64,000 nt of DNA. Source: Elusimicrobiales bacterium (GTDB taxonomy: Bacteria; Elusimicrobiota; Elusimicrobia; Elusimicrobiales; UBA9959). The notes under the pieces were generated by a model. The model saw only the letters and a program-made list of their open reading frames with translations, was not told the origin of the DNA and searched no databases. The translations under genes and the position numbers were made by a program. Location: positions 11,990 to 75,989 of the forward strand of contig JBFXJL010000008.1 in assembly GCA_050174915.1 (NCBI GenBank), given 5' to 3'. This document shows positions 1 through 64,000 of this stretch, one piece after another. Position 1 is the first letter of the stretch, and the number at the start of each line of letters is the position of its first letter.

Positions 1-506
1 AGCTCTATGCCGGCCACGGCGCTGTAGACCTTGGCCGCCGGGGCCTGCGGCGCGCTCTCGAACTCGGCCTGGATGAAAGCGCGGTTGACGAAATCCCGCA
101 GGCGCTCGGCGTCTTTCACGGTAATGTCGCATTCCTCGGCGCGCTGGATGTCGCTCATGGCGGCGTCGCGCAGGAAGCAGGCTTCGAATTTTTCCTGGCC
201 TACGCCCTGGATCAGGGCCACCAGGTCGCCCTTGCCGTCGGCCAGTTCGGGCAGGTCGCCGGCGGCCAGGTTGAGGCCGTAGCCGGCGTATTTGCGGGCC
301 GCGTAGCGCGCCGCGGGAAATTCGCTGAGCGTGAGGGCGCCGGACTGCCGCAGCAGCTGGAACACCCTGCCGCCCTCCAGGTCCTTGAGCAGCCGCTCGA
401 ACTCGGCCTCGCTCATGGAGGCCATCTGCGCCATTTTCAGCGCGCCTATGAGCGACGCTGAGGTCCTGGCCCCGGCCGCGGCGGTAAGTTTAAATCCGTG
501 TTTCAT
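1..506 (-). CDS. hypothetical protein; only the N-terminal part is present because the gene runs off the window start
   Basis: Minus-strand ATG at 506-504, preceded by an AAGGGGA Shine-Dalgarno. Translation begins MKHGFKLTAAAGARTSASLIGALKMAQMASMSEAEFERLLKDLE... and stays open to base 1. It is absent from the supplied track because there is no stop inside the window. GC3-rich codon usage. The N-terminus loosely resembles sigma-54 region I. Confidence 0.55.
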   Translation of the reverse strand, partial: MKHGFKLTAAAGARTSASLIGALKMAQMASMSEAEFERLLKDLEGGRVFQLLRQSGALTLSEFPAARYAARKYAGYGLNLAAGDLPELADGKGDLVALIQGVGQEKFEACFLRDAAMSDIQRAEECDITVKDAERLRDFVNRAFIQAEFESAPQAPAAKVYSAVAGIE

Positions 507-665
507 AATATCCCCTTGCGCTGATTATACCTGTTCCGTCATTCAAGAGCAATTTTAATGCCAACTTATTGCCGGCAGGGCCGCCAATGGGCGCGCCGTT
601 TTCTGTATAATAATAGTGGGTTAGGTATTTTCATTTGAAAACATTTCTTCTCAAAAGAGAACCCT

Positions 666-2018
666 ATGAATAAACTGCACATCCTCGTGCTCGAGGACGA
701 TAAATTGGCGCAGAAGGTGATGGCCGCGCAGCTGGCCGCCCACAACGTTGAAGTGGCAGGCGACCTGCCGACGGCCCTGAAGAAGATAGCCGGCGGCGCC
801 TACGACCTGGGGTTCTTCGACCTCATGCTCGGGCCGGACGACGACTACTCCGGCCTCAAGGCCATAGCCGCGGCCGCCGCCAGGGGGCTCTACTGCGTGG
901 TGGTCTCCAGCTCCGATTCGGACGAGATCATAGACCGCGCCTACGAGTTGGGCGCGCGCGACTTCTACGCCAAGGGCAACGAAGAGAGCAACGTGGCCGA
1001 CATCCTGCGCAAGTTCATCCAGAACCGCAAGGCCGCCGGCGCCGCCGACATCTTCACTTCCGCCTTCATCACCTGCGACCCGGAGACCCGCGCCGCCGCC
1101 GGCGAGGCGCTCAAGTACGCGCCCACCGAGCTGCCCATCATGATCCTGGGGCCGTCCGGCACCGGCAAGACCTCGCTCGCCAAGATCCTGCACGAGCATT
1201 CCGGCCGCGACGGGGCCTTCGTCTCCATCAACTGCTCAGCCTATACCGAGGACCTGCTGGAGGCCGAGCTGTTCGGCCACAAGAAGGGCGCCTTCACCGG
1301 CGCGGCCGAAGCCCGCAAAGGCCGCCTGCTGGAAGCCCACCGCGGCACCCTGTTCCTCGATGAGATCGGCACGATGAGCCTGACCATGCAGATGAAACTG
1401 CTCAAGGCCATAGAGGAGCGCTCTTTCTACCCGCTCGGCTCGGAGAAGCCGGAGAAGTCGGATTTCCGCATCATCAGCGCCACGCTGGAAGACCCGCAGG
1501 ACCTGATAGCCCGGGGCAAGATGCGCTTCGACCTGTTCCAGCGCGTGCACGGCTTCACGATCAACCTGAAGCCGCTCAGCCGCCGGGCCTGCGACGTGGC
1601 GCCGCTGCTGCAGCATTTCACCAAGGGCGGGCGGCGGCTCTCGTTCACGCAGGAGGCCAAGGCCTACCTGGAAACTTACGCCTGGCCCGGCAATGTGCGC
1701 GAGCTCAAGAAATTCACCGACCTGCTCTCCAGCGGCTCTGAAGGGCGCGTAGACCTGGAGACGGTACAGCGCCACCTCAAGGACCGCCCCGCCGAGACGG
1801 CGGCCGCCTACCCGGGCGACGACGGCCTGTACGCCTACGCCATAGCCCACGGCCTGGAAGCCGCGCTCGACAAGGTCTCCGGCGACCTCATAACCCGCAG
1901 CCTGCGCGAGAACGGCGGCCGGCGCACGCGCACGCTGGCGGACCTGAAGATTTCCACCAGGCTGCTCTACGCCACGCTCAAGCGGCTGGGCCTGGACGGT
2001 GACGGAGAAAAGAAATAA
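666..2018 (+). CDS. sigma-54-dependent response regulator (NtrC family: REC + AAA+ + Fis-type HTH)
   Basis: REC domain with LEDD and an FFDLML phospho-Asp context. Walker [15 protein letters not shown] loop ([10 protein letters not shown]), Walker B LFLDEIG, and a C-terminal HTH ([24 protein letters not shown]). Confidence 0.9.
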
Positions 2019-2197
2019 TGAACGGCAAAGATAATTCAAAACTGCTGCACGACCTGCGCTCCAAATGCGCCAGCCTGAAGAGCGCCGCCGAGCTCTACAA
2101 GGACTGCTCCCCGGCCGAGAAGAAAGAGATGCTGGCCCTGATGAACGCCGCGGCGGCCGACATTACCCGCCTGCTCTCCCAGCTCGCCCAGCCCTGA
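2018..2197 (+). CDS. 59-aa stand-alone HisKA/DHp-like mini-protein (H-box LHDLRS)
   Basis: ATG overlaps the regulator stop (TAATG). Translation: [61 protein letters not shown]3-rich codons. Below the 60-aa cutoff of the supplied track. It has a helix-loop-helix pattern like a histidine-kinase dimerisation domain. Confidence 0.5.
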   Translation: MNGKDNSKLLHDLRSKCASLKSAAELYKDCSPAEKKEMLALMNAAAADITRLLSQLAQP

Positions 2198-2254
2198 CGC
2201 CGTCGGGCAAGAGCGCCTCTTTAGTATAATATCGGCGGGAAAGTTCCCTCATCC

Positions 2255-3676
2255 ATGCCTACACCTCCCCAATATCCGCCCGTCGCCGCACGCCGCCTCT
2301 CTAACGGGCTGCAGGTGCTGGTGCTGGAGAAAAAATTCGTTCCCACGGTCTCCTTCGCGCTGGTCTTCAAGGCCGGCAACGTGGACAACACTCCGGGCAA
2401 GACCGGCCTGGCCCATCTTTTCGAACACATGGCCTTCAAAGGCACCACCAGCCTCAACTCGGCCGGCTACGAGGCGGAGAAGCCGGCGCTGGACCGGGTG
2501 GAGGCGGCCGGGCGGGAGCTGATAGCCGAAGAAAGTTCACCCAGACCGGATCCCGCCAAAGTGGAGCGGCTGCGCGCCGCGCTCGACGAGGCGGAGACCG
2601 CGGCCGACGCCTTCATCGTCGAGGACGAATACTGGAAGCTTTACAGCACCCTGGGCGAATCCGGCCTGAACGCCATGACCTCGGCCGACTATACCGCCTA
2701 CGTGGTGTCGCTGCCCGCCCCGCGGCTGGAAGCCTGGATGGTCATCGAGGCCGACCGCTTCAAGAACCCGGTGCTGCGCGAGTTCTACCGCGAGCGCAGC
2801 GTGGTGATGGAAGAGCGCCGCATGGGCGAGTCCGAACCGGGCCGCGTGCTGTGGGAGGCGCTGCTGGCCAAGGCCTTCACCGAGCACCCGTACCGCAACC
2901 CCACCATAGGCTGGATGGAGGACATCCGCCGCCTGTCGCGCACCGACGCCGAGGAATTTTACCGCGCCTACTACGTGCCCAACAACGCCACGCTGGCCGT
3001 GGTGGGCGACGTGGAGACGGAGCGCGTGTTCGCCCTGGCCGAAAAACATTTTAGCGGCTGGCAGGCGCGCCCGCTGCCGTCGCGCGAGCGCCCCGTGGAA
3101 CCGCCGCAGAGCGGCGAGCGCCGGGCCGAAGTAGTCTTCAAGGCCCAGCCCTCGCTGCGCCTGGGCTTTCACAACCCCGGGCCGGACCACCCCGATTTTT
3201 ACGCGCTGATGATGGCCTGCGAAGTGCTGTCGAGCGGCAAGACCGGCCGCTTCTACGCCGGTCTGGTGGAGGGCCGGCAGGTGGCGCTGCACGCCTCGGC
3301 CTACACCTCTTTCCCCGGCAGCCGCTACCCGTCGCTGTCTGTCATCTCGGCCGCGCCCAAGGCCCCCCACACTACGGAGGAACTGGACGCCGCGCTGATG
3401 GAGGAGATAGACCGGCTCAAGGCCGAACTCCCCGCGGCCTGGGAGATGGAGAAGATCCTGAACAATTACGACGCCGAGATGGTAAAGCAGCTGGAGTCCA
3501 ACTCCGGCATGGCGATGAGCCTGGCGCAGAACGAGCAGCTGCTCGGCGACTGGCGCTACGACTGGCAGACCGGCGAGCGCCTGCGCGCCGTCACGCCGGC
3601 CCAGGTCTCGGCGGCCGCGGCCAAATATTTCTCGCGGGACAACCGCACCGCCGTCTTCCTGAAGGAGCCCGCATGA
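2255..3676 (+). CDS. M16 family zinc peptidase (pitrilysin-like), active subunit
   Basis: Inverted zinc motif HxxEH in HLFEHMAFKGT, with typical M16 N- and C-domain length (473 aa). Confidence 0.85.
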   Translation: MPTPPQYPPVAARRLSNGLQVLVLEKKFVPTVSFALVFKAGNVDNTPGKTGLAHLFEHMAFKGTTSLNSAGYEAEKPALDRVEAAGRELIAEESSPRPDPAKVERLRAALDEAETAADAFIVEDEYWKLYSTLGESGLNAMTSADYTAYVVSLPAPRLEAWMVIEADRFKNPVLREFYRERSVVMEERRMGESEPGRVLWEALLAKAFTEHPYRNPTIGWMEDIRRLSRTDAEEFYRAYYVPNNATLAVVGDVETERVFALAEKHFSGWQARPLPSRERPVEPPQSGERRAEVVFKAQPSLRLGFHNPGPDHPDFYALMMACEVLSSGKTGRFYAGLVEGRQVALHASAYTSFPGSRYPSLSVISAAPKAPHTTEELDAALMEEIDRLKAELPAAWEMEKILNNYDAEMVKQLESNSGMAMSLAQNEQLLGDWRYDWQTGERLRAVTPAQVSAAAAKYFSRDNRTAVFLKEPA

Positions 3677-5016
3677 GCCTGCCCCCCGGCCTGCCCGCCA
3701 TAAGCGCCGTCTCCTTCGCCCCGCCGCGCGGCACCCGCGCGGTGCTCTCGAATGGCCTGGTAGTGCATTTGATGAAGGACGCCACGCTGCCGGTGGTGCA
3801 CCTCACAGCTTTCATCCGCGCCGGCAAGATGCACGACCCCGCCGGCCTGACCGGCCTGGGCGAGCTGACCGCCCGCCTGCTGCGCGACGGCGGCACCGTG
3901 AATTACACGCCGGAAGATATGGACCGGCGGCTGGAGCTGCTGGCCGCCTCGGTGGACAGCAATATGGGCGTGGAGGAAGGCCGCGCCGACCTGACCGCGC
4001 TCACTAAAGACCTGGACGCCGCCCTGGATATTTACGCCGACATGCTGATGCGCCCGGTCTTCGACCCGGAGAAAGTTAAATTCAAGATAACGGAATCGCT
4101 GGAAGTGCTCCGGCGCCGCAACGATGACCCGGGCCGCGCCTCCGTGCGCGAGGCGCTGCGCGCCTTCTACGGCGCCGGACATCCCTACGGCTGGCGCTCC
4201 GAGCCGGCCACGGTGCGCGCCGTCACGCGGGCTGACCTGCAGGCCTGCCACGCCAGTTATTACCGGCCCGGGAATATCATCCTGGCCGCGGCCGGGGATT
4301 TCGGCACCGAAGAAGAACTGCTCTCGCGCCTGGAGAGCAAGTTCGGAGGCTGGAAGGGCGGGCCGGCGGAGTTCCAACCCATCCCCCCCGTGTCCATTCC
4401 AGCCGGGCGGCGGGTGGTGCACATACAGAAGGACGCGCAGCAGGCCTCCCTAGTGCTGGTGCTCAAGGGCCTGCGCCGGCACGACCCGCTGGAGTACCCG
4501 CTGACCGTGGCCAACGAGATCCTGGGCGGCGGCCTCTCCTCGCGGCTGGCCTCCGAGATACGCTCCCGCCGCGGCCTGGCCTACACGGTATACAGCTATT
4601 CGGCCAAGAAGCCGGACTATGGCTACACGCTGGGCTTCTGCGGCACGGCCCCGGCTACCGCCGGCCGGGCCGCCGAGGAACTGCTGCGGCAGTTCGCCCT
4701 GATGGCGCAGGCCGAGCCGGGCGCCGAAGAGACCGCGCTGGCCCGCGACGCCATAGTGAACTCTTTCGTGTTCCGCTTTCCCACCGCCTTCGACCTGATA
4801 GCTGAGCGCGCCGCCTACGAGTATTACGGCTACCCCGCCGACTACCTGGACGGCTACGCCGCCAAGATCTCGGCCGTGGGCCCGGCGGAGGTGCTGGCCG
4901 CCTCGCGGCGGCTGCTCGACCCCGCCGACGCGCTGCTGCTGGTGATCGGCGACGCCGCCAAGTTCGACCGACCGCTGTCCGACTTCGGCCCGGTGACGGA
5001 GCAGGCGGAAGACTAG
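3673..5016 (+). CDS. M16 family peptidase, non-catalytic partner subunit
   Basis: ATGA overlap with the upstream M16 gene. M16-like sequence, but HxxEH is replaced (GLGELTARLL). Confidence 0.75.
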   Translation: MSLPPGLPAISAVSFAPPRGTRAVLSNGLVVHLMKDATLPVVHLTAFIRAGKMHDPAGLTGLGELTARLLRDGGTVNYTPEDMDRRLELLAASVDSNMGVEEGRADLTALTKDLDAALDIYADMLMRPVFDPEKVKFKITESLEVLRRRNDDPGRASVREALRAFYGAGHPYGWRSEPATVRAVTRADLQACHASYYRPGNIILAAAGDFGTEEELLSRLESKFGGWKGGPAEFQPIPPVSIPAGRRVVHIQKDAQQASLVLVLKGLRRHDPLEYPLTVANEILGGGLSSRLASEIRSRRGLAYTVYSYSAKKPDYGYTLGFCGTAPATAGRAAEELLRQFALMAQAEPGAEETALARDAIVNSFVFRFPTAFDLIAERAAYEYYGYPADYLDGYAAKISAVGPAEVLAASRRLLDPADALLLVIGDAAKFDRPLSDFGPVTEQAED

Positions 5017-5028
5017 GTTAAACTAGCC

Positions 5029-5066
5029 AAAAAGAAAAGCCCCCTGACGGGGGCTTTTTCTTTTTA
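5029..5066. terminator. bidirectional intrinsic terminator
   Basis: GCCCCC-TGAC-GGGGGC hairpin flanked by an A-run and a T-run, between convergent genes. Confidence 0.7.
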
Positions 5067-5078
5067 CTCGGGGAAAGT

Positions 5079-5474
5079 TCAGGCGGGCATTTCCTTCTGT
5101 AGCGACGCCTTTATGGCTGCGGGGATCTCTATCAGCTTCAAATCTTTGCCCACGCAAACTAGGTCGGTCTCGGCCTTGATTATCAACCTGCCGTCCTGGT
5201 TATGCGCGACATAGGCGAACACGATGCGGTAAGGGGAGAACTCTTTGACCGTCACCGCTATGTCCAGCGTGTCGGCGTAGAGGGCCGGGAATTTATACTC
5301 CACGTGCACGCTGCGCACCGCGAAACCCACGCCCTGCTCGAGCAGGCCCTTCACGGTAAAGCCCCGCTCCTCCAGGTATTCCGAGCGCGCCTCCTCCAGA
5401 TATTTCAGGTAATTGGCGTGGTAAACCGCCCCGCTGGTGTCAGTGTCGTAATAGTAGATCTTGCGTTTCATCAT
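5079..5474 (-). CDS. acyl-CoA thioesterase, YbgC/4HBT hotdog family
   Basis: [28 protein letters not shown] matches the YbgC-type N-terminal catalytic Asp region. 131 aa. Confidence 0.8.
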
Positions 5475-5887
5475 TCACCTATGATCTTTACCAGCACGCG
5501 TTTGGCGCGCATGCCGTCGAATTCGCCGTAAAAAATGCGTTCCCAGGGCCCGAAATCCAGCCTGCCGCCGGTCACCGCCACCACCACCTCGCGGCCCATC
5601 ACCGTGCGCTTGAGGTGCGCGTCGCCGTTATCCTCGCCGGTGCGGTTGTGCCGGTAAGTGTCCGCGCTGTAGGGGGCCAGGCGCTCCACCCATTCCAGAA
5701 AATCCTGGTGCAGGCCGGCCTCATTGTCGTTTATGAAGACGCTGGAGGTGATATGCATGGCGTTGACCAGGCAGAGCCCTTCCTTGATGCCGCTCCGGGC
5801 CAGCTCGGCTTCCACCTTGGGGGTGATATGCACGATCTCGCAGCGCTTGGAGGTATTAAAGGTCAGATAGGCGGTATGGGATTTCAT
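5471..5887 (-). CDS. YjbQ/UPF0047 family protein (secondary thiamine-phosphate synthase-like)
   Basis: [12 protein letters not shown]...[19 protein letters not shown] pattern. 4-nt overlap with the downstream thioesterase gene. Confidence 0.75.
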
Positions 5888-5914
5888 GTTTTTCCTCGAT
5901 ATATTCTACCAACT

Positions 5915-5942
5915 TTGCGCCAGGGCCGCGATTTGGTATAAT
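5915..5942 (+). promoter_or_regulatory. sigma-70-type promoter of rpmB (TTGCGC-16 nt-TGgTATAAT); predicts a leaderless or near-leaderless mRNA
   Basis: Extended -10 TGGTATAAT ends 6 nt before the rpmB ATG at 5949. No Shine-Dalgarno lies between them. Confidence 0.5.
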
Positions 5943-5948
5943 AAGTGC

Positions 5949-6143
5949 ATGGCTTATAAATGTGAACTTTGCGGCAAGAAGTCCGTTGCTGGTAACTCCT
6001 ACAGCCATTCGCACAAGGCTACCAAACGGCTTTTCAAGCCCAACCTTCAGAAACAGAAAGTCTCCCTCGACGGCAAGACGCAGTCCGTTTACGTCTGCAC
6101 CGTCTGCATAAAGAGCGGCAAAGCGGTTCGCCCCGTTAAATAA
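5949..6143 (+). CDS. rpmB: 50S ribosomal protein L28
   Basis: MAYKCELCGKKSVAGNSYSHSHKATKRLFKPNLQK... is a typical L28 sequence. The internal ATG of track ORF 5886..6143 was chosen as the start. Confidence 0.9.
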   Translation: MAYKCELCGKKSVAGNSYSHSHKATKRLFKPNLQKQKVSLDGKTQSVYVCTVCIKSGKAVRPVK

Positions 6144-6168
6144 GCTCAGGGAAGCTTGGTTTCTGTAA

Positions 6169-6190
6169 GGCCGCCCCCCGCGGGGCGGCC
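6169..6190 (+). terminator. GC hairpin after rpmB (GGCCGCCCC-ccgc-GGGGCGGCC)
   Basis: Perfect 9-bp stem with a weak U-tract (ATACTTATTT). Confidence 0.45.
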
Positions 6191-6356
6191 ATACTTATTT
6201 CCCCCTTTCGCCCCCCGCCCCAACCCGTCAACAAGAATTTAATATATTGTAAACAAGCCTTTTGTATAATTTTCTTATAAATACTAATAGGAATCTATAT
6301 TGATTCCCTTTATCTCTTTTGCAGCGGTTGCCAGCGGCCAATGGCCGGAGGAATAA

Positions 6357-9300
6357 ATGGAGCAGGAACCTAAATTAGACCCGTCCACGATAACGGACGT
6401 AGAGACGGCCAAACTGGCCCTTCGCTGGGCCGTGGAAAAGATCCACGGCCAGCAGGAGGAGCTCGGCCGGCTGCGCGACGACAACCGCAACAAGACCTCC
6501 ATTAACCGCTCCTTGACCGAGCAGGTAGAACAGAAGACCGAGGTGCTCAAGCGCTGGCAGGGCACGATCAAGACCTGGGAAGAGAATTGGAAGACGCAGA
6601 CGGCCATGGAGGCCGACCTGAAGGCCAAGCTGCGCGAGCAGATCCTCAACGAGGAGGCCTCCAACTGGCGCGCCTCCCGCGCCCAGCTGGAGAAAGAGAT
6701 CCTGGCGCTCAAGAACGAGCTGGCCGCCAAGGAAGGCGAGATCGGCCGCATGAAGTTGCAGGCCATAGACGAGATCCGCAACTCCTCCGAGCTCAAGGAA
6801 GCCGAGCTCAACGCCCTGCTCTCCAAGCACCAGGACAATCTGGCCGCGCGCGAGAACGCGCTGCGCGAGAAGTACGAGAGCCTCGAGCGCGAGCTCACCG
6901 CCTCGCAGCGGGTGCGCGCCGAGCAGGAAGAGATGGCCCTGCGCGAGCGCTACGAGAGCCGCGCCAAGGAACTCTCCGCCCTTTTCGAACAGAAGGAAGC
7001 CCAGCTGGAGAAGTTCCGCCGCGAGCTGGAAGACGCGCACCTGCAGAAGATCGAGACCGGCACGGGCGCGGCCCGCAAGGAGCTCGAGGAGCGCAGGCTG
7101 CGCCTCGAAGAAGATTTCAGGGCCGCCGAAGCCGCGGCCAGGGCCGAGGCCGAAAAGCGCGTGGACGAAGTGCGCGCCGCCGCCGCCGCCCGCGAGGCCG
7201 AACGGCACGCCGCTTTCGCCGCGCGCCAGGCCGCGCTGGAACAGGATTTCGCCGAGCGCGCCGAGCGCGCCGGGCAGGAGAAGAAAGCCGAGCTGGACGC
7301 CGTGAAAGCCGCCTCCGCCTCCGAGCTGGAGACGCTGCGCGCCCGCATGAAGGACGCCATAGAGAAGCGCGAGCAGGACTACGTGAACCTGCGCCTGGAG
7401 ATGGAAGGCCAGCTGGTGGAGCTGGTCAAGAAGCGCGAGGAGGAGATCCGCGCGCGCTACGAGCGGTCCGCCGAAGAGACCCGCGCCAAGTGGGAGAAGG
7501 CCGCCGAGGATACCCGCGCCCAGGTGGGCGAGAACGTGCGCCGGGAGACCGAGCGCCTGGAAGCCGATTTCAGAAAGCGCGAAGAGGAGCATCGGGCCCG
7601 CGCGGCGCAGGAAGCCGCGGACTACCGCGCCCGCCTCGACGCCGAAACCCGCGCCGCCGGCGAACAGCTGCGCGCCGCGATGCTGGAGGAGCAGAACGCC
7701 TGGCTGGCCCGCCAGCAGGCGGCCGCCGATGAGACCCGCAAGGCCCTTGAGGCCGCCCACGCCGAGCGCCTGGACAGCCTGCGCGCCGGCCTGGAAGAGG
7801 CTTACACCCAGAAGGAGAAGGCGCTGGAGACCCGCGTGGCCTCCGTGCAGCGCCGCATAAAGGCCGAGTGGCTGGCCCGCGAGGACGAGTGGCGCCTGGA
7901 GAAGGAAGCCTCCCTCCACGAGGAGAAGGAAAAGCTCAAGGCCGAGTTCGACAGCCACCGCGCGCTGCTGCACCGCAAGCTGTCCCAGTTCGAGGACGAG
8001 CTGAAGCTCAAGTACGCCCAGAAGGAGTCCGAGCTGGCGGACGCCGCCAAGGCCGCGGCCGACGCGACGGCGGCCGAGCTGAAAAAAGAATTCAACACCG
8101 AGAAGGAGCGCCTGCGCGCCCAAGCCGAAAGCTTCAACCGCCATATTGAGGCAAGGGAAAAAGCCCTGCGCGCCGAGCTGGAAGCCGAAGAGAAGAAGCT
8201 GAGGACCGTCTACGCTGGCCGCGAGGCCGAGCTGAAGGCCGAACTGGCCCGCCGCACCCAGGAAACCGAGACCCTGTTCAAGAGCAGGCTGGAAGAAGAG
8301 AAGGCGCGCATGGCCGGCGAGTTCTCGGAACGCGCCGCCGAAGCCGAGCGCGAGCGCCTGAAACTGGCGGAAGAGAAAACCGCGCTGGAAGCCGCCCACG
8401 CCGCACGGGTGCGGGAACTGGAAGCCGCGACCGAGGAGCGCGTGCGCGCCGAGCGCGCCAAGGCCGAGGAAGCCGTGAGCGCCCGGGCCGCGCAGCTGCA
8501 GATCCGCGAGCAGGAGTTGGACCGGCTAAAGACCGGGCTGGAGCAGCAGCACAACGACCTCAAAATAAGACTTTACCAGGACCTGCAGGCCAAGGAGCAG
8601 GACCTGTTCGGCAAGCTCGCCGGGGCCAAGGAGGAGATGTTCAAAGCCCTCAACGCCCACCGCGAAGTGCTCGACCGCGAGCACGAAGAGCGCATGACCG
8701 GCCTTATGCAGAAGGAAGAACAGATGCAGGGCCGCTTCGACGAGAAGCTCCGGACGGCCGAAGCCGGCTACCGGCAGCGCCTGCAGGACGAGACCGACAA
8801 GCTGGCACTGGCCTTCGAGGGTAAAAAAGCCGAATTCGAGAGCAAGTTCAGGACCCGCGAGCAGGAGCTCGCCTCCGCCTACGCGGAGAAAGAAGCGCGC
8901 CTGGAGACCGAGATCGGCGCGCGGCACAATAGCGCGGCCGCCGCGCAGGACAAGGCGGCCGAAAGACGCCGCCACGAGATAGAGGCCTCCCTCGCCCGGC
9001 AGGAGAAAGAGCTGGACCGGCGCTACGCCGAAATGGCCGACAAGCTGCGCTCCCAGTTCCAGAGCGAGAAGGCCGTTTGGGAATCGCAGAAGCTTTCGAC
9101 CCTCAACTCCGAGCGCCAGGCCATGCGCGCCGAGTTCGAGAAGAAGGAGGCCGCCTTCGCGCAGAAGCTCGACGAAGAACTGGCCCGCGGCCGCCAGGAG
9201 CGCACCCGCCTGGAAGAGGAAGTGGCGCTCAAGAAGGAAGAGCTGGAGCGCAAGTACTACGCGGAGCTGGAACGCAGCCGCACCGCTTTCGAGAAGACCC

Positions 9301-9521
9301 GCCGCGAGCAGGAAAGCCGCATCAAGGCGATGACCGAAGAACTGGAGGAAGAGGAGAACCGCCTGACCGTCTGGACGCTGCAGCAAGAGGAAGAATACGC
9401 CAGGAAATACCAGGCGCGCGAGAAGGACATGATGCGCCTGTGGGAAGAGAAGCTGGCCGCGCTGGAGAAAGATCACGAAGAGAAGATCCGGGAGCTGCAG
9501 GAGAAACTCAGGCTGAAGTAG
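6357..9521 (+). CDS. giant coiled-coil protein (1054 aa, E/K/R/A/L-rich), paralog 1
   Basis: GGAGGAATAA Shine-Dalgarno before the ATG. Nearly uninterrupted charged helical sequence with a recurring [KR]E..L...[YFW] unit. No enzymatic motif, TM segment or signal peptide. Confidence 0.8.
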   Translation: MEQEPKLDPSTITDVETAKLALRWAVEKIHGQQEELGRLRDDNRNKTSINRSLTEQVEQKTEVLKRWQGTIKTWEENWKTQTAMEADLKAKLREQILNEEASNWRASRAQLEKEILALKNELAAKEGEIGRMKLQAIDEIRNSSELKEAELNALLSKHQDNLAARENALREKYESLERELTASQRVRAEQEEMALRERYESRAKELSALFEQKEAQLEKFRRELEDAHLQKIETGTGAARKELEERRLRLEEDFRAAEAAARAEAEKRVDEVRAAAAAREAERHAAFAARQAALEQDFAERAERAGQEKKAELDAVKAASASELETLRARMKDAIEKREQDYVNLRLEMEGQLVELVKKREEEIRARYERSAEETRAKWEKAAEDTRAQVGENVRRETERLEADFRKREEEHRARAAQEAADYRARLDAETRAAGEQLRAAMLEEQNAWLARQQAAADETRKALEAAHAERLDSLRAGLEEAYTQKEKALETRVASVQRRIKAEWLAREDEWRLEKEASLHEEKEKLKAEFDSHRALLHRKLSQFEDELKLKYAQKESELADAAKAAADATAAELKKEFNTEKERLRAQAESFNRHIEAREKALRAELEAEEKKLRTVYAGREAELKAELARRTQETETLFKSRLEEEKARMAGEFSERAAEAERERLKLAEEKTALEAAHAARVRELEAATEERVRAERAKAEEAVSARAAQLQIREQELDRLKTGLEQQHNDLKIRLYQDLQAKEQDLFGKLAGAKEEMFKALNAHREVLDREHEERMTGLMQKEEQMQGRFDEKLRTAEAGYRQRLQDETDKLALAFEGKKAEFESKFRTREQELASAYAEKEARLETEIGARHNSAAAAQDKAAERRRHEIEASLARQEKELDRRYAEMADKLRSQFQSEKAVWESQKLSTLNSERQAMRAEFEKKEAAFAQKLDEELARGRQERTRLEEEVALKKEELERKYYAELERSRTAFEKTRREQESRIKAMTEELEEEENRLTVWTLQQEEEYARKYQAREKDMMRLWEEKLAALEKDHEEKIRELQEKLRLK

Positions 9522-9541
9522 CCCCCCCCGCGGGGCGGGCC
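9521..9541 (+). other. intercistronic GC hairpin between the two coiled-coil genes
   Basis: GCCCCCCCCGCGGGGCGGGCC is similar to the hairpin at 6169-6190. No U-tract, so probably not a full terminator. Confidence 0.35.
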
Positions 9542-9551
9542 GCAACCATTT

Positions 9552-12464
9552 ATGTACCAAGGCAGGGAACCGCACGATTTCGAGGACATCCTCAAGGAGA
9601 CCGAGTTAGACTCGGCCAAGATGGTCCTGCGCCTGACTTCCGAGCTCCGTGAGAAGGAGCTGGAGGTGGCCTCCACGCGTTCCCGCAGCTTCGACGAGAT
9701 CCAGCGCAACAACAAGGCCAAGGAGGCCGAGTTCGAGGCGCTGATGCGCGCGCAGGAAGACCGCATCGCCAAGCGCGAGCAGGACCTCGCCCGCCTGCTG
9801 GTGGAGAAGGAATCGGCGCTGTGGCAAAAATACCAGGCCATGCTCGACGACGCCGTGGCCCGCCAGCGCTCGGAGTTCGAATCCGAGCGCGAACTGCTGA
9901 AGGCCGACATCGAAAAGAAAGAAGCGGAACTCGCCGCCCAGAAGAAGAACCTGCGCCTGGAGATGGAAGCCCTTTTCAAGAAATGGGAAACCGAGCGCGA
10001 GGCGGATTTCAAGACCGAGCGCGAGACCTTCATAGAAGAACTCAAGCTGGGCCGCGAGACGGCCAAGAGGGAGGCCCTGGAGCGCGCCCGCCAGATGGAA
10101 GAACTCTGGCGCCAGAAGCTCAGCCAGCAGGAAGCCGACCTCCAGAGCCGCGAGGGCCTGGCCGCCGAGGAGATCCGCAGCCAGATGCGCCGCGAGCGCG
10201 TGGAAGAGCTCAAGAAGCTCAACGACCGCCTGAATTCAGAATTTTCCAAGCGCGAGTCCGAACTCTACGCCCATTACGCCTCCTGGCTGGAAGAGAACAA
10301 GAAGCTCATAGAGGACAAGTACGCCCGCCGCATGAACGCCGCCGAGGCCGAGCACCGCGACCGGGCCTCCAGGCTGGAGGACGCCCTGGCCAAGACCCGC
10401 CAGGAGCTGGACGCCCGGGAGCGGGCCTGGGAAGAGAAATACGCCGAGTTGAAAAAGTTTTACGCCGACAAGGAAGGCGCGCTGGCCGCGGCCGACCGCG
10501 AGCTGCAGGCTCAGCACCTGGTCCGCGAGCGCGAACTGGCCGCCAGGCACGAGCAGCTGGACCGGGAGCTGAAAGAAGAGGCCGCCCGGCGCCGCGAGGC
10601 GCTGGAAAAGAAAGAGCGGAACCTGGAGCAGCAGTTCGCCGCCAACCTGGCGGAGTTCGCCGCCGAGACCGAGCGCCGGATGCGCGGCATAGAGACGCGC
10701 GAGGCGGACCTGGCCAGGCAGCGCGAGGAATCCGCCCGCCTGCGGGCGCAGATAGGCGAGCTGCTGGCGCAGAAACAGCGGGAGCTGGAGCAGACTTTCG
10801 AAGAGCGCAGTTCACTGCTGCGCCAGTCCCTGGAGGAATCCTATAAGATAAAGGAAGGCAGCCTGGCCGGCAAGTACGCGGAGATAGAGCGCCGGTACGC
10901 CGAACTTACAGCCCAGAAGGACGCCGCGCTGGTCAAGGCGGACGGCCTGGCCGCCGAGATAGAGCGCATGAAAGAGGCGCTGCTGTCGCGCGACTCCGAG
11001 GCCAGGAGCGTTATAGACGCGGAGCGGATCCGCCTGGAGGCGGACCTGAAGCGCGCCGAGGAAGGCCTGCGCGCGGACGCCGAAAAATTAAAAGAGGACG
11101 CGCTGCGCCGCGAAGAGGCCGTGCGCGCCGACTACGAGGAGCGCCTGCTGGCCGAGCGCGGCCGCCTGGCCTCGCAGCTGAAAATAAAGGAAGAGGCGCT
11201 GGAGAAAGAGCGCGCCGCGCTGGGTACCAGGGCCGCCGAGATGGAGGTCCGCTTCCTGGAGACGCTCAAGGCCCGCGAAGCCGAAGTTACCGAAAATTTC
11301 CGGGTGCACGTGGAAACCCTCAAGGGCCAGGCCGACGCCGCCAGGCGGGCCTGGGAAGAGGAGCGGGCCGCCCTGGCCGGAGCCACGGAGCAGCAGGCCG
11401 AGAAAGCCCGGGCGGAAGAGGCCGCCGCGGCCGCCCGCCGCGAAGAGGAGCTCAAGGTTTTCTACGAGGCCCGGGAGCGGGAACTGCGGGCCGCCGCCGC
11501 TTCCGCCGGCGCCGCCGCCGAACGGCTGCTGGCCGAGACGTTCTCCGTGCGCGAACAGGACCTGGCCGCCCGGGTGAAGGGCCTGGAAGAGACGCTGGCC
11601 CGGATGACCGAGGAAAACTCGGCGGCGATCGCCTCGGCCGCCGCGCTGAAGGACGAACTGGAGCTGCTGGGCACCCGGCTGGAAGAGAGCGAGCGCGGCC
11701 GCCAGAAGCTGATACAGGAGAACCTGACCAAGGCCCGCGACCTGCGCCAGACGCTGGAGAAAGAATTTTTGGACAAGCTCAAGGACATAGAACAGAATTA
11801 CCTGGAGCAGCTGACGGACCTGACCAAGCGCGGCGACGCGGCGCGCCGGGCCGACCAGGAGGAATACTTCCGCAAGCTGCAGTACGTCAAAGACGATTTC
11901 GAGGGCCGGCTGGCCGCCCAGGCCAAAGACCTGGAAACTTCTTACTTGGAACGCGAGCGCGCCCTGGCCGCCGCGCTGGACAACGCCTACAAGCTTAAGG
12001 AGCGCGCCCTGGAGGCGCGCCAGGCCCAGCTGGAGAGCAACTACCAGGCCGTGCTTTCGGAGAAAGCCACCCGCATCGACACCGACCTGCAGCTGGCCGC
12101 CGACGTCGGGCGCCTGAAGGACGAGCTGGAGCAGAAGAACCGGGCGCTCAAGGAGACCATGGCCGCCCACGACAGCCGCCTGGAAGAACTGGAGGGCAGA
12201 CTGCGCGCCGAGCACGAGGCCCGCAAGAAGAACCTCGAGGACGGCCACCGCATGCGCGCCTCCCAGCTGGAGGCCGAGCGCGCCAAGCTCAAGGGCCTGC
12301 TGGAGCAGGAGCAGAGCCTCGTGAGCGACCTGCAGAAGCGCGAAGCCGCGCTGCAGGAAAGCTACGCCGCCCGCGAGGCGGAGCTTGCGCGGCGGTTCAA
12401 AGAAAGCCGGGAACGGCTGGAAAAAGACTACCAGGAAAAACTGAAAAACCTCAAGGGCCAGTAG
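9552..12464 (+). CDS. giant coiled-coil protein (970 aa), paralog 2
   Basis: Same composition and repeat unit as the upstream gene, with a related C-terminal tail (LEKDYQEKLKNLKGQ versus LEKDHEEKIRELQEKLRLK). Confidence 0.8.
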   Translation: MYQGREPHDFEDILKETELDSAKMVLRLTSELREKELEVASTRSRSFDEIQRNNKAKEAEFEALMRAQEDRIAKREQDLARLLVEKESALWQKYQAMLDDAVARQRSEFESERELLKADIEKKEAELAAQKKNLRLEMEALFKKWETEREADFKTERETFIEELKLGRETAKREALERARQMEELWRQKLSQQEADLQSREGLAAEEIRSQMRRERVEELKKLNDRLNSEFSKRESELYAHYASWLEENKKLIEDKYARRMNAAEAEHRDRASRLEDALAKTRQELDARERAWEEKYAELKKFYADKEGALAAADRELQAQHLVRERELAARHEQLDRELKEEAARRREALEKKERNLEQQFAANLAEFAAETERRMRGIETREADLARQREESARLRAQIGELLAQKQRELEQTFEERSSLLRQSLEESYKIKEGSLAGKYAEIERRYAELTAQKDAALVKADGLAAEIERMKEALLSRDSEARSVIDAERIRLEADLKRAEEGLRADAEKLKEDALRREEAVRADYEERLLAERGRLASQLKIKEEALEKERAALGTRAAEMEVRFLETLKAREAEVTENFRVHVETLKGQADAARRAWEEERAALAGATEQQAEKARAEEAAAAARREEELKVFYEARERELRAAAASAGAAAERLLAETFSVREQDLAARVKGLEETLARMTEENSAAIASAAALKDELELLGTRLEESERGRQKLIQENLTKARDLRQTLEKEFLDKLKDIEQNYLEQLTDLTKRGDAARRADQEEYFRKLQYVKDDFEGRLAAQAKDLETSYLERERALAAALDNAYKLKERALEARQAQLESNYQAVLSEKATRIDTDLQLAADVGRLKDELEQKNRALKETMAAHDSRLEELEGRLRAEHEARKKNLEDGHRMRASQLEAERAKLKGLLEQEQSLVSDLQKREAALQESYAAREAELARRFKESRERLEKDYQEKLKNLKGQ

Positions 12465-12629
12465 CCGCCCGCCCCCGCGCGCCCGCGCGGTAATTTCCCC
12501 AGCGAAAAATCCGCGCGGTCCGCCCGAAAATCACCCGTCGTAATTTTTTAATTTTCAAAAATATTTGTATATAATTTCAATGCGTTATTTGGCGCGTAGT
12601 CTATTATAGAAAAGGCGGTGAAACTTGAA

Positions 12630-14087
12630 ATGAAACAATTCGACAAAAAGATACTGTTCATAGGTTACGGCTCCGTGGCGCAGTGCGCCTTGCCGATGCT
12701 TTTCAAGCTGTTAAAGGTGCCGGCCAAAAATATCACCGTTATGGATTTCGAGGACAAGCGCGAAGCTCTCAAACCCATGCTGGCCAAGGGCGTGAAATAT
12801 GTGCGCGCTAAGGTAGACAAGAAGAACATGGGCGCGCTGCTCGGCAAATACCTCAAAGCCGGGGACCTGCTCATAGACCTGGCCTGGAACATAGACGCCT
12901 GCGAGATCCTGCAGTGGTGCCACGACCGCGGCGTGCTCTACATCAACACCTCCACCGAACTGTGGGACCCCTACGAGGGCGCGCAGGACAAGCACCCCAC
13001 CGAGCGCACCCTGTACGTGCGCCACATGGCCCTGCGCAAGATGGTCGCCGGCTGGAAAAAGGTCGGTCCGACCGCCATCATCGAGCACGGCGCCAACCCC
13101 GGCCTGATCTCCCATTTCGCCAAGAAGGGCCTCATCGACATCGCCACCAAGCTGCTGGCCGATAAAAAAGTGAAGGGCGCCAAGGCCGAGCGGCTGAGCC
13201 AGCTGGTGAAGGACCAGGTCTTCAACGAGATCTCCAAAGAGGTCGGCGTGAAGGTCATCCACGTCAGCGAGCGCGACACCCAGATCACCAACAAGCCCAA
13301 GCAGGTCAACGAGTTCGTCAACACCTGGAGCGTGGAAGGCTTCCGCGAGGAAGGCGTGGCGCCGGCCGAGCTGGGCTGGGGCACGCACGAGAAGACCCTG
13401 CCGCCTTTCGCCTGCGAGCACAAGAGCGGCCCCAAGAACCAGATCTGCATCGCCCGCATGGGCATGAACACCTGGATCAGCACCTGGGTACCCAACTACT
13501 GCATCCACGGCATGCTGGTGCGTCACGGCGAGGCGTTCACCCTCTCAGACAAACTGACCGTCTGGAAGAACGGGCGCGCCGTGTACCGCCCCACCGTGCA
13601 CTACGCCTACTGCCCGTCGGACTCCGCCATCGCCTCGCTCAACGAGCTGCGCGGCTACGACTACAAGCTGCAGCCCAAAGTTCGCATCCTCGGCGACGAG
13701 ATTATAAGCGGCTACGACACGCTCGGCGCCCTGCTGATGGGCCACGACTACAACGCCTGGTGGACCGGCACCATCCTCGGCATCGACGAGAGCCGCAAGC
13801 TCATCCCGCACCAGAACGCCACGACCATCCAGGTGGCCATCGGCGTGCTCTCCGCCGCCCTGTGGATGATGGAGAACCCCGAGGAAGGCTTCTGCGTGCC
13901 GGAGGACCTGCCGCACGACTTCGTGCTCAAGATCGCCAAGCCCTGGCTGGGCAAGCTGCATTCGGCCCAGTCCGACTGGACGCCCCTGAAGCACTACACC
14001 AACGCCTTCCACGGCTACAATAACCCGTACGTGGACAAGAAGGACCCCTGGCAGTTCAAGAACTTCCTGATCACCGACGGCGACTAA
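12630..14087 (+). CDS. hss: homospermidine synthase
   Basis: Strong resemblance to bacterial Hss: GYGSVAQCALP Rossmann start, VNTWSVEGFREEGVAPAELGWGTHE, HYAYCPSD, DPWQFKNFL C-terminus. ATG 12630 is preferred over the track's GTG 12618, which abuts the SD-like AAGGCGG. Confidence 0.85.
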   Translation: MKQFDKKILFIGYGSVAQCALPMLFKLLKVPAKNITVMDFEDKREALKPMLAKGVKYVRAKVDKKNMGALLGKYLKAGDLLIDLAWNIDACEILQWCHDRGVLYINTSTELWDPYEGAQDKHPTERTLYVRHMALRKMVAGWKKVGPTAIIEHGANPGLISHFAKKGLIDIATKLLADKKVKGAKAERLSQLVKDQVFNEISKEVGVKVIHVSERDTQITNKPKQVNEFVNTWSVEGFREEGVAPAELGWGTHEKTLPPFACEHKSGPKNQICIARMGMNTWISTWVPNYCIHGMLVRHGEAFTLSDKLTVWKNGRAVYRPTVHYAYCPSDSAIASLNELRGYDYKLQPKVRILGDEIISGYDTLGALLMGHDYNAWWTGTILGIDESRKLIPHQNATTIQVAIGVLSAALWMMENPEEGFCVPEDLPHDFVLKIAKPWLGKLHSAQSDWTPLKHYTNAFHGYNNPYVDKKDPWQFKNFLITDGD

Positions 14088-14093
14088 GCTCCC

Positions 14094-14125
14094 GCGGGCC
14101 CGGCCGCAAAGCCGGGCCCGCTTTT
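14094..14125 (+). terminator. intrinsic terminator after hss
   Basis: GCGGGCCCGGC-cgcaaa-GCCGGGCCCGC followed by TTTT. Confidence 0.65.
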
Positions 14126-14176
14126 CAGTTTTGCGGCACCTATCACAGCGAACAAGGAGAAACCACAGACAAGAGT

Positions 14177-15325
14177 ATGATCACAAAGAAACAGATGCAG
14201 GACCTCGCCAAGAAGCACGGCACGCCCCTTTTCATCGTCGACCACGATGAAATTCGCAAGAACTACGCGCAGTTCAAGAAATACCTGCCGCGCGTGCAGG
14301 CCTACTACGCGGTGAAGTGCGAACCGATGCCCGAGATCGTGAAGACGCTCTACAAGGCGGGCGCCAGTTTCGACGTGGCCTCCATGCCCGAGTTCATGAT
14401 AGTGCACGAGTACATCAAGAACATGCCGGACAAGAAACGCCTGGCCTGGATCTGGGACAAGATCATCTACGCCAACCCTATAAAGCCGATCGAGACGCTG
14501 AAAGAGCTGGACCAGTACCGGCCCCTCGTAACTTTCGACAACCTGGAAGAGATCCACAAGATCAAGAAGCACGCTCCCCACGCCGGCCTGTGCCTGCGCA
14601 TCCGCGTGCCCAACACGGGCGCGGTGGTGGAGCTCTCCTCCAAATTCGGCGCGTCCCCCGGCGAGGCCGTGGACCTTATCCTCGAGGCCGTGCGGCAGGG
14701 CCTCGGCGTAGAGGGCCTGAGTTTCCACGTGGGCAGCCAGACCACCAACTTCGAGAACTACGTGCAGGCCATCAACCTGGCCGCCGACATCTTCAAGGAA
14801 GCCAAGGAACGCGGCTACGACAAGATGAACCTCCTCGACATCGGCGGCGGCTTCCCGGCCCCGTACGATTCTTCCGTGAAGCCGTTCCAGCAGCTGGCCA
14901 AGACCATCAACTCCGAGCTGGAGCGCCTGTTCCCGGACCCGAAGATAGAAATCCTGGCCGAGCCGGGCCGCTTCATGATAGCGACCGCCGGCACCTCGGT
15001 GGTGCGCATCAACGGCAAGACCGTGCGAGACGGCAAGACCTGCTACTACGTCAACGATGGAGCCTACCACACATACTCGGGCATCATCTTCGACCACCAG
15101 CACTGCAACATGTTCTCCTTCCGCAAGGGCAAGAAGGAAGAGAACTGCGCCGTGTTCGGCCCCACCTGCGACGCGCTGGACGTGATCTCCACCGCGATGC
15201 CGCTGCCGACGGACCTGCAGCTGGGCGAACTTATGTACAGCACCAACATGGGCGCGTACAGCCACGCCTCGTCCACCTGGTTCAACGGCTTCCCGCCGGC
15301 GAAAGTGGTGCACGTCAACAAGTAG
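14177..15325 (+). CDS. PLP-dependent ornithine/lysine decarboxylase (alanine-racemase fold, eukaryote-type ODC family)
   Basis: YAVKCEPMPEIVKTLYKAGASFDVAS (PLP-Lys region), GGGFP, and a C-terminal GPTCDALD active-site Cys region. Confidence 0.8.
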   Translation: MITKKQMQDLAKKHGTPLFIVDHDEIRKNYAQFKKYLPRVQAYYAVKCEPMPEIVKTLYKAGASFDVASMPEFMIVHEYIKNMPDKKRLAWIWDKIIYANPIKPIETLKELDQYRPLVTFDNLEEIHKIKKHAPHAGLCLRIRVPNTGAVVELSSKFGASPGEAVDLILEAVRQGLGVEGLSFHVGSQTTNFENYVQAINLAADIFKEAKERGYDKMNLLDIGGGFPAPYDSSVKPFQQLAKTINSELERLFPDPKIEILAEPGRFMIATAGTSVVRINGKTVRDGKTCYYVNDGAYHTYSGIIFDHQHCNMFSFRKGKKEENCAVFGPTCDALDVISTAMPLPTDLQLGELMYSTNMGAYSHASSTWFNGFPPAKVVHVNK

Positions 15326-15347
15326 CCCCGGGCGCGAGCCCCAAGAG

Positions 15348-15380
15348 AATACCGCGGGCCCGCCCCGCGGTATTTTTTTA
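15348..15380 (+). terminator. intrinsic terminator after the decarboxylase gene
   Basis: AATACCGCGG-gcccgcc-CCGCGGTATT followed by TTTTTTT. Confidence 0.75.
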
Positions 15381-15381
15381 T

Positions 15382-15387
15382 TATAAT
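15382..15387 (+). promoter_or_regulatory. -10 hexamer TATAAT positioned 6 nt before the pdaD ATG (leaderless-type arrangement)
   Basis: TATAAT-TAGACT-ATG with no Shine-Dalgarno. Confidence 0.4.
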
Positions 15388-15393
15388 TAGACT

Positions 15394-15945
15394 ATGTCAC
15401 TACACCTCGTACCCAAAGAAGTTTTTCTTACGAAGGGCCTCGGCCGCCATAAGGAAAAGCTGGCGAGCTTCGAGGAGGCCCTCCGGGACGCCAAGATCGC
15501 CAAGTACAACCTTGTGCACGTCTCCAGCATCTTCCCCCCTTACTGCAAGGTCATCCCCGCCAAGAAAGGCCTGGCCAAGCTCAGCGACGGGCAGATCCTG
15601 CACTGCGTGCTCAGCCGCAACACTATCAACGAGAACCACCGCCTGATAGCCGCCTCGGTGGGCCTGGCCGTGCCGAAGGACAAATCCCATTACGGCTACA
15701 TTTCCGAACACCACACCTTCGGCGAGACCGACGAGAAGACCGGCGACTACGCCGAAGACCTCGCGGCCATGATGTTATCCACCATCCAGGGCGTGGAGTT
15801 CGGCAGCGACACCACCTGGGACCAGAAGGAAGAGATCTGGAAGCTCAGCGGCAAGATCGTGCGCGCGGCCAACATCACCCAGTCGGCCATAGGCACCGAG
15901 GGCGTCTGGACCACCACCGTGGCCGCCGCCGTCTTCCTCTTCTGA
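15394..15945 (+). CDS. pdaD: pyruvoyl-dependent arginine decarboxylase
   Basis: Typical PdaD N-terminus (VPKEVFLTKGLGRHKEKLASFEEALRDAKIAKYNLVHVSSIFPP) including the self-cleavage Ser-Ser. Confidence 0.85.
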   Translation: MSLHLVPKEVFLTKGLGRHKEKLASFEEALRDAKIAKYNLVHVSSIFPPYCKVIPAKKGLAKLSDGQILHCVLSRNTINENHRLIAASVGLAVPKDKSHYGYISEHHTFGETDEKTGDYAEDLAAMMLSTIQGVEFGSDTTWDQKEEIWKLSGKIVRAANITQSAIGTEGVWTTTVAAAVFLF

Positions 15946-16015
15946 CGCTTTAACCCTGCAGGCGGGGCCAGGGCGCCGCAACGCCCCGCATCTTCGGGCA
16001 TTCAACGGAGACACC

Positions 16016-16876
16016 ATGAAATTCAAACCGGCTAAAAAACAGTTCATGCGCAACGACGGCGTAAGCCTGGAGCGCGCGGCTTTCGCGGTACTGCCGGTAC
16101 CTTACGAGCGCACCGTTTCGTACGGCAAGGGCACCCGGCGCGGCCCGGCCGCCATCATTGAGGCCTCCCCGCAGGTGGAACTGTGGGATGAGGAGACCAA
16201 GACCGAGACCTGGAAGCGGGGCATCTTCACCGCGCAGCCGGTGGACTGCTCCCTGCCGGAAGCGAAGTTCTTCCTGCACCTCGAGGGCGTAGTGGAAGGA
16301 CTGCTGTCGGCCACAAAGGCCGTCCCGTTCTTCCTGGGCGGCGAGCACAGCATAACCCAGGCCCTGCTGCCGCCTTTCATCCGCCGGCACAAGGACCTGT
16401 CGATCCTGCATTTCGACGCGCACGCGGACCTGCGGCTGGAATACCGCGGCTCCCGGCACAGCCACGCCTGCGCCGTCTACCCGGCCTCCCGCAGCAACAA
16501 GGTGGTGCAGGTAGGCATCCGCAGCGTGGGCCACGACGAGCGGCAGTTCCACAACGCCGGCAACGTGCGCACCTTCCTGATGCACGAGAACCTGGACCTG
16601 AAGAAGTTGGAAAGGGACGTGCTGCGCGAGCTGAGCGGCACGGTGTACCTCACGCTGGACTCGGACGGCTTCGACCCGTCGGTCATGCCGGGTACCGGCA
16701 CGCCGCAGCCCGGCGGCTTCCAGTGGTACGACGCGCTGCGCCTGTTCAAGGCCGTCTGCGCGAAAAAGCGCGTGGTGGGCGTGGACCTGGTGGAGGTGTC
16801 CCCCGTAAAGGGCTCCAACATCTCGGAGTTCAACGCGGCCAAGCTGGTCTACCGGCTGATGGGCTATTTAAGTTAG
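16016..16876 (+). CDS. speB: agmatinase (arginase/ureohydrolase family)
   Basis: Mn-ligand motifs HFDAHADLR, LTLDSDGFDP and LVEVSP. 286 aa. Sits next to pdaD. Confidence 0.8.
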   Translation: MKFKPAKKQFMRNDGVSLERAAFAVLPVPYERTVSYGKGTRRGPAAIIEASPQVELWDEETKTETWKRGIFTAQPVDCSLPEAKFFLHLEGVVEGLLSATKAVPFFLGGEHSITQALLPPFIRRHKDLSILHFDAHADLRLEYRGSRHSHACAVYPASRSNKVVQVGIRSVGHDERQFHNAGNVRTFLMHENLDLKKLERDVLRELSGTVYLTLDSDGFDPSVMPGTGTPQPGGFQWYDALRLFKAVCAKKRVVGVDLVEVSPVKGSNISEFNAAKLVYRLMGYLS

Positions 16877-16894
16877 TCCGGCCCAGGCCAATAG

Positions 16895-16927
16895 AAAAAC
16901 CGCGGGACAGCCCGCGGTTTTTCTATT
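16895..16927. terminator. bidirectional intrinsic terminator
   Basis: AAAAACCGCGGG-acag-CCCGCGGTTTTT between convergent genes. Confidence 0.75.
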
Positions 16928-16943
16928 TTCGCCCGGAGAGCGC

Positions 16944-17237
16944 CTAGGGCAGCACCGAAGCCAGCCAGGGCACCTCGGCTTTGGCGGCGGCCAAGGCCTC
17001 GTCCAGACCGCCGTATTCCTCCACGTGGCCGTGCTTCATGGGGATCCAGCAGGCGTTCATCGTCCGGTCGTCGTAGACCTCCTCCCGGAAGCCGCAGACT
17101 CCGTCTTCCTCTCTCCGGAAGAAACAGACCCGGTGCTTGCCGTCAGGCGCGTGCAGCGTCCTCACCAGTTTCACGGTGCCGCCGGCCGGTGTACCGGTAA
17201 AGAGAGCCGCTACCGCTTTGAGCATTTTTTCCAGCAT
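16944..17237 (-). CDS. hypothetical protein (97 aa)
   Basis: ORF only. 15 nt downstream of the dehydrogenase-like gene on the same strand. No recognisable motif. Confidence 0.45.
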   Translation of the reverse strand: MLEKMLKAVAALFTGTPAGGTVKLVRTLHAPDGKHRVCFFRREEDGVCGFREEVYDDRTMNACWIPMKHGHVEEYGGLDEALAAAKAEVPWLASVLP

Positions 17238-17252
17238 GCGCCCCCCGCAACC

Positions 17253-18362
17253 CTAAAAGTTTTCCAGCGAGTCGAACTCCGAAACCTTTTTCTTCTCCAT
17301 CAAATGGCCCATGTCGCGGCTGAACGCGAAGGGCCCCTTGGGCCAGCCGAAAGCCAGTTTCACGGCCGTCTCTATGTCGTACTCAGAGGCCATAATCTCG
17401 GAGGCCAGCAATTTCGCCTCCTCCACCACGGGGCGCATGATCTCGGCGAAGATGTCGTCCTTAAAAGTCTTCTTCAGCCCCAGGTACTTGACCAGATTGG
17501 GCAGGATGGGGTTCTCGCCCACTATGCGGCCTTCCTCGTAAATATAAAAGCCTATCGTGGATTTGCGGCCCAGCTGGCCGTACTGCACCAGCCGCTGCAG
17601 CGTGGCGGAAGGCGCCAGCCGCTCGGGCTTGCCCAGCGCGTTGTAGAGGGCCTCGGAGGCGGCGTAGTCCGAATCCAGGCCGGCGCAGTCCGCCATCTCG
17701 AACGGGCCCAGCGGCGCGCCGGACACTTCCCGGAAAGCGGCGTCTATCTCGTGCGGGTGGCCCTTGCCCGAATCCATCAGGCGCAGCGCGGCCAGCAGGA
17801 AAGGCCGGGTAAGCCGCTCCACCACCTGGCCGGGGTTGTCCTTGGTGATCACCGGGGTCTTGCCGATCTTGCGCAGCAGCGCGGCGGCGGCCTCGAGATA
17901 TTCGTCTTTGGTATGGTCCGTGCGCACCACTTCCACCAGCGGGTTGGAGCGCACCGGTTTTATGAAATGGAAGCCCAGCGTGCGCTCGTTAGGCAGCTCA
18001 CCGAAACCTATCACCGCGGAGAGCGGCTGCACGGCGCAGCGCGCCGCCACTACGCAGTGCTGGTCCAAATGCTTGCGCAGCTTGGAGAAATAGAGGCGAC
18101 GCTCGTCCTGCGACTTGGAGGCGGCCTCTATGACGATGTCGGCCCCGCTGAACTTGGAGAGGTCCTGTATGCCCTCGATGTTGCCCAGCAGCTCTTCCTT
18201 GCCGGCCTGCCGCAGGGACCAGGAGATCTTGGCCAGCGCCACCGAGAGGCTGTCCTTGAAATCGTCGTAGAGGCGCACCTGGAAGCCGTGCTTGACGAAC
18301 AGCTCGGCCGCCGCGGCGCCGGTTGTGTTGGAGCCCATGATCCCGATAGCGTTGATTTCCAT
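17253..18362 (-). CDS. 3-hydroxyacyl-CoA dehydrogenase family protein with duplicated C-terminal domain and degenerate N-terminal motifs
   Basis: GFHFIKPVRSNPLVEVV, KDNPGQVVERL, PLGPFEMADCAGLD and LGRKSTIGFYIYE match the family. The Rossmann glycine motif (GIMGSNTTG) is atypical, and the SNTS region is replaced by AARCAVQPLS. Confidence 0.7.
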   Translation of the reverse strand: MEINAIGIMGSNTTGAAAAELFVKHGFQVRLYDDFKDSLSVALAKISWSLRQAGKEELLGNIEGIQDLSKFSGADIVIEAASKSQDERRLYFSKLRKHLDQHCVVAARCAVQPLSAVIGFGELPNERTLGFHFIKPVRSNPLVEVVRTDHTKDEYLEAAAALLRKIGKTPVITKDNPGQVVERLTRPFLLAALRLMDSGKGHPHEIDAAFREVSGAPLGPFEMADCAGLDSDYAASEALYNALGKPERLAPSATLQRLVQYGQLGRKSTIGFYIYEEGRIVGENPILPNLVKYLGLKKTFKDDIFAEIMRPVVEEAKLLASEIMASEYDIETAVKLAFGWPKGPFAFSRDMGHLMEKKKVSEFDSLENF

Positions 18363-18384
18363 AGTTGCGAAGTCCCGGGGCCGC

Positions 18385-19935
18385 TCAGGCGGCCTTCACT
18401 TCCTCCAGCCGCACGATGCCTTCCTTGTTGAGGACGATGCGGATGCGGTCGTAATGCACGTTCTCCCGCGCTTCCCTGTTGAAATAGGTGTATTTCAGGA
18501 TGAGGTTCAAATGGTAGACGCGCGCACACGCCGCCGAGCGCAGCTCGGCGGTGGCGGGGTCCACGTAAGGGTAGGCCACCGAGGCGTCGTCGGCCTGCTC
18601 CACCAGCTCGCGCACGTTGAAGCGCATGATGTCATTGAGGTCGCGGCGGCGCTCGTGGGCCTTCATGATGACGTCCGGGTAAAGCTGTATCTCCTTCTTG
18701 TACTTGAAGACGCGCTCGGGCTTGCCCTCCTCGTCCACCGAGGTGATATTGTCTATGCGGCGCAGCCGGGAGATGTCCGGCGGCACGTCGCGGCCGGGGA
18801 TGAAGGTGGCGCCCTCCTTGAGCAGGCCTATGCGCCCGCCGCCCGCGGAGTCAAGGATGTCTATCTTGCGGTCGCTGATCCAGCGGGTGAGGCTCCTGGA
18901 GAACAGCAGCTTCAGCCAGTCCTTGATGCGGTCCTTGAAGATGTAGCTGATGACCAGCGCCAGCACGAACGGCATGCTGTCCATGGCGTAGCGGCGCTGG
19001 AAGAACAGCGTGACCAGCACGGCGAACAGCATAGCCGCGCCGGCCGCCAGGCCGAAGAACACCTGCGTCAGGCTCTCCCACTCGGAGAACTCGGCCCGGA
19101 GGTAGAGCACGGCGCTCATGAACTTCTTGAGCACGCCGCGGCGGTAGATGATGGTCTCGTTGGAGGAGCCCGGCACCAGCAGCGACGGGTATTTCATCGC
19201 CTGGCGGTAGCGGTTCTGCTCCGTCACGATGGCCAGCACACCCTGCTCCACGCCGGCGAAGCGCCCGCCCGCGCCGGGGTTGGCGCGCAGCGCCTCTATC
19301 AGGGAGGTCAGGTATTCCTCGAGCACCAGGCTGACGTACTCGTCGAAGAAAGCCATGGTCTCGCGCACCTTCACCGGCACGGCCGGGTCCGAGATCTCGG
19401 CCTTCAGCGAGCCCAGCGCGGTCTCGAGCGCCTTCAGGTCGCCCAGGAAATTATCCAGCCCCTCGCCCACGAACAGCTTGCGCTGCGCGGCCGGTACGGC
19501 GGCCCCGTAGGTGGCCAGTCCCTCGACGAAAACCTTCACGTAGTCGCGGATCTCGCCGCGGATGATGCAGCCCAGCAGGCGAATCTCGTCGCAGATTTTA
19601 TCGGCCAGCGCCTGGTCCCCGGCGCCGGACAGCACCCTCGAAAGGTCCGCGCGCACGCGGTTGAGCGGCGAGGCGGCCAGGGCCGGGTCGCACAGCTTGC
19701 CCAGGCTGATCTTGGGGGTGCGCCAGCGGATATAGCGCTGCGTGGAATTGTAGAAGCGCTCCTTGCCGTAATTGTGCGGCCCCACGTTGAGCGCGCGCGG
19801 GATGAAGAAATAGGTCTCCACCTCGTAGGAACTCTTGGCCGAGGCGTCGAGGTCGATGTCGAGTTTGATCTCGAAGCGGTGCCTGTCGTGCAGTTTGATG
19901 CGGGAGTCTAAAATGTCGTTCTGGTCTTCCATCAT
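18385..19935 (-). CDS. hypothetical membrane protein (516 aa, about 2 central TM helices)
   Basis: ORF with GC3-rich codons. Hydrophobic segments FFGLAAGAAMLFAVLVTLFF and MPFVLALVISYIF. No family recognised. Confidence 0.6.
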   Translation of the reverse strand: MMEDQNDILDSRIKLHDRHRFEIKLDIDLDASAKSSYEVETYFFIPRALNVGPHNYGKERFYNSTQRYIRWRTPKISLGKLCDPALAASPLNRVRADLSRVLSGAGDQALADKICDEIRLLGCIIRGEIRDYVKVFVEGLATYGAAVPAAQRKLFVGEGLDNFLGDLKALETALGSLKAEISDPAVPVKVRETMAFFDEYVSLVLEEYLTSLIEALRANPGAGGRFAGVEQGVLAIVTEQNRYRQAMKYPSLLVPGSSNETIIYRRGVLKKFMSAVLYLRAEFSEWESLTQVFFGLAAGAAMLFAVLVTLFFQRRYAMDSMPFVLALVISYIFKDRIKDWLKLLFSRSLTRWISDRKIDILDSAGGGRIGLLKEGATFIPGRDVPPDISRLRRIDNITSVDEEGKPERVFKYKKEIQLYPDVIMKAHERRRDLNDIMRFNVRELVEQADDASVAYPYVDPATAELRSAACARVYHLNLILKYTYFNREARENVHYDRIRIVLNKEGIVRLEEVKAA

Positions 19936-20018
19936 AAGGGCGCGGCCTGCGCGGCTATTATTTTATATATATTAGGCCGCTTCCGCCATACGACGGGAGC
20001 CTGGCGGACCGCGCGGGT

Positions 20019-20360
20019 TTACTCCCGGCGCCGGTTCTTGAAGCGGACGATCAGGTAGTAAACGGCCAGGGCGACCGCGCACATGGTGTAAACCGGCATG
20101 GCCAGCAGGGCGCCGTAGATGAAGCGCATGACCGGCTCGTTGACGTGCCGGGCCACTTCGAGGATCAGCACATAGTGGATGCCGGCAAAGACCAGCAGAA
20201 AGATCAGCGGCGCTATTTTAGCCTGGTAGAAAGTCAGGGCGAGCTTAGTCGGCTCTGCCCGTTCTTGTTCTCTTATATGACCGATAAAATCCTTTCCAAA
20301 AATAAGGACGGCGGCCAGCACGGGCACGGTCAGCGTCATGAAAAGATCGGTTAAGGTCAT
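20019..20360 (-). CDS. small integral membrane protein (113 aa, 3-4 TM)
   Basis: The internal ATG at 20360 forms an ATGA overlap with the kinase stop. Hydrophobic helices throughout. Confidence 0.55.
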   Translation of the reverse strand: MTLTDLFMTLTVPVLAAVLIFGKDFIGHIREQERAEPTKLALTFYQAKIAPLIFLLVFAGIHYVLILEVARHVNEPVMRFIYGALLAMPVYTMCAVALAVYYLIVRFKNRRRE

Positions 20361-22753
20361 AAGCGTTCGGCCGGGCCGCTCCAAGGAGGCTCTTTCCCCG
20401 CCACTTTCAGCCAGTTCAGCCCGGAGAATTTACGCGCGTCGTGCCCGGTTTGCAGGGTAAGGTCCGTAAAGCCACGCTCCTTCAGCTCCGCAGCGATCTG
20501 CTCCCCCTTGATCCCTTCTCCCAGGTCGGAATCTATGTAGATAGCGGCGTCTTTAGGGAGTTCCGCGGAAACGGCCCGGAATTCTTCCGAATTTTTGAAT
20601 ACCCGGAGGCTGATCCCGTATTTTTTCGCCGCCAGCGACCAGCTCATGCGGACCAGCGGATCGTCGTCGACCAGGATCGCGCCCCGGCCCCCGGCGGGCT
20701 CCCCGCAGCCGGCTTCCTCTTCGCCTATTGAGATCGGCGTCATCCCGGCAAGGCCCTTGGGAATAAGCCTGCTCCCCAGCCGTATGCAATTCTCCCGGAT
20801 GGACTCCTCCTCGTAGTGGCTGGTCACCAGGACGGCAAGCTTCCCCAGGCCCAGTTCCTCCACCAGGCTCAGCCCCGTCTCACGGTAACCCAGCAGCTCG
20901 AAGTCAGCCAGGTAAAGGGCCTTGCCCGCTTCCTGAACGTTCTGCCGCACCCAACCGCGAAAAGCGGCCGGGGTGGAAAAATGGAAAACCCTTATCTCGT
21001 GCTTTTTCAGGTCCAGCGACTCAAAACGGCTCTGCCAGACCTGGTGGATGGTGGCGTCGTCGTCCAGAACGATAACAGCCCGGCCGGGGGTGAGCTTCAG
21101 TTCGGACACGAACCAGCACGGCGCGGCGGCCTTGGGGAAAGTAAGGGTGACCGCGGTGCCCCGCCCCGGCTCCGACTCTATGTCCAGGGCGCCGCCCCAC
21201 GCTTCCACGGCGGTCTTGGCCTGATAGAGGCCAAGCCCGGACCCGCCCGGTTTGCCGTAGGTTTCACCCCTTTGTCCGAGCCGCCCCAGTATTTCCGGCG
21301 GGATGCCGCAGCCATTATCCCTGATAACTATACTAACGGTCCCGCCACCGCTTTTCAGGCTCAGGACCACGGTTCCTTTCTCCTCGATAGCTTCTACCGC
21401 GTTATTGATGAGGTTCGATAAGATGGTCTTCAGCGTCCCGGCGTTAACCTTAACGAACAGCCCGTACGAGCCGGGGCCGGGGCGGTAATCTATGTCTATC
21501 CCCATCTTCGAGCGGTATTGCAGGCGCTTTTCGGTTATGACCGGGTCGATAAGGCTGGAGAGCAGCTGCGAATCGGCCGGCCGCGGCGCCGCCGGGCGAC
21601 TGTCGCCCGGCTCGGGGCTGACCTTCCGGTTCTTTTCCAGCAGGTTATTGGCGATATCCCGGATACGGCTGATGGCGCTCCTGATCAGGATCCTTTTTTC
21701 CTCAGGCAGTTGCTCGATATCCCCGGTTATAGAGTCCAGGGCGGCGAGCGGCGAGCGGATGTCGTGGGCGACCTGGGTAGCCATGTGGCCGATCGCCGTG
21801 GTCCGGGAAAGCCGCTCCTGCTCTTCGATAAGCTGAAAATGACGCGAGATCACCTGGTGTATCATCTGCCGCAGAGGGGCGAGGATAACGGGGATCTTCA
21901 TGTCTTCGGCGTTGCGCCGCACGCCGTGGGAAATATCCGAAAGTGTATCCATGAAGAACAGGGTCGGGTCGTAGACCTGCTTCTTGATCAGGAACGCGAA
22001 AGCTAGAATCCCGGAAAAAACAAAAATACCCCAGAAGATAAGGCCCGCGGAATGGTTAAGATAGCCCCCCAGCAGCGCTCCGGAATCCAAAACGGAACAC
22101 AGCTCCGGGCCGGAGGCGCCGAACTGCCGGCAGCTGTTCAGGCCGCCCGGCCTGGCCGTGATCAGGAACGGCACAGTCGCCAGGATAGGGTGCTCCCGAC
22201 GGATAAGCTTAGCGATGGCCTCCGGGGAAACGGACGCGCCGATAAGGCCGACGCAGTCCCGTTCAAAAAAAACACAACGGTACATGTAGATGTTTTTTCC
22301 GGAGCCGTCCCACCGGTAGAAATAAGGAGCCTGAGCGGCGGCGCCAGGAACCTGGACGCAGGCCGCGGGAGAGAACTCTTCTACGGGGGCCGGCCGCAGG
22401 GAGGGCTCGCTGAAAAGGGGGCCTTTCCTGCCCTGGGTGTTGGAGAGAAAAAAATCCCGGTCTTTGGAGGCCGCCCAGTACCGATCCGCGACGCCGCTCC
22501 TTTTCCCGAGTTCGTTAAGCAGCGCCTCCGGCAGCGAGGCGATCTTGAACCTCAGCGCCGTCTGAAACGGCTCGAGCGTCGCCAGCAGGTTAAGGCCTGC
22601 CTCCTCGGTGCGGAAAAACTCCATGCCGCTGGCGCTGGACAGGGCGAGCTCCTCCAGCAGTTCGGCGCGGTAATTATAATAGCCGCGTACGACAAACCCT
22701 GAGTACAGAACGATCGCCGTAAGAAATGCCGCGGACCTGAAGGAGAACTTCAT
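20357..22753 (-). CDS. hybrid sensor histidine kinase (periplasmic sensor, HisKA, HATPase, two C-terminal receiver-like domains)
   Basis: H-box HDIRSPLAAL; N/G boxes NLINNAVEA, DNGCGIPPE, GGSGLGLYQAK; receiver-like VIVLDDD...YLADFEL and ILVDDDP...IYIDSDL. Two TM segments flank a sensor region of about 200 aa. Confidence 0.85.
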   Translation of the reverse strand: MKFSFRSAAFLTAIVLYSGFVVRGYYNYRAELLEELALSSASGMEFFRTEEAGLNLLATLEPFQTALRFKIASLPEALLNELGKRSGVADRYWAASKDRDFFLSNTQGRKGPLFSEPSLRPAPVEEFSPAACVQVPGAAAQAPYFYRWDGSGKNIYMYRCVFFERDCVGLIGASVSPEAIAKLIRREHPILATVPFLITARPGGLNSCRQFGASGPELCSVLDSGALLGGYLNHSAGLIFWGIFVFSGILAFAFLIKKQVYDPTLFFMDTLSDISHGVRRNAEDMKIPVILAPLRQMIHQVISRHFQLIEEQERLSRTTAIGHMATQVAHDIRSPLAALDSITGDIEQLPEEKRILIRSAISRIRDIANNLLEKNRKVSPEPGDSRPAAPRPADSQLLSSLIDPVITEKRLQYRSKMGIDIDYRPGPGSYGLFVKVNAGTLKTILSNLINNAVEAIEEKGTVVLSLKSGGGTVSIVIRDNGCGIPPEILGRLGQRGETYGKPGGSGLGLYQAKTAVEAWGGALDIESEPGRGTAVTLTFPKAAAPCWFVSELKLTPGRAVIVLDDDATIHQVWQSRFESLDLKKHEIRVFHFSTPAAFRGWVRQNVQEAGKALYLADFELLGYRETGLSLVEELGLGKLAVLVTSHYEEESIRENCIRLGSRLIPKGLAGMTPISIGEEEAGCGEPAGGRGAILVDDDPLVRMSWSLAAKKYGISLRVFKNSEEFRAVSAELPKDAAIYIDSDLGEGIKGEQIAAELKERGFTDLTLQTGHDARKFSGLNWLKVAGKEPPWSGPAERL

Positions 22754-23488
22754 TTAAGCGATGGCGCCGTCCGCAAGCAGGCGCAGCGCCCCTTCCGTAA
22801 GCACGGCCACCACCCTGTCGAAATTGTTATGAAATTGCTCGCCGGTCTTATGCGGCAGGTCCATCAGGTCGGTCACCGACTTCAGGCCGTAATACGGAAG
22901 ACCGTGCAGGCTCGCCATCCAGGCTATCGCCGCGCCCTCCATGTCGGCCAGGTCGGCGCCGACGCGGTCGAACCGTTCGGCATCAAAAGACGGGTGGTCG
23001 AGGGAATCCGTGGTGGACAGTACGCCGGTCTTAAAACCGTGCCGCTTCGCCAGGCCCGCGACATTCGGACATCGGAAGCCGCCCCAGCTGTACTTGTCCC
23101 AGCCGGGCACGGGGATGCGGCGCGTATGGAACCAGACCCTGTCGCGGCAGAGATACACCTCGCCGATAGCCGCGCCCCTGGCGGCCAGCGCGCCGCAGGT
23201 GCCGAAATTAAAGACGGCCGAAGGCTTGAAGCGGCGTATGGCCAGCGCGGTGGTGAGGGTGGCCATCTGCGTGCCGATCATATCCATCTTCGTGGCGCGG
23301 TCCACTCCGTTGAGCACCAGGTAGAGCCGCCGCCCGGAAGGCAGCCGGCCGCTGTAGCCCAGAGACGGCAGTTCCGGCCCGAAAACATTCCTGAGCGGGG
23401 CCAGCCCGAGGGCTTTGATCAGGGGCGCGGCCTCCCCGCGCATCGCCATCACCACGAGGTAAGGTTTGTTCTTATTCTTGTTTTTCAT
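22754..23488 (-). CDS. 5'-methylthioadenosine/S-adenosylhomocysteine nucleosidase (plant-type MTAN, PNP_UDP_1 fold)
   Basis: VVMAMRGEAAPL, FGTCGAL, RRIPVPGW, STTDSLD and DMEGAAIAWMA closely parallel plant MTN sequences. Its stop is directly abutted by the kinase ATG (TAAATG). Confidence 0.75.
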   Translation of the reverse strand: MKNKNKNKPYLVVMAMRGEAAPLIKALGLAPLRNVFGPELPSLGYSGRLPSGRRLYLVLNGVDRATKMDMIGTQMATLTTALAIRRFKPSAVFNFGTCGALAARGAAIGEVYLCRDRVWFHTRRIPVPGWDKYSWGGFRCPNVAGLAKRHGFKTGVLSTTDSLDHPSFDAERFDRVGADLADMEGAAIAWMASLHGLPYYGLKSVTDLMDLPHKTGEQFHNNFDRVVAVLTEGALRLLADGAIA

Positions 23489-23497
23489 TTTCCGGTC

Positions 23498-24559
23498 CTA
23501 TCGCTGCATTGGCAGGTCGCGCAGGTTTACGATGGTGGCTATCCCTTTCAATTTTTCAGGGATGGCGATATTCAGCCGCTCCGCCTCCTGGAGGTTGATC
23601 TCCAACCTGCTTTTCCGCAGCGGGTAAACCCCGATGGCCCGCTGCTCCTCACCGTTAAGGGACCGGGCCACCTGTTCGGCCACGGCCCCCCCAAGGTCGT
23701 AGGGGCTGACGCTGATAGCGACCAGCACGCCTATTTTCGTATGAACGCTGATGATGCCCAGCGTTGGGATGCTGAGATTCTTCCTGAGGTATTCGCCTAT
23801 CACGGTAACTGGCACTTCCTTGCCGCCGGGTCCGGAGACGCCGTACGGGACCAGCAGCCAGAGGGCTTGGTCATTCGCGGCTATGTCGGCTATCGCGTCC
23901 TGCCATTCCTGCCAGGTGGAAAGGGCGTAAGTCTTGCGGAGCTTCACGGCTTTAGGCGAGCCCGCGGACTGCTCCCTTATCCTGGCGGCGACGTCCTCCA
24001 TGATCACCAACGAACTCTTGGTTCCCGACGTCAGGATCGACAGGGATTTAATGTCCTTATCGAACATCCGCATCATCTCCAGCGTCTCCGGGACCTGAAA
24101 ACGCTCCATTATGCCGGACACATTGGCGGGCCGGCCTTTCAGCCAGGTTAGTTCTTTTTCCGACCGGTTCACACCGGTAAAAAATATTTTCTTGGACTTA
24201 TCGGCCTTTAGGCCGGGAATCACCAGGTCCGCGGCCTCGTCGTCGCAGACGATGACGTAAGTATATTTTGAAGAGGAGAGCTGCCCCAGAAGGCGATTTT
24301 TCTCTTTAAGCTTGTCGCCTGCCGGCAGGGCGGCCCAGCCGTCAGAATCGAACACGAAATCCGTCAGCTTCACGTTTTTTTCGAAGGCGGCCAGGGTCGC
24401 CCCTATACCGTCGCGAAGGCCGCTTTGCCATTCCCCGGGCAAATAGCTGTAGACCACCGCCACCTCCGTTCGCTCCTGCCCGGCCGCGGACGGAAGGCCG
24501 AAGAACAGGATAGCCGCGGCCGCTACGCCGATATCTCTCAATTTAAAGGCATTTATCAT
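23498..24559 (-). CDS. periplasmic substrate-binding protein (COG2984/ABC_sub_bind-like), no transporter partners nearby
   Basis: Signal peptide MINAFKLRDIGVAAAAILFFGLPSAAG. Pattern IFFTGVNRS...NVSGIMERFQVPETLEMMR...IKSLSILTS is typical of this sensor-associated SBP family. Confidence 0.5.
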   Translation of the reverse strand: MINAFKLRDIGVAAAAILFFGLPSAAGQERTEVAVVYSYLPGEWQSGLRDGIGATLAAFEKNVKLTDFVFDSDGWAALPAGDKLKEKNRLLGQLSSSKYTYVIVCDDEAADLVIPGLKADKSKKIFFTGVNRSEKELTWLKGRPANVSGIMERFQVPETLEMMRMFDKDIKSLSILTSGTKSSLVIMEDVAARIREQSAGSPKAVKLRKTYALSTWQEWQDAIADIAANDQALWLLVPYGVSGPGGKEVPVTVIGEYLRKNLSIPTLGIISVHTKIGVLVAISVSPYDLGGAVAEQVARSLNGEEQRAIGVYPLRKSRLEINLQEAERLNIAIPEKLKGIATIVNLRDLPMQR

Positions 24560-24770
24560 ATGTTCACATCTCAGCGGTACTGCCGCCAGATTAGTTTTCG
24601 CGGATTTAGAACTTAAACATGTCGCGCTTCAGGGGGCCCTGGAGAACTTTACCAGTTTTCCCGATTCTGTTTCCAGTACGCGGCCGGGGACGCCTGACGA
24701 TACTGCCGATCTATTTCCCCCGGCATAACGCGCGGGAAACAGTCATACAGCCCTCAGCGTCCGCTGCCTT

Positions 24771-25658
24771 CTATTTGTCGGGGTGAAACTTGTCGTGGGC
24801 GCGCTTGATGTCGCCCTTGTCGACGTGGGCATAGATCTGGGTGGTGTTGAGGCTGGCGTGGCCGAGCATCTCCTGCACGCTGCGCAGGTCGGCCCCGCCC
24901 TGCACCAGGTGGCTGGCGAAGGTATGGCGGAACAGGTGAGGGTGCGGCTTTATCTCCACGCCCGCCTCCCGGCCGAAGGTCACTATGTCCTTCCACATCT
25001 GCTGCCGGCTGAGCGCCTGGCCGGAGCGGTTGACGAATAGCTCGTCGGCCGCCGGCTGGCCGCCGAACTTCAGCTGGCGCGAGGCCAGGTATTCTTTCAG
25101 GCGCGAGAGAGCCGCGGCGTTCACCGGCACCATGCGCTCCTTGGCGCCTTTGCCGAACACGCGCAGCCAGCCCTGCTGGAAATTCACCGACTCCAGGCGC
25201 AGGCCCAGCAGCTCGGAGACGCGTATGCCGCTGGCGTACAGCAGCTCTATGGCGGCGGCGGCCCGCACCTTGGCGAAAGCCTCGCCGGCGGGATAAACCA
25301 GCAGCTTTTCCATGTCGCGCCTATCCAGAAAGCGCGGCACCTTGCGGGGCAGCTTGGGGGCGCGGAAATTGGAGGTGGGGTCTTTCTGGGCTTTGCCCTC
25401 CAGCCGCAGGTAGCGGTAGAAGGCGCGCAGGGATTCCGTCTTTCTGAAGATGGAGGCGGGGCCCAGGCCCCGTTCCTTCTTCAGCGACCAGAGGTAGCCC
25501 TCCACGAAAGTGGTCTCGGCCAGGGCAGGGTCGGTCTTCCGGGCCTCGCAATAGGCCAGGAAGGCTTCCGCGTCACCGGCATAGGCGAGGCAGGTGTTTT
25601 TTGCCAGGCCGCGCTCCATGCCGAGGTGACGCGAAAAATCCGCCGCGAGGGGCCGCAC
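24771..25658 (-). CDS. xerD: tyrosine site-specific recombinase, XerD/XerC family
   Basis: C-terminal [41 protein letters not shown] (R-H-R-Y catalytic set). N-terminal [15 protein letters not shown]-like domain. GTG start immediately follows the recA stop. Confidence 0.8.
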
Positions 25659-26747
25659 TTACTTGCGGCCCGCCTTTTCCTTGCGCTCGGCCTTCTCGGC
25701 GGCCTTGGCGGCTTCGCCCGCCGGCGTGGTCGGCAGCAGGCCGGGCTTCAGCCCCGGCGTGAGGAAGCGGGCGCGCAGCTCGGTCTCTATTTCCAGCGCC
25801 ACGTTCTTGTTGGTCTTCAGGTAAGTCCTGGCGTTCTCGCGGCCCTGGCCTATGCGGTCGCCCTTGTAGATGTACCAGGTGCCGGATTTTTCCAGCAGGC
25901 CGGTCTCCACGCCCATGTCGAGCAGGCAGCCCTCGGTGGAAATGCCCTCGCCGTTGACCATCTCGAACTCGGCCTGGCGGTAGGGCGGCGCCACCTTGTT
26001 CTTGACCACCTTCACGCGGATGCGCGCGCCGGTGACCACGTCGGCCGACTTGATGGTCTCTATCTTGCGGATGTCCAGGCGCACCGAGGAGTAGAACTTC
26101 AGCGCCAGGCCGCCCGGCGTGGTTTCGGGGTTGCCGAACATGACGCCGATCTTGTGGCGCAGCTGGTTGATGAACATGACGGAGGTTTTGGTGGAAGAGA
26201 CGATGGAGGTGAGTTTGCGCAGCGCCTGGCTCATCAGCCTGGCCTGCAGGCCCACGTGCAGGTCGCCCATCTCGCCTTCGATCTCGGCCTTGGGCACCAG
26301 CGCGGCGACGGAGTCGATCACGATGATGTCCAGCGCGCCGGAGCGCACCAGCTTCTCGCAGATCTCCAGCGCCTGCTCGCCGCTGTCGGGCTGGGAGATG
26401 AGCAGGTTATCAACGTCCACGCCCAGCTTCTGGGCGTACACCGGGTCCAGCGCGTGCTCGGCGTCTATGAAGGCCGCCATGCCGCCTTTCTTCTGCGCCT
26501 CGGCTATCACGTGCAGCGTCAGCGTGGTCTTGCCGGAGGACTCCGGGCCGTAGATCTCGATGACGCGGCCGCGGGGCAGGCCGCCCACGCCGAGCGCCAG
26601 GTCGAGGCTGAGCGCGCCGGTGGGGATCGTTTCGATCTTCATGTTAGCGGCCCGCTCGCCCATCTTCATGATGGCTTCTTTGCCGTAGCTCTTCTCTATC
26701 TGCGAGAGGGCGGCTTCGAGCGCCCGGTTCTTTTCGTCGTTGGACAT
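25659..26747 (-). CDS. recA: recombinase RecA
   Basis: [13 protein letters not shown] Walker [20 protein letters not shown], and L1/L2 regions. GGAGG Shine-Dalgarno 8 nt upstream. Unusual Lys/Arg-rich C-terminal tail. Confidence 0.95.
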
Positions 26748-26795
26748 ATGTTTTCTACCTCCGTTAAATTTTCTTACCCGAATAGTCTACAAGGT

Positions 26796-26821
26796 CAACC
26801 CGACAAGGGCCTGTCGGGTTG
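26796..26821. promoter_or_regulatory. perfect 10-bp inverted repeat CAACCCGACA-N6-TGTCGGGTTG overlapping the putative recA -35 (candidate operator)
   Basis: Read directly from the sequence. The half-site GCCTGTCGGG recurs at 26849-26858, and as GCCTGTCAAG at 26931-26940. Confidence 0.4.
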
Positions 26822-26988
26822 TGGCCGGCTGTTTTTATTTTTTATCCGGCCTGTCGGGAGTATTATGTTAACATTTCCCGCCGCCGCGCCGCTGCCGCGA
26901 CTGCCTGATTAGTATAGATGATTTTCCGCCGCCTGTCAAGTATTAAGGAGATGTTGACTTTAGCGGCTTAATATACTATCCTTAATAT

Positions 26989-27645
26989 ATGCATCCTATA
27001 CAAGAGAAGCTCCTGCACCTCTCCAAAGAGCGCAATTTGGCCCAAGCCAGCCTGCGCGAGATGGCCGCCGCCATAGGCTTGCCCGACGAATCCCCCCAGA
27101 AGATCAAGCATCACCTGCAGCAACTGGAGAAAAAAGGCTTTTTTACCATAGACCGGGCCAAGGGCCTGATGGAAAAGGCCTCCCTGCTGCCCGGGCTGGC
27201 CAGCGGTCTGCTTAAAGAAGCTTCCTCCTTATTCTCTATCCCCATAGTAGGCATGGCCAATTGCGGGCCGGCCACGGTTTTCGCCGAGCAGAATTTCGAG
27301 GGCTTCCTGCGCGTCTCCGGCCGCCTGCTGGGCCGAGCTAACCCCGCCGGCCTCTACGCCATCCGGACCAACGGCTCGTCGATGAACCGGGCCGAGATAG
27401 GCGGCAAAAAGATAGAGGACGGCGACTACGTGGTGATAGACAGCAATAAGCGAGTACCCGGCAACAACGACATAGTGCTGGCCATCATAGACAACAAAGC
27501 CACCATCAAGCGCTTCATCGACGACCGGGCCAACGGCCAGGTGATCCTGAAGGCCGATTCTTCCCACGACTACGACCCCATCTACCTGCACCCCGACGAC
27601 GACTTTCTCATCAACGGCAAAGCCGTCGCCGTCATCAAAAAATAG
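26989..27645 (+). CDS. lexA: LexA-like repressor (wHTH + S24 peptidase)
   Basis: N-terminal wHTH (REMAAAIGLPDESPQKIKHHLQQLEKKGFF). S24 Ser (NGSSMNRA) and Lys (ATIKRF). Divergent from recA. The cleavage-site position reads ANCGPA rather than the canonical Ala-Gly. Confidence 0.75.
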   Translation: MHPIQEKLLHLSKERNLAQASLREMAAAIGLPDESPQKIKHHLQQLEKKGFFTIDRAKGLMEKASLLPGLASGLLKEASSLFSIPIVGMANCGPATVFAEQNFEGFLRVSGRLLGRANPAGLYAIRTNGSSMNRAEIGGKKIEDGDYVVIDSNKRVPGNNDIVLAIIDNKATIKRFIDDRANGQVILKADSSHDYDPIYLHPDDDFLINGKAVAVIKK

Positions 27646-27663
27646 GGACAGCGCCCTGTTTCC

Positions 27664-27709
27664 GCGCCCCGCCGGTCCCAGAATATGGGCCGGCGGGGCG
27701 CAAAATTTT
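27664..27709 (+). terminator. hairpin terminator after lexA
   Basis: GCGCCCCGCCGGTCCCA-gaata-TGGGCCGGCGGGGCGC (one bulge), followed by AAAATTTT. Confidence 0.5.
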
Positions 27710-27774
27710 ACTTGCCTTGGGTGGCCGGATTAGGTTTAATTTGACGGTAGTCAATAGACTGGAGGCAACAACTA

Positions 27775-28743
27775 ATGAAAACCCACCTGATAATTTCCGC
27801 CGCCATCGCCCTCTGCGCTGCCGGCTCCGCAGCAGCGGCCGACAAGGTCATATACGGCTCCGACGACCGCCTGGACATCTACCAGGTCACCGACTCCAAA
27901 CTGCTCAAGTTGGCCGACTCCACCGTGGGCCTGTTCCAGGGCTACGACGTGGACATCGTGGGCGACAAGGCCAAGCTGATCACTGAATCCTACGCCGACG
28001 GCTACGGCCTGTGCGAAGAAGAGCCCTTCTATGAGCAGGTCACCGGCGCCTTCTGCTCCGGCTCGCTCGTGGCTCCCGACATCATCATGACCGCCGGTCA
28101 TTGCGTTAAGACCGCCGACGCCTGCGAGGACATCAAGTTCGTGTTCGGCTTCGCGGTCAAGTCCAAGGGCGTAAACCCCTCCGAAGTTCCCGCTTCCGAC
28201 GTCTACTCCTGCGCCGAGCTGATCGGCCGCGAGCAGGTGGGCACCGGCGCCGACTGGGCGCTGATACGCCTGGACCGCAAGGTCACGGGCCACCAGCCGC
28301 TCAAGTACGACCTTACCGACTCCGTCAAGAACGGCGACCAGCTGGTAGTTATCGGCCACCCGGCCGGCCTGCCCACCAAAGTAGCCGGCGGCGCCACCGT
28401 GCGCGACGCCTCCCCCAAGGGCTACTACGTGGCCAACCTCGACACCTACGGCGGCAATTCCGGCTCCGCGGTGTTCAACGCCAATAACGGCGTGATAGTG
28501 GGCATTTTGGTGCGCGGCGAGAACGACTATGTCTACAAGGACGGCTGCCGCGTCTCCAACGTGTGCCCCTCCACCGGCTGCCGCGGCGAGGACGTAACCA
28601 AGCTGTCGGCCATAACCTCCCCCTTCCGGTCGGCCTCGGCCGAAGCCGTAGGCACCGCGGTGGAAACGGCGGCCGCCGGCCCCATGGCCAAAGCCTCCCC
28701 CGCCTTCGAACTGCTCAAAGGCCTGACCCCGGAAAGCAACTAA
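27775..28743 (+). CDS. secreted trypsin-like serine protease (S1, Glu-endopeptidase-like)
   Basis: Signal peptide. Catalytic triad contexts TAGHC, DWALIRLD and GGNSGSAVF. GGAGG Shine-Dalgarno. Confidence 0.8.
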   Translation: MKTHLIISAAIALCAAGSAAAADKVIYGSDDRLDIYQVTDSKLLKLADSTVGLFQGYDVDIVGDKAKLITESYADGYGLCEEEPFYEQVTGAFCSGSLVAPDIIMTAGHCVKTADACEDIKFVFGFAVKSKGVNPSEVPASDVYSCAELIGREQVGTGADWALIRLDRKVTGHQPLKYDLTDSVKNGDQLVVIGHPAGLPTKVAGGATVRDASPKGYYVANLDTYGGNSGSAVFNANNGVIVGILVRGENDYVYKDGCRVSNVCPSTGCRGEDVTKLSAITSPFRSASAEAVGTAVETAAAGPMAKASPAFELLKGLTPESN

Positions 28744-28760
28744 ACGGCCCTCATAAAGGA

Positions 28761-28787
28761 CCCCGGCCCTCTGGCCGGGGTTTTTTA
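28761..28787 (+). terminator. intrinsic terminator
   Basis: CCCCGGCC-ctct-GGCCGGGG followed by TTTTTT. Confidence 0.75.
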
Positions 28788-28880
28788 TTGCCCCAAAAAA
28801 AGGCCGCAACTTGCCGGCGGTTTATATGCTAGTATCTAGGCATACCCCTCTAAAAGAGGTCATTTTAAGGAGATATTAAC

Positions 28881-29129
28881 ATGGCAAACGAGAAATTCAT
28901 GAAAACGATGCAGCCTGACGCCGAACTGGGCGCCGTCATTGGGAACGAGCCCGTCGCCCGCCCCACCGCCGTCAAGAAGATCTGGGACTACATCAAGAAA
29001 AACAACCTTCAGGACAAGGTCAACAAGCGCAACATCAACGCTGACGAGAAGCTCCTGAAAGTCTTCGCCGGCAAAAAGCAGGTCACGATGTTCGAACTGG
29101 CCGGCATCCTGGGCAAGCACCTGAAATAA
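28881..29129 (+). CDS. SWIB/MDM2-domain protein (82 aa)
   Basis: The VARPTAVKKIWDYIKKNNLQDKVNKRNINADEKLLKVFAGKKQVTMFELAGILGKHL pattern is characteristic of stand-alone SWIB domains. AAGGAG Shine-Dalgarno. Has its own terminator. Confidence 0.8.
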   Translation: MANEKFMKTMQPDAELGAVIGNEPVARPTAVKKIWDYIKKNNLQDKVNKRNINADEKLLKVFAGKKQVTMFELAGILGKHLK

Positions 29130-29149
29130 GGCGCCCTCACCCGCAAGAA

Positions 29150-29176
29150 AGGCCGTCGCCTGGCGGCCTTTTTTGC
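29150..29176 (+). terminator. intrinsic terminator after the SWIB gene
   Basis: AGGCCG-loop-CGGCCT stem followed by TTTTTT. Confidence 0.55.
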
Positions 29177-29221
29177 TTGGCCCCCTTTTCAGCAAGCCGA
29201 GAACCGGCCGCCAGAGGCAAT

Positions 29222-29530
29222 ATGATAGACCTTAAACCCGCGCACCTCAAGAAAGTCAAAAAGATACTCTCCGGCAGCGTGCCGGAGTATGAAGTCATGG
29301 TTTATGGCTCCAGGGCCCAGGGCAAGGCCAAGACCTACTCCTACCTGGACCTGGCCATCATGACCGACAAGCCGCTGGGCGCGCCGCGCCTGGAGAAGAT
29401 AGCGGCGGCTTTCGCCGGCGCCGGTTTGCCTTTCCGCGTGGAGACCATAGACTGGGCCGCCACCGGGGCCGGCTTCCGCAAGGAAATAAAGAAGACCGCC
29501 ATAGTGCTGCAGCCGCCGCCGAAGGCCTGA
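29222..29530 (+). CDS. Pol-beta-superfamily nucleotidyltransferase domain protein (MNT-like), degenerate active site
   Basis: YGSRAQGKAKTYSYLDLAIM aligns to the GSxxxG...SDxDL motif, but the first Asp is Tyr. The internal ATG of track ORF 29177..29530 was chosen because the 5' part overlaps the SWIB terminator. Confidence 0.6.
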   Translation: MIDLKPAHLKKVKKILSGSVPEYEVMVYGSRAQGKAKTYSYLDLAIMTDKPLGAPRLEKIAAAFAGAGLPFRVETIDWAATGAGFRKEIKKTAIVLQPPPKA

Positions 29531-29543
29531 GCCGCCGGGGCGC

Positions 29544-29576
29544 AAAAAGGCCGTCAGGAGACGGCCTTTTTCTTTT
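29544..29576 (+). terminator. intrinsic terminator
   Basis: AAAAAGGCCGTC-agga-GACGGCCTTTTT. Confidence 0.7.
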
Positions 29577-29629
29577 CCCCGCCTGGCTGGCCGCGGCTGC
29601 CGCGCCATTTTTGTAAGATATTCTCCTGC

Positions 29630-31507
29630 ATGAAAAGCCTCGGACCGTTTTCACCGGACCCGGACAAGGTAAAGAGGAACAGTCTTCTTGCCCTGCTGGC
29701 TTTTTTTGTGTATTGCCTATTCTTCTGGAAGAAAGCCCTGCTCCAGGGCCTTATTCCCGCCGACGGCAACACGCTGCTGATGTCCTACCCGGTCTGGCAG
29801 ACCGGGGCCGGCTACTTCAAGCAAGCCCTGCTCCCGCTCTGGGACCCGCTCAGGAACCTGGGAGAGCCGTTCCTGGCCGACCCGCAGGCCGCCATACTGT
29901 ACCCGCTCACCTGGCTCTCTTTCCTGGGGAGCTGGGCTTCATATTTCAAACTCTGGATACCGGCGCACACGCTGCTGGCCGGAATTTCCGGCTACCTGCT
30001 GGCGGCCAGCCTCTACAAGGACCGGGAGGCCGCGCTTACGGCGGGACTGCTGGCGGCTTTTAACGGCCTGATGATAGCGCGCTCCTCCCTCCCCAACCAC
30101 TTCGCGGCCCTGGCCTGGATACCGGCGGCCGGCTATTTCCTCGTTTCAGGCAGAACGGTCCCGCTCGCCCTTTGCCTGGCGGCGCAATGGTTCGCTGGCT
30201 ACCCGCCCTTTTCACTCATAACTTTTACGGCCCTCCTCCTGCTGCTGCCTTTAACTGAGAAGCCGGCGGAAAGCGCGCGCAGGCTGGCTAAAGCCTGCCT
30301 GATTTTTATAGGCCTTGCCGCAGTGCAGCTGCTGCCTTTCCTGGAGATGCTCAAAGAATCCGCCAGGGGCGTTCTGCTCGCCCGGGAATCCGCCCTTGTC
30401 TACGCTTTAGGTTCCGCCGAGCTGCTGAAGAAAATTTTCGTCCCGCTGTGGTACGGCTTTTTTCCGCAGAGCGCGGGAGACCCGGCCATGGTGAATTTTT
30501 ACTTCGGTTTCGCCCCGCTGGCCGCCGCGCTCCTTATCCTGGTTAAGAAAAGAGAGAAGCCGGCGCTCTACGTTCTTGCGGCGCTTGCCCTGGCGTTCTC
30601 GCTGTGCCTTGGCCTGGCCAACCCTGTTTACGCTTTCCCTTTATTCAAGGCGTTCCGCTATCCCGCCAACTGGCTGGCCCTGGCCTGCCTTTTCGCCCCG
30701 CTGGCCGCCGCGGCCGGGTTCAGCGCGATACAGAGCCGCAAGGTGAAAATTATCCTGGCAGCCGTCGTAGCGGCGGAGCTGCTGGTCAACGCGCAATTCA
30801 GGCAGAAGCTGTGGGTGGAACCCGGATTCTTCACGGAAAGGCCCGCCATACTCAAGACCTGCCCGCCCGGAGGCATCTATCACTCGCCTTTGCTCAGGGA
30901 AAGCATGGAGAAGGGCTTCCAGCTGGGCAACGCCGGGGACGCCCTGCTCCTCAGGGAGTCAGCCTACCCGTCCTACGGCGCGGCTTTCGGCTTCAGCGAA
31001 CTGGGCAGCTACCAGGTCCTTTCCTCCAGAAGGGCCAGACTTTACGCCGCCAGGATAGCGGCCGCGGGGCCCGGCTCCGCGCTGCTGGACCGGGCCGGCA
31101 TCGGGGCCGTCATCACGCTCAGGGCGGACCCCGCCGGCAAGGCGCTGCCCGAGCCGGCAGTCATCCTTAACCCCGCCGCCGCCCCCTGCGTCCTGGAACC
31201 GCGGACCGGCACGGCCGGAATACTGGAGGCGCGCCCAGGCCGCCTGAAGATTCACGCGGAACTCTCCGCCCCGGCCACCCTGGTGCTTGCCCAGGCCTGG
31301 TATCCCGGCTGGCGCTTAAAAATTGACGGTGAGAAGGCCGAGGCCGGTCTCTTCGACGGCTTCCTGCTGTCGGCCGGGCTTGGCGCGGGGCGGCATACCC
31401 TGGAATTTTATTATCTGCCCCTCTCCTTCCTCGCCGGCCTGCTTATTTCGGCGCTGACCGCCGCGCTGCTCCTCCTCAGGAGATTCCGCCCGAGGCCAGG
31501 CGGGTAA
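29630..31507 (+). CDS. polytopic membrane protein, YfhO/GT-C-like putative glycosyltransferase
   Basis: More than 10 TM helices, then a C-terminal beta-rich region AWYPGWRLKIDGEKAE...GRHTLEFYY, as seen in YfhO-type proteins, and a final TM. Confidence 0.45.
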   Translation: MKSLGPFSPDPDKVKRNSLLALLAFFVYCLFFWKKALLQGLIPADGNTLLMSYPVWQTGAGYFKQALLPLWDPLRNLGEPFLADPQAAILYPLTWLSFLGSWASYFKLWIPAHTLLAGISGYLLAASLYKDREAALTAGLLAAFNGLMIARSSLPNHFAALAWIPAAGYFLVSGRTVPLALCLAAQWFAGYPPFSLITFTALLLLLPLTEKPAESARRLAKACLIFIGLAAVQLLPFLEMLKESARGVLLARESALVYALGSAELLKKIFVPLWYGFFPQSAGDPAMVNFYFGFAPLAAALLILVKKREKPALYVLAALALAFSLCLGLANPVYAFPLFKAFRYPANWLALACLFAPLAAAAGFSAIQSRKVKIILAAVVAAELLVNAQFRQKLWVEPGFFTERPAILKTCPPGGIYHSPLLRESMEKGFQLGNAGDALLLRESAYPSYGAAFGFSELGSYQVLSSRRARLYAARIAAAGPGSALLDRAGIGAVITLRADPAGKALPEPAVILNPAAAPCVLEPRTGTAGILEARPGRLKIHAELSAPATLVLAQAWYPGWRLKIDGEKAEAGLFDGFLLSAGLGAGRHTLEFYYLPLSFLAGLLISALTAALLLLRRFRPRPGG

Positions 31508-31561
31508 GAACCCGCGGGCCGAAAACGCCTTAGGCCCGGTTTCACACGGTCATAGTCACGC

Positions 31562-31596
31562 AAAAAAAATACCCGCCGGGAGGCGGGTATTCTTTT
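31562..31596. terminator. bidirectional intrinsic terminator
   Basis: AAAAAAAATACCCGCC-ggga-GGCGGGTATTCTTTT between convergent genes. Confidence 0.75.
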
Positions 31597-31620
31597 GGCG
31601 GCTCTCCGCGCTGACCGCGG

Positions 31621-33519
31621 CTAGTCGCAGCACTTGAAGAAACAGACCGAGAGCGGCGGCAGCGTGAGCGACAGCGAATAAGGCCGGCCGTGCGAGGCGT
31701 AGTCCCCGGCCTTCACCCCGCCCATGTTGCCGATGCCGCTGCCCCAGTAGGTGACGGCGTCGCTGTTGAGCAGTTCCTTCCAGAAGCCGCCGCGGGGCAC
31801 GCCTACCCGGTAGCCGTGGCGCGGCACCGGGGTGAAATTGCAGACCACCAGCACGTCGTCGCCGGGCCTCTCCCCCTTGCGCAGGAAGGCCGTGACGCTC
31901 TGCTGCGAGTCGTTGGCGTCTATCCATTCGAAACCCGCTGGATTGCAGTTGAGCTCGTGCAGGGCCGGCTCGGCCTTGTAGAGCGCGTTGAGGTCTCGCA
32001 CCCAGTTCTGCATGCCGCCGTGCGGAGGGAAGCCGGCCTGGTGCCAGTCCAGCGAGCGGTCGTGGTTCCATTCCCCCCACTGCGCGAACTCGCTGCCCAT
32101 GAACATCAGCTTCTGCCCCGGCTGGGCGTACATGCCGCCGTAGAGCAGGCGGAGGTTGGCGAACTTCTGCCAGTCGTCGCCGGCCATCTTGGCGAGCATC
32201 GAGCCCTTGCCGTGCGCCACCTCGTCGTGCGAGAACGGCAGCACGAAGTTCTCCCCCCAGGCGTAGAGCATGCGGAAGGTGAGGTCGTTGTGGTGATACT
32301 TGCGGAACACGGAATCGCGGGAGAAATAGCGCAGCGTGTCGTGCATCCAGCCCATGTCCCACTTGAGGCCGAAGCCCAGGCCGCCGATATAAGTCGGGCG
32401 CGACACCATGGGCCAGGCGGTGGACTCCTCGGCGTAGGTCTGCGCGTCCGGGAAGTTCTGGTAGACCACGTGGTTGAACTGCTTGAGGAAGGCTATGGCT
32501 TCGAGGTTCTCGTTGCCGCCGAACTTGTTGGGCACCCACTGGCCGGCCTTGCGGGAATAGTCCAGGTAGAGCATGGAGGCCACGGCGTCCACGCGCAGGC
32601 CGTCCACGTGGAATTTCTCCAGCCAGAACAGCGCGGAAGAGAGCAGGAAGCTCTTCACCTCGTTGCGGCCGAAATTAAAGATGGCGCTGCCCCAGTCGGG
32701 GTGGTAGCCCTGGCGCGGGTCGGCGTGTTCGTAGAGGCAGGTGCCGTCGAACTTGGCCAGGCCGTGCGCGTCCGAGGGGAAATGCGCCGGCACCCAGTCG
32801 AGTATTACGCCTATGCCTGCCTGGTGCAGCTGGTCCACCAGGAACATGAAATCCTGCGGGCTGCCGTAGCGGCTGGTAGGGGCGAAGTAGCCGGTAGTCT
32901 GGTAGCCCCAGGAGCCGTAGAAGGGGTGCTCGGTGACGGGCATCAGCTCCACGTGCGAGAAGCCCATGTACTTCAGGTAGCCGGGCAGCTGCTCGGCCAG
33001 CTCGCGGTAGGAGAGCGGTATGTTGTCGCCTTTCCGGCGCCAGGAGCCTAGGTGCAGCTCGTAGATGGAGACCGGGCTTTTGAGGCTCACCCGGGCGCCG
33101 CGCTCCTTCATCCACTCAGCGTCGCCCCACTCGTAGTCCAGCGTGGCCACCACGGAGGCGGTCTTGGGCGCTTCCTCGGAAGAGAAAGCCACCGGGTCGG
33201 CCTTCTCGGCGCTGAAATTGTCGAAATTGGAAACGATGAAATACTTGTAGTTCTGGCCGGCCACCACCCCGGGGATGAAGCCCTCCCAGATGCCGGAGGC
33301 GCCGCGCTGGTGCAGCTGGTTGCGGCCCTTGTCCCAGCCGTTGAAGTCGCCGATCACGAACACCTGCCGCGCGTTCGGGGCCCAGACGGCGAAATGGGTG
33401 CCGGTCACGCCGTCCACCTCGGCCAGGTGCGCGCCGAGAGCGTCGTAGAGTCGCAGGTGGTTGCCCTCGTTGAAGAGGTAGAGGTCCTGGTCGGAGAGAA
33501 GTTTAATGTTATTGGCCAT
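31621..33519 (-). CDS. glgB: 1,4-alpha-glucan branching enzyme
   Basis: GH13 motifs [24 protein letters not shown] and SHDEV. N-terminal CBM48-like region. 632 aa. Confidence 0.9.
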
Positions 33520-33586
33520 GGTGTTTATCCTGTCTATGAATAATACAATATTGACCGCCCCGGCGGTTTATGGATACCATTTAACC

Positions 33587-34648
33587 ATGACCGAAGAAGC
33601 CCCGAAGCCCCACAAGCGCCGCGAGCGCTACAGCGGCAAGCACCCGCGCAATTTCGCGCAGAAATATAAAGAGCTGGATCCGGCCAGATACGCGGAGCAG
33701 ATAGAGCATATCATCGCTAAGGGGCTCACGCCGGCCGGCACCCACAGGCCGATCTGCGTGGAAGAGATACTGAAGATCCTGGACCCCAAGCCGGGCGAAG
33801 TCGCCTTCGACGCCACGCTGGGCTACGGCGGCCACACGCGGGCGCTGCTGCCGCGGCTGCTGCCGGGCGGAAAATTGTTCGCCGTGGACGTGGACACGCT
33901 GGAACTGCCCAAGACCGAGGCGCGCCTGCGCGCCGAGGGCTTCGGCCCCGACGCGCTGGCAGTACGCAAGATGAATTACGCCGGCATACTGGGGCTGCTG
34001 GGCGAGGCCGGCGGCGGCTTCGACTGCGTGCTGGCCGACCTGGGCGTCTCGTCGATGCAGCTCGACAACCCCGAGCGCGGCTTCACCTACAAGGCCGACG
34101 GCCCGCTGGACCTGCGGCTCAACCCGGAGCGCGGCCGGCCGGCCTCCGAATTCCTCAAGACCGTGAGCGCCGATAAGCTGGCGGCGCTGCTGGAGCAGAA
34201 CGCCGACGAGCCGCACGCGCGCACCATAGCCGCGGCCGTGAAAGAAAGCCCCTCGGCCATCCTCACCACCGCGGACCTGGTTGAGACCGTAAAAAGCGCC
34301 CTCAAGCGCGCCCATCCCAAACTAGGCGAGGATATAGTCAAGAAATCCCTGCAGCGGGTCTTCATGGCCCTGCGCATAGAGGTCAACGACGAGTTCAGCG
34401 TCCTGGACCGCTTCCTGGCGGCGCTGCCCTGGTGCCTCAAGCCCGGCGGCCGCGCGGCCATCCTCACCTTCCACTCCGGCGAGGACCGCCGCGTGAAGAA
34501 AGCTTTCGCCAAAGGCGAGGCCGAAGGCCTGTACTCCGCCGTGGCCCCCACCCCGGCGCGCCCGTCTTCGGCCGAGCGCCGCTCCAACCCACGCTCGGCC
34601 TGCGCCAAGCTGCGCTGGGCCGTGCGCTCCTCTACGCCCGCCACCTGA
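33587..34648 (+). CDS. rsmH: 16S rRNA (cytosine1402-N4)-methyltransferase RsmH-like, with an atypical basic N-terminal extension
   Basis: HRPICVEEIL, DATLGYGGHT, ADLGVSSMQLDNPERGF, FHSGEDRRVKKAF. The internal ATG (MTEEAPKPHK) is preferred because the upstream ATG overlaps the glgB start. Confidence 0.75.
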   Translation: MTEEAPKPHKRRERYSGKHPRNFAQKYKELDPARYAEQIEHIIAKGLTPAGTHRPICVEEILKILDPKPGEVAFDATLGYGGHTRALLPRLLPGGKLFAVDVDTLELPKTEARLRAEGFGPDALAVRKMNYAGILGLLGEAGGGFDCVLADLGVSSMQLDNPERGFTYKADGPLDLRLNPERGRPASEFLKTVSADKLAALLEQNADEPHARTIAAAVKESPSAILTTADLVETVKSALKRAHPKLGEDIVKKSLQRVFMALRIEVNDEFSVLDRFLAALPWCLKPGGRAAILTFHSGEDRRVKKAFAKGEAEGLYSAVAPTPARPSSAERRSNPRSACAKLRWAVRSSTPAT

Positions 34649-34767
34649 AAACTTGCGCCGGCGGCCCTGAAATATTGTATTCTGTGCTTGGGTAAGGGTT
34701 AAGAAAAACAACAAGCTTTCCACCGGTCCGCCTCGCGGGCCATAACCCCATTTAAAAGGGGGCGGTC

Positions 34768-35919
34768 ATGATAATGAAGCGAGAGGAACTGAAACAACTC
34801 ATGGACGTGAGGACGGGGCCTTGCGTCTCGATCTATTTGCCCACCGAGAAGGGCAGCATAGAGACGCGGCAGAACCCGGTTCGGTTGCGCAAACTGCTCA
34901 AGGAAGCCGAGCATAAGCTGCTGGCCTCGGGCACCAGGACGCTGGACGCCAAGGACCTGCTGGCGCCAGCGCGGCAGATGCTCGAGGACAACCTGTTCTG
35001 GCAGTACCAGAGCGGCGGGCTGGCTGTTTTCCTGTCCAGCCGGATAAAGCGGGCCTACACGCTGCCGCTGGCCTTCACCGAGATGGCCGCCGTGAACGAC
35101 CGGTTCTGCGTGCGGCAGCTGCTGCCGTTTTTCGCCGAGGACGGGCGCTACTGCGTGCTGACGCTGAGCCAGCGCTCGGTGCGGCTGTTCCAGTGCACCC
35201 GCCACAGCGTGGCCGAGGCGGACCTGAGCCAGGCGCCCAAGGGCGTCGCCGACCTGCTGGAGCTCAACGAGGGCGAGAAACAGCTGCAGTTCCACGCCAA
35301 CGGGGCGGGGCGCGGCGCCCGGAGCGGCGGGGCGGCCATGTTCCACGGCCACGCCGAGGACACGGACGAGACCAAGGAGAACATTTTGGTCTATTTCCAC
35401 GGCGTCAACCGGGCGGTCAACTCGCTGATAGGCACGAACGGGCCGCTGGTGCTGGCCGGCGTGGACTACCTGACGCGCATTTACGAGAAAGCCAACACTT
35501 ACCCCCGCCTGGCCGAGGGCCGCATAGCCGGCAACCCGGCGGAGCTGCGACCGGAGGAACTCAAGGACAGGGCGTGGGAAATAGTGCGGCCCGGTTTCGA
35601 GGCCGGGGCCAGGGCGGCGGCGGCGGTGTTCGAGCAGCTGCAGGGTACGCCGAGGGCTTCCAACCACCTCAAGACCATACTGGCGGCCGCCAACGATGGC
35701 CGGGTGGCCACGCTGCTGGTGTCGGCCAGGGACCAGCGCTGGGGCATCTTCGACGACGCCTCCGGCGTTATGGACCTGCACGCCAAGCCGGACCCGACTG
35801 ACCTGGACCTGCTGGAACTGTGCGCGGCCCGCACGCTGGACCACGGAGGCCTGGTTTACGCGCTGGAGCCAGAGCGCATGCCCGGGCGGGCGCCGGCGGC
35901 GGCGGTCTTCCGGTACTAG
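34768..35919 (+). CDS. bacterial eRF1-like (baeRF/Vms1-type release-factor fold) family protein
   Basis: N-terminal LKQLMDVRTGPCVSIYLPTEKGS...NPVRLRKLLKEAEHKL, a central Gly-rich loop FHANGAGRGARSGGAAMFHGH, and a C-terminal ...AAAVFRY resembling the eRF1/Pelota C-domain ending. Pattern recognition only. Confidence 0.5.
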   Translation: MIMKREELKQLMDVRTGPCVSIYLPTEKGSIETRQNPVRLRKLLKEAEHKLLASGTRTLDAKDLLAPARQMLEDNLFWQYQSGGLAVFLSSRIKRAYTLPLAFTEMAAVNDRFCVRQLLPFFAEDGRYCVLTLSQRSVRLFQCTRHSVAEADLSQAPKGVADLLELNEGEKQLQFHANGAGRGARSGGAAMFHGHAEDTDETKENILVYFHGVNRAVNSLIGTNGPLVLAGVDYLTRIYEKANTYPRLAEGRIAGNPAELRPEELKDRAWEIVRPGFEAGARAAAAVFEQLQGTPRASNHLKTILAAANDGRVATLLVSARDQRWGIFDDASGVMDLHAKPDPTDLDLLELCAARTLDHGGLVYALEPERMPGRAPAAAVFRY

Positions 35920-35931
35920 ACTGCCGGAAAC

Positions 35932-35965
35932 AAAAGAGCCGGGCCCCGCGGCCCGGCTCTTTTTG
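35932..35965. terminator. bidirectional intrinsic terminator
   Basis: AAAAGAGCCGGGCC-ccgc-GGCCCGGCTCTTTTT between convergent genes. Confidence 0.75.
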
Positions 35966-35977
35966 TGCCTCACGGCG

Positions 35978-37120
35978 TCAGGCCAGCAGCGCGCCCTTCT
36001 CCGCCCAGATCTTTTCCATCGACTGCCGCGGCGTGGGCCGCGGCGCGTCCAGTTCGCGCGCTATGACGCCCAGCAGCTCTACCAGGCCGTGGAAATCCGC
36101 CACGGCCACATGCTCCTGGCCCACCCGGGCTTTCCTGCCCTTCGCCACGCCGTCAATGTCGGCCATGTTGTGGTAATTGCCCAGCGGCAGGCACAGGCAG
36201 GTGGAACTGAAGCCATAGAACGAGAAGGCCGAGGCCTCGCAGACCCCGCCGGGCATCAGCTTGCGTTGGAATTTGAAAGCCGGGTTGGCCTTCTGGTAGG
36301 CCGCGGCCGCGTTGGAGATCGTGTTGGTCAGCTCGGGCGTGAACACGCTCATCCTGTCGCCCACGCGCACTATGGGGCCGCCGCCTATGGGCGAATCGTG
36401 CGGGAAGCTGCGGGAACATTCCAGGCAGACCAGCCTGGCGTTTTTCGCCATGGTGCCGCCGCGCGCCGCGCCGATGGCGCCCAAGAAGCCCACCTCCTCG
36501 GCCCTGGTGAACAGCAGGGCCACATGGGCCAGCTTTTTATCCTTCGATAATTCGTCGTAGGCCGTCAGCGCAGCCGCCACCGCGGCCAGGTCGTCGCAGG
36601 CCTGCGTATAGGCCACGCCTTTCTTTATGGAAGCCGCGGGGAATTTCCAGCGGCCCAGGCAGCCGGGCCGCAATTGGGCGGGCTCGCTCAACCGGGCCGT
36701 GACGGTCTTGAAAGGTTTGGCCGCCGGGTCCAGCGAGGTAATGCGGGCGCCGTAGGCGCGCGACAGATCTTCGCTGAAAATTTCTATGACCGCGCCCTTG
36801 AAGTAAGGATCCTGTACCCCGCCGCGGAATTCAAGTTTCACGTCCAGCCCTTCGGCCGAGAGCACGATAAAAGCCGGGTGGTCGAGATGGGCGGTGATGA
36901 AAAGCGGGGCCGTACGGCGGCAGGCACGCTTAAAATCGGCGCGGGTTACCAGCAGGTTGCCGTGCCTGTCGCTGGCCAGTACCAGGCGGCGCCTGGCTTC
37001 TACCCAGGCCCCGATGAAGCGGGTGACGGCCCCCTCGTGCGCGGCCGCCGTGGGCAGCGAAGTCACTTCCAGCAGGAATTTTTCGCGTCTCTTGAGCTCG
37101 GCTGAAGCGGTCTTTTTCAT
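35978..37120 (-). CDS. M42/M28-type metallo-aminopeptidase-like protein
   Basis: ITAHLDHPAFIV, CDDLAAVAAAL and TRAEEVGFLGAIGAA parallel the HMDEIGF / DDR.G / QEEVG.RGA motifs. Start at the ATG with a GGAGG Shine-Dalgarno (37120). Confidence 0.55.
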   Translation of the reverse strand: MKKTASAELKRREKFLLEVTSLPTAAAHEGAVTRFIGAWVEARRRLVLASDRHGNLLVTRADFKRACRRTAPLFITAHLDHPAFIVLSAEGLDVKLEFRGGVQDPYFKGAVIEIFSEDLSRAYGARITSLDPAAKPFKTVTARLSEPAQLRPGCLGRWKFPAASIKKGVAYTQACDDLAAVAAALTAYDELSKDKKLAHVALLFTRAEEVGFLGAIGAARGGTMAKNARLVCLECSRSFPHDSPIGGGPIVRVGDRMSVFTPELTNTISNAAAAYQKANPAFKFQRKLMPGGVCEASAFSFYGFSSTCLCLPLGNYHNMADIDGVAKGRKARVGQEHVAVADFHGLVELLGVIARELDAPRPTPRQSMEKIWAEKGALLA

Positions 37121-37228
37121 AAGCCTCCGTGAGTGGCCTACGGCTGAACGCCGCACGGCCAATCTAGTTTTACCATTTTTCGCCGCCGCTCCGGAAAGGG
37201 GCAGGCCAGTTTTTAATATAATTAAATC

Positions 37229-38254
37229 ATGAAGACTTTACTCTTTTCCCTGCTGCTGGCACTGCCGCCGGCCCTCCCGGCCAAACCCGCCAATAACCCG
37301 GAAGCCAATGTAGAGAAGCGGAAAGCAGCGGCGGCCGAGGCCCCTATCGTACTCACCACCTCCGCCCCCAACTTCTGCCTCTTCGGGGGCCAGACCGGCA
37401 AGCCGGCCAAAGGCGAGGCCTCCTTCATGTCCATTGTCTGGAAGAACGATGTGGTCTACGTGGGCGAGACACATGACCAGGCGCTGGACCACCTGGCGCA
37501 GTACGAGGCGCTCAAGGCCATGAAGATAGCGCGCGGCTCGCGCATCGCCGTCGGCTTCGAGATGCTCAACCAGACCCTGCAGCCGGTGCTCGACGATTAC
37601 GCCGCCGGACGCATCACCGAGGAAGAATTCCTGACCCGGGCCGACTGGAAGAAGGAATGGGGCTTCGATTTTAACATGTACAAGCCGCTGTTCGACTTTA
37701 TCGTCACCCACAAGCTGCGCGCGCTGGCGCTCAACGTGCCGCGCAAGGTGGTGGGCAAGGTGGCCCGCACCGGCCTGGCCAGCCTGACCCCGGAGGAAAA
37801 AGCTTTCCTGCCCGAACAGGTGGAGATCACCTCCCACAAGAAATACAACGAGTACCTGAAGACCGCTTTCGACGCCCACGGCGCCTCGCCGATGGCCAAG
37901 CTGTTCACCCTCGAGAATTACCTGGCCTCCATGGCCGCCTGGAACGAAGGCATGGGGGCGCGCGTGGCGGATTTCCTGACGGCCAACCCCGGCTACGCCG
38001 TGCTGGTGGTGGCCGGCAACGGCCACCTGCGCTACAACGCGGCCATCCCCGCCTCGGTCAAAGCGCGCGTGAAGGGCGTGCGCCAGGCCTCTTTCTATAC
38101 CGAAACCGCCGCCTCCTGCCCGGAGACCATGCCCAAGGAGCACCGGGACCTGGCCAACTACGTGTGGTATATCAACCACCCGCCCAGGCCCGAACCCGCG
38201 CCGGCCGCCCCGCCCTCGGCCAGCACCGCCCCTGCCGGGTCGCCGGCGCAATAG
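37229..38254 (+). CDS. ChaN/Tiki-superfamily (PF04187-like) secreted protein
   Basis: Signal peptide, then VVYVGETHDQALDHLAQYEALKAM...IAVGFEMLNQTLQPVLDDY...LRALALNVP, typical of ChaN-like haem-uptake-associated proteins. Confidence 0.6.
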   Translation: MKTLLFSLLLALPPALPAKPANNPEANVEKRKAAAAEAPIVLTTSAPNFCLFGGQTGKPAKGEASFMSIVWKNDVVYVGETHDQALDHLAQYEALKAMKIARGSRIAVGFEMLNQTLQPVLDDYAAGRITEEEFLTRADWKKEWGFDFNMYKPLFDFIVTHKLRALALNVPRKVVGKVARTGLASLTPEEKAFLPEQVEITSHKKYNEYLKTAFDAHGASPMAKLFTLENYLASMAAWNEGMGARVADFLTANPGYAVLVVAGNGHLRYNAAIPASVKARVKGVRQASFYTETAASCPETMPKEHRDLANYVWYINHPPRPEPAPAAPPSASTAPAGSPAQ

Positions 38255-38328
38255 GCGCAGCCGGCCGACGCCGGAGTTGCGGGAACGGCCCCTATTTCCT
38301 ATCATTCATTTCAGGTTAGGAGGATAAA

Positions 38329-39117
38329 ATGAAAATATTACTGAACATAGCGCTCGCGCTGGCCGTAGCCGCGCCCGGGCTCTGCCAGGCCGGCGAAGAA
38401 GCCGCTCAGAAAAAGAACCTGCTCACCCGCGACGAGGTGACGGTCTTCAAGAAAAAGCTGGTCAGCGTGCTCGACGCCCTGGGGCTGCCGCCGGCCGGGT
38501 TCACAAAGCAGAAGGACGACTTCAACCTGCCCACCGAATTCTACCTGGAGAAAGGAAAAATCGTCTCCAACCAGGCCGGCGCCACCCGCCGCTACGCCAT
38601 CAAGGGCGTGAAAGAGGCCGAGGCCGCCACCAGGCAGGCCGGCGTGGACTACCAGAAGAAGATCCTGGAGGCCCAGGCCAAGGGCGATTACCAGGAGATG
38701 ACCCGCATCATGCAGGAGATGCAGACCAAGACCAGCCAGACCACGCTGGCCGGCGTGAAGGCGCAGGAGGAGAAGAAACTCCCCATAGAGGTGCAGGTGG
38801 AATTCAACCGCTCAGAGCAGACCGGCATAGACCCGGACCTGGTGGTGGTGGAGCGGGAAGGCGTGCTGGGACTAAAGACGCAGCAGGGCGAGGAAGGGGA
38901 CCCGCAGGGGACCGTGACGCTCTACTTCCAGCCCGTTACCCTCAAGGACACCAAGACCCTCTCCCAGATAGAGCTCAAGACCGGCCCGGTGCCGGCCAAG
39001 ACCAGCGTCTCGTCCATAACCATAGAGCTACAGGGCCCGGCGGCCGAAGTTGAAGCCTGGGCCTCCCGCATGGACTTCAAAAAAGTGCTGGCGCAGATAG
39101 ACGCCACCGTGAAATAG
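38329..39117 (+). CDS. hypothetical secreted protein (262 aa)
   Basis: AGGAGG Shine-Dalgarno and signal peptide MKILLNIALALAVAAPGLCQAG. No recognised domain. Confidence 0.6.
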   Translation: MKILLNIALALAVAAPGLCQAGEEAAQKKNLLTRDEVTVFKKKLVSVLDALGLPPAGFTKQKDDFNLPTEFYLEKGKIVSNQAGATRRYAIKGVKEAEAATRQAGVDYQKKILEAQAKGDYQEMTRIMQEMQTKTSQTTLAGVKAQEEKKLPIEVQVEFNRSEQTGIDPDLVVVEREGVLGLKTQQGEEGDPQGTVTLYFQPVTLKDTKTLSQIELKTGPVPAKTSVSSITIELQGPAAEVEAWASRMDFKKVLAQIDATVK

Positions 39118-39131
39118 CGCGCCGGCCGTAT

Positions 39132-39166
39132 AAAAAAACCGCCGGGAGGTCCCGGCGGTTTTTTTG
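39132..39166. terminator. bidirectional intrinsic terminator
   Basis: AAAAAAACCGCCGGG-aggt-CCCGGCGGTTTTTTT. Confidence 0.8.
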
Positions 39167-39193
39167 CGCCCTCTGACCGGGGCGGCTTTGCTC

Positions 39194-40648
39194 TTACTTC
39201 GGCATGGGCTGAGTCCACACGGCGTAGCGCTCGCCCGTGGCGGCCAGCGTCCAGCCCTCGCCGGGGTTCCAGCCCCAGTTGCGGCCGAGCTTGAGCACCA
39301 CGCGCTTGTGCTCGCCGTCTATCACGGCGGCGTAGAGCTCGTTGGCGGCCTGCAGCACCAGCATGCTGCTGGTGGAGGTGATGCCAGCGGCCTTCCGGAT
39401 ATTGATCAGCGCCTGGATGCGGGCGCGGTAGTCGGCGCCCCAGTCGAAGAAATGGGGCCAGAACACCGACGGGATGCCGGGGTGCGTGAGCAGGTAGGCG
39501 TAGCCCATCAAGCGCTGCGTGCGGTATTCCTGGGAGGCGTTGGGCAGGAAGTTCACGTCGCGCGGCGAGGTGTCGTGGTTCTCTATGAAGGTGACGGACT
39601 TGGCGGGCCACCAGCCTATCATGCCGGAAGGGCGGCCGCCCTCGTTGAGGATCTCGTAGCGCTCGCTCTCCACCGCGGAGACCAGGTTGTAGCGCGTGGT
39701 GAAGTCGAAGATGGTGGAGGCGTTCTTCTTGCCGGGGCCGTTATCGGTGCCGTCCACCCAGTTAGCCAGCAACTGGCGGTTGGAGTCGTAGAACTCGCCC
39801 ACCGAGAATAGCGGGCTGGAGGCCTCGTTGTACTGCCCGACATAATGCGGCGGATAGCCTTTCACCATGTCGTAGCGCCAGCCGTCGAAGCCCACGGTAT
39901 TGCGCAGCCAGCGCAGGAAAACCTTGGTGTCGTTCTGCACCACCGGCAGGCGGTGGTCGAGGTCCCGGCAGCCGAAGTCGCCCTGTCCCTCGTCGTCATA
40001 CATGCTTTTCGGGGAACCCTGCCACTCGTCGTTGCGCACGATGGCGGTGGTGGGCCAGTCCGGGTTGGTGAAGTCGGCCCAGTCCTTGGTGCCGTTGCGG
40101 TGGTTGAGAATGATGTCGGCCACCACTTTAACGCCGGCGCCGTGCATGGCTTTCACGGCCCTGAAGAGTTCTTCTTTCTTGCCCCACTGCGAATCCAGGT
40201 TGTACCACTGGTTCGGGTAGTAGCTGCCGTTGGAGACCGGCGGGAACCAGACCAGGTCGAAGCCGGCGCGGCCCACGTCGCCGGCCCGGTCGGCCAGCAC
40301 GCCCCACCAGCCCTTGGGCGGGTGGTACCAGTAATCGTCGGCGTACCAGTGGAAGCCCTGCAGCAGGATCAATTTGCTGTTCTCGGTGTCCAGGCGCTGC
40401 TGCTTGGGCGGCTTGAAGGCGGAATCGGAGTAGCGGTTTTTGGCGTCCAGCCAGTAGGAGCGGGGCACGCTGAGCGGCGAGTTCTCCAGGCGGGAGGGCG
40501 CCGGTTCGGCGAAGCTGAAGTCGCGGGGCCCGGCCTGCTCGCGAAGCAGGTCGGCCGCGGGGCCCGCGTTGAGGGCCGGCAGGGCCGAAAAAAAGAGAGT
40601 AAGGAAAGCCGGAAAGGAACGGAAAAACCTGTTTTCTGACAGCATCAT
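39194..40648 (-). CDS. secreted alpha-amylase, GH13 (plant/archaeal-like subfamily)
   Basis: ILLQGFHWY, DIILNHR, GWRYDMVKG, FIENHDT. N-terminal signal peptide. Confidence 0.85.
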   Translation of the reverse strand: MMLSENRFFRSFPAFLTLFFSALPALNAGPAADLLREQAGPRDFSFAEPAPSRLENSPLSVPRSYWLDAKNRYSDSAFKPPKQQRLDTENSKLILLQGFHWYADDYWYHPPKGWWGVLADRAGDVGRAGFDLVWFPPVSNGSYYPNQWYNLDSQWGKKEELFRAVKAMHGAGVKVVADIILNHRNGTKDWADFTNPDWPTTAIVRNDEWQGSPKSMYDDEGQGDFGCRDLDHRLPVVQNDTKVFLRWLRNTVGFDGWRYDMVKGYPPHYVGQYNEASSPLFSVGEFYDSNRQLLANWVDGTDNGPGKKNASTIFDFTTRYNLVSAVESERYEILNEGGRPSGMIGWWPAKSVTFIENHDTSPRDVNFLPNASQEYRTQRLMGYAYLLTHPGIPSVFWPHFFDWGADYRARIQALINIRKAAGITSTSSMLVLQAANELYAAVIDGEHKRVVLKLGRNWGWNPGEGWTLAATGERYAVWTQPMPK

Positions 40649-40738
40649 TCACCCCTGTACCGTGATGTTGCGACAGTATATTATACAACCTGGCGCGGCA
40701 GGCGCGAGGGCCATAAGGCCCCCTCCGGCCTGGGCCCG

Positions 40739-41260
40739 TCAGCAGCTGACCAGGTCCACGCTGAAGGCGGCGTCGTTGAGCACCAAATTCAGGCTCTGGC
40801 CGGCGGCCTCCCCGTAAACGTAGTTGCTCTCCTGCAGGGCGGCGTTCCAGCGCTTGAACTCCTCGCGGGGCCAGGCCCAAACGTCCACCTTGTCGCCGTT
40901 GCGTATCTCTTTGTCCACCACGCCGCGCTGGCGCTGGCCGGCGTGCACGTCTTCCTTGAGCACCACCAGGCGGCCTTCCTTGATGCGGCGGGCCACCTTG
41001 ACCAGCTTATTCTCGGCCACGTTGCCGCATTCCACCCAGGTCTTTATGCCCCCCAGGCCGTCGGCCACCAGCAGGTCCGGCACGAAGCCGATATCCGCCA
41101 GCACCGGGTCGTTGGGGCCGGGCTCCGTCGGCTCTCCGTCGAAGAAAAGGATGGCGGCGGTCAGGCGCAGGGCCAGGTGCTCGTGCGTCTCCTCGTCGTT
41201 GCCCACAATGATCACGCGGCGGCTGCCGCCATTGATATTAAGTTCGCAGCGAAGGGTCAT
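40739..41260 (-). CDS. yaeQ: YaeQ family protein (PD-(D/E)xK-like)
   Basis: ETHEHLALRLTAAILF and IKTWVECG parallel E. coli YaeQ ETQERMMLRLLAWLKY and IDLWIELG. Similar length (173 aa). Confidence 0.6.
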   Translation of the reverse strand: MTLRCELNINGGSRRVIIVGNDEETHEHLALRLTAAILFFDGEPTEPGPNDPVLADIGFVPDLLVADGLGGIKTWVECGNVAENKLVKVARRIKEGRLVVLKEDVHAGQRQRGVVDKEIRNGDKVDVWAWPREEFKRWNAALQESNYVYGEAAGQSLNLVLNDAAFSVDLVSC

Positions 41261-41283
41261 AAGGTTTTTACCGGGGAAGGCGG

Positions 41284-43116
41284 CTAGTCGCTTTCAACGG
41301 GGCCACCCTCCAGGTACAGCTTCATTTCGCAGCGGGCGCAGTCGAATTCCAGGCGGAACTTGTGCCCCTCCGCGTCCTCCATGAACAGCGGCTCCACTTC
41401 TTTGCCCTTGCGGCACAGGCCCAGCTGCCGCCTCAGACAGAACTTGCTGGTCATCAGCGGTTTGCCGGCCATGCTGGCGCCGCCCTCGGCGGCCATCGCG
41501 ATCTCCTTGACGCCGTGGCGCTTATAGAAGGCCGCGGCCAGGGAATTGAGCACGTTGCCGGTATGGTCCAGCTTGTCCGTGGGGTAGGGATAGTCGTTGG
41601 GGACCAGTTTAATTTCCTCGCGGGCCGAGGGCAGCGCGGCCGCCGCCCGCTCCAGCGCGGCCAGCGCGTCGCGGCGCAGGTCGTTGAGGGCCGAGACCGG
41701 CAGGAAATACGGCTTGGAGAGCTTCAGGTCCAGGGCTTCCAGGTAGAAGTCAGTCTCGCCCAGCTTGGAGAGCTGCTTGCGCATGGTGTCGAGCGCCTGC
41801 TCGGGCTTCTGTGCCTGGGACTTAACGCCGCGCCACTTGGCCTCACCGGCGGCGCCGCGCTCGTCGGAGGCCTTGAGCAGGAAGCCGCCGTCGCAGTCCG
41901 AGAACTCCAGCCGCAGGGCGAACTTACGCTGCGCGCCCTCGCGCTCCAGCGCCCGCATGAACTCCTTGTCCAGGTTGCGGTACACCAGCGTGCCGTTCTC
42001 CATGCCTTTCAGGTTGTCGGCGCGCACGCGGCCATCCAGCACGCCGTTGACCAGCGACCCGGCCAGCGTGCCGGTCTTGTCGAAATAGCTGATACCGTCG
42101 CCGGGGTGCAGCCTCTCGGCGCCGTGCAGCCGGAAGGAGCCGTTCTTGACGTCGGTGGCCGGGCCCAGCTTTTCCCCCACGAACTTGGGCGTGTCGGGCG
42201 AGGCCACGTCGGCCGGGTTGCCGTCTATGAAATATTCCGTGTAGCCGCGGTTGAAGGTCTTGGCGGGGTTGGGCTCGAAACCCGCGAAGCTACGCCCTAT
42301 GGAGGCGCGGGCGTAGCCCTTCTTCTCTATCACCTTGTCCAGCTCGCGGCGGTAGAAGGAGACGATGTTGCGCACGTAGTCGCGGTCCTTCAGCCGGCCC
42401 TCGATCTTGAACGAGGTCACGCCGGCCGCGGCCAGGTGGGCCAGGCGCCGGGAGAGGTTGAGGTCCTTGAGCGACAGCAGGTGCTTGTTGACGGCGATGG
42501 TGTCGCCGGAGGCGTCCTTGAGCGTGTAGAGCTTGCGGCAGGGCTGGGCGCATTCGCCGCGGTTGCCGCTGCGGCCGCCGAGCGTGCAGGAGAGGTAGCA
42601 CTGGCCGCTGTAGCAGACGCAGAGGGCGCCGTGCACGAAGCTCTCCAATTCCACGGAGGTCGCGGCGCGGATCGCCTTTATCTGCTCGAGCGACAGCTCG
42701 CGCGCCAGGATGACGCGCTTGAAGCCCGCCTTTTCCAGGAACAGCACCTTCTCGGGCGTGGTGTTATGCGTCTGCGTGCTGGCGATCAGGGGGATGGGCG
42801 GCAGGCCCGCCTCGAGCAGCCCCATGTCCTGCACTATCAGCGCGTCGGCGCCGGCCTCCCAGATGCGGCGCACCAGTAGCCGCGCGCGGGAGAGTTCCTC
42901 CTCGTGCATGATCGTGTTCAGCGCCACGTAGACCTTGGCGCGGTACTTGTGCGCGTAGGAGGCCAGCCGCTCGATGTCGGCGATGTCGTTGCCGGCCGAG
43001 ACGCGGGCGCTGAAGCGCTCGGCGCCGATGTAGACGGCGTCGGCGCCGCAGTTCACCGCGTCTATGCCGCAGGCCAGGTTCTTGGCGGGGGCGAGGAGTT
43101 CTATTTTTTCAGCCAT
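41284..43116 (-). CDS. U32 family peptidase / RlhA(YdcP)-like protein
   Basis: ELLAPAKNL..GIDAVNCGADAVYIG and the Cys-rich signature E.FVHGALCVCYSGQCYLS...GRSGNRGECAQPCR. Confidence 0.8.
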   Translation of the reverse strand: MAEKIELLAPAKNLACGIDAVNCGADAVYIGAERFSARVSAGNDIADIERLASYAHKYRAKVYVALNTIMHEEELSRARLLVRRIWEAGADALIVQDMGLLEAGLPPIPLIASTQTHNTTPEKVLFLEKAGFKRVILARELSLEQIKAIRAATSVELESFVHGALCVCYSGQCYLSCTLGGRSGNRGECAQPCRKLYTLKDASGDTIAVNKHLLSLKDLNLSRRLAHLAAAGVTSFKIEGRLKDRDYVRNIVSFYRRELDKVIEKKGYARASIGRSFAGFEPNPAKTFNRGYTEYFIDGNPADVASPDTPKFVGEKLGPATDVKNGSFRLHGAERLHPGDGISYFDKTGTLAGSLVNGVLDGRVRADNLKGMENGTLVYRNLDKEFMRALEREGAQRKFALRLEFSDCDGGFLLKASDERGAAGEAKWRGVKSQAQKPEQALDTMRKQLSKLGETDFYLEALDLKLSKPYFLPVSALNDLRRDALAALERAAAALPSAREEIKLVPNDYPYPTDKLDHTGNVLNSLAAAFYKRHGVKEIAMAAEGGASMAGKPLMTSKFCLRRQLGLCRKGKEVEPLFMEDAEGHKFRLEFDCARCEMKLYLEGGPVESD

Positions 43117-43459
43117 GATATATCCAGTAGGGAAGCAGCAGCGTCAGCGCGATCCAGACCACCTGCCAGGGCAGCGCGCTGCGCTCGGGGTAAAGCCTGT
43201 CCGTAAGTATCAGCCAGGTCTTGCGCCAGATGCGCCAGCCGAAGAAAAGCACCGCGCCGCCGGCGGCGCAACCGGTAAGCGGGTCCGCTATCTTCCGCCA
43301 GGAGCCGCCCTCGGCCAGCAGCGCCGAAAGCCGGTAGAGGTTGAGCGCCGTATAGTGCAGCGCCACCAGCGTCAGCGGCAGCAGCCAGGCCAGGCGCAGG
43401 CCCAGCACCAGCCGCACGAATTTGCGCGACGGGCGCTGGGGCCGGCCGCCCCGCTTCAT
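43109..43459 (-). CDS. small membrane protein (116 aa)
   Basis: Three or four hydrophobic helices. Overlaps both neighbouring genes (8 nt and 4 nt). Confidence 0.5.
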   Translation of the reverse strand: MKRGGRPQRPSRKFVRLVLGLRLAWLLPLTLVALHYTALNLYRLSALLAEGGSWRKIADPLTGCAAGGAVLFFGWRIWRKTWLILTDRLYPERSALPWQVVWIALTLLLPYWIYHG

Positions 43460-44490
43460 CCAGCCCTGCCGGGACCCGGGCCCCCCGCGAAATCCGCGTC
43501 GATCTTGTAGTACTTGTAGGTCAGCTTGGCCACCCGGGCGATGAAAGTCTTGGCGCTGGCGTAGCTGGGCACCTCGGCGGTGAGCACGGCTATCACGAAA
43601 TCCCCGCGCGGAGAGAACACCACGCCCACGTCGTGGCAGGCTTTGCGCAGCAGGCCGGTCTTATGGCCTATCTCCCAACCCAGCGGCAGGCCGCGGCGCA
43701 GGCGGCTGCGGCTCTTGGTATGTTTGAGCACGTCCAGCATGAACTCGCTGGCCTCGCGGTCCACCAGTTTCCCGGCGTAGATCCGCTCCATCAGGCCACC
43801 CATCTCGCGGGCGGTGGTATAATTCTCCCGGCGCACCGGCCGCGAGGAGAGGCTCATGCCCTCAGGGGTGATATTGGTCTGTTCCAGGTCCATCTCCCGG
43901 AAAGCGCCGGAGAGGTAGTCCATGCCCACGGCGTCTATCAGCATCTTCGTGGCAGTATTGTCGCTCTCGGTGATCATCTTGTAGATGATCTCCATCACGG
44001 AGAGGGAAGTGCCTTCACGCACCCATTTCAAAGAGCCGGAGCCGCCCACGCGCAGACCGCGGGTCAGCTTTATCTGGGTGTCCAGGCTGAGCTGCCCGGC
44101 GCGGATGCTCTCGAAGACAGCGGCCATGATCGGCACCTTGATCAGGCTGGCGGACGGGAACCTGCGGTCCGCGTTGTACTCCCAGGACTTGCCGGTCTCG
44201 AGGTCCTTGATATAGATGCCCACGCGGCCGCGGTAGGCGCGCGAGGCCTTCTCGAGGTCTTCCACCAGCTGCAGCCACTCGGCGTCCCGGATCGGGGCTT
44301 CAATCACCCGTTTGGGCTCCGGCTCCGCGCCGGTGATCAGGGCTACGGCGCGGTAGACGGCGAAAGCGCCGCCCGCGGCTATCAGCAGCGCCAGCAGGCC
44401 CTTGCCCGCGAGCCTGTAAAAGCCGCCGCCCCCCGGCTTGCGCGCGGGGGTCGGGGCATGGGGCTGGCTGTGGGCTCGGTGAGGCTGCAA
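43456..44490 (-). CDS. class A beta-lactamase-like serine hydrolase, membrane-anchored
   Basis: SxxK (SASLIK), SDN (ESDNTAT), KTG (GHKTG). N-terminal TM anchor. Confidence 0.75.
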   Translation of the reverse strand: MQPHRAHSQPHAPTPARKPGGGGFYRLAGKGLLALLIAAGGAFAVYRAVALITGAEPEPKRVIEAPIRDAEWLQLVEDLEKASRAYRGRVGIYIKDLETGKSWEYNADRRFPSASLIKVPIMAAVFESIRAGQLSLDTQIKLTRGLRVGGSGSLKWVREGTSLSVMEIIYKMITESDNTATKMLIDAVGMDYLSGAFREMDLEQTNITPEGMSLSSRPVRRENYTTAREMGGLMERIYAGKLVDREASEFMLDVLKHTKSRSRLRRGLPLGWEIGHKTGLLRKACHDVGVVFSPRGDFVIAVLTAEVPSYASAKTFIARVAKLTYKYYKIDADFAGGPGPGRAG

Positions 44491-44511
44491 GCTGTAGTCC
44501 CCGGGGAGGGC

Positions 44512-46986
44512 TTACTGGACCTTGAGTTCCAGCGCGTCGCCCTCGCCCTTGTAATCCACCTTCAGGACGTCGCCCTGCTTCATCGTGCTGTTGAGCAGGA
44601 ATTCCGCCATCGGGTCCTCGAGGTACTTCTGCACGGTGCGGATCAGCGGGCGGGCGCCGTAGTTCGGGTCGAAGCCTTTCTTCACGAGGAAGGTCTTGGC
44701 GGCCTGGGTGATGGTGAACTTCACGCCTTTGGCGTCTAGCTTTTTGGTGACCTTTATCAGGCTGAGCTCCAGGATCTTCTCGGTGTCCGCCTCGGTGAGC
44801 GGGCGGAACACTATGACCTCGTCGATGCGGTTGATGAACTCGGGATTGAAGACGCGTTTCACCTCGTCCATCACCGTGTCCTTCATTTCCTTGTAATCTT
44901 TTTCCTTGTCCTCGGTGGGCATGAAGCCCAGCGTCTTGCCCTTGCTGATCAGGCGGGCGCCGACGTTGGAGGTCATAATGAGGATGGCGTTCTTGAACGA
45001 GACCTTGTGGCCCAGGCTGTCGGTCAGCGTGCCCTCGTCCATGATCTGCAGCAGAATATTGAACACGTCGGGATGGGCCTTCTCGATCTCGTCGAGCACG
45101 ACCACGGAGTAGGGCTTGCGGCGCACCAACTCGGTGAGCTTGCCGCCCTCCTCGTAGCCCACGTAGCCGGGGGGCGCGCCGATGAGGCGGCTCACGGAGA
45201 ACTTCTCCATGTACTCGCTCATGTCGATGCGCACCATGGCCTCCTCGTTGCCGAACATGAAGTCGGCCAGCACGCGGGCGAGCTCGGTCTTGCCCACGCC
45301 GGTGGGGCCGAGGAAGATGAAATTACCGATGGGCCGCTTGGGGTCCTTCATGCCGGTGCGGCTGCGTTTGATGGCCTGGCTCACGATGGTGACGGCCTCG
45401 TCCTGGCCGATGAGGCGCTGGTGGATGGCGCCCTCCATGTGCTGCAGCTTCTGCGTCTCGGTCTCCGTCATGCGGGTGACCGGGATGCCGGTCCACTTGG
45501 AGGCGATCTGCGCTATGTCGTCCTCGGTGACTTCCGGGAAAACCTTGTCGCGGCCTTCGCGCCATTTCTTCTTGGTCTCTTCGAGGGCCTTCTTGAGCTC
45601 CTTCTCCTTGTCGCGCAGCTTGGCGGCCTTCTCGTACTCCTGGCCGTAGATGGCGGCGTTCTTTTCCTTGGCCGTCTCCTCGATCTCCGCCTCCTTCTCC
45701 TTGAACTCCGGCGGGGCGACGGAGAGTTTCAGGCGGGCGCGGCTGCCGGCCTCGTCGAGCAGGTCGATGGCCTTGTCGGGCAGGGCGCGGTCGGTGATAT
45801 ATTTGTCGGACAGCTGGGCCGCGGCGAAGATGGCCGGGTCGGTGTACTTGCACTTGTGGTGGCTCTCGTACTTGTCCTGCAGGCCCTTGAGGATCTCTAT
45901 GGTCTCCTCCACGGTGGGCTGCTCCACGACCACCGTCTGGAAGCGGCGCTCGAGGGCCGGGTCGTGCTCGATGTGCTTGCGGTACTCGTCGAAGGTGGTG
46001 GCGCCGATGCACTGCAGCTCGCCGCGCGCCAGCGCGGGCTTGAGCATGTTGGAGGCGTCTATGGCGCCCTCGGCCGCGCCGGCGCCGATGACGGTATGCA
46101 GCTCGTCGATGAACATGATGATGGAATTCTTGGCCTTGCGGATCTCCTCGATGATGCCCTTGAGGCGCTGCTCGAACTCGCCGCGGTACTTGGTGCCGGC
46201 CACGATGGACGCGAGGTCCAGCGACAGCAGGCGCTTGCCGATGAGGGTGTCGGAGATCTCGCCGGCGGCTATCTTCTGGGCGAGGCCTTCCACGATGGCC
46301 GTTTTGCCCACGCCGGGCTCGCCAACGAGCACGGGGTTGTTCTTGGTGCGGCGGCCGAGCACCTGGATCAGGCGGTCAACCTCGTTGGAGCGGCCGATGA
46401 CGGGATCCAGCTTGCCTTCCTTGGCCATCTGGGTCATGTCGCGGGCGAACTCGTCGAGGATGGGGGTCTTGGTCTTGCCCTTGGCGGCGGAGTGGGCGTG
46501 GCCCTTGGCCGGCGGGGTCTGGGACTCCTTGGGGGAATCTTTCTGATCCATCTCGCCGAGGATGCTGAGCACTTCCTCGCGGACGGTCTCGAGCTTGAGG
46601 CCCAGGTTCTCGAGCACGCGGGCGGCGACGCCCTCTTCCTCGCGGATGAGGCCGAGCAGGATATGCTCGGTGCCGATGTAGGAGTGGCTCATGTGCTGGG
46701 CCTCTTCCACGGCGTATTCCAGCACCTTCTTGGCGCGCGGGGTAAAGGGTATTTCGCCCAGCAGCATCATGTTGTCGCCGGTGCCCACGATCTTTTCGAT
46801 CTCGGCGCGCACCTTGCGCAGGTCGATGCCGAGGTTCTGGAACACCTGGCTGGCCACGCCCTCGGAGAGGGCGATCAGGCCCAGCAGGATATGCTCGGTG
46901 CCCACGTAGTCGTGGTTAAGGCGCTTGGCCTCTTCCTGGGCGATAAGAATGACGCGCTGAGCCCTGTCGGTAAATCTTGTTCCCAT
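44512..46986 (-). CDS. clpC: ATP-dependent Clp protease ATP-binding subunit ClpC (Clp/Hsp100 class I)
   Basis: Clp_N repeats, two AAA+ modules (GEPGVGKT, GPTGVGKT), and a UVR-like linker (YEKAAKLRDKEKEL). Start at the ATG with a GGAGGATTACG Shine-Dalgarno (46986). Confidence 0.9.
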   Translation of the reverse strand: MGTRFTDRAQRVILIAQEEAKRLNHDYVGTEHILLGLIALSEGVASQVFQNLGIDLRKVRAEIEKIVGTGDNMMLLGEIPFTPRAKKVLEYAVEEAQHMSHSYIGTEHILLGLIREEEGVAARVLENLGLKLETVREEVLSILGEMDQKDSPKESQTPPAKGHAHSAAKGKTKTPILDEFARDMTQMAKEGKLDPVIGRSNEVDRLIQVLGRRTKNNPVLVGEPGVGKTAIVEGLAQKIAAGEISDTLIGKRLLSLDLASIVAGTKYRGEFEQRLKGIIEEIRKAKNSIIMFIDELHTVIGAGAAEGAIDASNMLKPALARGELQCIGATTFDEYRKHIEHDPALERRFQTVVVEQPTVEETIEILKGLQDKYESHHKCKYTDPAIFAAAQLSDKYITDRALPDKAIDLLDEAGSRARLKLSVAPPEFKEKEAEIEETAKEKNAAIYGQEYEKAAKLRDKEKELKKALEETKKKWREGRDKVFPEVTEDDIAQIASKWTGIPVTRMTETETQKLQHMEGAIHQRLIGQDEAVTIVSQAIKRSRTGMKDPKRPIGNFIFLGPTGVGKTELARVLADFMFGNEEAMVRIDMSEYMEKFSVSRLIGAPPGYVGYEEGGKLTELVRRKPYSVVVLDEIEKAHPDVFNILLQIMDEGTLTDSLGHKVSFKNAILIMTSNVGARLISKGKTLGFMPTEDKEKDYKEMKDTVMDEVKRVFNPEFINRIDEVIVFRPLTEADTEKILELSLIKVTKKLDAKGVKFTITQAAKTFLVKKGFDPNYGARPLIRTVQKYLEDPMAEFLLNSTMKQGDVLKVDYKGEGDALELKVQ

Positions 46987-47124
46987 CGTAATCCTCCGTA
47001 AAATAAGCGAAAAATCGGCTAAAAACAAATAACTTCGGCGAATAACCACGCGCCGAACTAATATTATATATAAAAAGGGAGCGCCGCTGGGCGGATTAAA
47101 GCCGCCCGGCGGCTGCGGGAGAGA

Positions 47125-48462
47125 TTATTTGGCCGCGCGGACGCGCACCTTGAAGCCTTCGACGGCGGTGACCGCCACCTCGGCGCCCGCGGGAATGTCG
47201 CCGGAAACGCTTTCGGCCTCCCATAGTTCGCCCTCCACCAGCACGGTGCCCTTCGGGGCGAGCGCGGTCTTGGCCAGGCCGCGCTTGTCCTTGAGGCTTT
47301 CGATGCCGGTCACCACGCGGTTAAGCTGCGCGCGCAGGGCGATGTAGGCGACCCCGGCCACCACGGCGATAAGACCGATTATGGTAGTAAGGAGCATGCT
47401 CATAGAGACGGACAAACCTCCCAGGGAGGGCTGGTTGAACAGCATCAGCCCGCCCATCAGCACCGCCGACGCCCCGGCCAGCGTAAGCAGGCCGTAGCTG
47501 ACCACCTTGATCTCGGCGATGAAGAATACGAAACCCAGCAGGATCAGCGCCACGCCGGCGAAATTGGCCGACAGGGTCTGGAAGGAATAGAAAGCCATAA
47601 CCAGCGACACTGCCCCCACCACGCCGGGCAGGATCAGGCCGGGGTTGTAGAGCTCGATAAAAAGCCCGGCGGCGCCGAGGCTCATCAGGATCATGGCGAT
47701 GTTGGGATCGGTGATGGTGGCCAGGAACTTCTGCCGGCGAGTCTGCCGGAAATACTCTACGGCGGCCCCGGCGCATTTCAGCGCGCCATACTCCCCCGCC
47801 CGGCGGCCGTCCGCCTTCAGCAGGAACTCCTCCACGCTCGCCGCGGTAAAGTCGGCCACGCCCAGTTTTACCGCCTCTTCGGCCGGGATGGAATCGCTCT
47901 GGCGCACCGCCTTGATGGCCCAGTCGGCGTTGCGGCCGGTCTTTTGCGCTATGGATTTTATATAGGCCGCCGCGTCGTTAAGCATCTTCTCGCTCATCGG
48001 GTCTTTAGCGGCGGCGCTTTTCTCCTTGTCCTTTTCCTTGCCGCCGGTGCCGGGCAGGCCGCCCATCACCACCGGGTGCGCCGCGCCGATATTGGTGCCC
48101 GGCGCCATGCCCACCAGCGGGGACGCCATGGAAATGAAAACCCCCGCCGAGGCCGCGCGCGCGCCCTGCGGCGAGACGTAGACGGCCACGGGCTTTTTGG
48201 AGGCGAGCATTTTCTTTATGATCTCGCGCATCGAGGTGTCCAGACCGCCTGGGGTATCGAGCGCTACCACCAGCAGGTCGGCGCCGCCCGGGGCGTTAAC
48301 CTTGTCCACCGCGCCGGCTATGAATTCGGCCGCGGCCGGCGTGATCACTCCGGAATAAGGCGCCACCACAACCGTTTTCACCTCGTAGACGGACTGATTT
48401 TTTTTAGCCGGGGCCGCCGCTATCAGCGGCAGCAGCGAGGCGAGCAGTAAAGTTTTTTTCAT
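47125..48462 (-). CDS. NfeD-family membrane-bound ClpP-class serine protease (long form)
   Basis: LDTPGGLDTSMREII, ARAASAGVFISMA, central TM bundle and C-terminal OB-fold (VLVEGELWEAES). Confidence 0.8.
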   Translation of the reverse strand: MKKTLLLASLLPLIAAAPAKKNQSVYEVKTVVVAPYSGVITPAAAEFIAGAVDKVNAPGGADLLVVALDTPGGLDTSMREIIKKMLASKKPVAVYVSPQGARAASAGVFISMASPLVGMAPGTNIGAAHPVVMGGLPGTGGKEKDKEKSAAAKDPMSEKMLNDAAAYIKSIAQKTGRNADWAIKAVRQSDSIPAEEAVKLGVADFTAASVEEFLLKADGRRAGEYGALKCAGAAVEYFRQTRRQKFLATITDPNIAMILMSLGAAGLFIELYNPGLILPGVVGAVSLVMAFYSFQTLSANFAGVALILLGFVFFIAEIKVVSYGLLTLAGASAVLMGGLMLFNQPSLGGLSVSMSMLLTTIIGLIAVVAGVAYIALRAQLNRVVTGIESLKDKRGLAKTALAPKGTVLVEGELWEAESVSGDIPAGAEVAVTAVEGFKVRVRAAK

Positions 48463-48524
48463 AGATTTTCCCCTGTATCAAGGCTTCGCCTCGATACCCG
48501 TTTATTATACATCTTGGCGCCCCG

Positions 48525-48561
48525 GCCAAAAAGAAGGACCGGCCGTTTTGACGGCCGGTCC
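48525..48561 (-). terminator. intrinsic terminator after the receiver gene
   Basis: GGACCGGCCGT-tttg-ACGGCCGGTCC with a T-run on the minus strand. Confidence 0.7.
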
Positions 48562-48583
48562 GGCGGCTGAGGGCGCGGAACGC

Positions 48584-48937
48584 TCAGCCCATGGCACTCT
48601 GCACTAGTTCCATGAAATGCTCCACCTTGAAGGGCTTCTCCACAAAACAGTAGTCCCCCTCGCAGCGCAGGTTCTCTATGGCGTAAGGGGTGCCGGTCAC
48701 CAGCAGGCTCTTGCGCTCGCCGCCGGTCTCACGGAACAGGCGTATCAACTCGGTGCCCAGCCCGTCGGGGAACATGAAATCGGTTATGAGCAGGTCGTAT
48801 TTGCGCTCGCGCAGCAGGCCGGCCGCCTCGGCGAAGGTCTCCGCCTTGGATACGGAGAAATCCGTATTCGAGAAGATGCGATCGTAAAGCCCCAGCATGG
48901 CCTTATCGTCGTCGGCTACAAGGATGGTCTTGGACAT
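48584..48937 (-). CDS. single-domain response regulator (CheY-like receiver)
   Basis: ILVADDD, LLITDFMFPD, LLVTGT and EKPF motifs. 117 aa. Confidence 0.85.
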   Translation of the reverse strand: MSKTILVADDDKAMLGLYDRIFSNTDFSVSKAETFAEAAGLLRERKYDLLITDFMFPDGLGTELIRLFRETGGERKSLLVTGTPYAIENLRCEGDYCFVEKPFKVEHFMELVQSAMG

Positions 48938-49068
48938 GGTCCCCTTTCATTCCCGGACATGCCCCCCCGGAGAGGCCGCTGCGCGGCTCCCCTCACCCGT
49001 CTATAGTGTAACAGTTGTAACGGCGGCCGGTAAGCGTCGCAGGGCCCAACAGGGCCGCGCTATAAGGC

Positions 49069-49722
49069 CTAGACGTTTTTAGGGCCATTGCCGGCCGGAG
49101 CCCAGGGCGGACAGACGGCCGCGGCGTCCCCGGCCAGCAGGCAGATGTGCAAGCCGGGGCGGGTCTGGGCGGCGCATACCTCTCGCGCCGCCGCGGCCAG
49201 GCCGGGCGCGCTCAGGGCGGAGGCCGCGAACAGGGGCCCCGCCACGAAGATAATACCCCCGCGCCCGCCGGGGGCGCGCTTAAGCGCGGCGCGCAGTTGG
49301 ACGCCCTTGCGTTCGCATTTAGCGGAAAGTTTTTTCACGGCGTCGGCCCCGAAGCCGCCGCTCACCCAGCGCACCTCGAACAGGTATTCCTCGCCGCCCC
49401 GGGCGGCGGCCAGGTCGGCCGTGCGGCACTCGGCCCTGCCCAGCGGCCGCACGCCGGTAAAGCCCTCGCCGGCCAGGAACAGCGCGGCGCGCAGTTCGGC
49501 GAGGGCCGCGTCCAGGCGGCCGGGGGTGGCGTCGTCCCTGTCAAAGCCGGTATAAAAAAGAGCCTCCCCCGCCTGGCAGCCGAATAAGGCGCCGGCGGAG
49601 GAGAGCAATTCGTTCAGTCTGCCGGCCGCGGCCGGGTCGCGCCGCAGCGCGGCGCGCAGGGCCGGGCTGGCAGCGCGCACGCCGGGAAGGGCGGGCCGCC
49701 CCGCCGCGCCGGGGCGCGGCAT
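49069..49722 (-). CDS. hypothetical protein (217 aa, Ala/Gly/Arg-rich)
   Basis: The internal ATG forms a TGATG junction with the aminotransferase stop. The longer track ORF would overlap that gene by 180 nt. Confidence 0.45.
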   Translation of the reverse strand: MPRPGAAGRPALPGVRAASPALRAALRRDPAAAGRLNELLSSAGALFGCQAGEALFYTGFDRDDATPGRLDAALAELRAALFLAGEGFTGVRPLGRAECRTADLAAARGGEEYLFEVRWVSGGFGADAVKKLSAKCERKGVQLRAALKRAPGGRGGIIFVAGPLFAASALSAPGLAAAAREVCAAQTRPGLHICLLAGDAAAVCPPWAPAGNGPKNV

Positions 49723-51152
49723 CAGGATTCCTGCAGTTTGGCCACGTACGAGGCGTGGAACTTCTTCATCTTGTCCACCAGCGCCTGGATGTCGTCCTTG
49801 GGCGGCAGGAAGGTGGTGCGGAAATGCAGCGTGCCGGGCTCCTGGCCGAAGCCGGAACCGGGCACCACGCAGATGCCGGTATGCTCGAGCAGGCGCAGGC
49901 AATACTTGCTGTCGCGGGCGGCCTCGTACTTGTGCCGTTCCTCGGGGCTCATCGCCGCCGGGTCGGTGCCCTTGGGGTGCGGCAACTCGAACTTGACGAA
50001 GGCGTACATGGCGCCCTCGGGGATATTGGTTTTCATGCCCTCTATCTCGTTAAGGCCCCGGCCCAGGATGCCGGCCTTTTCCCTGAGATCGCCGAGAATG
50101 GCGCCCTTTTCCTTCTCGTAAAGCTCGTAGCTCTCGTCGCCGGGGCGGGGCGGCTCCACCATCAGGTAAGTCACGATCTGCCCGTCGGTATTGGAGCAGA
50201 GGCCGATGGACTGCAGCTTGATAAGTTCGGCGTAGACGTCGTCGGGCATGTTGCGCACTTCCATATAGCCGCCGCGGTGGCCGCACTCGCCCAGGAAGCC
50301 CTTGGAGACGGAATGGAAGCTGAACAGGGTCACGTCCTTCTCGCCCAGCTCGTGCATGACCTTGGCGAAAGAATGGAACTCCAGGCCCGCGCCGTAGACG
50401 TTCTCCTGGTACACCTCGTCGGCCAGGATGGCCAGGCCGTGCTTTTTCGCGAAGCGGATGACCATGCCGATGTTCTTCTTGGACAGCACCGCGCCGGTGG
50501 GGTTGCCGGGATTGATGACCGCGAGGGCCACCGGGGTAATGCCGGCCGCCCTGCCCTGCGCCAGGCTGCGCTCCAGCTCCGCCTCGTTGAGCTCCCAGCG
50601 GTTAGCCTCGTCGAGGAAATAGTTTATCTGACGCGCGCCGTACAGCTCTATCGTAGCGCTGTAGAGCGGGTACTGCGGGATCGGGATCATGTAGCCGTCG
50701 TTGGCTTTGTTGGTAAGCAGCGTGAACGCGGCCTGCACGCCCTTGGAAGCGCCGTCGGTGAGCAGGATGCGGTTAGGGTCGGCCGGGATGCCGTCGCGCC
50801 TGGAGATGAACTCGGCCACCGCCTTGCGGATAAAAGGGATGCCGGCGCTCTGGGTATAGGCGCCGGTACCGGTGGGGTTCTTCTCCAGTATCAGGCGCGC
50901 CCGGAGTATGGCGTCGGCGGGGAAGGCCTTGGCCGCGGCGGGGTCATCCATCAGGGCCGGGTATTCCAGCAGGCTCAGCACCTGCCGCACGAAGGTCAGC
51001 GGCCGCTGCCGCAGCGCCTGAGGGTTGCCTATGTTGCAGTAAATTATTTTTTTACCCTGCTCCTCGAGCTCCTGGGCCCGGATCACTATCTTGCCGCGCA
51101 CGGCGTAGTGGGCTTTCTGCAGTTTCGCGTTCACATCGGAGAGTTTTACCAT
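49722..51152 (-). CDS. alanine aminotransferase-like PLP enzyme (class I aminotransferase, eukaryote-type ALT subfamily)
   Basis: NPGNPTG and SVSKGFLGECGHRGGYMEV (PLP-Lys context typical of ALT/GPT). 476 aa. Confidence 0.8.
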   Translation of the reverse strand: MVKLSDVNAKLQKAHYAVRGKIVIRAQELEEQGKKIIYCNIGNPQALRQRPLTFVRQVLSLLEYPALMDDPAAAKAFPADAILRARLILEKNPTGTGAYTQSAGIPFIRKAVAEFISRRDGIPADPNRILLTDGASKGVQAAFTLLTNKANDGYMIPIPQYPLYSATIELYGARQINYFLDEANRWELNEAELERSLAQGRAAGITPVALAVINPGNPTGAVLSKKNIGMVIRFAKKHGLAILADEVYQENVYGAGLEFHSFAKVMHELGEKDVTLFSFHSVSKGFLGECGHRGGYMEVRNMPDDVYAELIKLQSIGLCSNTDGQIVTYLMVEPPRPGDESYELYEKEKGAILGDLREKAGILGRGLNEIEGMKTNIPEGAMYAFVKFELPHPKGTDPAAMSPEERHKYEAARDSKYCLRLLEHTGICVVPGSGFGQEPGTLHFRTTFLPPKDDIQALVDKMKKFHASYVAKLQES

Positions 51153-51163
51153 GATAATTCCAT

Positions 51164-51202
51164 TATATAAAAGGCGGCGCGCCGTGTCAGGGGCGCGCCG
51201 CC
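51164..51202 (-). terminator. intrinsic terminator after htrA
   Basis: GGCGGCGCGCC-loop-GGCGCGCCGCC with TTTTATATA on the minus strand. Confidence 0.7.
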
Positions 51203-51214
51203 TCCGGGCCCGGC

Positions 51215-52297
51215 CTAGTAGTCGAAGTCCGCGCCGGCCGCGCCGGGCTGCGCCCCCAGGATGACCCAGGCCTTGGCCTCCTTGCCGCCGCGGTAGTAGC
51301 CGAGCTCCACCCTGTCCCCGGGCTTGCGGGAATAGATAAAACTAAGCAGGTCGGCGTCGTCGCGCACTTCCTCGCCGTCGAAACTGGTGACGATGTCGCC
51401 GCGCTTCAATTTGCCGGCGGCCGCCGGCGAGCCCGGCACTACCCCGTCTATCAGCGCCCCGGCGGGCAGGCCGAAGCGCGCGGCCGTATACGGGTCCACT
51501 TTAAGCAGGGTGGTACCCAGCCAGCCGCGGCGGGCGGGCTTGAGGCCCAGGAAGTCCTCATAGGCCCGGCGGGCCTCCTGCGCCGGGATGGCGAAACCCA
51601 TGCCCGCGAAAGCCCCAGACGGCGAGAAGATAGCGGAGTTGATGCCCGTGATCTCGCCTTTGATATTGAGCAGCGGGCCGCCGGAATTGCCCTGGTTGAT
51701 GGCCGCGTCCGTCTGCAGCAGCCGCGCGTAGCGCCGGCCCTGTATACGCATCGACACGTCCGCCGCGGAGACTATGCCCGAGGTCATGGTCTGCCTGAAG
51801 CCGAACGGGTAACCCACGGCTATGGCCCAGTCGCCCACCCTGGCCGGTTCGGCCGCGAAGGAGAGGTACGGGAAGGTGTCTTTGGATTTGATCTTCAGCA
51901 CGGCCAGGTCCAGACGCTGATCGCTGGCGGCCAGCTCGGCCAGGTAGCTCTTCTCCCGGCCGCGGGCGTCGAGCATAATCACCTGTATGCGGTCGGCCCC
52001 GCCCACCACGTGCTCGTTGGTCAGCACATAGCCTTTCGGGTCCACTATCACGCCCGAGCCTATGCCGCCGGTGTCGTAGCGGTAGTACTTTTCCACCGGC
52101 ACCATGTGGCCGAAATAGAATTCCGGCTCTATCACGCGCTCCACTTCCTCGCGCAGCACACGGATGCTGACCACGGCCGGCCGCGCCGCGTCCGCCACGG
52201 CATTGAAGGACTGCTGCACCTTTAGCGCTTCGCCCTGCGCGCGCGCGGGAACGGGCAGCGCGGCGGCCAGGCAGGCGCAGATCAGTATTATCCTCAT
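51215..52297 (-). CDS. htrA: HtrA/DegP-family periplasmic serine protease with one PDZ domain
   Basis: LTNEHVV, DLAVLKI and GNSGGPLL triad contexts. PDZ (GSPAAAGKLKRGDIV). Start at the ATG with a GGGAGGTAACT Shine-Dalgarno (52297). Confidence 0.85.
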   Translation of the reverse strand: MRIILICACLAAALPVPARAQGEALKVQQSFNAVADAARPAVVSIRVLREEVERVIEPEFYFGHMVPVEKYYRYDTGGIGSGVIVDPKGYVLTNEHVVGGADRIQVIMLDARGREKSYLAELAASDQRLDLAVLKIKSKDTFPYLSFAAEPARVGDWAIAVGYPFGFRQTMTSGIVSAADVSMRIQGRRYARLLQTDAAINQGNSGGPLLNIKGEITGINSAIFSPSGAFAGMGFAIPAQEARRAYEDFLGLKPARRGWLGTTLLKVDPYTAARFGLPAGALIDGVVPGSPAAAGKLKRGDIVTSFDGEEVRDDADLLSFIYSRKPGDRVELGYYRGGKEAKAWVILGAQPGAAGADFDY

Positions 52298-52371
52298 AGT
52301 TACCTCCCTATGGGCGGCCCGGGACCGGGCGGCCCTGCCTGTAAATTTTACAAAAAAAGACCGGCGGGCCA

Positions 52372-52400
52372 TTGACACTCCGGGCGGCGTGCGTTAGACT
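52372..52400 (+). promoter_or_regulatory. sigma-70-type promoter TTGACA-17 nt-TAGACT, 6 nt before the ATG at 52407 (leaderless-type)
   Basis: Consensus -35, ideal spacing, and a -10 with T1/A2/T6 conserved. No Shine-Dalgarno before the ATG. Confidence 0.5.
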
Positions 52401-52406
52401 ATAGCC

Positions 52407-53633
52407 ATGAGAAATTTCCGCTTATGGGCCCTGCCGCTGGCCCTGCTGCTGGCCCTGCCGGCCGGCCGCGCTTTGACTGCCGGCGAACTCGAGACCGAGT
52501 CGGCCGGGTCGGCCGAATTCTTCGACGGGGCCGGGCGTTACGCCGGCACGGCCGCGCAGGCCGGGGCCTCTGCCGAGGGCAAGGCGCAGCTGCTGGCCGC
52601 GCTCAAGACCCGGGTCGCCGTCAGCGGCACCCCGGAGCAGACCGCCGCGCTCGACAGCCTGCTGGCGCGCGTGCTCGACAGCCCCACCGGCAGGGAACTC
52701 GCGGTGCAGTTCGTGCGGGAGGACGCCCGCGCGTCGCTCTCCTTCGAGGACATCCCCGGCACCCAGGTGCTGGAGATCAACGGCCGCAGGACTTTCAACG
52801 CCAGCGGCGGCCACGCCCACACCACCCATAATCCGCCGGCGGTGCACCTAAACAGCGCCTACCTGCAGGCCAAACAGGAGGACGCCCCCGGCACGCTGGC
52901 GCACGAACTGTTCGGCCACGTGCTGGAACGCAAGCGCGCCGAGCGCTACGGCGTGCAGGACTCTTATATCTACCACCAGAACGAGGAGGCCAACGCGGGC
53001 CTGATCGGCTGGACCGTCCACGCCGAGCTGGGCAACAAGCTCGACAACGGCTGGGCCTGGATCTACATGGCTAACCCGGCGGACTATCACCGCCGCCTGA
53101 AGACCAACATGGCCTATTACGCCGGCACCCTCAGCACCGAGGAGATGCAGGACCCGCTGCCCGCCTACCAGACGCGCCTGCGTAGCGCCGAGGGCCTGCT
53201 GCTGCGCCTGCCGGTGAAGAAAGAGCAGAACGAGAACTGGCTGAAGATCATAGACCACCTGGTGGAGGCCCACAAGCGGGCGGCTGAGGCCTTCCGCACG
53301 CTGCGGGAGAAGATCAACGCCGCCATAGCCGGCGTGGCCTCCGACGAGCTCCGCCTCAAGGACATACAGACCTACCTCAAGCAGCTGATAGCCCGCTGCA
53401 CCGGCAATACCGGCGCGGCCTGGCAGCGGCAGCTGGAGCGGGACTCGGAGAACGCCTATTTCGCCGAGCAGCGGCGGGTTATGGAGGAGCGCGAGAAGGT
53501 GCTGGCCGGCCTGATGCTGGGCAGGGCCTACGACAACGAGCAGCCGCCCGAAAGGCCGGGCCAAATAACATGGCCCCAGCTGGAAGAGATGTGGAAGCAG
53601 GACCAGGAATCCTCCTGCGGGTGGCGCGTATGA
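52407..53633 (+). CDS. secreted hypothetical protein with an HExxH motif (putative zinc metalloprotease)
   Basis: Signal peptide MRNFRLWALPLALLLALPAGRA. HELFGH is embedded in LAHELFGHVLERK. No family recognised. Confidence 0.5.
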   Translation: MRNFRLWALPLALLLALPAGRALTAGELETESAGSAEFFDGAGRYAGTAAQAGASAEGKAQLLAALKTRVAVSGTPEQTAALDSLLARVLDSPTGRELAVQFVREDARASLSFEDIPGTQVLEINGRRTFNASGGHAHTTHNPPAVHLNSAYLQAKQEDAPGTLAHELFGHVLERKRAERYGVQDSYIYHQNEEANAGLIGWTVHAELGNKLDNGWAWIYMANPADYHRRLKTNMAYYAGTLSTEEMQDPLPAYQTRLRSAEGLLLRLPVKKEQNENWLKIIDHLVEAHKRAAEAFRTLREKINAAIAGVASDELRLKDIQTYLKQLIARCTGNTGAAWQRQLERDSENAYFAEQRRVMEEREKVLAGLMLGRAYDNEQPPERPGQITWPQLEEMWKQDQESSCGWRV

Positions 53634-54175
53634 AAAAACTGCTCTTGATCCCCCTGCTGCTGTCGCTGGCCGCCGGCCCCGCGCCGGCCGAGGATAAACC
53701 TATGGAGAAGACCGCGGAAAAGATCTCCGACTTCGCCTCCTTCAAGGCGCCTGAGGGCTGGACGCAGCGGGAGTTCACGGAACAGGGTGACCCGCAACTG
53801 CGCCTGGAGAAGGGCCTGCACGCCATTACGGTGCGCCTCTCGGGCGGGACCGCCTCGCGATACAAGAGCGGTCCGGCTTTCCTGGCCGGTTTCGAGGCCC
53901 GCTCCATGGGCGGCAAGCCGGCCGAAAAACTTTCCAACGCCGTGGTCTCCGGCTCGCGGGCGCTGGTCTACCGGCGCAAGGTGCCGCTGGACCTGCCGCC
54001 GCCTGACGAGAGCGGCCCAGCGGAGATGGGCACGGAGCAGTTCTGCCTGGTGCCCGCCGGTAAGCGCTTCTTCGTGCTCAGCTACTCCTACGGCGATTCC
54101 ATCCCCGACCCGTCCTACGACGGGGAGAAAGCCTGGCGCGCCTTTCTCAAGGACTTCAAGGCGAAGAAACGCTAG
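53630..54175 (+). CDS. secreted hypothetical protein (181 aa)
   Basis: ATGA overlap with the upstream gene. Signal peptide MKKLLLIPLLLSLAAGPAPA. Confidence 0.55.
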   Translation: MKKLLLIPLLLSLAAGPAPAEDKPMEKTAEKISDFASFKAPEGWTQREFTEQGDPQLRLEKGLHAITVRLSGGTASRYKSGPAFLAGFEARSMGGKPAEKLSNAVVSGSRALVYRRKVPLDLPPPDESGPAEMGTEQFCLVPAGKRFFVLSYSYGDSIPDPSYDGEKAWRAFLKDFKAKKR

Positions 54176-54189
54176 GCCGCAAGGGCATG

Positions 54190-54221
54190 AAAAAAGCCGC
54201 CGGACAGCCGGCGGCTTTTTC
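54190..54221. terminator. bidirectional intrinsic terminator
   Basis: AAAAAAGCCGCCGG-acag-CCGGCGGCTTTTT. Confidence 0.8.
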
Positions 54222-54239
54222 GCGTCCAGGGGGACTGGC

Positions 54240-54551
54240 TCAGGCCATTTCCTTGCGGATATGTTCCCAGGCTTTCTTCAGCTCGGCGGTAAGGCGCTTC
54301 AGCTCGGCGCCGCTGACTTTTTCCAGCTTGCCGTAGCGCTCGGCCACGTCGTCCACGATCTTCTCGTAGTCGTCCTTGTCGAGCTTCTTGACCTTCTCCA
54401 CCTTCTCCAGGACCTCGCCCTTCATCTTGAGCGTCCAGCCCTTGATGGCGTCGCGGTTCTTGGCGCCGCGCTTGCCGGTGAGGAAGTAGGCGCCTATCGC
54501 GGCCAGAGCCGCTATGCCCACTCCGGTTCCTATAGCTTTTTTCTTGTCCAT
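54240..54551 (-). CDS. YtxH-like membrane-anchored coiled protein
   Basis: N-terminal TM (GTGVGIAALAAIGAYFL), then a charged helical segment. 103 aa. Confidence 0.55.
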   Translation of the reverse strand: MDKKKAIGTGVGIAALAAIGAYFLTGKRGAKNRDAIKGWTLKMKGEVLEKVEKVKKLDKDDYEKIVDDVAERYGKLEKVSGAELKRLTAELKKAWEHIRKEMA

Positions 54552-54612
54552 AATGCCCCCTTGTCAGTGTATAAATCGCTAACGAATATTACCAAATCGG
54601 CCGCCCTCCGCG

Positions 54613-55251
54613 CTACTGCGGGGGCAGGAGGTCTTCCAGGGCTTTCACCCGGGCTTCCAGCTCGGCCAGGCGCCGCTCGGTCTCGGCCAGCCGGTCGGGG
54701 CCGCCTGGCGCGGCGGCGGCGGGCGCTTCGGGCGCGGCGGCCGCGGCGGGGGCCGCCCCGGAGAAGAGATGGAAATAGCGCACTTCCTTCTGGCCGGGCT
54801 GGCGGGGCTGGCGGCCCACCATGGGCTCGGCGGCGGCGCACAGCTGCTGCAGCAGGGCCTCCACTTCGGCCGTGCCCGTGAACTCACAGAAGCGCTCGGA
54901 GCGGGTCTTGATCTCGCCGGGGGTCTGCGGCCCGCGCAGCAGCAGCACCGTCACCAGGCCGGCAACTTTGGGATCGTCGGAGCCCAGCAGGCGGCCTATG
55001 TCGTGGCGAAACTTGGGCACGCGCTCGCCGGGGATCTGCTGGCGTTCCACCAGCCCTTTCTCCACCAGCGACTGCACGGCCCGGCCCAGCGCGTCGGCGT
55101 CGAGCGCCATCACGGGCTCGCGGCTGCTCTTCTGGTTGCAGGCATTGAGCAGAGAATTGAAAGTGAGCGGGTACTGCTCGCGGGTGGTCAGCGACTTCTC
55201 CACCAGCGACCCCATTACCCGCGCCTCTACCGCGTCCAAGGCAGTTATCAT
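54613..55251 (-). CDS. yceH: YceH (DUF480) family protein
   Basis: LDAVEARVMGSLVEKSLTTREQYPLTFNSLLNACNQKSSREPVM closely parallels the E. coli YceH N-terminus. C-terminal coiled coil. Confidence 0.8.
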   Translation of the reverse strand: MITALDAVEARVMGSLVEKSLTTREQYPLTFNSLLNACNQKSSREPVMALDADALGRAVQSLVEKGLVERQQIPGERVPKFRHDIGRLLGSDDPKVAGLVTVLLLRGPQTPGEIKTRSERFCEFTGTAEVEALLQQLCAAAEPMVGRQPRQPGQKEVRYFHLFSGAAPAAAAAPEAPAAAAPGGPDRLAETERRLAELEARVKALEDLLPPQ

Positions 55252-55259
55252 GTTTCCCC

Positions 55260-56162
55260 CTATTTCATCAGCAGCAGGCTCAGCGACATCACCAGCATGC
55301 CCCCTATCAGGCCCAGCAGGCTGTCATGGCCCTTGCCGTAGGCGCGGCTGGTGGGCAGCAGCTCGTCGAGGCTGATGTAGACCATGATGCCGGCCACGCC
55401 GGCGAACAGCGCCCCGGTGACCTGCGGCGGCACCACCCCGCCGGAACCAAGGAAAGTGTAAATGAATAACCAGGCTATCAGCGCGCCCACCGGTTCGGCC
55501 AGGCCGCTGAGGAAAGAATAGATGAAGGCCTTGTGCCTGTCTCCGGTGGCGTAAAAGATGGGCACGGAGACGCTTATCCCCTCGGGGATATTGTGCAGCG
55601 CCACGGCCACGGCTATGGCCACGCCGAGCGAAGGATCGCTCAGGGCCGCCAGGAAGGTGGCCAGGCCCTCCGGCAAATTGTGTATTCCTATGGCCAGCGC
55701 GGTGAACAGACCCATGCGCAGCAACTTGCCCTGCCGCACGTGCTCGTGCGCGCCGGGCACGCCCTGTTTTACCGCGGCGTGGCATTCGGCGGCGGTGGGC
55801 ACGTGCGCCTTGGGGTCATGCAGCGGGGCCTCCTCGGCCTCGCTGTGCGTCTCGTGCGGGTTCTCGTGGGACGGGATCAGGTTATCGATCACCGCTATGA
55901 GGAAGATGCCGCCGAAGAAGGAGCCGGCGTTCACCCAGTGGCCCAGCGGCTCGCCGTAGGCGGCCACCAGCGCGTCCGTACCCTTGTAGAAGATCTCGAC
56001 GAAGGAGACATAAAGCATCACGCCGGCCGAGAAGCCGGTGGAAACGGACAGGAACCTGTAATTGGTGCGCTTCGCGGCGAAGGCTATCAGGCTGCCTATG
56101 CCCGTGGCCATGCCCGCGAACAGCGTCAGGCCCAGCGCGTATATGACGTTTTGAGTGTCCAC
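55260..56162 (-). CDS. zupT: ZIP-family zinc transporter ZupT, with an inserted His-rich loop
   Basis: [12 protein letters not shown] and [13 protein letters not shown] signatures. Loop [13 protein letters not shown]...HEHV. Confidence 0.85.
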
Positions 56163-56233
56163 GTAAAGATTCTACACTTTTTTAGAATGAAAAGCCCCGG
56201 GCCGGCCCGGGGCTTTCACGCGCGGGGAAGAAC

Positions 56234-56581
56234 TTATTCCACGCCCAGCAGTTCCACTTCGAAATGCAGCACCGAGTCCGGAGGGATAACGGAACCCGCG
56301 CCCCGCTTGCCGTAACCCAGTTCCGAAGGGATGATCAGCTTGCGCTTGCCGCCTATGCGCATGCCGGCCACGCCCTCGTCCCAGCCCTTTATCACGTGCC
56401 CCGCGCCCAGCTGGAAAGTGAAAGGCTCGTCGCGGTCCACCGAACTGTCGAATTTTTTGCCGTTGGGAAAAGTTCCGGTATAGTGCACCGTGACTTCCTT
56501 GCCGCTTACGGCCGCGGGGCCTTCCCCTACTTCCACGTCTATATATTTAAGCCCCGATTTAAGGGTGATCTCTTCAGCCAT
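56234..56581 (-). CDS. FKBP-type peptidyl-prolyl cis-trans isomerase
   Basis: [16 protein letters not shown]...[29 protein letters not shown]. Start at the ATG with an AAAGGAGA Shine-Dalgarno (56581). Confidence 0.9.
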
Positions 56582-56624
56582 TTTAAATCTCCTTTTAAAA
56601 CGTTCCGCTATGATAGCAAAATGG

Positions 56625-57203
56625 TCAGCGGGCCGGTTTGGCCGCCAGGCGGGCGTCGTAAGCGTCCACGCTATAGACGCTTTCGAGGGGCAGCCGCGCC
56701 GGGCGCTCATCCTCTCCGGCCGCCTGCTGCGGCGTCAGCGCGCTTTTGTCCTCGATCTTTTTGCCGACGTTGACCAGTGTTATAACCATGTTCCCTTCGG
56801 GTATGCCGAGCGCCAGGCGCACCGCCTCCGGGTCGAAGCCGGCTATGGGATGCGCCACCAGGCCAAGCTCGGTGGCGCGCAGCTGCAGCGCCCCTACGGC
56901 CTGGCCCAGGTCGAACAGGTAATACTCCCGCTCTTTTATGACGCAGTCGTAATCCTTGGCCGCGAAAGCCGCGATGATCAGCGGGGCGCTCTTGACCCAG
57001 TCGTTGTTCTTGCTGAGACAAGCGTGCACTTTTGAGAGCGACTCCGGGGCGCGGACGAAAACGAATTTCCAGGGCTGGTTGTTGAAGCAGGACGGCATCA
57101 GCCTCGCCGCCTCCGCTAATTCCGCCATCAGCCCGTCGGTGATCTCCGCCGGGCCCAACGCCCGGTAGGCCCGCCTTTTCTCGATCGCTTCCTTTACGTG
57201 CAT
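56625..57203 (-). CDS. nitroreductase family protein
   Basis: [19 protein letters not shown] and a typical length of about 190 aa. Confidence 0.75.
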
Positions 57204-57213
57204 GTTTCCCCCT

Positions 57214-57978
57214 TTAATCCGCAGACGAAGCCGGCAGCGTTTTTTTTAATTCGTAAAGCAGCAGCGCCGCGCCCGCCAGGGCCGCGGCCCCGCCGGCCTG
57301 CAGCAGGAAGGCGGCGGACTCGCCGGTGGAGGCCGCGTACTCCTCCCAGGTCTGGTCGGCCAGCCGCTCCAGGCCGTCGCCGAAGAAACAGGGCAGCCCC
57401 GAGAAAGCAGGGTCCCGCTCCATGCGCATGATCTCCGCCAGCAGGTCGGGATGCAAATTGGCGCCGGAGTGCCGCAGGAACCTGACCAGCTCGCCTATCT
57501 GGCGCGGCACGCCCAAGGCGCTCACGGTCTCGCCCTGAAGGATTACCCGCTCTATGCGGCGCCGGTCCGGGGAGTCGTCGAAAGTGACGTCAGGCTTGGC
57601 CAGGTCCAGCGCGCCGTAATTTGGCAGCACCAGCGCCGCGCCGGTGGGGTCGTCCACGAAGAAAGCCCCGTAGAAATTGTCGGAGACGCGGTCCCAGCTG
57701 CCGCGCCCGGCGCTGCGGTGGCTGGAGGAATGCTGGTGGCGGTATTCTTCGGTCACCTCGTAATAGAAAACGCAGTTCTGTTTAGAAACAGGGGAGGTTA
57801 TCTGCACCGGCGAGCGCGCCTTGCCGGTGATGAACTGCCTTCCCCCCGGCTTCAGGTCCGAGATGTACACGCAGGGCAGGGACCGGATAGCTCCCGCGCG
57901 CGCCCGGCGCGCGAAACCCGCCGCCAGGCCTATCAGCCCGCCGCACAGCAGCACCACGCCGAAAGCGAAACCGTTCAT
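57214..57978 (-). CDS. two-TM membrane protein with a GIDE-like domain (PF12483-like)
   Basis: N-terminal TM, then FITGKARSPVQITSPVSKQNCVFYYEVTEEY...FFVDDPTGAALVLP, resembling the GIDE/MUL1 intermembrane domain. C-terminal TM. Confidence 0.45.
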   Translation of the reverse strand: MNGFAFGVVLLCGGLIGLAAGFARRARAGAIRSLPCVYISDLKPGGRQFITGKARSPVQITSPVSKQNCVFYYEVTEEYRHQHSSSHRSAGRGSWDRVSDNFYGAFFVDDPTGAALVLPNYGALDLAKPDVTFDDSPDRRRIERVILQGETVSALGVPRQIGELVRFLRHSGANLHPDLLAEIMRMERDPAFSGLPCFFGDGLERLADQTWEEYAASTGESAAFLLQAGGAAALAGAALLLYELKKTLPASSAD

Positions 57979-58123
57979 ATTTCTCCTTAACGGCTATTAA
58001 ATAATAAATAGCGCTGAAAACAAAACCCGGCGGCCGGCGGCAGGAGACGGAACCGGGAGGCGGGGCGCGCCCAAGAATGCTAAAATATCGCGTGGCCCGC
58101 CGTGTGCGCGGTCCGCCCAAAAC

Positions 58124-59422
58124 ATGAAATTTCCCGGAAAAAGAAAAAGCGAGCATTACTTCCCCGTGGCGGAAAAAGTGCGCGAGAGCGCCGACCCGCA
58201 TTTTATCGAGGCCGAGCCCTTCTACCTGGTGGGCATAGACCAGCTGCTGGTGGATATCGAGTGCGCCGTGGACGCGGATTTCCCCGCCGCGCGCGGCCTG
58301 AAGAAAGGCGAGTCCCAGATCCTCGCCGACGGGGCGGCCGAAGCCATCTACCGCGAGCTGAAGGCGGGCGGGCGCATCACCGGCGAGTACGCCGGCGGCT
58401 CCGTGGGCAACACCTTGCACAACTATTCAGTCCTCTCCGAGGAGCGCTCCGTGGCGCTGGGCGCCATCAGCCGCAGCATCACGGTGGGCGACTACGCCTT
58501 CAAATACATCCGCAACACCAGCGCCAAGGTGGACCTCTCCTACCTGCAGCCCTCAGACAACGCGATGGGCCGCGCCATGTGCTTCGTCACTCCGGACGGA
58601 GAGCGCACCTTCGGCATCAGCAAGGGCTGCATGAACGACCTCTCCCCGGAGTTCATCCCCGAGGCCGTGGTGCAAAAGGCCTCCGCGCTGCTCATCTCCG
58701 CTTACCTGCTGCGCGACGAGTCGGACCCTATTTTCAAGTCGACGGTAAAAGCTTGCTCGATAGCCCTGGCCGCCAGGGTGCCGGTGGTCATGACGCTGGG
58801 CACGGCCTCCCTGATAGAGTCGAAAAGGGATTTCTTCCGCGATTTCATAAAGCGGAATGTCACCTGCGTGGCCATGAACGACCAGGAGGCTATGGCGCTT
58901 ACCGGCACGCGCGACCCGCTGCTGGCCGCCGAAAACGCGCTGGACCTGGCGGATCTGGCGCTGCTGACGGTGGGCGAGCACGGCCTCTACCTGGCCGGCT
59001 GGGTGGACCGCCTGCACGCGCGCCGCACCACGCACAAGCTGCACACCAAGTCCATCGTGGACTACAACATGTACGAGTTCAGCCGCCCCATGCGCCGCGA
59101 GGACTGCGGCGAGCCGCTGAAGATCTATTCCCACATCAACCCGTTCCTGGGCGGGCCGAAGATCATCAAGAACACCAACGGCGCCGGAGACGGCGCGCTG
59201 GCCGCGCTGCTGCACGACATGGGCGCGCGCAAGTACCACCAGACCAAGGTGCCCCGCTCCCCCAAGAACGCGGTGGAGTCGCTTACCTACTCCTCGCTCT
59301 CGCAGAACTGCAAGTACGCCAACCGCGTCAGCTATGAAGTGCTGGCGCAGAATTCGCCGCGGCTGATGCGCGGCCTGCCGGAAAAAGAGGAAAGTCTGCA
59401 GGAAGCCTACTGGGACGCCTGA
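58124..59422 (+). CDS. gsk: inosine-guanosine kinase (PfkB family)
   Basis: Collinear similarity to E. coli Gsk along the whole length: MKFPGKRKS.HYFPV, GG..GNT.HNYSVL, NTNGAGDGALAALLHD, CKYANRVSY.VL.Q.SPRL.RGLPE.E.SL.E.YWD. Confidence 0.85.
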   Translation: MKFPGKRKSEHYFPVAEKVRESADPHFIEAEPFYLVGIDQLLVDIECAVDADFPAARGLKKGESQILADGAAEAIYRELKAGGRITGEYAGGSVGNTLHNYSVLSEERSVALGAISRSITVGDYAFKYIRNTSAKVDLSYLQPSDNAMGRAMCFVTPDGERTFGISKGCMNDLSPEFIPEAVVQKASALLISAYLLRDESDPIFKSTVKACSIALAARVPVVMTLGTASLIESKRDFFRDFIKRNVTCVAMNDQEAMALTGTRDPLLAAENALDLADLALLTVGEHGLYLAGWVDRLHARRTTHKLHTKSIVDYNMYEFSRPMRREDCGEPLKIYSHINPFLGGPKIIKNTNGAGDGALAALLHDMGARKYHQTKVPRSPKNAVESLTYSSLSQNCKYANRVSYEVLAQNSPRLMRGLPEKEESLQEAYWDA

Positions 59423-59475
59423 CGGCGGCCACGGGAATCTTTACAGGAACGGCCGGAGCCCGCCAATGGCGGGCT

Positions 59476-59874
59476 TCAGCTTTTTACCAGTTTCACCCAC
59501 ACTTCGCGGGTTCGGGGGCCGTCGTACTCGCACAGGTAGACGCCCTGCCAGGTGCCGAGCTGCAGCCCGCCTTCCTCCACGAACACCGTCAGCGACGGGC
59601 CCACCAGCACGGATTTAATATGCGCGGGCGAATTGCCCTCGGAATGCCGGTAGGCCGACCTTTCCGGCACCGCCAGGTCCAGCGCGTCCACGATGTCGCT
59701 CTTCACGTCCGGGTCGGCGTTCTCGTTTATCGCCAGGCCGCAGGTGGTATGCGGCACGAAGAGGTGGCAGACGCCTCCCTCCAGGCCGTGCTCGCGCACC
59801 ACGCCCTGCACCTCGCGCGTTATGTCAGCCATCTCCGACCTGCCCGAGGTTTTAACTTTGAATTTGTGCACCAT
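59476..59874 (-). CDS. YjbQ/UPF0047 family protein (second paralog)
   Basis: HTTCGLAINENADPDV...YRHSEGNSPAHIKSVLVG...G.LQLGTWQG. Confidence 0.8.
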   Translation of the reverse strand: MVHKFKVKTSGRSEMADITREVQGVVREHGLEGGVCHLFVPHTTCGLAINENADPDVKSDIVDALDLAVPERSAYRHSEGNSPAHIKSVLVGPSLTVFVEEGGLQLGTWQGVYLCEYDGPRTREVWVKLVKS

Positions 59875-59891
59875 GTCCCCTCCCCCGCCCG

Positions 59892-60224
59892 TTACTTGAG
59901 CCTCTGCAGAAAAGCGTTTATAAGCCAGAGCACCAGCGCGAAGGCCAGCGCCTGCCAGAAACCGGCTACCTGGAAACCGGGCACCAGCCAGCTTACCAGC
60001 TGCACCAGGCCGCCGATGATGACGAAGGTGAAAAGTCCGAGCGTAAGGATATTAATGGGCAGCGTGAGTATCAGCAGCAGCGGCCGCAGCACCGCATTGA
60101 CCGCGCCCAGCACCACGGCCACCACGAGCGCCGTGCCGAAGCCCTCCAGGACTACGCCGGGCAGGATGCGGGCGGTGACGTAGACGGCCAGAGCGCTGAG
60201 AGCGAGGCTGATAAGGATCTTCAT
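59892..60224 (-). CDS. phage-holin-4_2/DUF360-like small membrane protein (YvlD-like)
   Basis: Four-TM pattern LRPLLLILTLPINILTLGLFTFVI typical of PF04020. 110 aa. Confidence 0.6.
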   Translation of the reverse strand: MKILISLALSALAVYVTARILPGVVLEGFGTALVVAVVLGAVNAVLRPLLLILTLPINILTLGLFTFVIIGGLVQLVSWLVPGFQVAGFWQALAFALVLWLINAFLQRLK

Positions 60225-60293
60225 GACTAGATAATATCAATTTAAGCCGGCAAAAAAAGGCGCTGGATAATATAGAATATAGCGGGCGGGAAC

Positions 60294-60971
60294 ATGCAAT
60301 ACAAATACCTGATAAAATTCGAGGACGGGCTTGAAAAAACGGTGGACATCCGCCTGGATCCGGCCACGCTGGACCTGGCCGGGGCCCCGGCCGCCCATCC
60401 GCCGGAGTGGACGCGCCTGGGCTTCTGCCAGTGCCCGGTCTGTCCCTACTCCGCCAGCACGCTGCCCTACTGCCCGGTAGCGGTCAATCTCTCCGAAGTG
60501 ACGTACATGTTCTCCGACAAGGCCTCCACGATGCTCGTCGACGCGCGCGTGATCTCCGACCAGCGCGAGTACGCCAAGCATACCAGCCTGCAGGTGGCCC
60601 TCAGCTCCATCATAGGCATCTACATGGTCTCGAGCGGCTGCAGGATGATGGAGATGCTCAAGCCGATGGTGCGCCACCACCTGCCTTTCGCCTCGCTGGA
60701 GGAGACCGTGTTCCGCTCCGTCTCCTCCTACCTGATGACGCAGTACCTGCGCGCGAAGAAGGGGCTGGAGCCGGATTGGAAACTTGAGAAGCTGGGCCTG
60801 GCCTACAAGGACATAGAGATCGTGAACAGGGCCATGACCAACAGGATCAGGAAGGCCTCGGAGAAGGACGCCAACTACAACGCCGTCATCATCCTCGACG
60901 CCTTCGCCAAGATGGTGCCGTGGAGCGTGGAGCAGGGCCTGCCCGAGAAAGGTTTTCCGCTGGACCGCTAG
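60294..60971 (+). CDS. hypothetical protein with a CxCPxCP...CP cysteine cluster
   Basis: The ORF has GC3-rich codons. Motif FCQCPVCPYSASTLPYCPVAVNL near the N-terminus. No family recognised. Confidence 0.55.
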   Translation: MQYKYLIKFEDGLEKTVDIRLDPATLDLAGAPAAHPPEWTRLGFCQCPVCPYSASTLPYCPVAVNLSEVTYMFSDKASTMLVDARVISDQREYAKHTSLQVALSSIIGIYMVSSGCRMMEMLKPMVRHHLPFASLEETVFRSVSSYLMTQYLRAKKGLEPDWKLEKLGLAYKDIEIVNRAMTNRIRKASEKDANYNAVIILDAFAKMVPWSVEQGLPEKGFPLDR

Positions 60972-61180
60972 TTAACCCTAATCCTTAAGGCTCTTGTCGC
61001 GCAGGCCGACCCGCCCCACCAGCGGCAGCTTCAGCGCCGGCCGCAGCAGGTCCACCCCGAAATTAAACCCCAGAATGTTGGCCCCCACGCCGTCGGAGGC
61101 TCCGGCCGTGACACCGAGCAGCCCCAGCAGCGAGAGCTGCAGGCCGGAGAGCGGCAGGACGGGCAGATCAGGTTGCCCCC

Positions 61181-61208
61181 TTGACTTTAGACTAGTTTAT
61201 GCTATATT
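61181..61208 (+). promoter_or_regulatory. sigma-70-type promoter TTGACT-16 nt-TATATT upstream of the glutamine synthetase gene
   Basis: Read directly from the sequence. An AT-rich leader of about 36 nt with a GGGGGAA Shine-Dalgarno precedes the ATG at 61251. Confidence 0.5.
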
Positions 61209-61250
61209 TATATTAGTTATTATTAATTTTATCCTAAATATGGGGGAACG

Positions 61251-62702
61251 ATGCAGAAACATCCCGAAACCGAACAAACCTCGCTCAAGAACTTCCTGGA
61301 GATCCCGTATGACGAGCTGGAAGCCCTGAACCTGGAAGCGGCCTCGGCCGCCGAGCGCCTGTCCCAGGCCGAGCTGGAGAAGAAGTACCGCGACTACCTG
61401 CGCAAGGAGAAGCGCCTGAAGGCCGTCACCATCTGCTTTACCGACATCGAAGGCCGCTTTCACATGCTGGACTACGACAAGCAGTTCTTCCTGGAGGCCA
61501 ACGACAACCTCACCTTCGACGGCTCCTCCATCCGCGGCTTCTCGGCGCAGCGCGAGAGCGACCTGCGCCTGGGCATAGACTGGGGCAGCATAGTCTGGCT
61601 GCCGTCCGACGTGTTCGGTCCGGGCAAGGTGATCATGTTCGGCACGGTGCTCAACCGCGACAAGAGCCTCTACGACTCCGACTTCCGCGCCCGGCTGGCC
61701 GAGCTGACCCGCGGGCTCAAGAAGGGCAGCGGGCTGACCGCCAACGTGGCGGCCGAGGTGGAAGGGTTCCTGGTAAAGGGCCTCAACGCCGAGCAGTCCT
61801 ACAGCGAGACGGCCGGCTTCGAACTGATCTCCACCGGCGGCTACTATCATTCCCTGCCGCTGGACCCGCTCAAGAAGTTCATCGACACCGCCGCCGAGGC
61901 GCAGCGGGCGATGGGCTTCCGCAACGAGAAGGACCACCCCGAGGTGGCCCCGTCCCAGTTCGAGCTGAACTTTTCCCACGCCCACGCGGTGCGCGCCTGC
62001 GACCTGATCCAGCTCTACAAGCTGGTCTGCCGCCAGGTGGCGGCCAACATGGGCATGACGGCCACCTTCCTGCCCAAGCCGGTCTCCGGCGTGAACGGCA
62101 GCGGCATGCACCTCAACCTCTCCTTCTCCAAGGGCGGCAAGAACATCTTCCACGACGGCAAAGGCGAGGAGGGGCTCTCCAAGGCCGCCTGGGACTGCGT
62201 CTCGCGCCTGCTCAACCACGCGCAGGAGCTGTCGCTGGTGCTCAACCCCAGCGTGAACGCCTACCGCCGCCTGGACCCGCATTACGAGGCCCCCAACCAG
62301 ATCAAGGTCTCGGCCGTGGACCGCGGCGCCATGATCCGCATCCCCGCCGGCAACGAGCGCTCGGCCAGGCTGGAGATCCGCTCGGTGGCCCCCGACGCCA
62401 ACCCCTACCTGGCGCTGTTCGCGCTCATCGGGACCGCGCTGCGCGGCAAGCCGCTCACCAAGGACGAGGGCAAGCGCGACAGGGTGCGCTACCTGCCAGG
62501 CAATATCCACGACGCGCTGCGCCTGTACAGGGCCAGCGACTTCCTGCGCGGACTGCTGGGCTCCGAGCCCCACGAGAAGTACGCGCACCACAAGCAGGCC
62601 TCGGCGGACCGCAACCCCAAGGAGCTGGGCAGCATAGTAAAGACCTCGGAGGTGCTGTTCCACCACGACGTCACCACGCAGATGCTCTGGCACAAGTTCT
62701 AG
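61251..62702 (+). CDS. glutamine synthetase family protein (GlnA-like; subtype unresolved)
   Basis: FTDIEGRFH beta-grasp region, HPEVAPSQFELNF, and KPVSGVNGSGMHLNLS (ATP/ammonium site contexts). 483 aa. Confidence 0.8.
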   Translation: MQKHPETEQTSLKNFLEIPYDELEALNLEAASAAERLSQAELEKKYRDYLRKEKRLKAVTICFTDIEGRFHMLDYDKQFFLEANDNLTFDGSSIRGFSAQRESDLRLGIDWGSIVWLPSDVFGPGKVIMFGTVLNRDKSLYDSDFRARLAELTRGLKKGSGLTANVAAEVEGFLVKGLNAEQSYSETAGFELISTGGYYHSLPLDPLKKFIDTAAEAQRAMGFRNEKDHPEVAPSQFELNFSHAHAVRACDLIQLYKLVCRQVAANMGMTATFLPKPVSGVNGSGMHLNLSFSKGGKNIFHDGKGEEGLSKAAWDCVSRLLNHAQELSLVLNPSVNAYRRLDPHYEAPNQIKVSAVDRGAMIRIPAGNERSARLEIRSVAPDANPYLALFALIGTALRGKPLTKDEGKRDRVRYLPGNIHDALRLYRASDFLRGLLGSEPHEKYAHHKQASADRNPKELGSIVKTSEVLFHHDVTTQMLWHKF

Positions 62703-62716
62703 CCGGCGCGCGGCCG

Positions 62717-62753
62717 GGCGGCGGGAGCCTGCGGGCGCCCGCCGCCTTTTTTT
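62717..62753 (+). terminator. intrinsic terminator
   Basis: GGCGGCGGG-loop-CCCGCCGCC followed by TTTTTTT. Confidence 0.7.
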
Positions 62754-62767
62754 ATTATCATTAGAGC

Positions 62768-64000
62768 ATGACCCGCTCCCTCCTCCTTTTTCTGCTGCTG
62801 CAGCTGGCCGCCGCGCCTGCCGCGCTGGGCCTGGACCAGGCCCTGGCCGCCAGGCTGCGGGTGCTGAGCGCGGAAACCTTCCTGGACGCCATCGCTTACG
62901 AGCTGCGCAAGGACCCCGCCGCCAGGCCGGCGCTGGAAGCGCTGGCGCCGGGCGCCGCCTCAATGGCCGCGGCCGGGACCGCGGCCACGCAGGCCGCCCT
63001 GTTCGACGCGGCGGCGGACCTGCTGCCCCTCGACGGCCTGCCGCCGGAAGGCAGGGCCGCAGCGGCAAGCGCCATAGCGGAGGCCCGGGCCTACCTCGCC
63101 CCCGCCGGCCTGCCCGCCTGGCTGGAGAGCCCGCTGCCGGAGAAAAGAACGCCCCCGCCGGGCCTGGCCGTTCACCGAGGCGGGGCCCCTGAAATCTCAG
63201 CCGCGAACCCGGCGGACCTGCGCTGGAAGGACGCCGACGGCTACGCCGCCTCGCGCCTGGGCCCACTGGCCGCCGTGCTCGACGGGCTTGGCCCGCGCGA
63301 CCGCATAGTATTATCCAACCTGCCGCCCGGGCGCCTGCCCGGGCGCGTGCTGGGCCGTGGCCGCCTGCTCTCGCTCAATCTGCCGGTGAGCGGCTATGCC
63401 AAAACTCTCTGGCTGCTGGAAGGCGCCGGCGGGCGCCGCACGCTGCTGCTGGGCGACTTCCACGGGGCGTCCTTCCTGCGCCACTTCGAACTGCTGATCA
63501 AGCGCCGCTACGCCGGCAGAAAAGCCCCGGCCATAACAGTGGCGGAAGACCGCGCCGCCTACGAGCCTTATTACCGGGCGCTGACCGCCCTGCGCGCCGC
63601 CAACCCGGGAACCCTCGACGGACTGGAAGGCCTGGCGGCCGGCTACGCCGAGTCCTTCCGGCTCTACTGGAGTTCCTATTCTGTTTCCTCCGCGGCCGAT
63701 CCCGCCGGCGACTGGCGGGTGGATACTTACAGGCCGCCCGGCGCCGGCCTGTGGGGCGTGATCAGCGCCCGCTCCTCCTACTACGGCGAAACCCTGGGCA
63801 TGAATCTCCGCTACCTGGTGGAGGAATCCACCGGCATAAGGACCGTGCTGATAGCCGGCTCCGGCGGCTCGCTGGACCCTCGGCCGCTCTACAGCATCAC
63901 CTACCCGTCGCATGTGCTCACCCCCGGCGGACGGCCGGTGCCCAACGCGCTGGCCTCTCAGGCCGACTACACGGCGCATGTCAGCGTGCACTCGCCGCTG
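62768..64000 (+). CDS. secreted hypothetical protein, 3'-truncated by the window end
   Basis: ATG at 62768. Signal peptide MTRSLLLFLLLQLAAAPAALG. I translated 411 codons by hand and found no stop. Absent from the supplied track because it has no stop in the window. Confidence 0.6.
   Translation, partial: MTRSLLLFLLLQLAAAPAALGLDQALAARLRVLSAETFLDAIAYELRKDPAARPALEALAPGAASMAAAGTAATQAALFDAAADLLPLDGLPPEGRAAAASAIAEARAYLAPAGLPAWLESPLPEKRTPPPGLAVHRGGAPEISAANPADLRWKDADGYAASRLGPLAAVLDGLGPRDRIVLSNLPPGRLPGRVLGRGRLLSLNLPVSGYAKTLWLLEGAGGRRTLLLGDFHGASFLRHFELLIKRRYAGRKAPAITVAEDRAAYEPYYRALTALRAANPGTLDGLEGLAAGYAESFRLYWSSYSVSSAADPAGDWRVDTYRPPGAGLWGVISARSSYYGETLGMNLRYLVEESTGIRTVLIAGSGGSLDPRPLYSITYPSHVLTPGGRPVPNALASQADYTAHVSVHSPL

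Follow-up and report, generated by a model that had tools for sequence, protein, structure and literature searches.

Two very long, adjacent open reading frames in a 64,000-nucleotide stretch of an Elusimicrobiales contig (the window) raise the question of whether they are genuine genes and, if so, what kind of protein pair they encode. Their coordinates and 30-nt separation on the same strand are exactly as given in a preliminary description of this DNA: CC1 (6357-9521, +) encodes 1054 residues and CC2 (9552-12464, +), the more conserved of the two, 970 residues. Substitutions relative to close relatives are distributed over the three codon positions as 54/32/156 in CC1 and 36/21/154 in CC2, the sole unpaired length difference of the locus lies in the intergenic spacer, and the GC3 of both frames (0.87-0.88) is the same as that of neighbouring genes. 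Because the substitution pattern and GC3 follow the + frames, the long antisense frames (e.g., 674 aa at 6375-8399 on the minus strand) are ruled out as composition artefacts. The dN/dS values against the nearest relatives (0.11-0.17 for CC1 and 0.03-0.13 for CC2) indicate purifying selection throughout, strongest toward the ends. Metatranscriptome contigs, which are unstranded, derive from related strains and may include DNA carry-over, tile both genes at a depth similar to that of the neighbouring genes. CC1 and CC2 are thus real genes under selection, operon-like and transcribed in situ.

The composition counts agree with the preliminary description of sequences dominated by Glu, Lys, Arg, Ala, Leu, and Gln with few Gly and Pro: Glu accounts for 18-19%, Arg for 12%, Lys for 8-9%, Ala for 16%, Leu for 10-13%, and Gln for 5-6% of the residues, Gly for only 2.2-2.6%, Cys is absent, and the one or two Pro residues of each protein all lie at residues 5-9, inside the first nine. 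Charged residues (E+K+R) make up ~40% and large hydrophobic residues (LIVMFYW) ~21%, and the net charge is -28 for each protein. The reported absence of a transmembrane segment, signal peptide, Walker motif or other catalytic signature also agrees with the Pfam, NCBIfam, and motif scans; no TM-like segment is found in either protein (maximum KD19, 0.95), and no Walker A motif is conserved among 111 family members, a single CC1 ortholog fitting the loose pattern by chance. The unit [KR]-E-x-[EDA]-L-x(3-8)-[YFW], said to occur in dozens of copies, is literally present only twice in CC1 and six times in CC2, which is nevertheless an enrichment over the ~0.5 copies in shuffled sequences.

The main structural point, overlooked in the preliminary description, is the hendecad (11 residues/3 turns) nature of both proteins. 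Single sequences show a hydrophobic period of 3.67-3.70 residues, a signal that exceeds every shuffle, and their P(3.5) does not rise above background; averaged over the family, the period is 3.675 in CC1 and 3.625 in CC2, with P(3.5) about 0 in both. The hendecad periodicity spans nearly the full length of both proteins, its family-averaged phase is steady across hundreds of residues, and no heptad signal is found in any 110-aa window, except a weak one at residues 1-110 of CC1. The core pattern is a, d/e, h, flanked by charged residues or Ala; Leu, Ile, and aromatic residues fill the core, in which the Ala fraction is 0.00-0.10 at the strongest positions, and Ala is enriched at the flanking positions. 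The resulting seam is narrow, comprising ~3 positions in 11, of which just two are strongly hydrophobic.

The continuity of this seam is maintained by selection. Among 39 indel events, 35 lie within 0.15 turn of whole turns at 3.63 residues per turn (null fraction, 0.30; p = 9e-15), and the same test repeated at 3.5 residues per turn is not significant. In the Ala-rich indel hotspot of CC1 identified on the indel maps (aa 237-267; 7065-7157, +), lineages differ by 11, 18, 25, 29, 36 or 40 residues. Phase-preserving natural indels would provide a clean evolutionary demonstration that seam continuity is under selection. The preliminary description had left the choice between a continuous coiled coil and an ER/K-type single alpha-helix, which would serve as a stable, monomeric, rigid spacer with no coiled-coil partner. 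A near-all-helical chain with a continuous seam stands, albeit not in heptad form. The single alpha-helix, to which the high Glu/Lys/Arg content and the absence of helix breakers would be suited, has no hydrophobic seam; the seam here runs the full length, is phase-coherent and is preserved by indel selection. Since large hydrophobic residues amount to 21% and lie in that seam, and E+K+R reaches just ~40% alongside 16% Ala, this alternative is effectively excluded.

The strongest autocorrelation lags are 11, 26, and 37 in CC1 and 11, 18, and 7 in CC2; the CC1 lags of 26 and 37 (11+15 and 11+11+15) are the sole hint of a larger internal repeat. Self profile alignment gave numerous matches off the diagonal (E about 1e-11), with offsets that vary, and CC1 and CC2 are therefore diffusely repetitive, a single defined larger repeat unit being rejected. 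A long-range charge periodicity of the myosin/IF type, as in staggered lateral packing, is not significant in either protein, the only marginal feature being a 13.2-residue acidic peak in CC1.

In AF2 models, at least 95% of each chain is helical, and no non-helical head or tail domain is present. The predicted helices comprise residues 15-233, 238-564, 576-590, 594-837, and 864-1052 in CC1, and 12-198, 212-586, and 597-966 in CC2, giving an extended length of about 140-155 nm for the near-continuous helix. These models are of monomers, with pTM of 0.23-0.24, and are silent on assembly. Conservation is concentrated in distinct segments. In CC1, the profile is 0.67-0.93 across the first 240 residues, which include a conserved coil (aa 113-233; 6693-7055, +) homologous to residues 23-165 of CC2 and ending at a G-x-G break (Gly235 and Gly237), where AF2 also places a break (234-237). 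In CC2, both an N-terminal segment (aa 1-200; 9552-10151, +; conservation, 0.72-0.84; dN/dS, 0.03-0.05; many invariant residues) and a C-terminal segment (aa 700-970; 11649-12461, +; dN/dS, 0.07) are conserved, the latter closing with the tail DLQKREaALQexYAarEaxLarrFkEaRERLEkdYQ. The length of CC2 is 965-971 residues in 37 of 48 orthologs.

The helix breaks (199-211 and 587-596 in CC2; 234-237, 565-575, and 838-863 in CC1) would allow another arrangement, in which each chain bends back on itself to pack two or three antiparallel helices into an intramolecular bundle about 50-60 nm long, in the manner of an SMC arm, spectrin, or colicin-Ia, and acts as a spacer or adaptor rather than a filament subunit. 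AF2 divides CC2 into helices of 187, 375, and 370 residues, the last two near-equal, and conserved Gly residues as well as shifts of the hendecad phase occur at or near the breaks. The large indels of CC2 are, however, single and uncompensated (deletions of 47, 62, and 69 residues in helix 2 and an 80-residue insertion in helix 3), a pattern that a hairpin with matched arms should not tolerate, and because they are unpaired we reject the intramolecular hairpin as an obligatory form. The confidence at the CC2 breaks is also low (pLDDT just 46-60; pTM, 0.24), and monomer AF2 is known to bend long coiled coils spuriously (PMC11676326). Folding back is thus unlikely, though it keeps some weight. 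The Walker A/B heads that flank the antiparallel arms of SMC, MukB, and Rad50 are likewise missing from the Pfam and NCBIfam scans, and the indels are unpaired.

The suggestion that CC1 and CC2 arose by tandem duplication is borne out by BLASTP (33% identity over 107 aa; E = 4e-7) and by a colinear profile alignment of CC1 113-1050 with CC2 23-970, whose score of 170 exceeds the 80-125 obtained with reversed, permuted, and out-of-register controls; because periodic composition inflates the nominal hhalign E-values, so that reversed controls still reach E about 1e-8, we used the score margin as the measure of paralogy. The similarity noted between the C-terminal tails holds in part: the CC2 tail is conserved, but the CC1 tail motif LEKDHEEK is not kept among CC1 orthologs. 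In each of the 57 Elusimicrobia species genomes or loci retrieved (57/57), CC1 directly precedes CC2, and among the 50 genomes that contain both genes the spacer mostly measures 1-37 nt. Even the most divergent lineage keeps the pair, in a different gene neighbourhood. Elsewhere, rpmB, UPF0047, a thioesterase, M16 peptidases, and polyamine genes are the conserved neighbours, and these give no link to cell shape or division. The best reading is that CC1 and CC2 are ancient tandem paralogs forming a co-transcribed pair.

Scans of full-length CC1 and CC2 against Pfam, NCBIfam, PADLOC, and PHROGs gave no meaningful match and nothing from a defence or phage family; searches of PDB sequences with profiles of the CC2, CC1, and CC1-head alignments gave nothing significant, and Foldseek found no match in the PDB for either AF2 model. 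When 1.84 billion representative proteins were searched with a profile, the CC1-CC2 family alone was recovered. Nine weak profile matches that we inspected, including all five of at least 1000 aa, are unrelated proteins that also have a periodicity of 3.6-3.67; the DivIVA motif is absent from all nine, and the 1325-aa match (P0092) is not Scy. As judged from these searches, the family is restricted to a single lineage, Elusimicrobia, and it is best read as a new, unannotated family of a known kind. None of the matches bears the name of a cultured strain among the names given by their source, and none of the top-ranked papers on either hendecads or Elusimicrobia mentions both. The preliminary description had recognized no specific similarity to a characterized family, and had named as evidence against itself a well-characterized family, a disrupted or non-conserved pair in relatives, or expression support for the antisense frames; the searches found no such family, the pair is intact in relatives, and coding resides in the sense frames.

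The first 112 residues of CC1 (6357-6692, +) form a Trp-rich head without counterpart in CC2, carrying the motifs LDPSxIxDVETAxLALRW and RWQxTIKTWEENWK. Asp8, Pro9, Asp14, Glu16, Thr17, Leu20-Trp24, Trp67, Trp74, and Trp78 are invariant in 11 sequences, some of which are only 24-38% identical overall. Since a search with the head alone retrieves CC1 fragments only, the head occurs in no other architecture. The Pfam family PF06005 (ZapB) matches all seven heads tested (E, 1e-6 to 0.05) and is the top match in six, with a constant register (CC1 aa 24/25-71/72 against profile positions 16-63 of 71); precomputed PF06005 matches also exist on four fragments. If the scaffold idea developed below is narrowed to cell division, the head would be a divergent ZapB-like module and the pair would work at the divisome, in Z-ring or chromosome-terminus linkage, instead of as a general cytoskeleton. 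All seven scores (14.6-29.5 bits) are nevertheless under the Pfam gathering cutoff of 31.5, the CC1 head profile does not retrieve ZapB from PDB sequences even at E <= 10, and division genes are missing from the conserved neighbourhood. ZapB is a small, division-associated protein of ~80 aa, against the 1054 aa of CC1, and because it is itself a simple coiled coil, its likeness to residues 25-72 of CC1 may be generic; we regard a divisome role as rather doubtful.

Among the closest known systems are Scy and FilP of Streptomyces (Actinobacteria). The scy and filP genes are adjacent and on the same strand, and Scy exceeds 1300 aa; CC1 and CC2 are both about 1000 aa, paralogous, and from Elusimicrobia. 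Both FilP and Scy form dimeric coiled coils that include extended hendecads with Ala-rich hydrophobic cores, and the DivIVA-like group of cytoskeletal or polarisome proteins to which they belong is defined by the N-terminal motif RGYDxxEVD (PMC9858780). Both pairs are long, non-enzymatic coiled-coil rods, near-straight with a periodicity of 3.63-3.68 in CC1 and CC2, and the extended hendecad rod of Scy and FilP (about 3.64-3.67) is found in CC1 and CC2. Because Scy and FilP also contain hendecads, the comparison, already drawn in the preliminary description, fits better than could be appreciated there; it is an analogy only, as the DivIVA-like motif GY[DN]xx[QE]V[DN], strict or relaxed, occurs in 0 of 57 CC1 and 0 of 54 CC2 sequences, and no Pfam DivIVA match is obtained at E <= 1. 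In contrast to the Ala-rich cores of Scy and FilP, those of CC1 and CC2 consist of Leu, Ile, and aromatic residues, and a dominant 51-residue repeat is missing. Since the cores carry large residues instead of Ala, the oligomeric state of CC1 and CC2 may differ from the Scy and FilP dimers.

Pairing of the kind seen here is known from the Anabaena zicK and zacK, neighbouring CCRP genes whose products form an obligate, nucleotide-free heteropolymer (bioRxiv 10.1101/553073). As with CC1 and CC2, two coiled-coil-rich proteins (ZicK/ZacK; Alr4504/Alr4505) are encoded close together, although an exhaustive profile search found no sequence similarity between the two pairs. That CC1 and CC2 always occur together and lie so close to each other suggests, by analogy, a similar interdependence. 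A full-length, in-register CC1:CC2 heterodimer is unlikely, because the lengths of the two proteins do not covary across orthologs (rho = 0.07), and it was rejected. Crescentin and other IF-like proteins resemble CC1 and CC2 in having a long alpha-helical rod divided into segments, conserved ends of that rod, short linkers, and no nucleotide-binding motif. IF-like rods are heptad-based with a stutter, whereas the heptad power of CC1 and CC2 is nil and they have no non-helical head or tail. Both proteins do fall within the operational class of CCRPs, having a mostly helical rod and no other domain.

The 11-residue periodicity is also a hallmark of apolipoproteins, perilipins, alpha-synuclein, and group-3 LEA proteins, and CC1 and CC2 could accordingly be imagined as amphipathic 11-mer proteins that lie flat on a membrane or lipid surface or act as stress protectants. 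Besides the periodicity shared with apolipoproteins A-I and A-IV and the others, the profile matches to apolipoprotein A-IV (E = 0.75-0.89) are marginal and not significant. The narrow seam suits helix-helix packing better than a broad lipid face, the strongly negative charge (-28 per protein) disfavours anionic bacterial membranes, the Pro punctuation of the apolipoprotein 22-mers is missing, and Pfam gives no apolipoprotein or LEA match; conserved, specific end domains and the fixed length of CC2 would be unexpected for a generic lipid binder. We consider such a role improbable.

With a probability of about one half, we therefore favour a two-component, nucleotide-independent cytoplasmic filament or scaffold that resembles Scy-FilP or ZicK-ZacK by analogy, without homology. 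How CC1 and CC2 oligomerize, orient themselves, and co-assemble, as well as their cytoskeletal role, is inferred in what follows. Each protein would fold to a near-uninterrupted alpha-helix of about 950-1040 residues and, because the seam has hendecad periodicity, would pack into coiled-coil rods that are nearly straight and not supercoiled, reaching about 140-155 nm when fully extended. CC1 and CC2 might each form parallel homo-oligomeric rods, which would join via their conserved ends (residues 1-200 and 700-970 of CC2, and 113-233 of CC1, homologous to the CC2 N-terminus), with the Trp-rich head of CC1 as a possible docking or capping module. Acting in this way, the pair would resemble IF-like or CCRP cytoskeletal proteins in the ultra-small Elusimicrobiales cells. 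Counting against this reading are the non-significant charge periodicity, the conserved neighbours that point to neither cell shape nor division, and the large residues in the cores where Scy and FilP have Ala.

Long coiled coils that depart from the heptad are uncommon and little understood, and CC1 and CC2 would be among the longer hendecad rods on record; the pair comes from uncultured organisms of a phylum with very small cells and almost no cell biology. If it is a filament system, nucleotide-independent bacterial cytoskeletons would extend to Elusimicrobia, and paired CCRPs that depend on each other would gain a second example; if not, the family would still merit a Pfam entry. More speculatively, and with little likelihood in our estimate, an obligate two-component hendecad filament could be the lineage-defining cytoskeleton of these cells, with CC2 as a fixed-length strut or ruler and CC1 as an adaptable partner docked by its Trp-rich head. 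The 965-971 residues of CC2 (about 142 nm), kept in most species despite only 40-80% sequence identity, would then make a ruler comparable in size with the diameter of the cell, the variation of CC1 in 11-residue steps would reflect its adaptability, and straight rather than supercoiled coiled coils would constitute a structurally new class of bacterial cytoskeleton.

The DNA flanking the pair delimits it as a unit. Upstream, rpmB (L28; 5949-6143, identified by Pfam) is followed by its terminator, a hairpin (6169-6190, +; -24.7 kcal/mol; z = -3.9 relative to shuffles) whose 9-bp stem is all GC and is conserved in relatives, and which marks the upstream boundary. The preliminary description had related this hairpin to one at 9521-9541; the two regions do share an exact 14-mer, CCCCCGCGGGGCGG, at 6175 and 9525, and the first hairpin is strong, but the GC-rich palindrome of the 30-nt spacer (9522-9551, +) shows no folding advantage over shuffled sequences (z = +0.2). 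Since spacers shrink to as little as 1 nt in relatives, the spacer hairpin is not conserved, and a regulatory element at this position was rejected. The strong Shine-Dalgarno sequence claimed for CC1 is read directly as GGAGG (6347-6351, +), 5 nt before the ATG, and is invariant in eight relatives. About 90 nt upstream of CC1, an AT-rich promoter-like block (6230-6273, +) with TATAAT at 6265-6270 is near-invariant in eight aligned species, in which the flanking intergenic DNA is not alignable, and 24 of 59 loci carry an exact copy of its 21-nt core, which in each of them lies about 95-110 nt upstream of CC1. The 5' half of the block is found at the CC1-CC2 locus only, and the -10-like core occurs four times in the window, where 0.09 copies would be expected, and three of the four lie just upstream of gene starts. 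Downstream of CC2, GC-rich hairpins (12465-12520, +; -28.3 kcal/mol; z = -1.9) probably mark the end of the transcription unit, and the next promoter-like -10 motif follows at 12565-12577.

The open reading frames CC1 (6357–9521, plus strand, 1054 residues) and CC2 (9552–12464, plus strand, 970 residues), separated by a spacer of 30 nt, were both confirmed. Residue counts of the two proteins agreed with the preliminary description of sequences rich in Glu, Arg, Lys, Ala, Leu, and Gln with scarce Gly and Pro: about 43% of the residues are charged, Ala accounts for 16% and Gly for 2.2–2.6%, Pro is confined to the first nine residues, and the net charge is −28 for each protein. Long antisense and out-of-frame ORFs overlap the region; the substitution pattern, GC3, and dN/dS identify the plus-strand frames, not the antisense ones, as coding. 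Substitutions by codon position relative to relatives 93–95% identical were 54/32/156 in CC1 and 36/21/154 in CC2, the sole unpaired length difference from these relatives being located in the intergenic spacer. GC3 (0.87–0.88) and GC2 (0.38–0.39) match those of other genes in the window, and dN/dS is 0.03–0.17 across each third of both genes. In four metatranscriptomes from sediment and wastewater, contigs 88–99% identical to the window tile CC1 and CC2 at a depth similar to that over rpmB (ribosomal protein L28, 5′ of CC1) and the downstream genes, providing modest, unstranded support for transcription in situ.

The hydrophobic power of both proteins peaks at 3.67–3.70 residues, above all 300 shuffles, with the power at 3.5 remaining at background, which rules out a heptad coiled coil for either protein. 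Self-similarity by BLOSUM scores shows lags of 11, 26, and 37 in CC1 (z up to 7.7) and of 11, 18, and 7 in CC2. The best period lies between 3.56 and 3.74 in all 110-residue windows except the first of CC1, and averages over the family alignments give sharper peaks (3.675 for CC1 and 3.625 for CC2) with harmonics at 11/5. The 11/3 phase is steady across hundreds of residues (e.g., CC1 45–330), and position-specific composition reveals a hendecad core of positions a, d/e, and h, two of which are 64–76% hydrophobic with the third shared, flanked by Ala and charged residues. The single ER/K helix considered previously is excluded by this hydrophobic seam. Internal indels in the orthologs compared (54 of CC1 and 50 of CC2) are 4, 7, 11, 15, 18, 22, 26, 29, 33, 40, 47, 58, 62, 69, and 80 residues long. 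With 3.63 residues per turn, 35 of the 39 events come within 0.15 turn of an integral number of turns (null, 0.30; p = 9e-15); with 3.5 residues per turn, the result was not significant. Such phase restriction constitutes direct evolutionary evidence for a need to keep a single apolar seam unbroken along the molecule. We regard CC1 and CC2 as hendecad coiled-coil structural proteins, with a probability of about 0.85.

AlphaFold2 models from the family alignments (pLDDT, 66–69; pTM, 0.23–0.24) place nearly every residue in helices, predicted at residues 15–233, 238–564, 576–590, 594–837, and 864–1052 of CC1 and 12–198, 212–586, and 597–966 of CC2. With the textbook helix rise of ~0.15 nm per residue, fully extended rods would be ~155 nm (CC1) and ~143 nm (CC2) long. 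That the two genes are tandem paralogs, as proposed in the preliminary description, is borne out by BLASTP (CC1 113–208 against CC2 23–129; 33% identity over 107 residues; E = 4e-7) and by a profile–profile alignment colinear throughout (CC1 113–1050 with CC2 23–970; 848 columns; score, 170). Since periodic composition inflates such scores, paralogy was judged not by the nominal E = 3e-19 but by the margin over controls (reversed, 80–82; permuted, 104; out-of-register, 121–125; self off-diagonals, ~100). The head of CC1 (residues 1–112), additional to the CC2-homologous part, contains many invariant Trp residues and the motifs LDPSxIxDVETAxLALRW and RWQxTIKTWEENWK, and is conserved even in a 1171-residue CC1-type protein of 24% overall identity (P0015; contig L059, 1370–4885); searches with it retrieve CC1 fragments only. 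The conserved part of CC1 comprises residues 1–233; a G-x-G break, an indel hotspot rich in Ala (residues 237–267), and a variable rod come next. The total length of CC1 ranges from 746 to 1123 residues. CC2 is conserved at both ends (residues 1–200 and 700–970) with a variable middle, and is 965–971 residues long in 37 of 48 genomes.

The window derives from an uncultured Elusimicrobia bacterium, whose CC2 is 95% identical to those of the MAGs HGW-Elusimicrobia-3 and GWB2_63_16, and its sequence is contained in landfill, wastewater, groundwater, and sediment metagenomes. Relatives of CC2 occur in 57 species-level genomes, every one an Elusimicrobia/Elusimicrobiales MAG, and a CC1 ortholog lies directly upstream on the same strand in all 57, mostly with a spacer of 1–37 nt and frequently of one base. 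The upstream genes (two M16 peptidases, thioesterase, UPF0047, and ribosomal protein L28) are mostly retained; the downstream polyamine cluster persists in some members of the family only. The most divergent pair (1044 and 1004 residues; 35–38% identity; 21-nt spacer) is located among sugar-nucleotide genes; the pair is thus a conserved unit that stays while its neighbourhood changes. The gene immediately downstream of P0015, where a CC2 partner would be, is on the opposite strand in a contig of 6.3 kb only, and P0015 may represent a solo or rearranged form.

Upstream of CC1, a strong terminator-like hairpin (6169–6190; z = −3.9) follows rpmB, and a 44-nt AT-rich block, AACAAGAATTTAATATATTGTAAACAAGCCTTTTGTATAATTT (6230–6273, with TATAAT at 6265–6270), is nearly invariant in eight species (~48 alignment columns including conserved flanks) whose CC1 proteins are only 54–71% identical. 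An exact copy of its 21-nt core is present at 24 of 59 loci, in each case ~95–110 nt upstream of CC1. Because its 5′ half is unique to the locus, the block might serve as an operator or a UP-like element and not just as a promoter. The −10-like motif TTTTGTATAATTT (up to two mismatches) occurs four times in the window (0.09 expected), at 2220–2232, 6260–6272, 12565–12577, and 52343–52355 (minus strand), and is probably the −10 consensus of housekeeping promoters of this organism; three copies sit 35–95 nt upstream of gene starts, the copy at 52343 lies within the called ORF 51215–52378, very close to its 5′ end, and no canonical −35 was found at 17 nt. Together with the rpmB terminator and the conserved block, the GGAGG of CC1, invariant in the eight species, and GC-rich hairpins 3′ of CC2, before the motif at 12565, give CC1–CC2 the appearance of a bicistronic operon under a promoter or operator of its own that is strongly conserved. 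As for the GC hairpin described in the spacer, the palindrome is present but folds no better than shuffles and is missing where the spacer is 1 nt. The exact 14-mer CCCCCGCGGGGCGG is common to the rpmB terminator (6175–6188) and the spacer (9525–9538); when up to two mismatches are allowed, its 10 occurrences in the window do not amount to an enrichment over the 7.1 expected, so it is not a dispersed repeat family there. A small hairpin, GGAATC-N6-GATTCC (6290–6307), in the presumed 5′ UTR of CC1 has similar, non-identical stems at the same place in relatives (GGGATT...GATTCC and GGGAT...ATCCC), a hint that the structure is conserved.

All database homologs of CC1 and CC2 are "hypothetical" or unnamed. 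In a profile search of 1.84 billion representative proteins, strong E-values were restricted to the family, each of the 15 matches at ≤1e-30 being a member or a fragment of one. Weak matches belong to unrelated lineages (e.g., a Picozoa eukaryote and a Beijerinckiaceae MAG); those inspected for the CC2 profile (P0086, P0088, P0089, and P0091–P0096) all have periods of 3.59–3.67 and no heptad signal, and large uncharacterised hendecad proteins appear to be widespread. Consistent with the preliminary description, no enzymatic, membrane-spanning, secretion, or nucleotide-binding feature was found in either protein, nor any defence or phage signature. No Pfam model covers the family, and no literature on it was found among the papers available. 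CC1–CC2 forms a family that lacks annotation and is restricted to Elusimicrobiales; it is new within a known kind, the long bacterial scaffold proteins whose coiled coils have hendecad periodicity. Its interest lies in the near-uninterrupted hendecad register of ~1000 residues, indels restricted by helical phase, strict pairing with one partner of fixed length, and a promoter block under strong conservation.

Streptomyces Scy and FilP are encoded by adjacent genes. Both form coiled-coil dimers that contain extended hendecad stretches (PMC9858780), and the likeness proposed previously holds in that these rods are closest in kind to CC1 and CC2; it fails in that the defining motif of the Scy/FilP/DivIVA-like group, GY[DN]xx[QE]V[DN], is absent from all 111 CC1/CC2 sequences, and in that CC1 and CC2 lack the Ala-rich core of the group. 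Anabaena offers a second system close in kind, ZicK and ZacK, which are encoded by neighbouring CCRP genes and each of which polymerises only with the other (bioRxiv 10.1101/553073). Crescentin-type IF-like proteins are heptad-based, unlike CC1 and CC2, and SMC-type proteins need ATPase heads, which CC1 and CC2 do not have. By analogy, CC1–CC2 would thus function like a CCRP or IF-like scaffold outside all named families compared.

An 11/3 seam specifies helix bundles that are almost straight and supercoil little (PMC9858780, PMC11651203). CC1 and CC2 are co-transcribed, selected, paralogous, and essentially all-helical with a continuous hendecad seam. Each may form extended parallel homo-oligomeric rods, which would associate end-to-end or laterally through the conserved ends and contact each other via the homologous N-terminal coils, while the CC1 head might dock the assembly onto something else. 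The chances that a nucleotide-independent filament or scaffold of this kind forms in the uncultured hosts seem about even. Folding of each protein into an obligatory intramolecular hairpin is excluded because the large natural indels are unpaired, and a full-length in-register CC1:CC2 heterodimer because CC1 length and CC2 length are uncorrelated (Spearman, 0.07; p = 0.63). The narrow seam, the strongly negative charge, and the specificity of the conserved ends argue against a role as lipid-binding 11-mer proteins. For the CC1 head, a ZapB-like division role is a lead only: PF06005 matches in a single register in seven of seven head sequences, but at 14.6–29.5 bits, below the cutoff of 31.5, and the head profile finds no ZapB in the PDB.

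Downstream of CC2, the polyamine biosynthesis cluster (12618–16876) encodes a saccharopine-dehydrogenase-like enzyme of the carboxy(nor)spermidine dehydrogenase or homospermidine synthase type, an Orn/DAP-type PLP decarboxylase, a pyruvoyl-dependent arginine decarboxylase, and an agmatinase/arginase-family protein. Three ORFs chosen by a GC3 heuristic, 28860–29195 (minus), 49147–49587 (plus), and 63311–63991 (minus), have odd codon-position GC (GC3 of 0.54, or GC1 of 0.85–0.86), and may represent miscalled genes, non-coding sequence, or foreign DNA. Further upstream, a sigma-54-dependent response regulator (666–2018) is followed by tandem M16 (insulinase-like) peptidase genes (2255–3676 and 3673–5016), which overlap by 4 nt and are probably the genes for both subunits of a processing peptidase of heterodimeric type.
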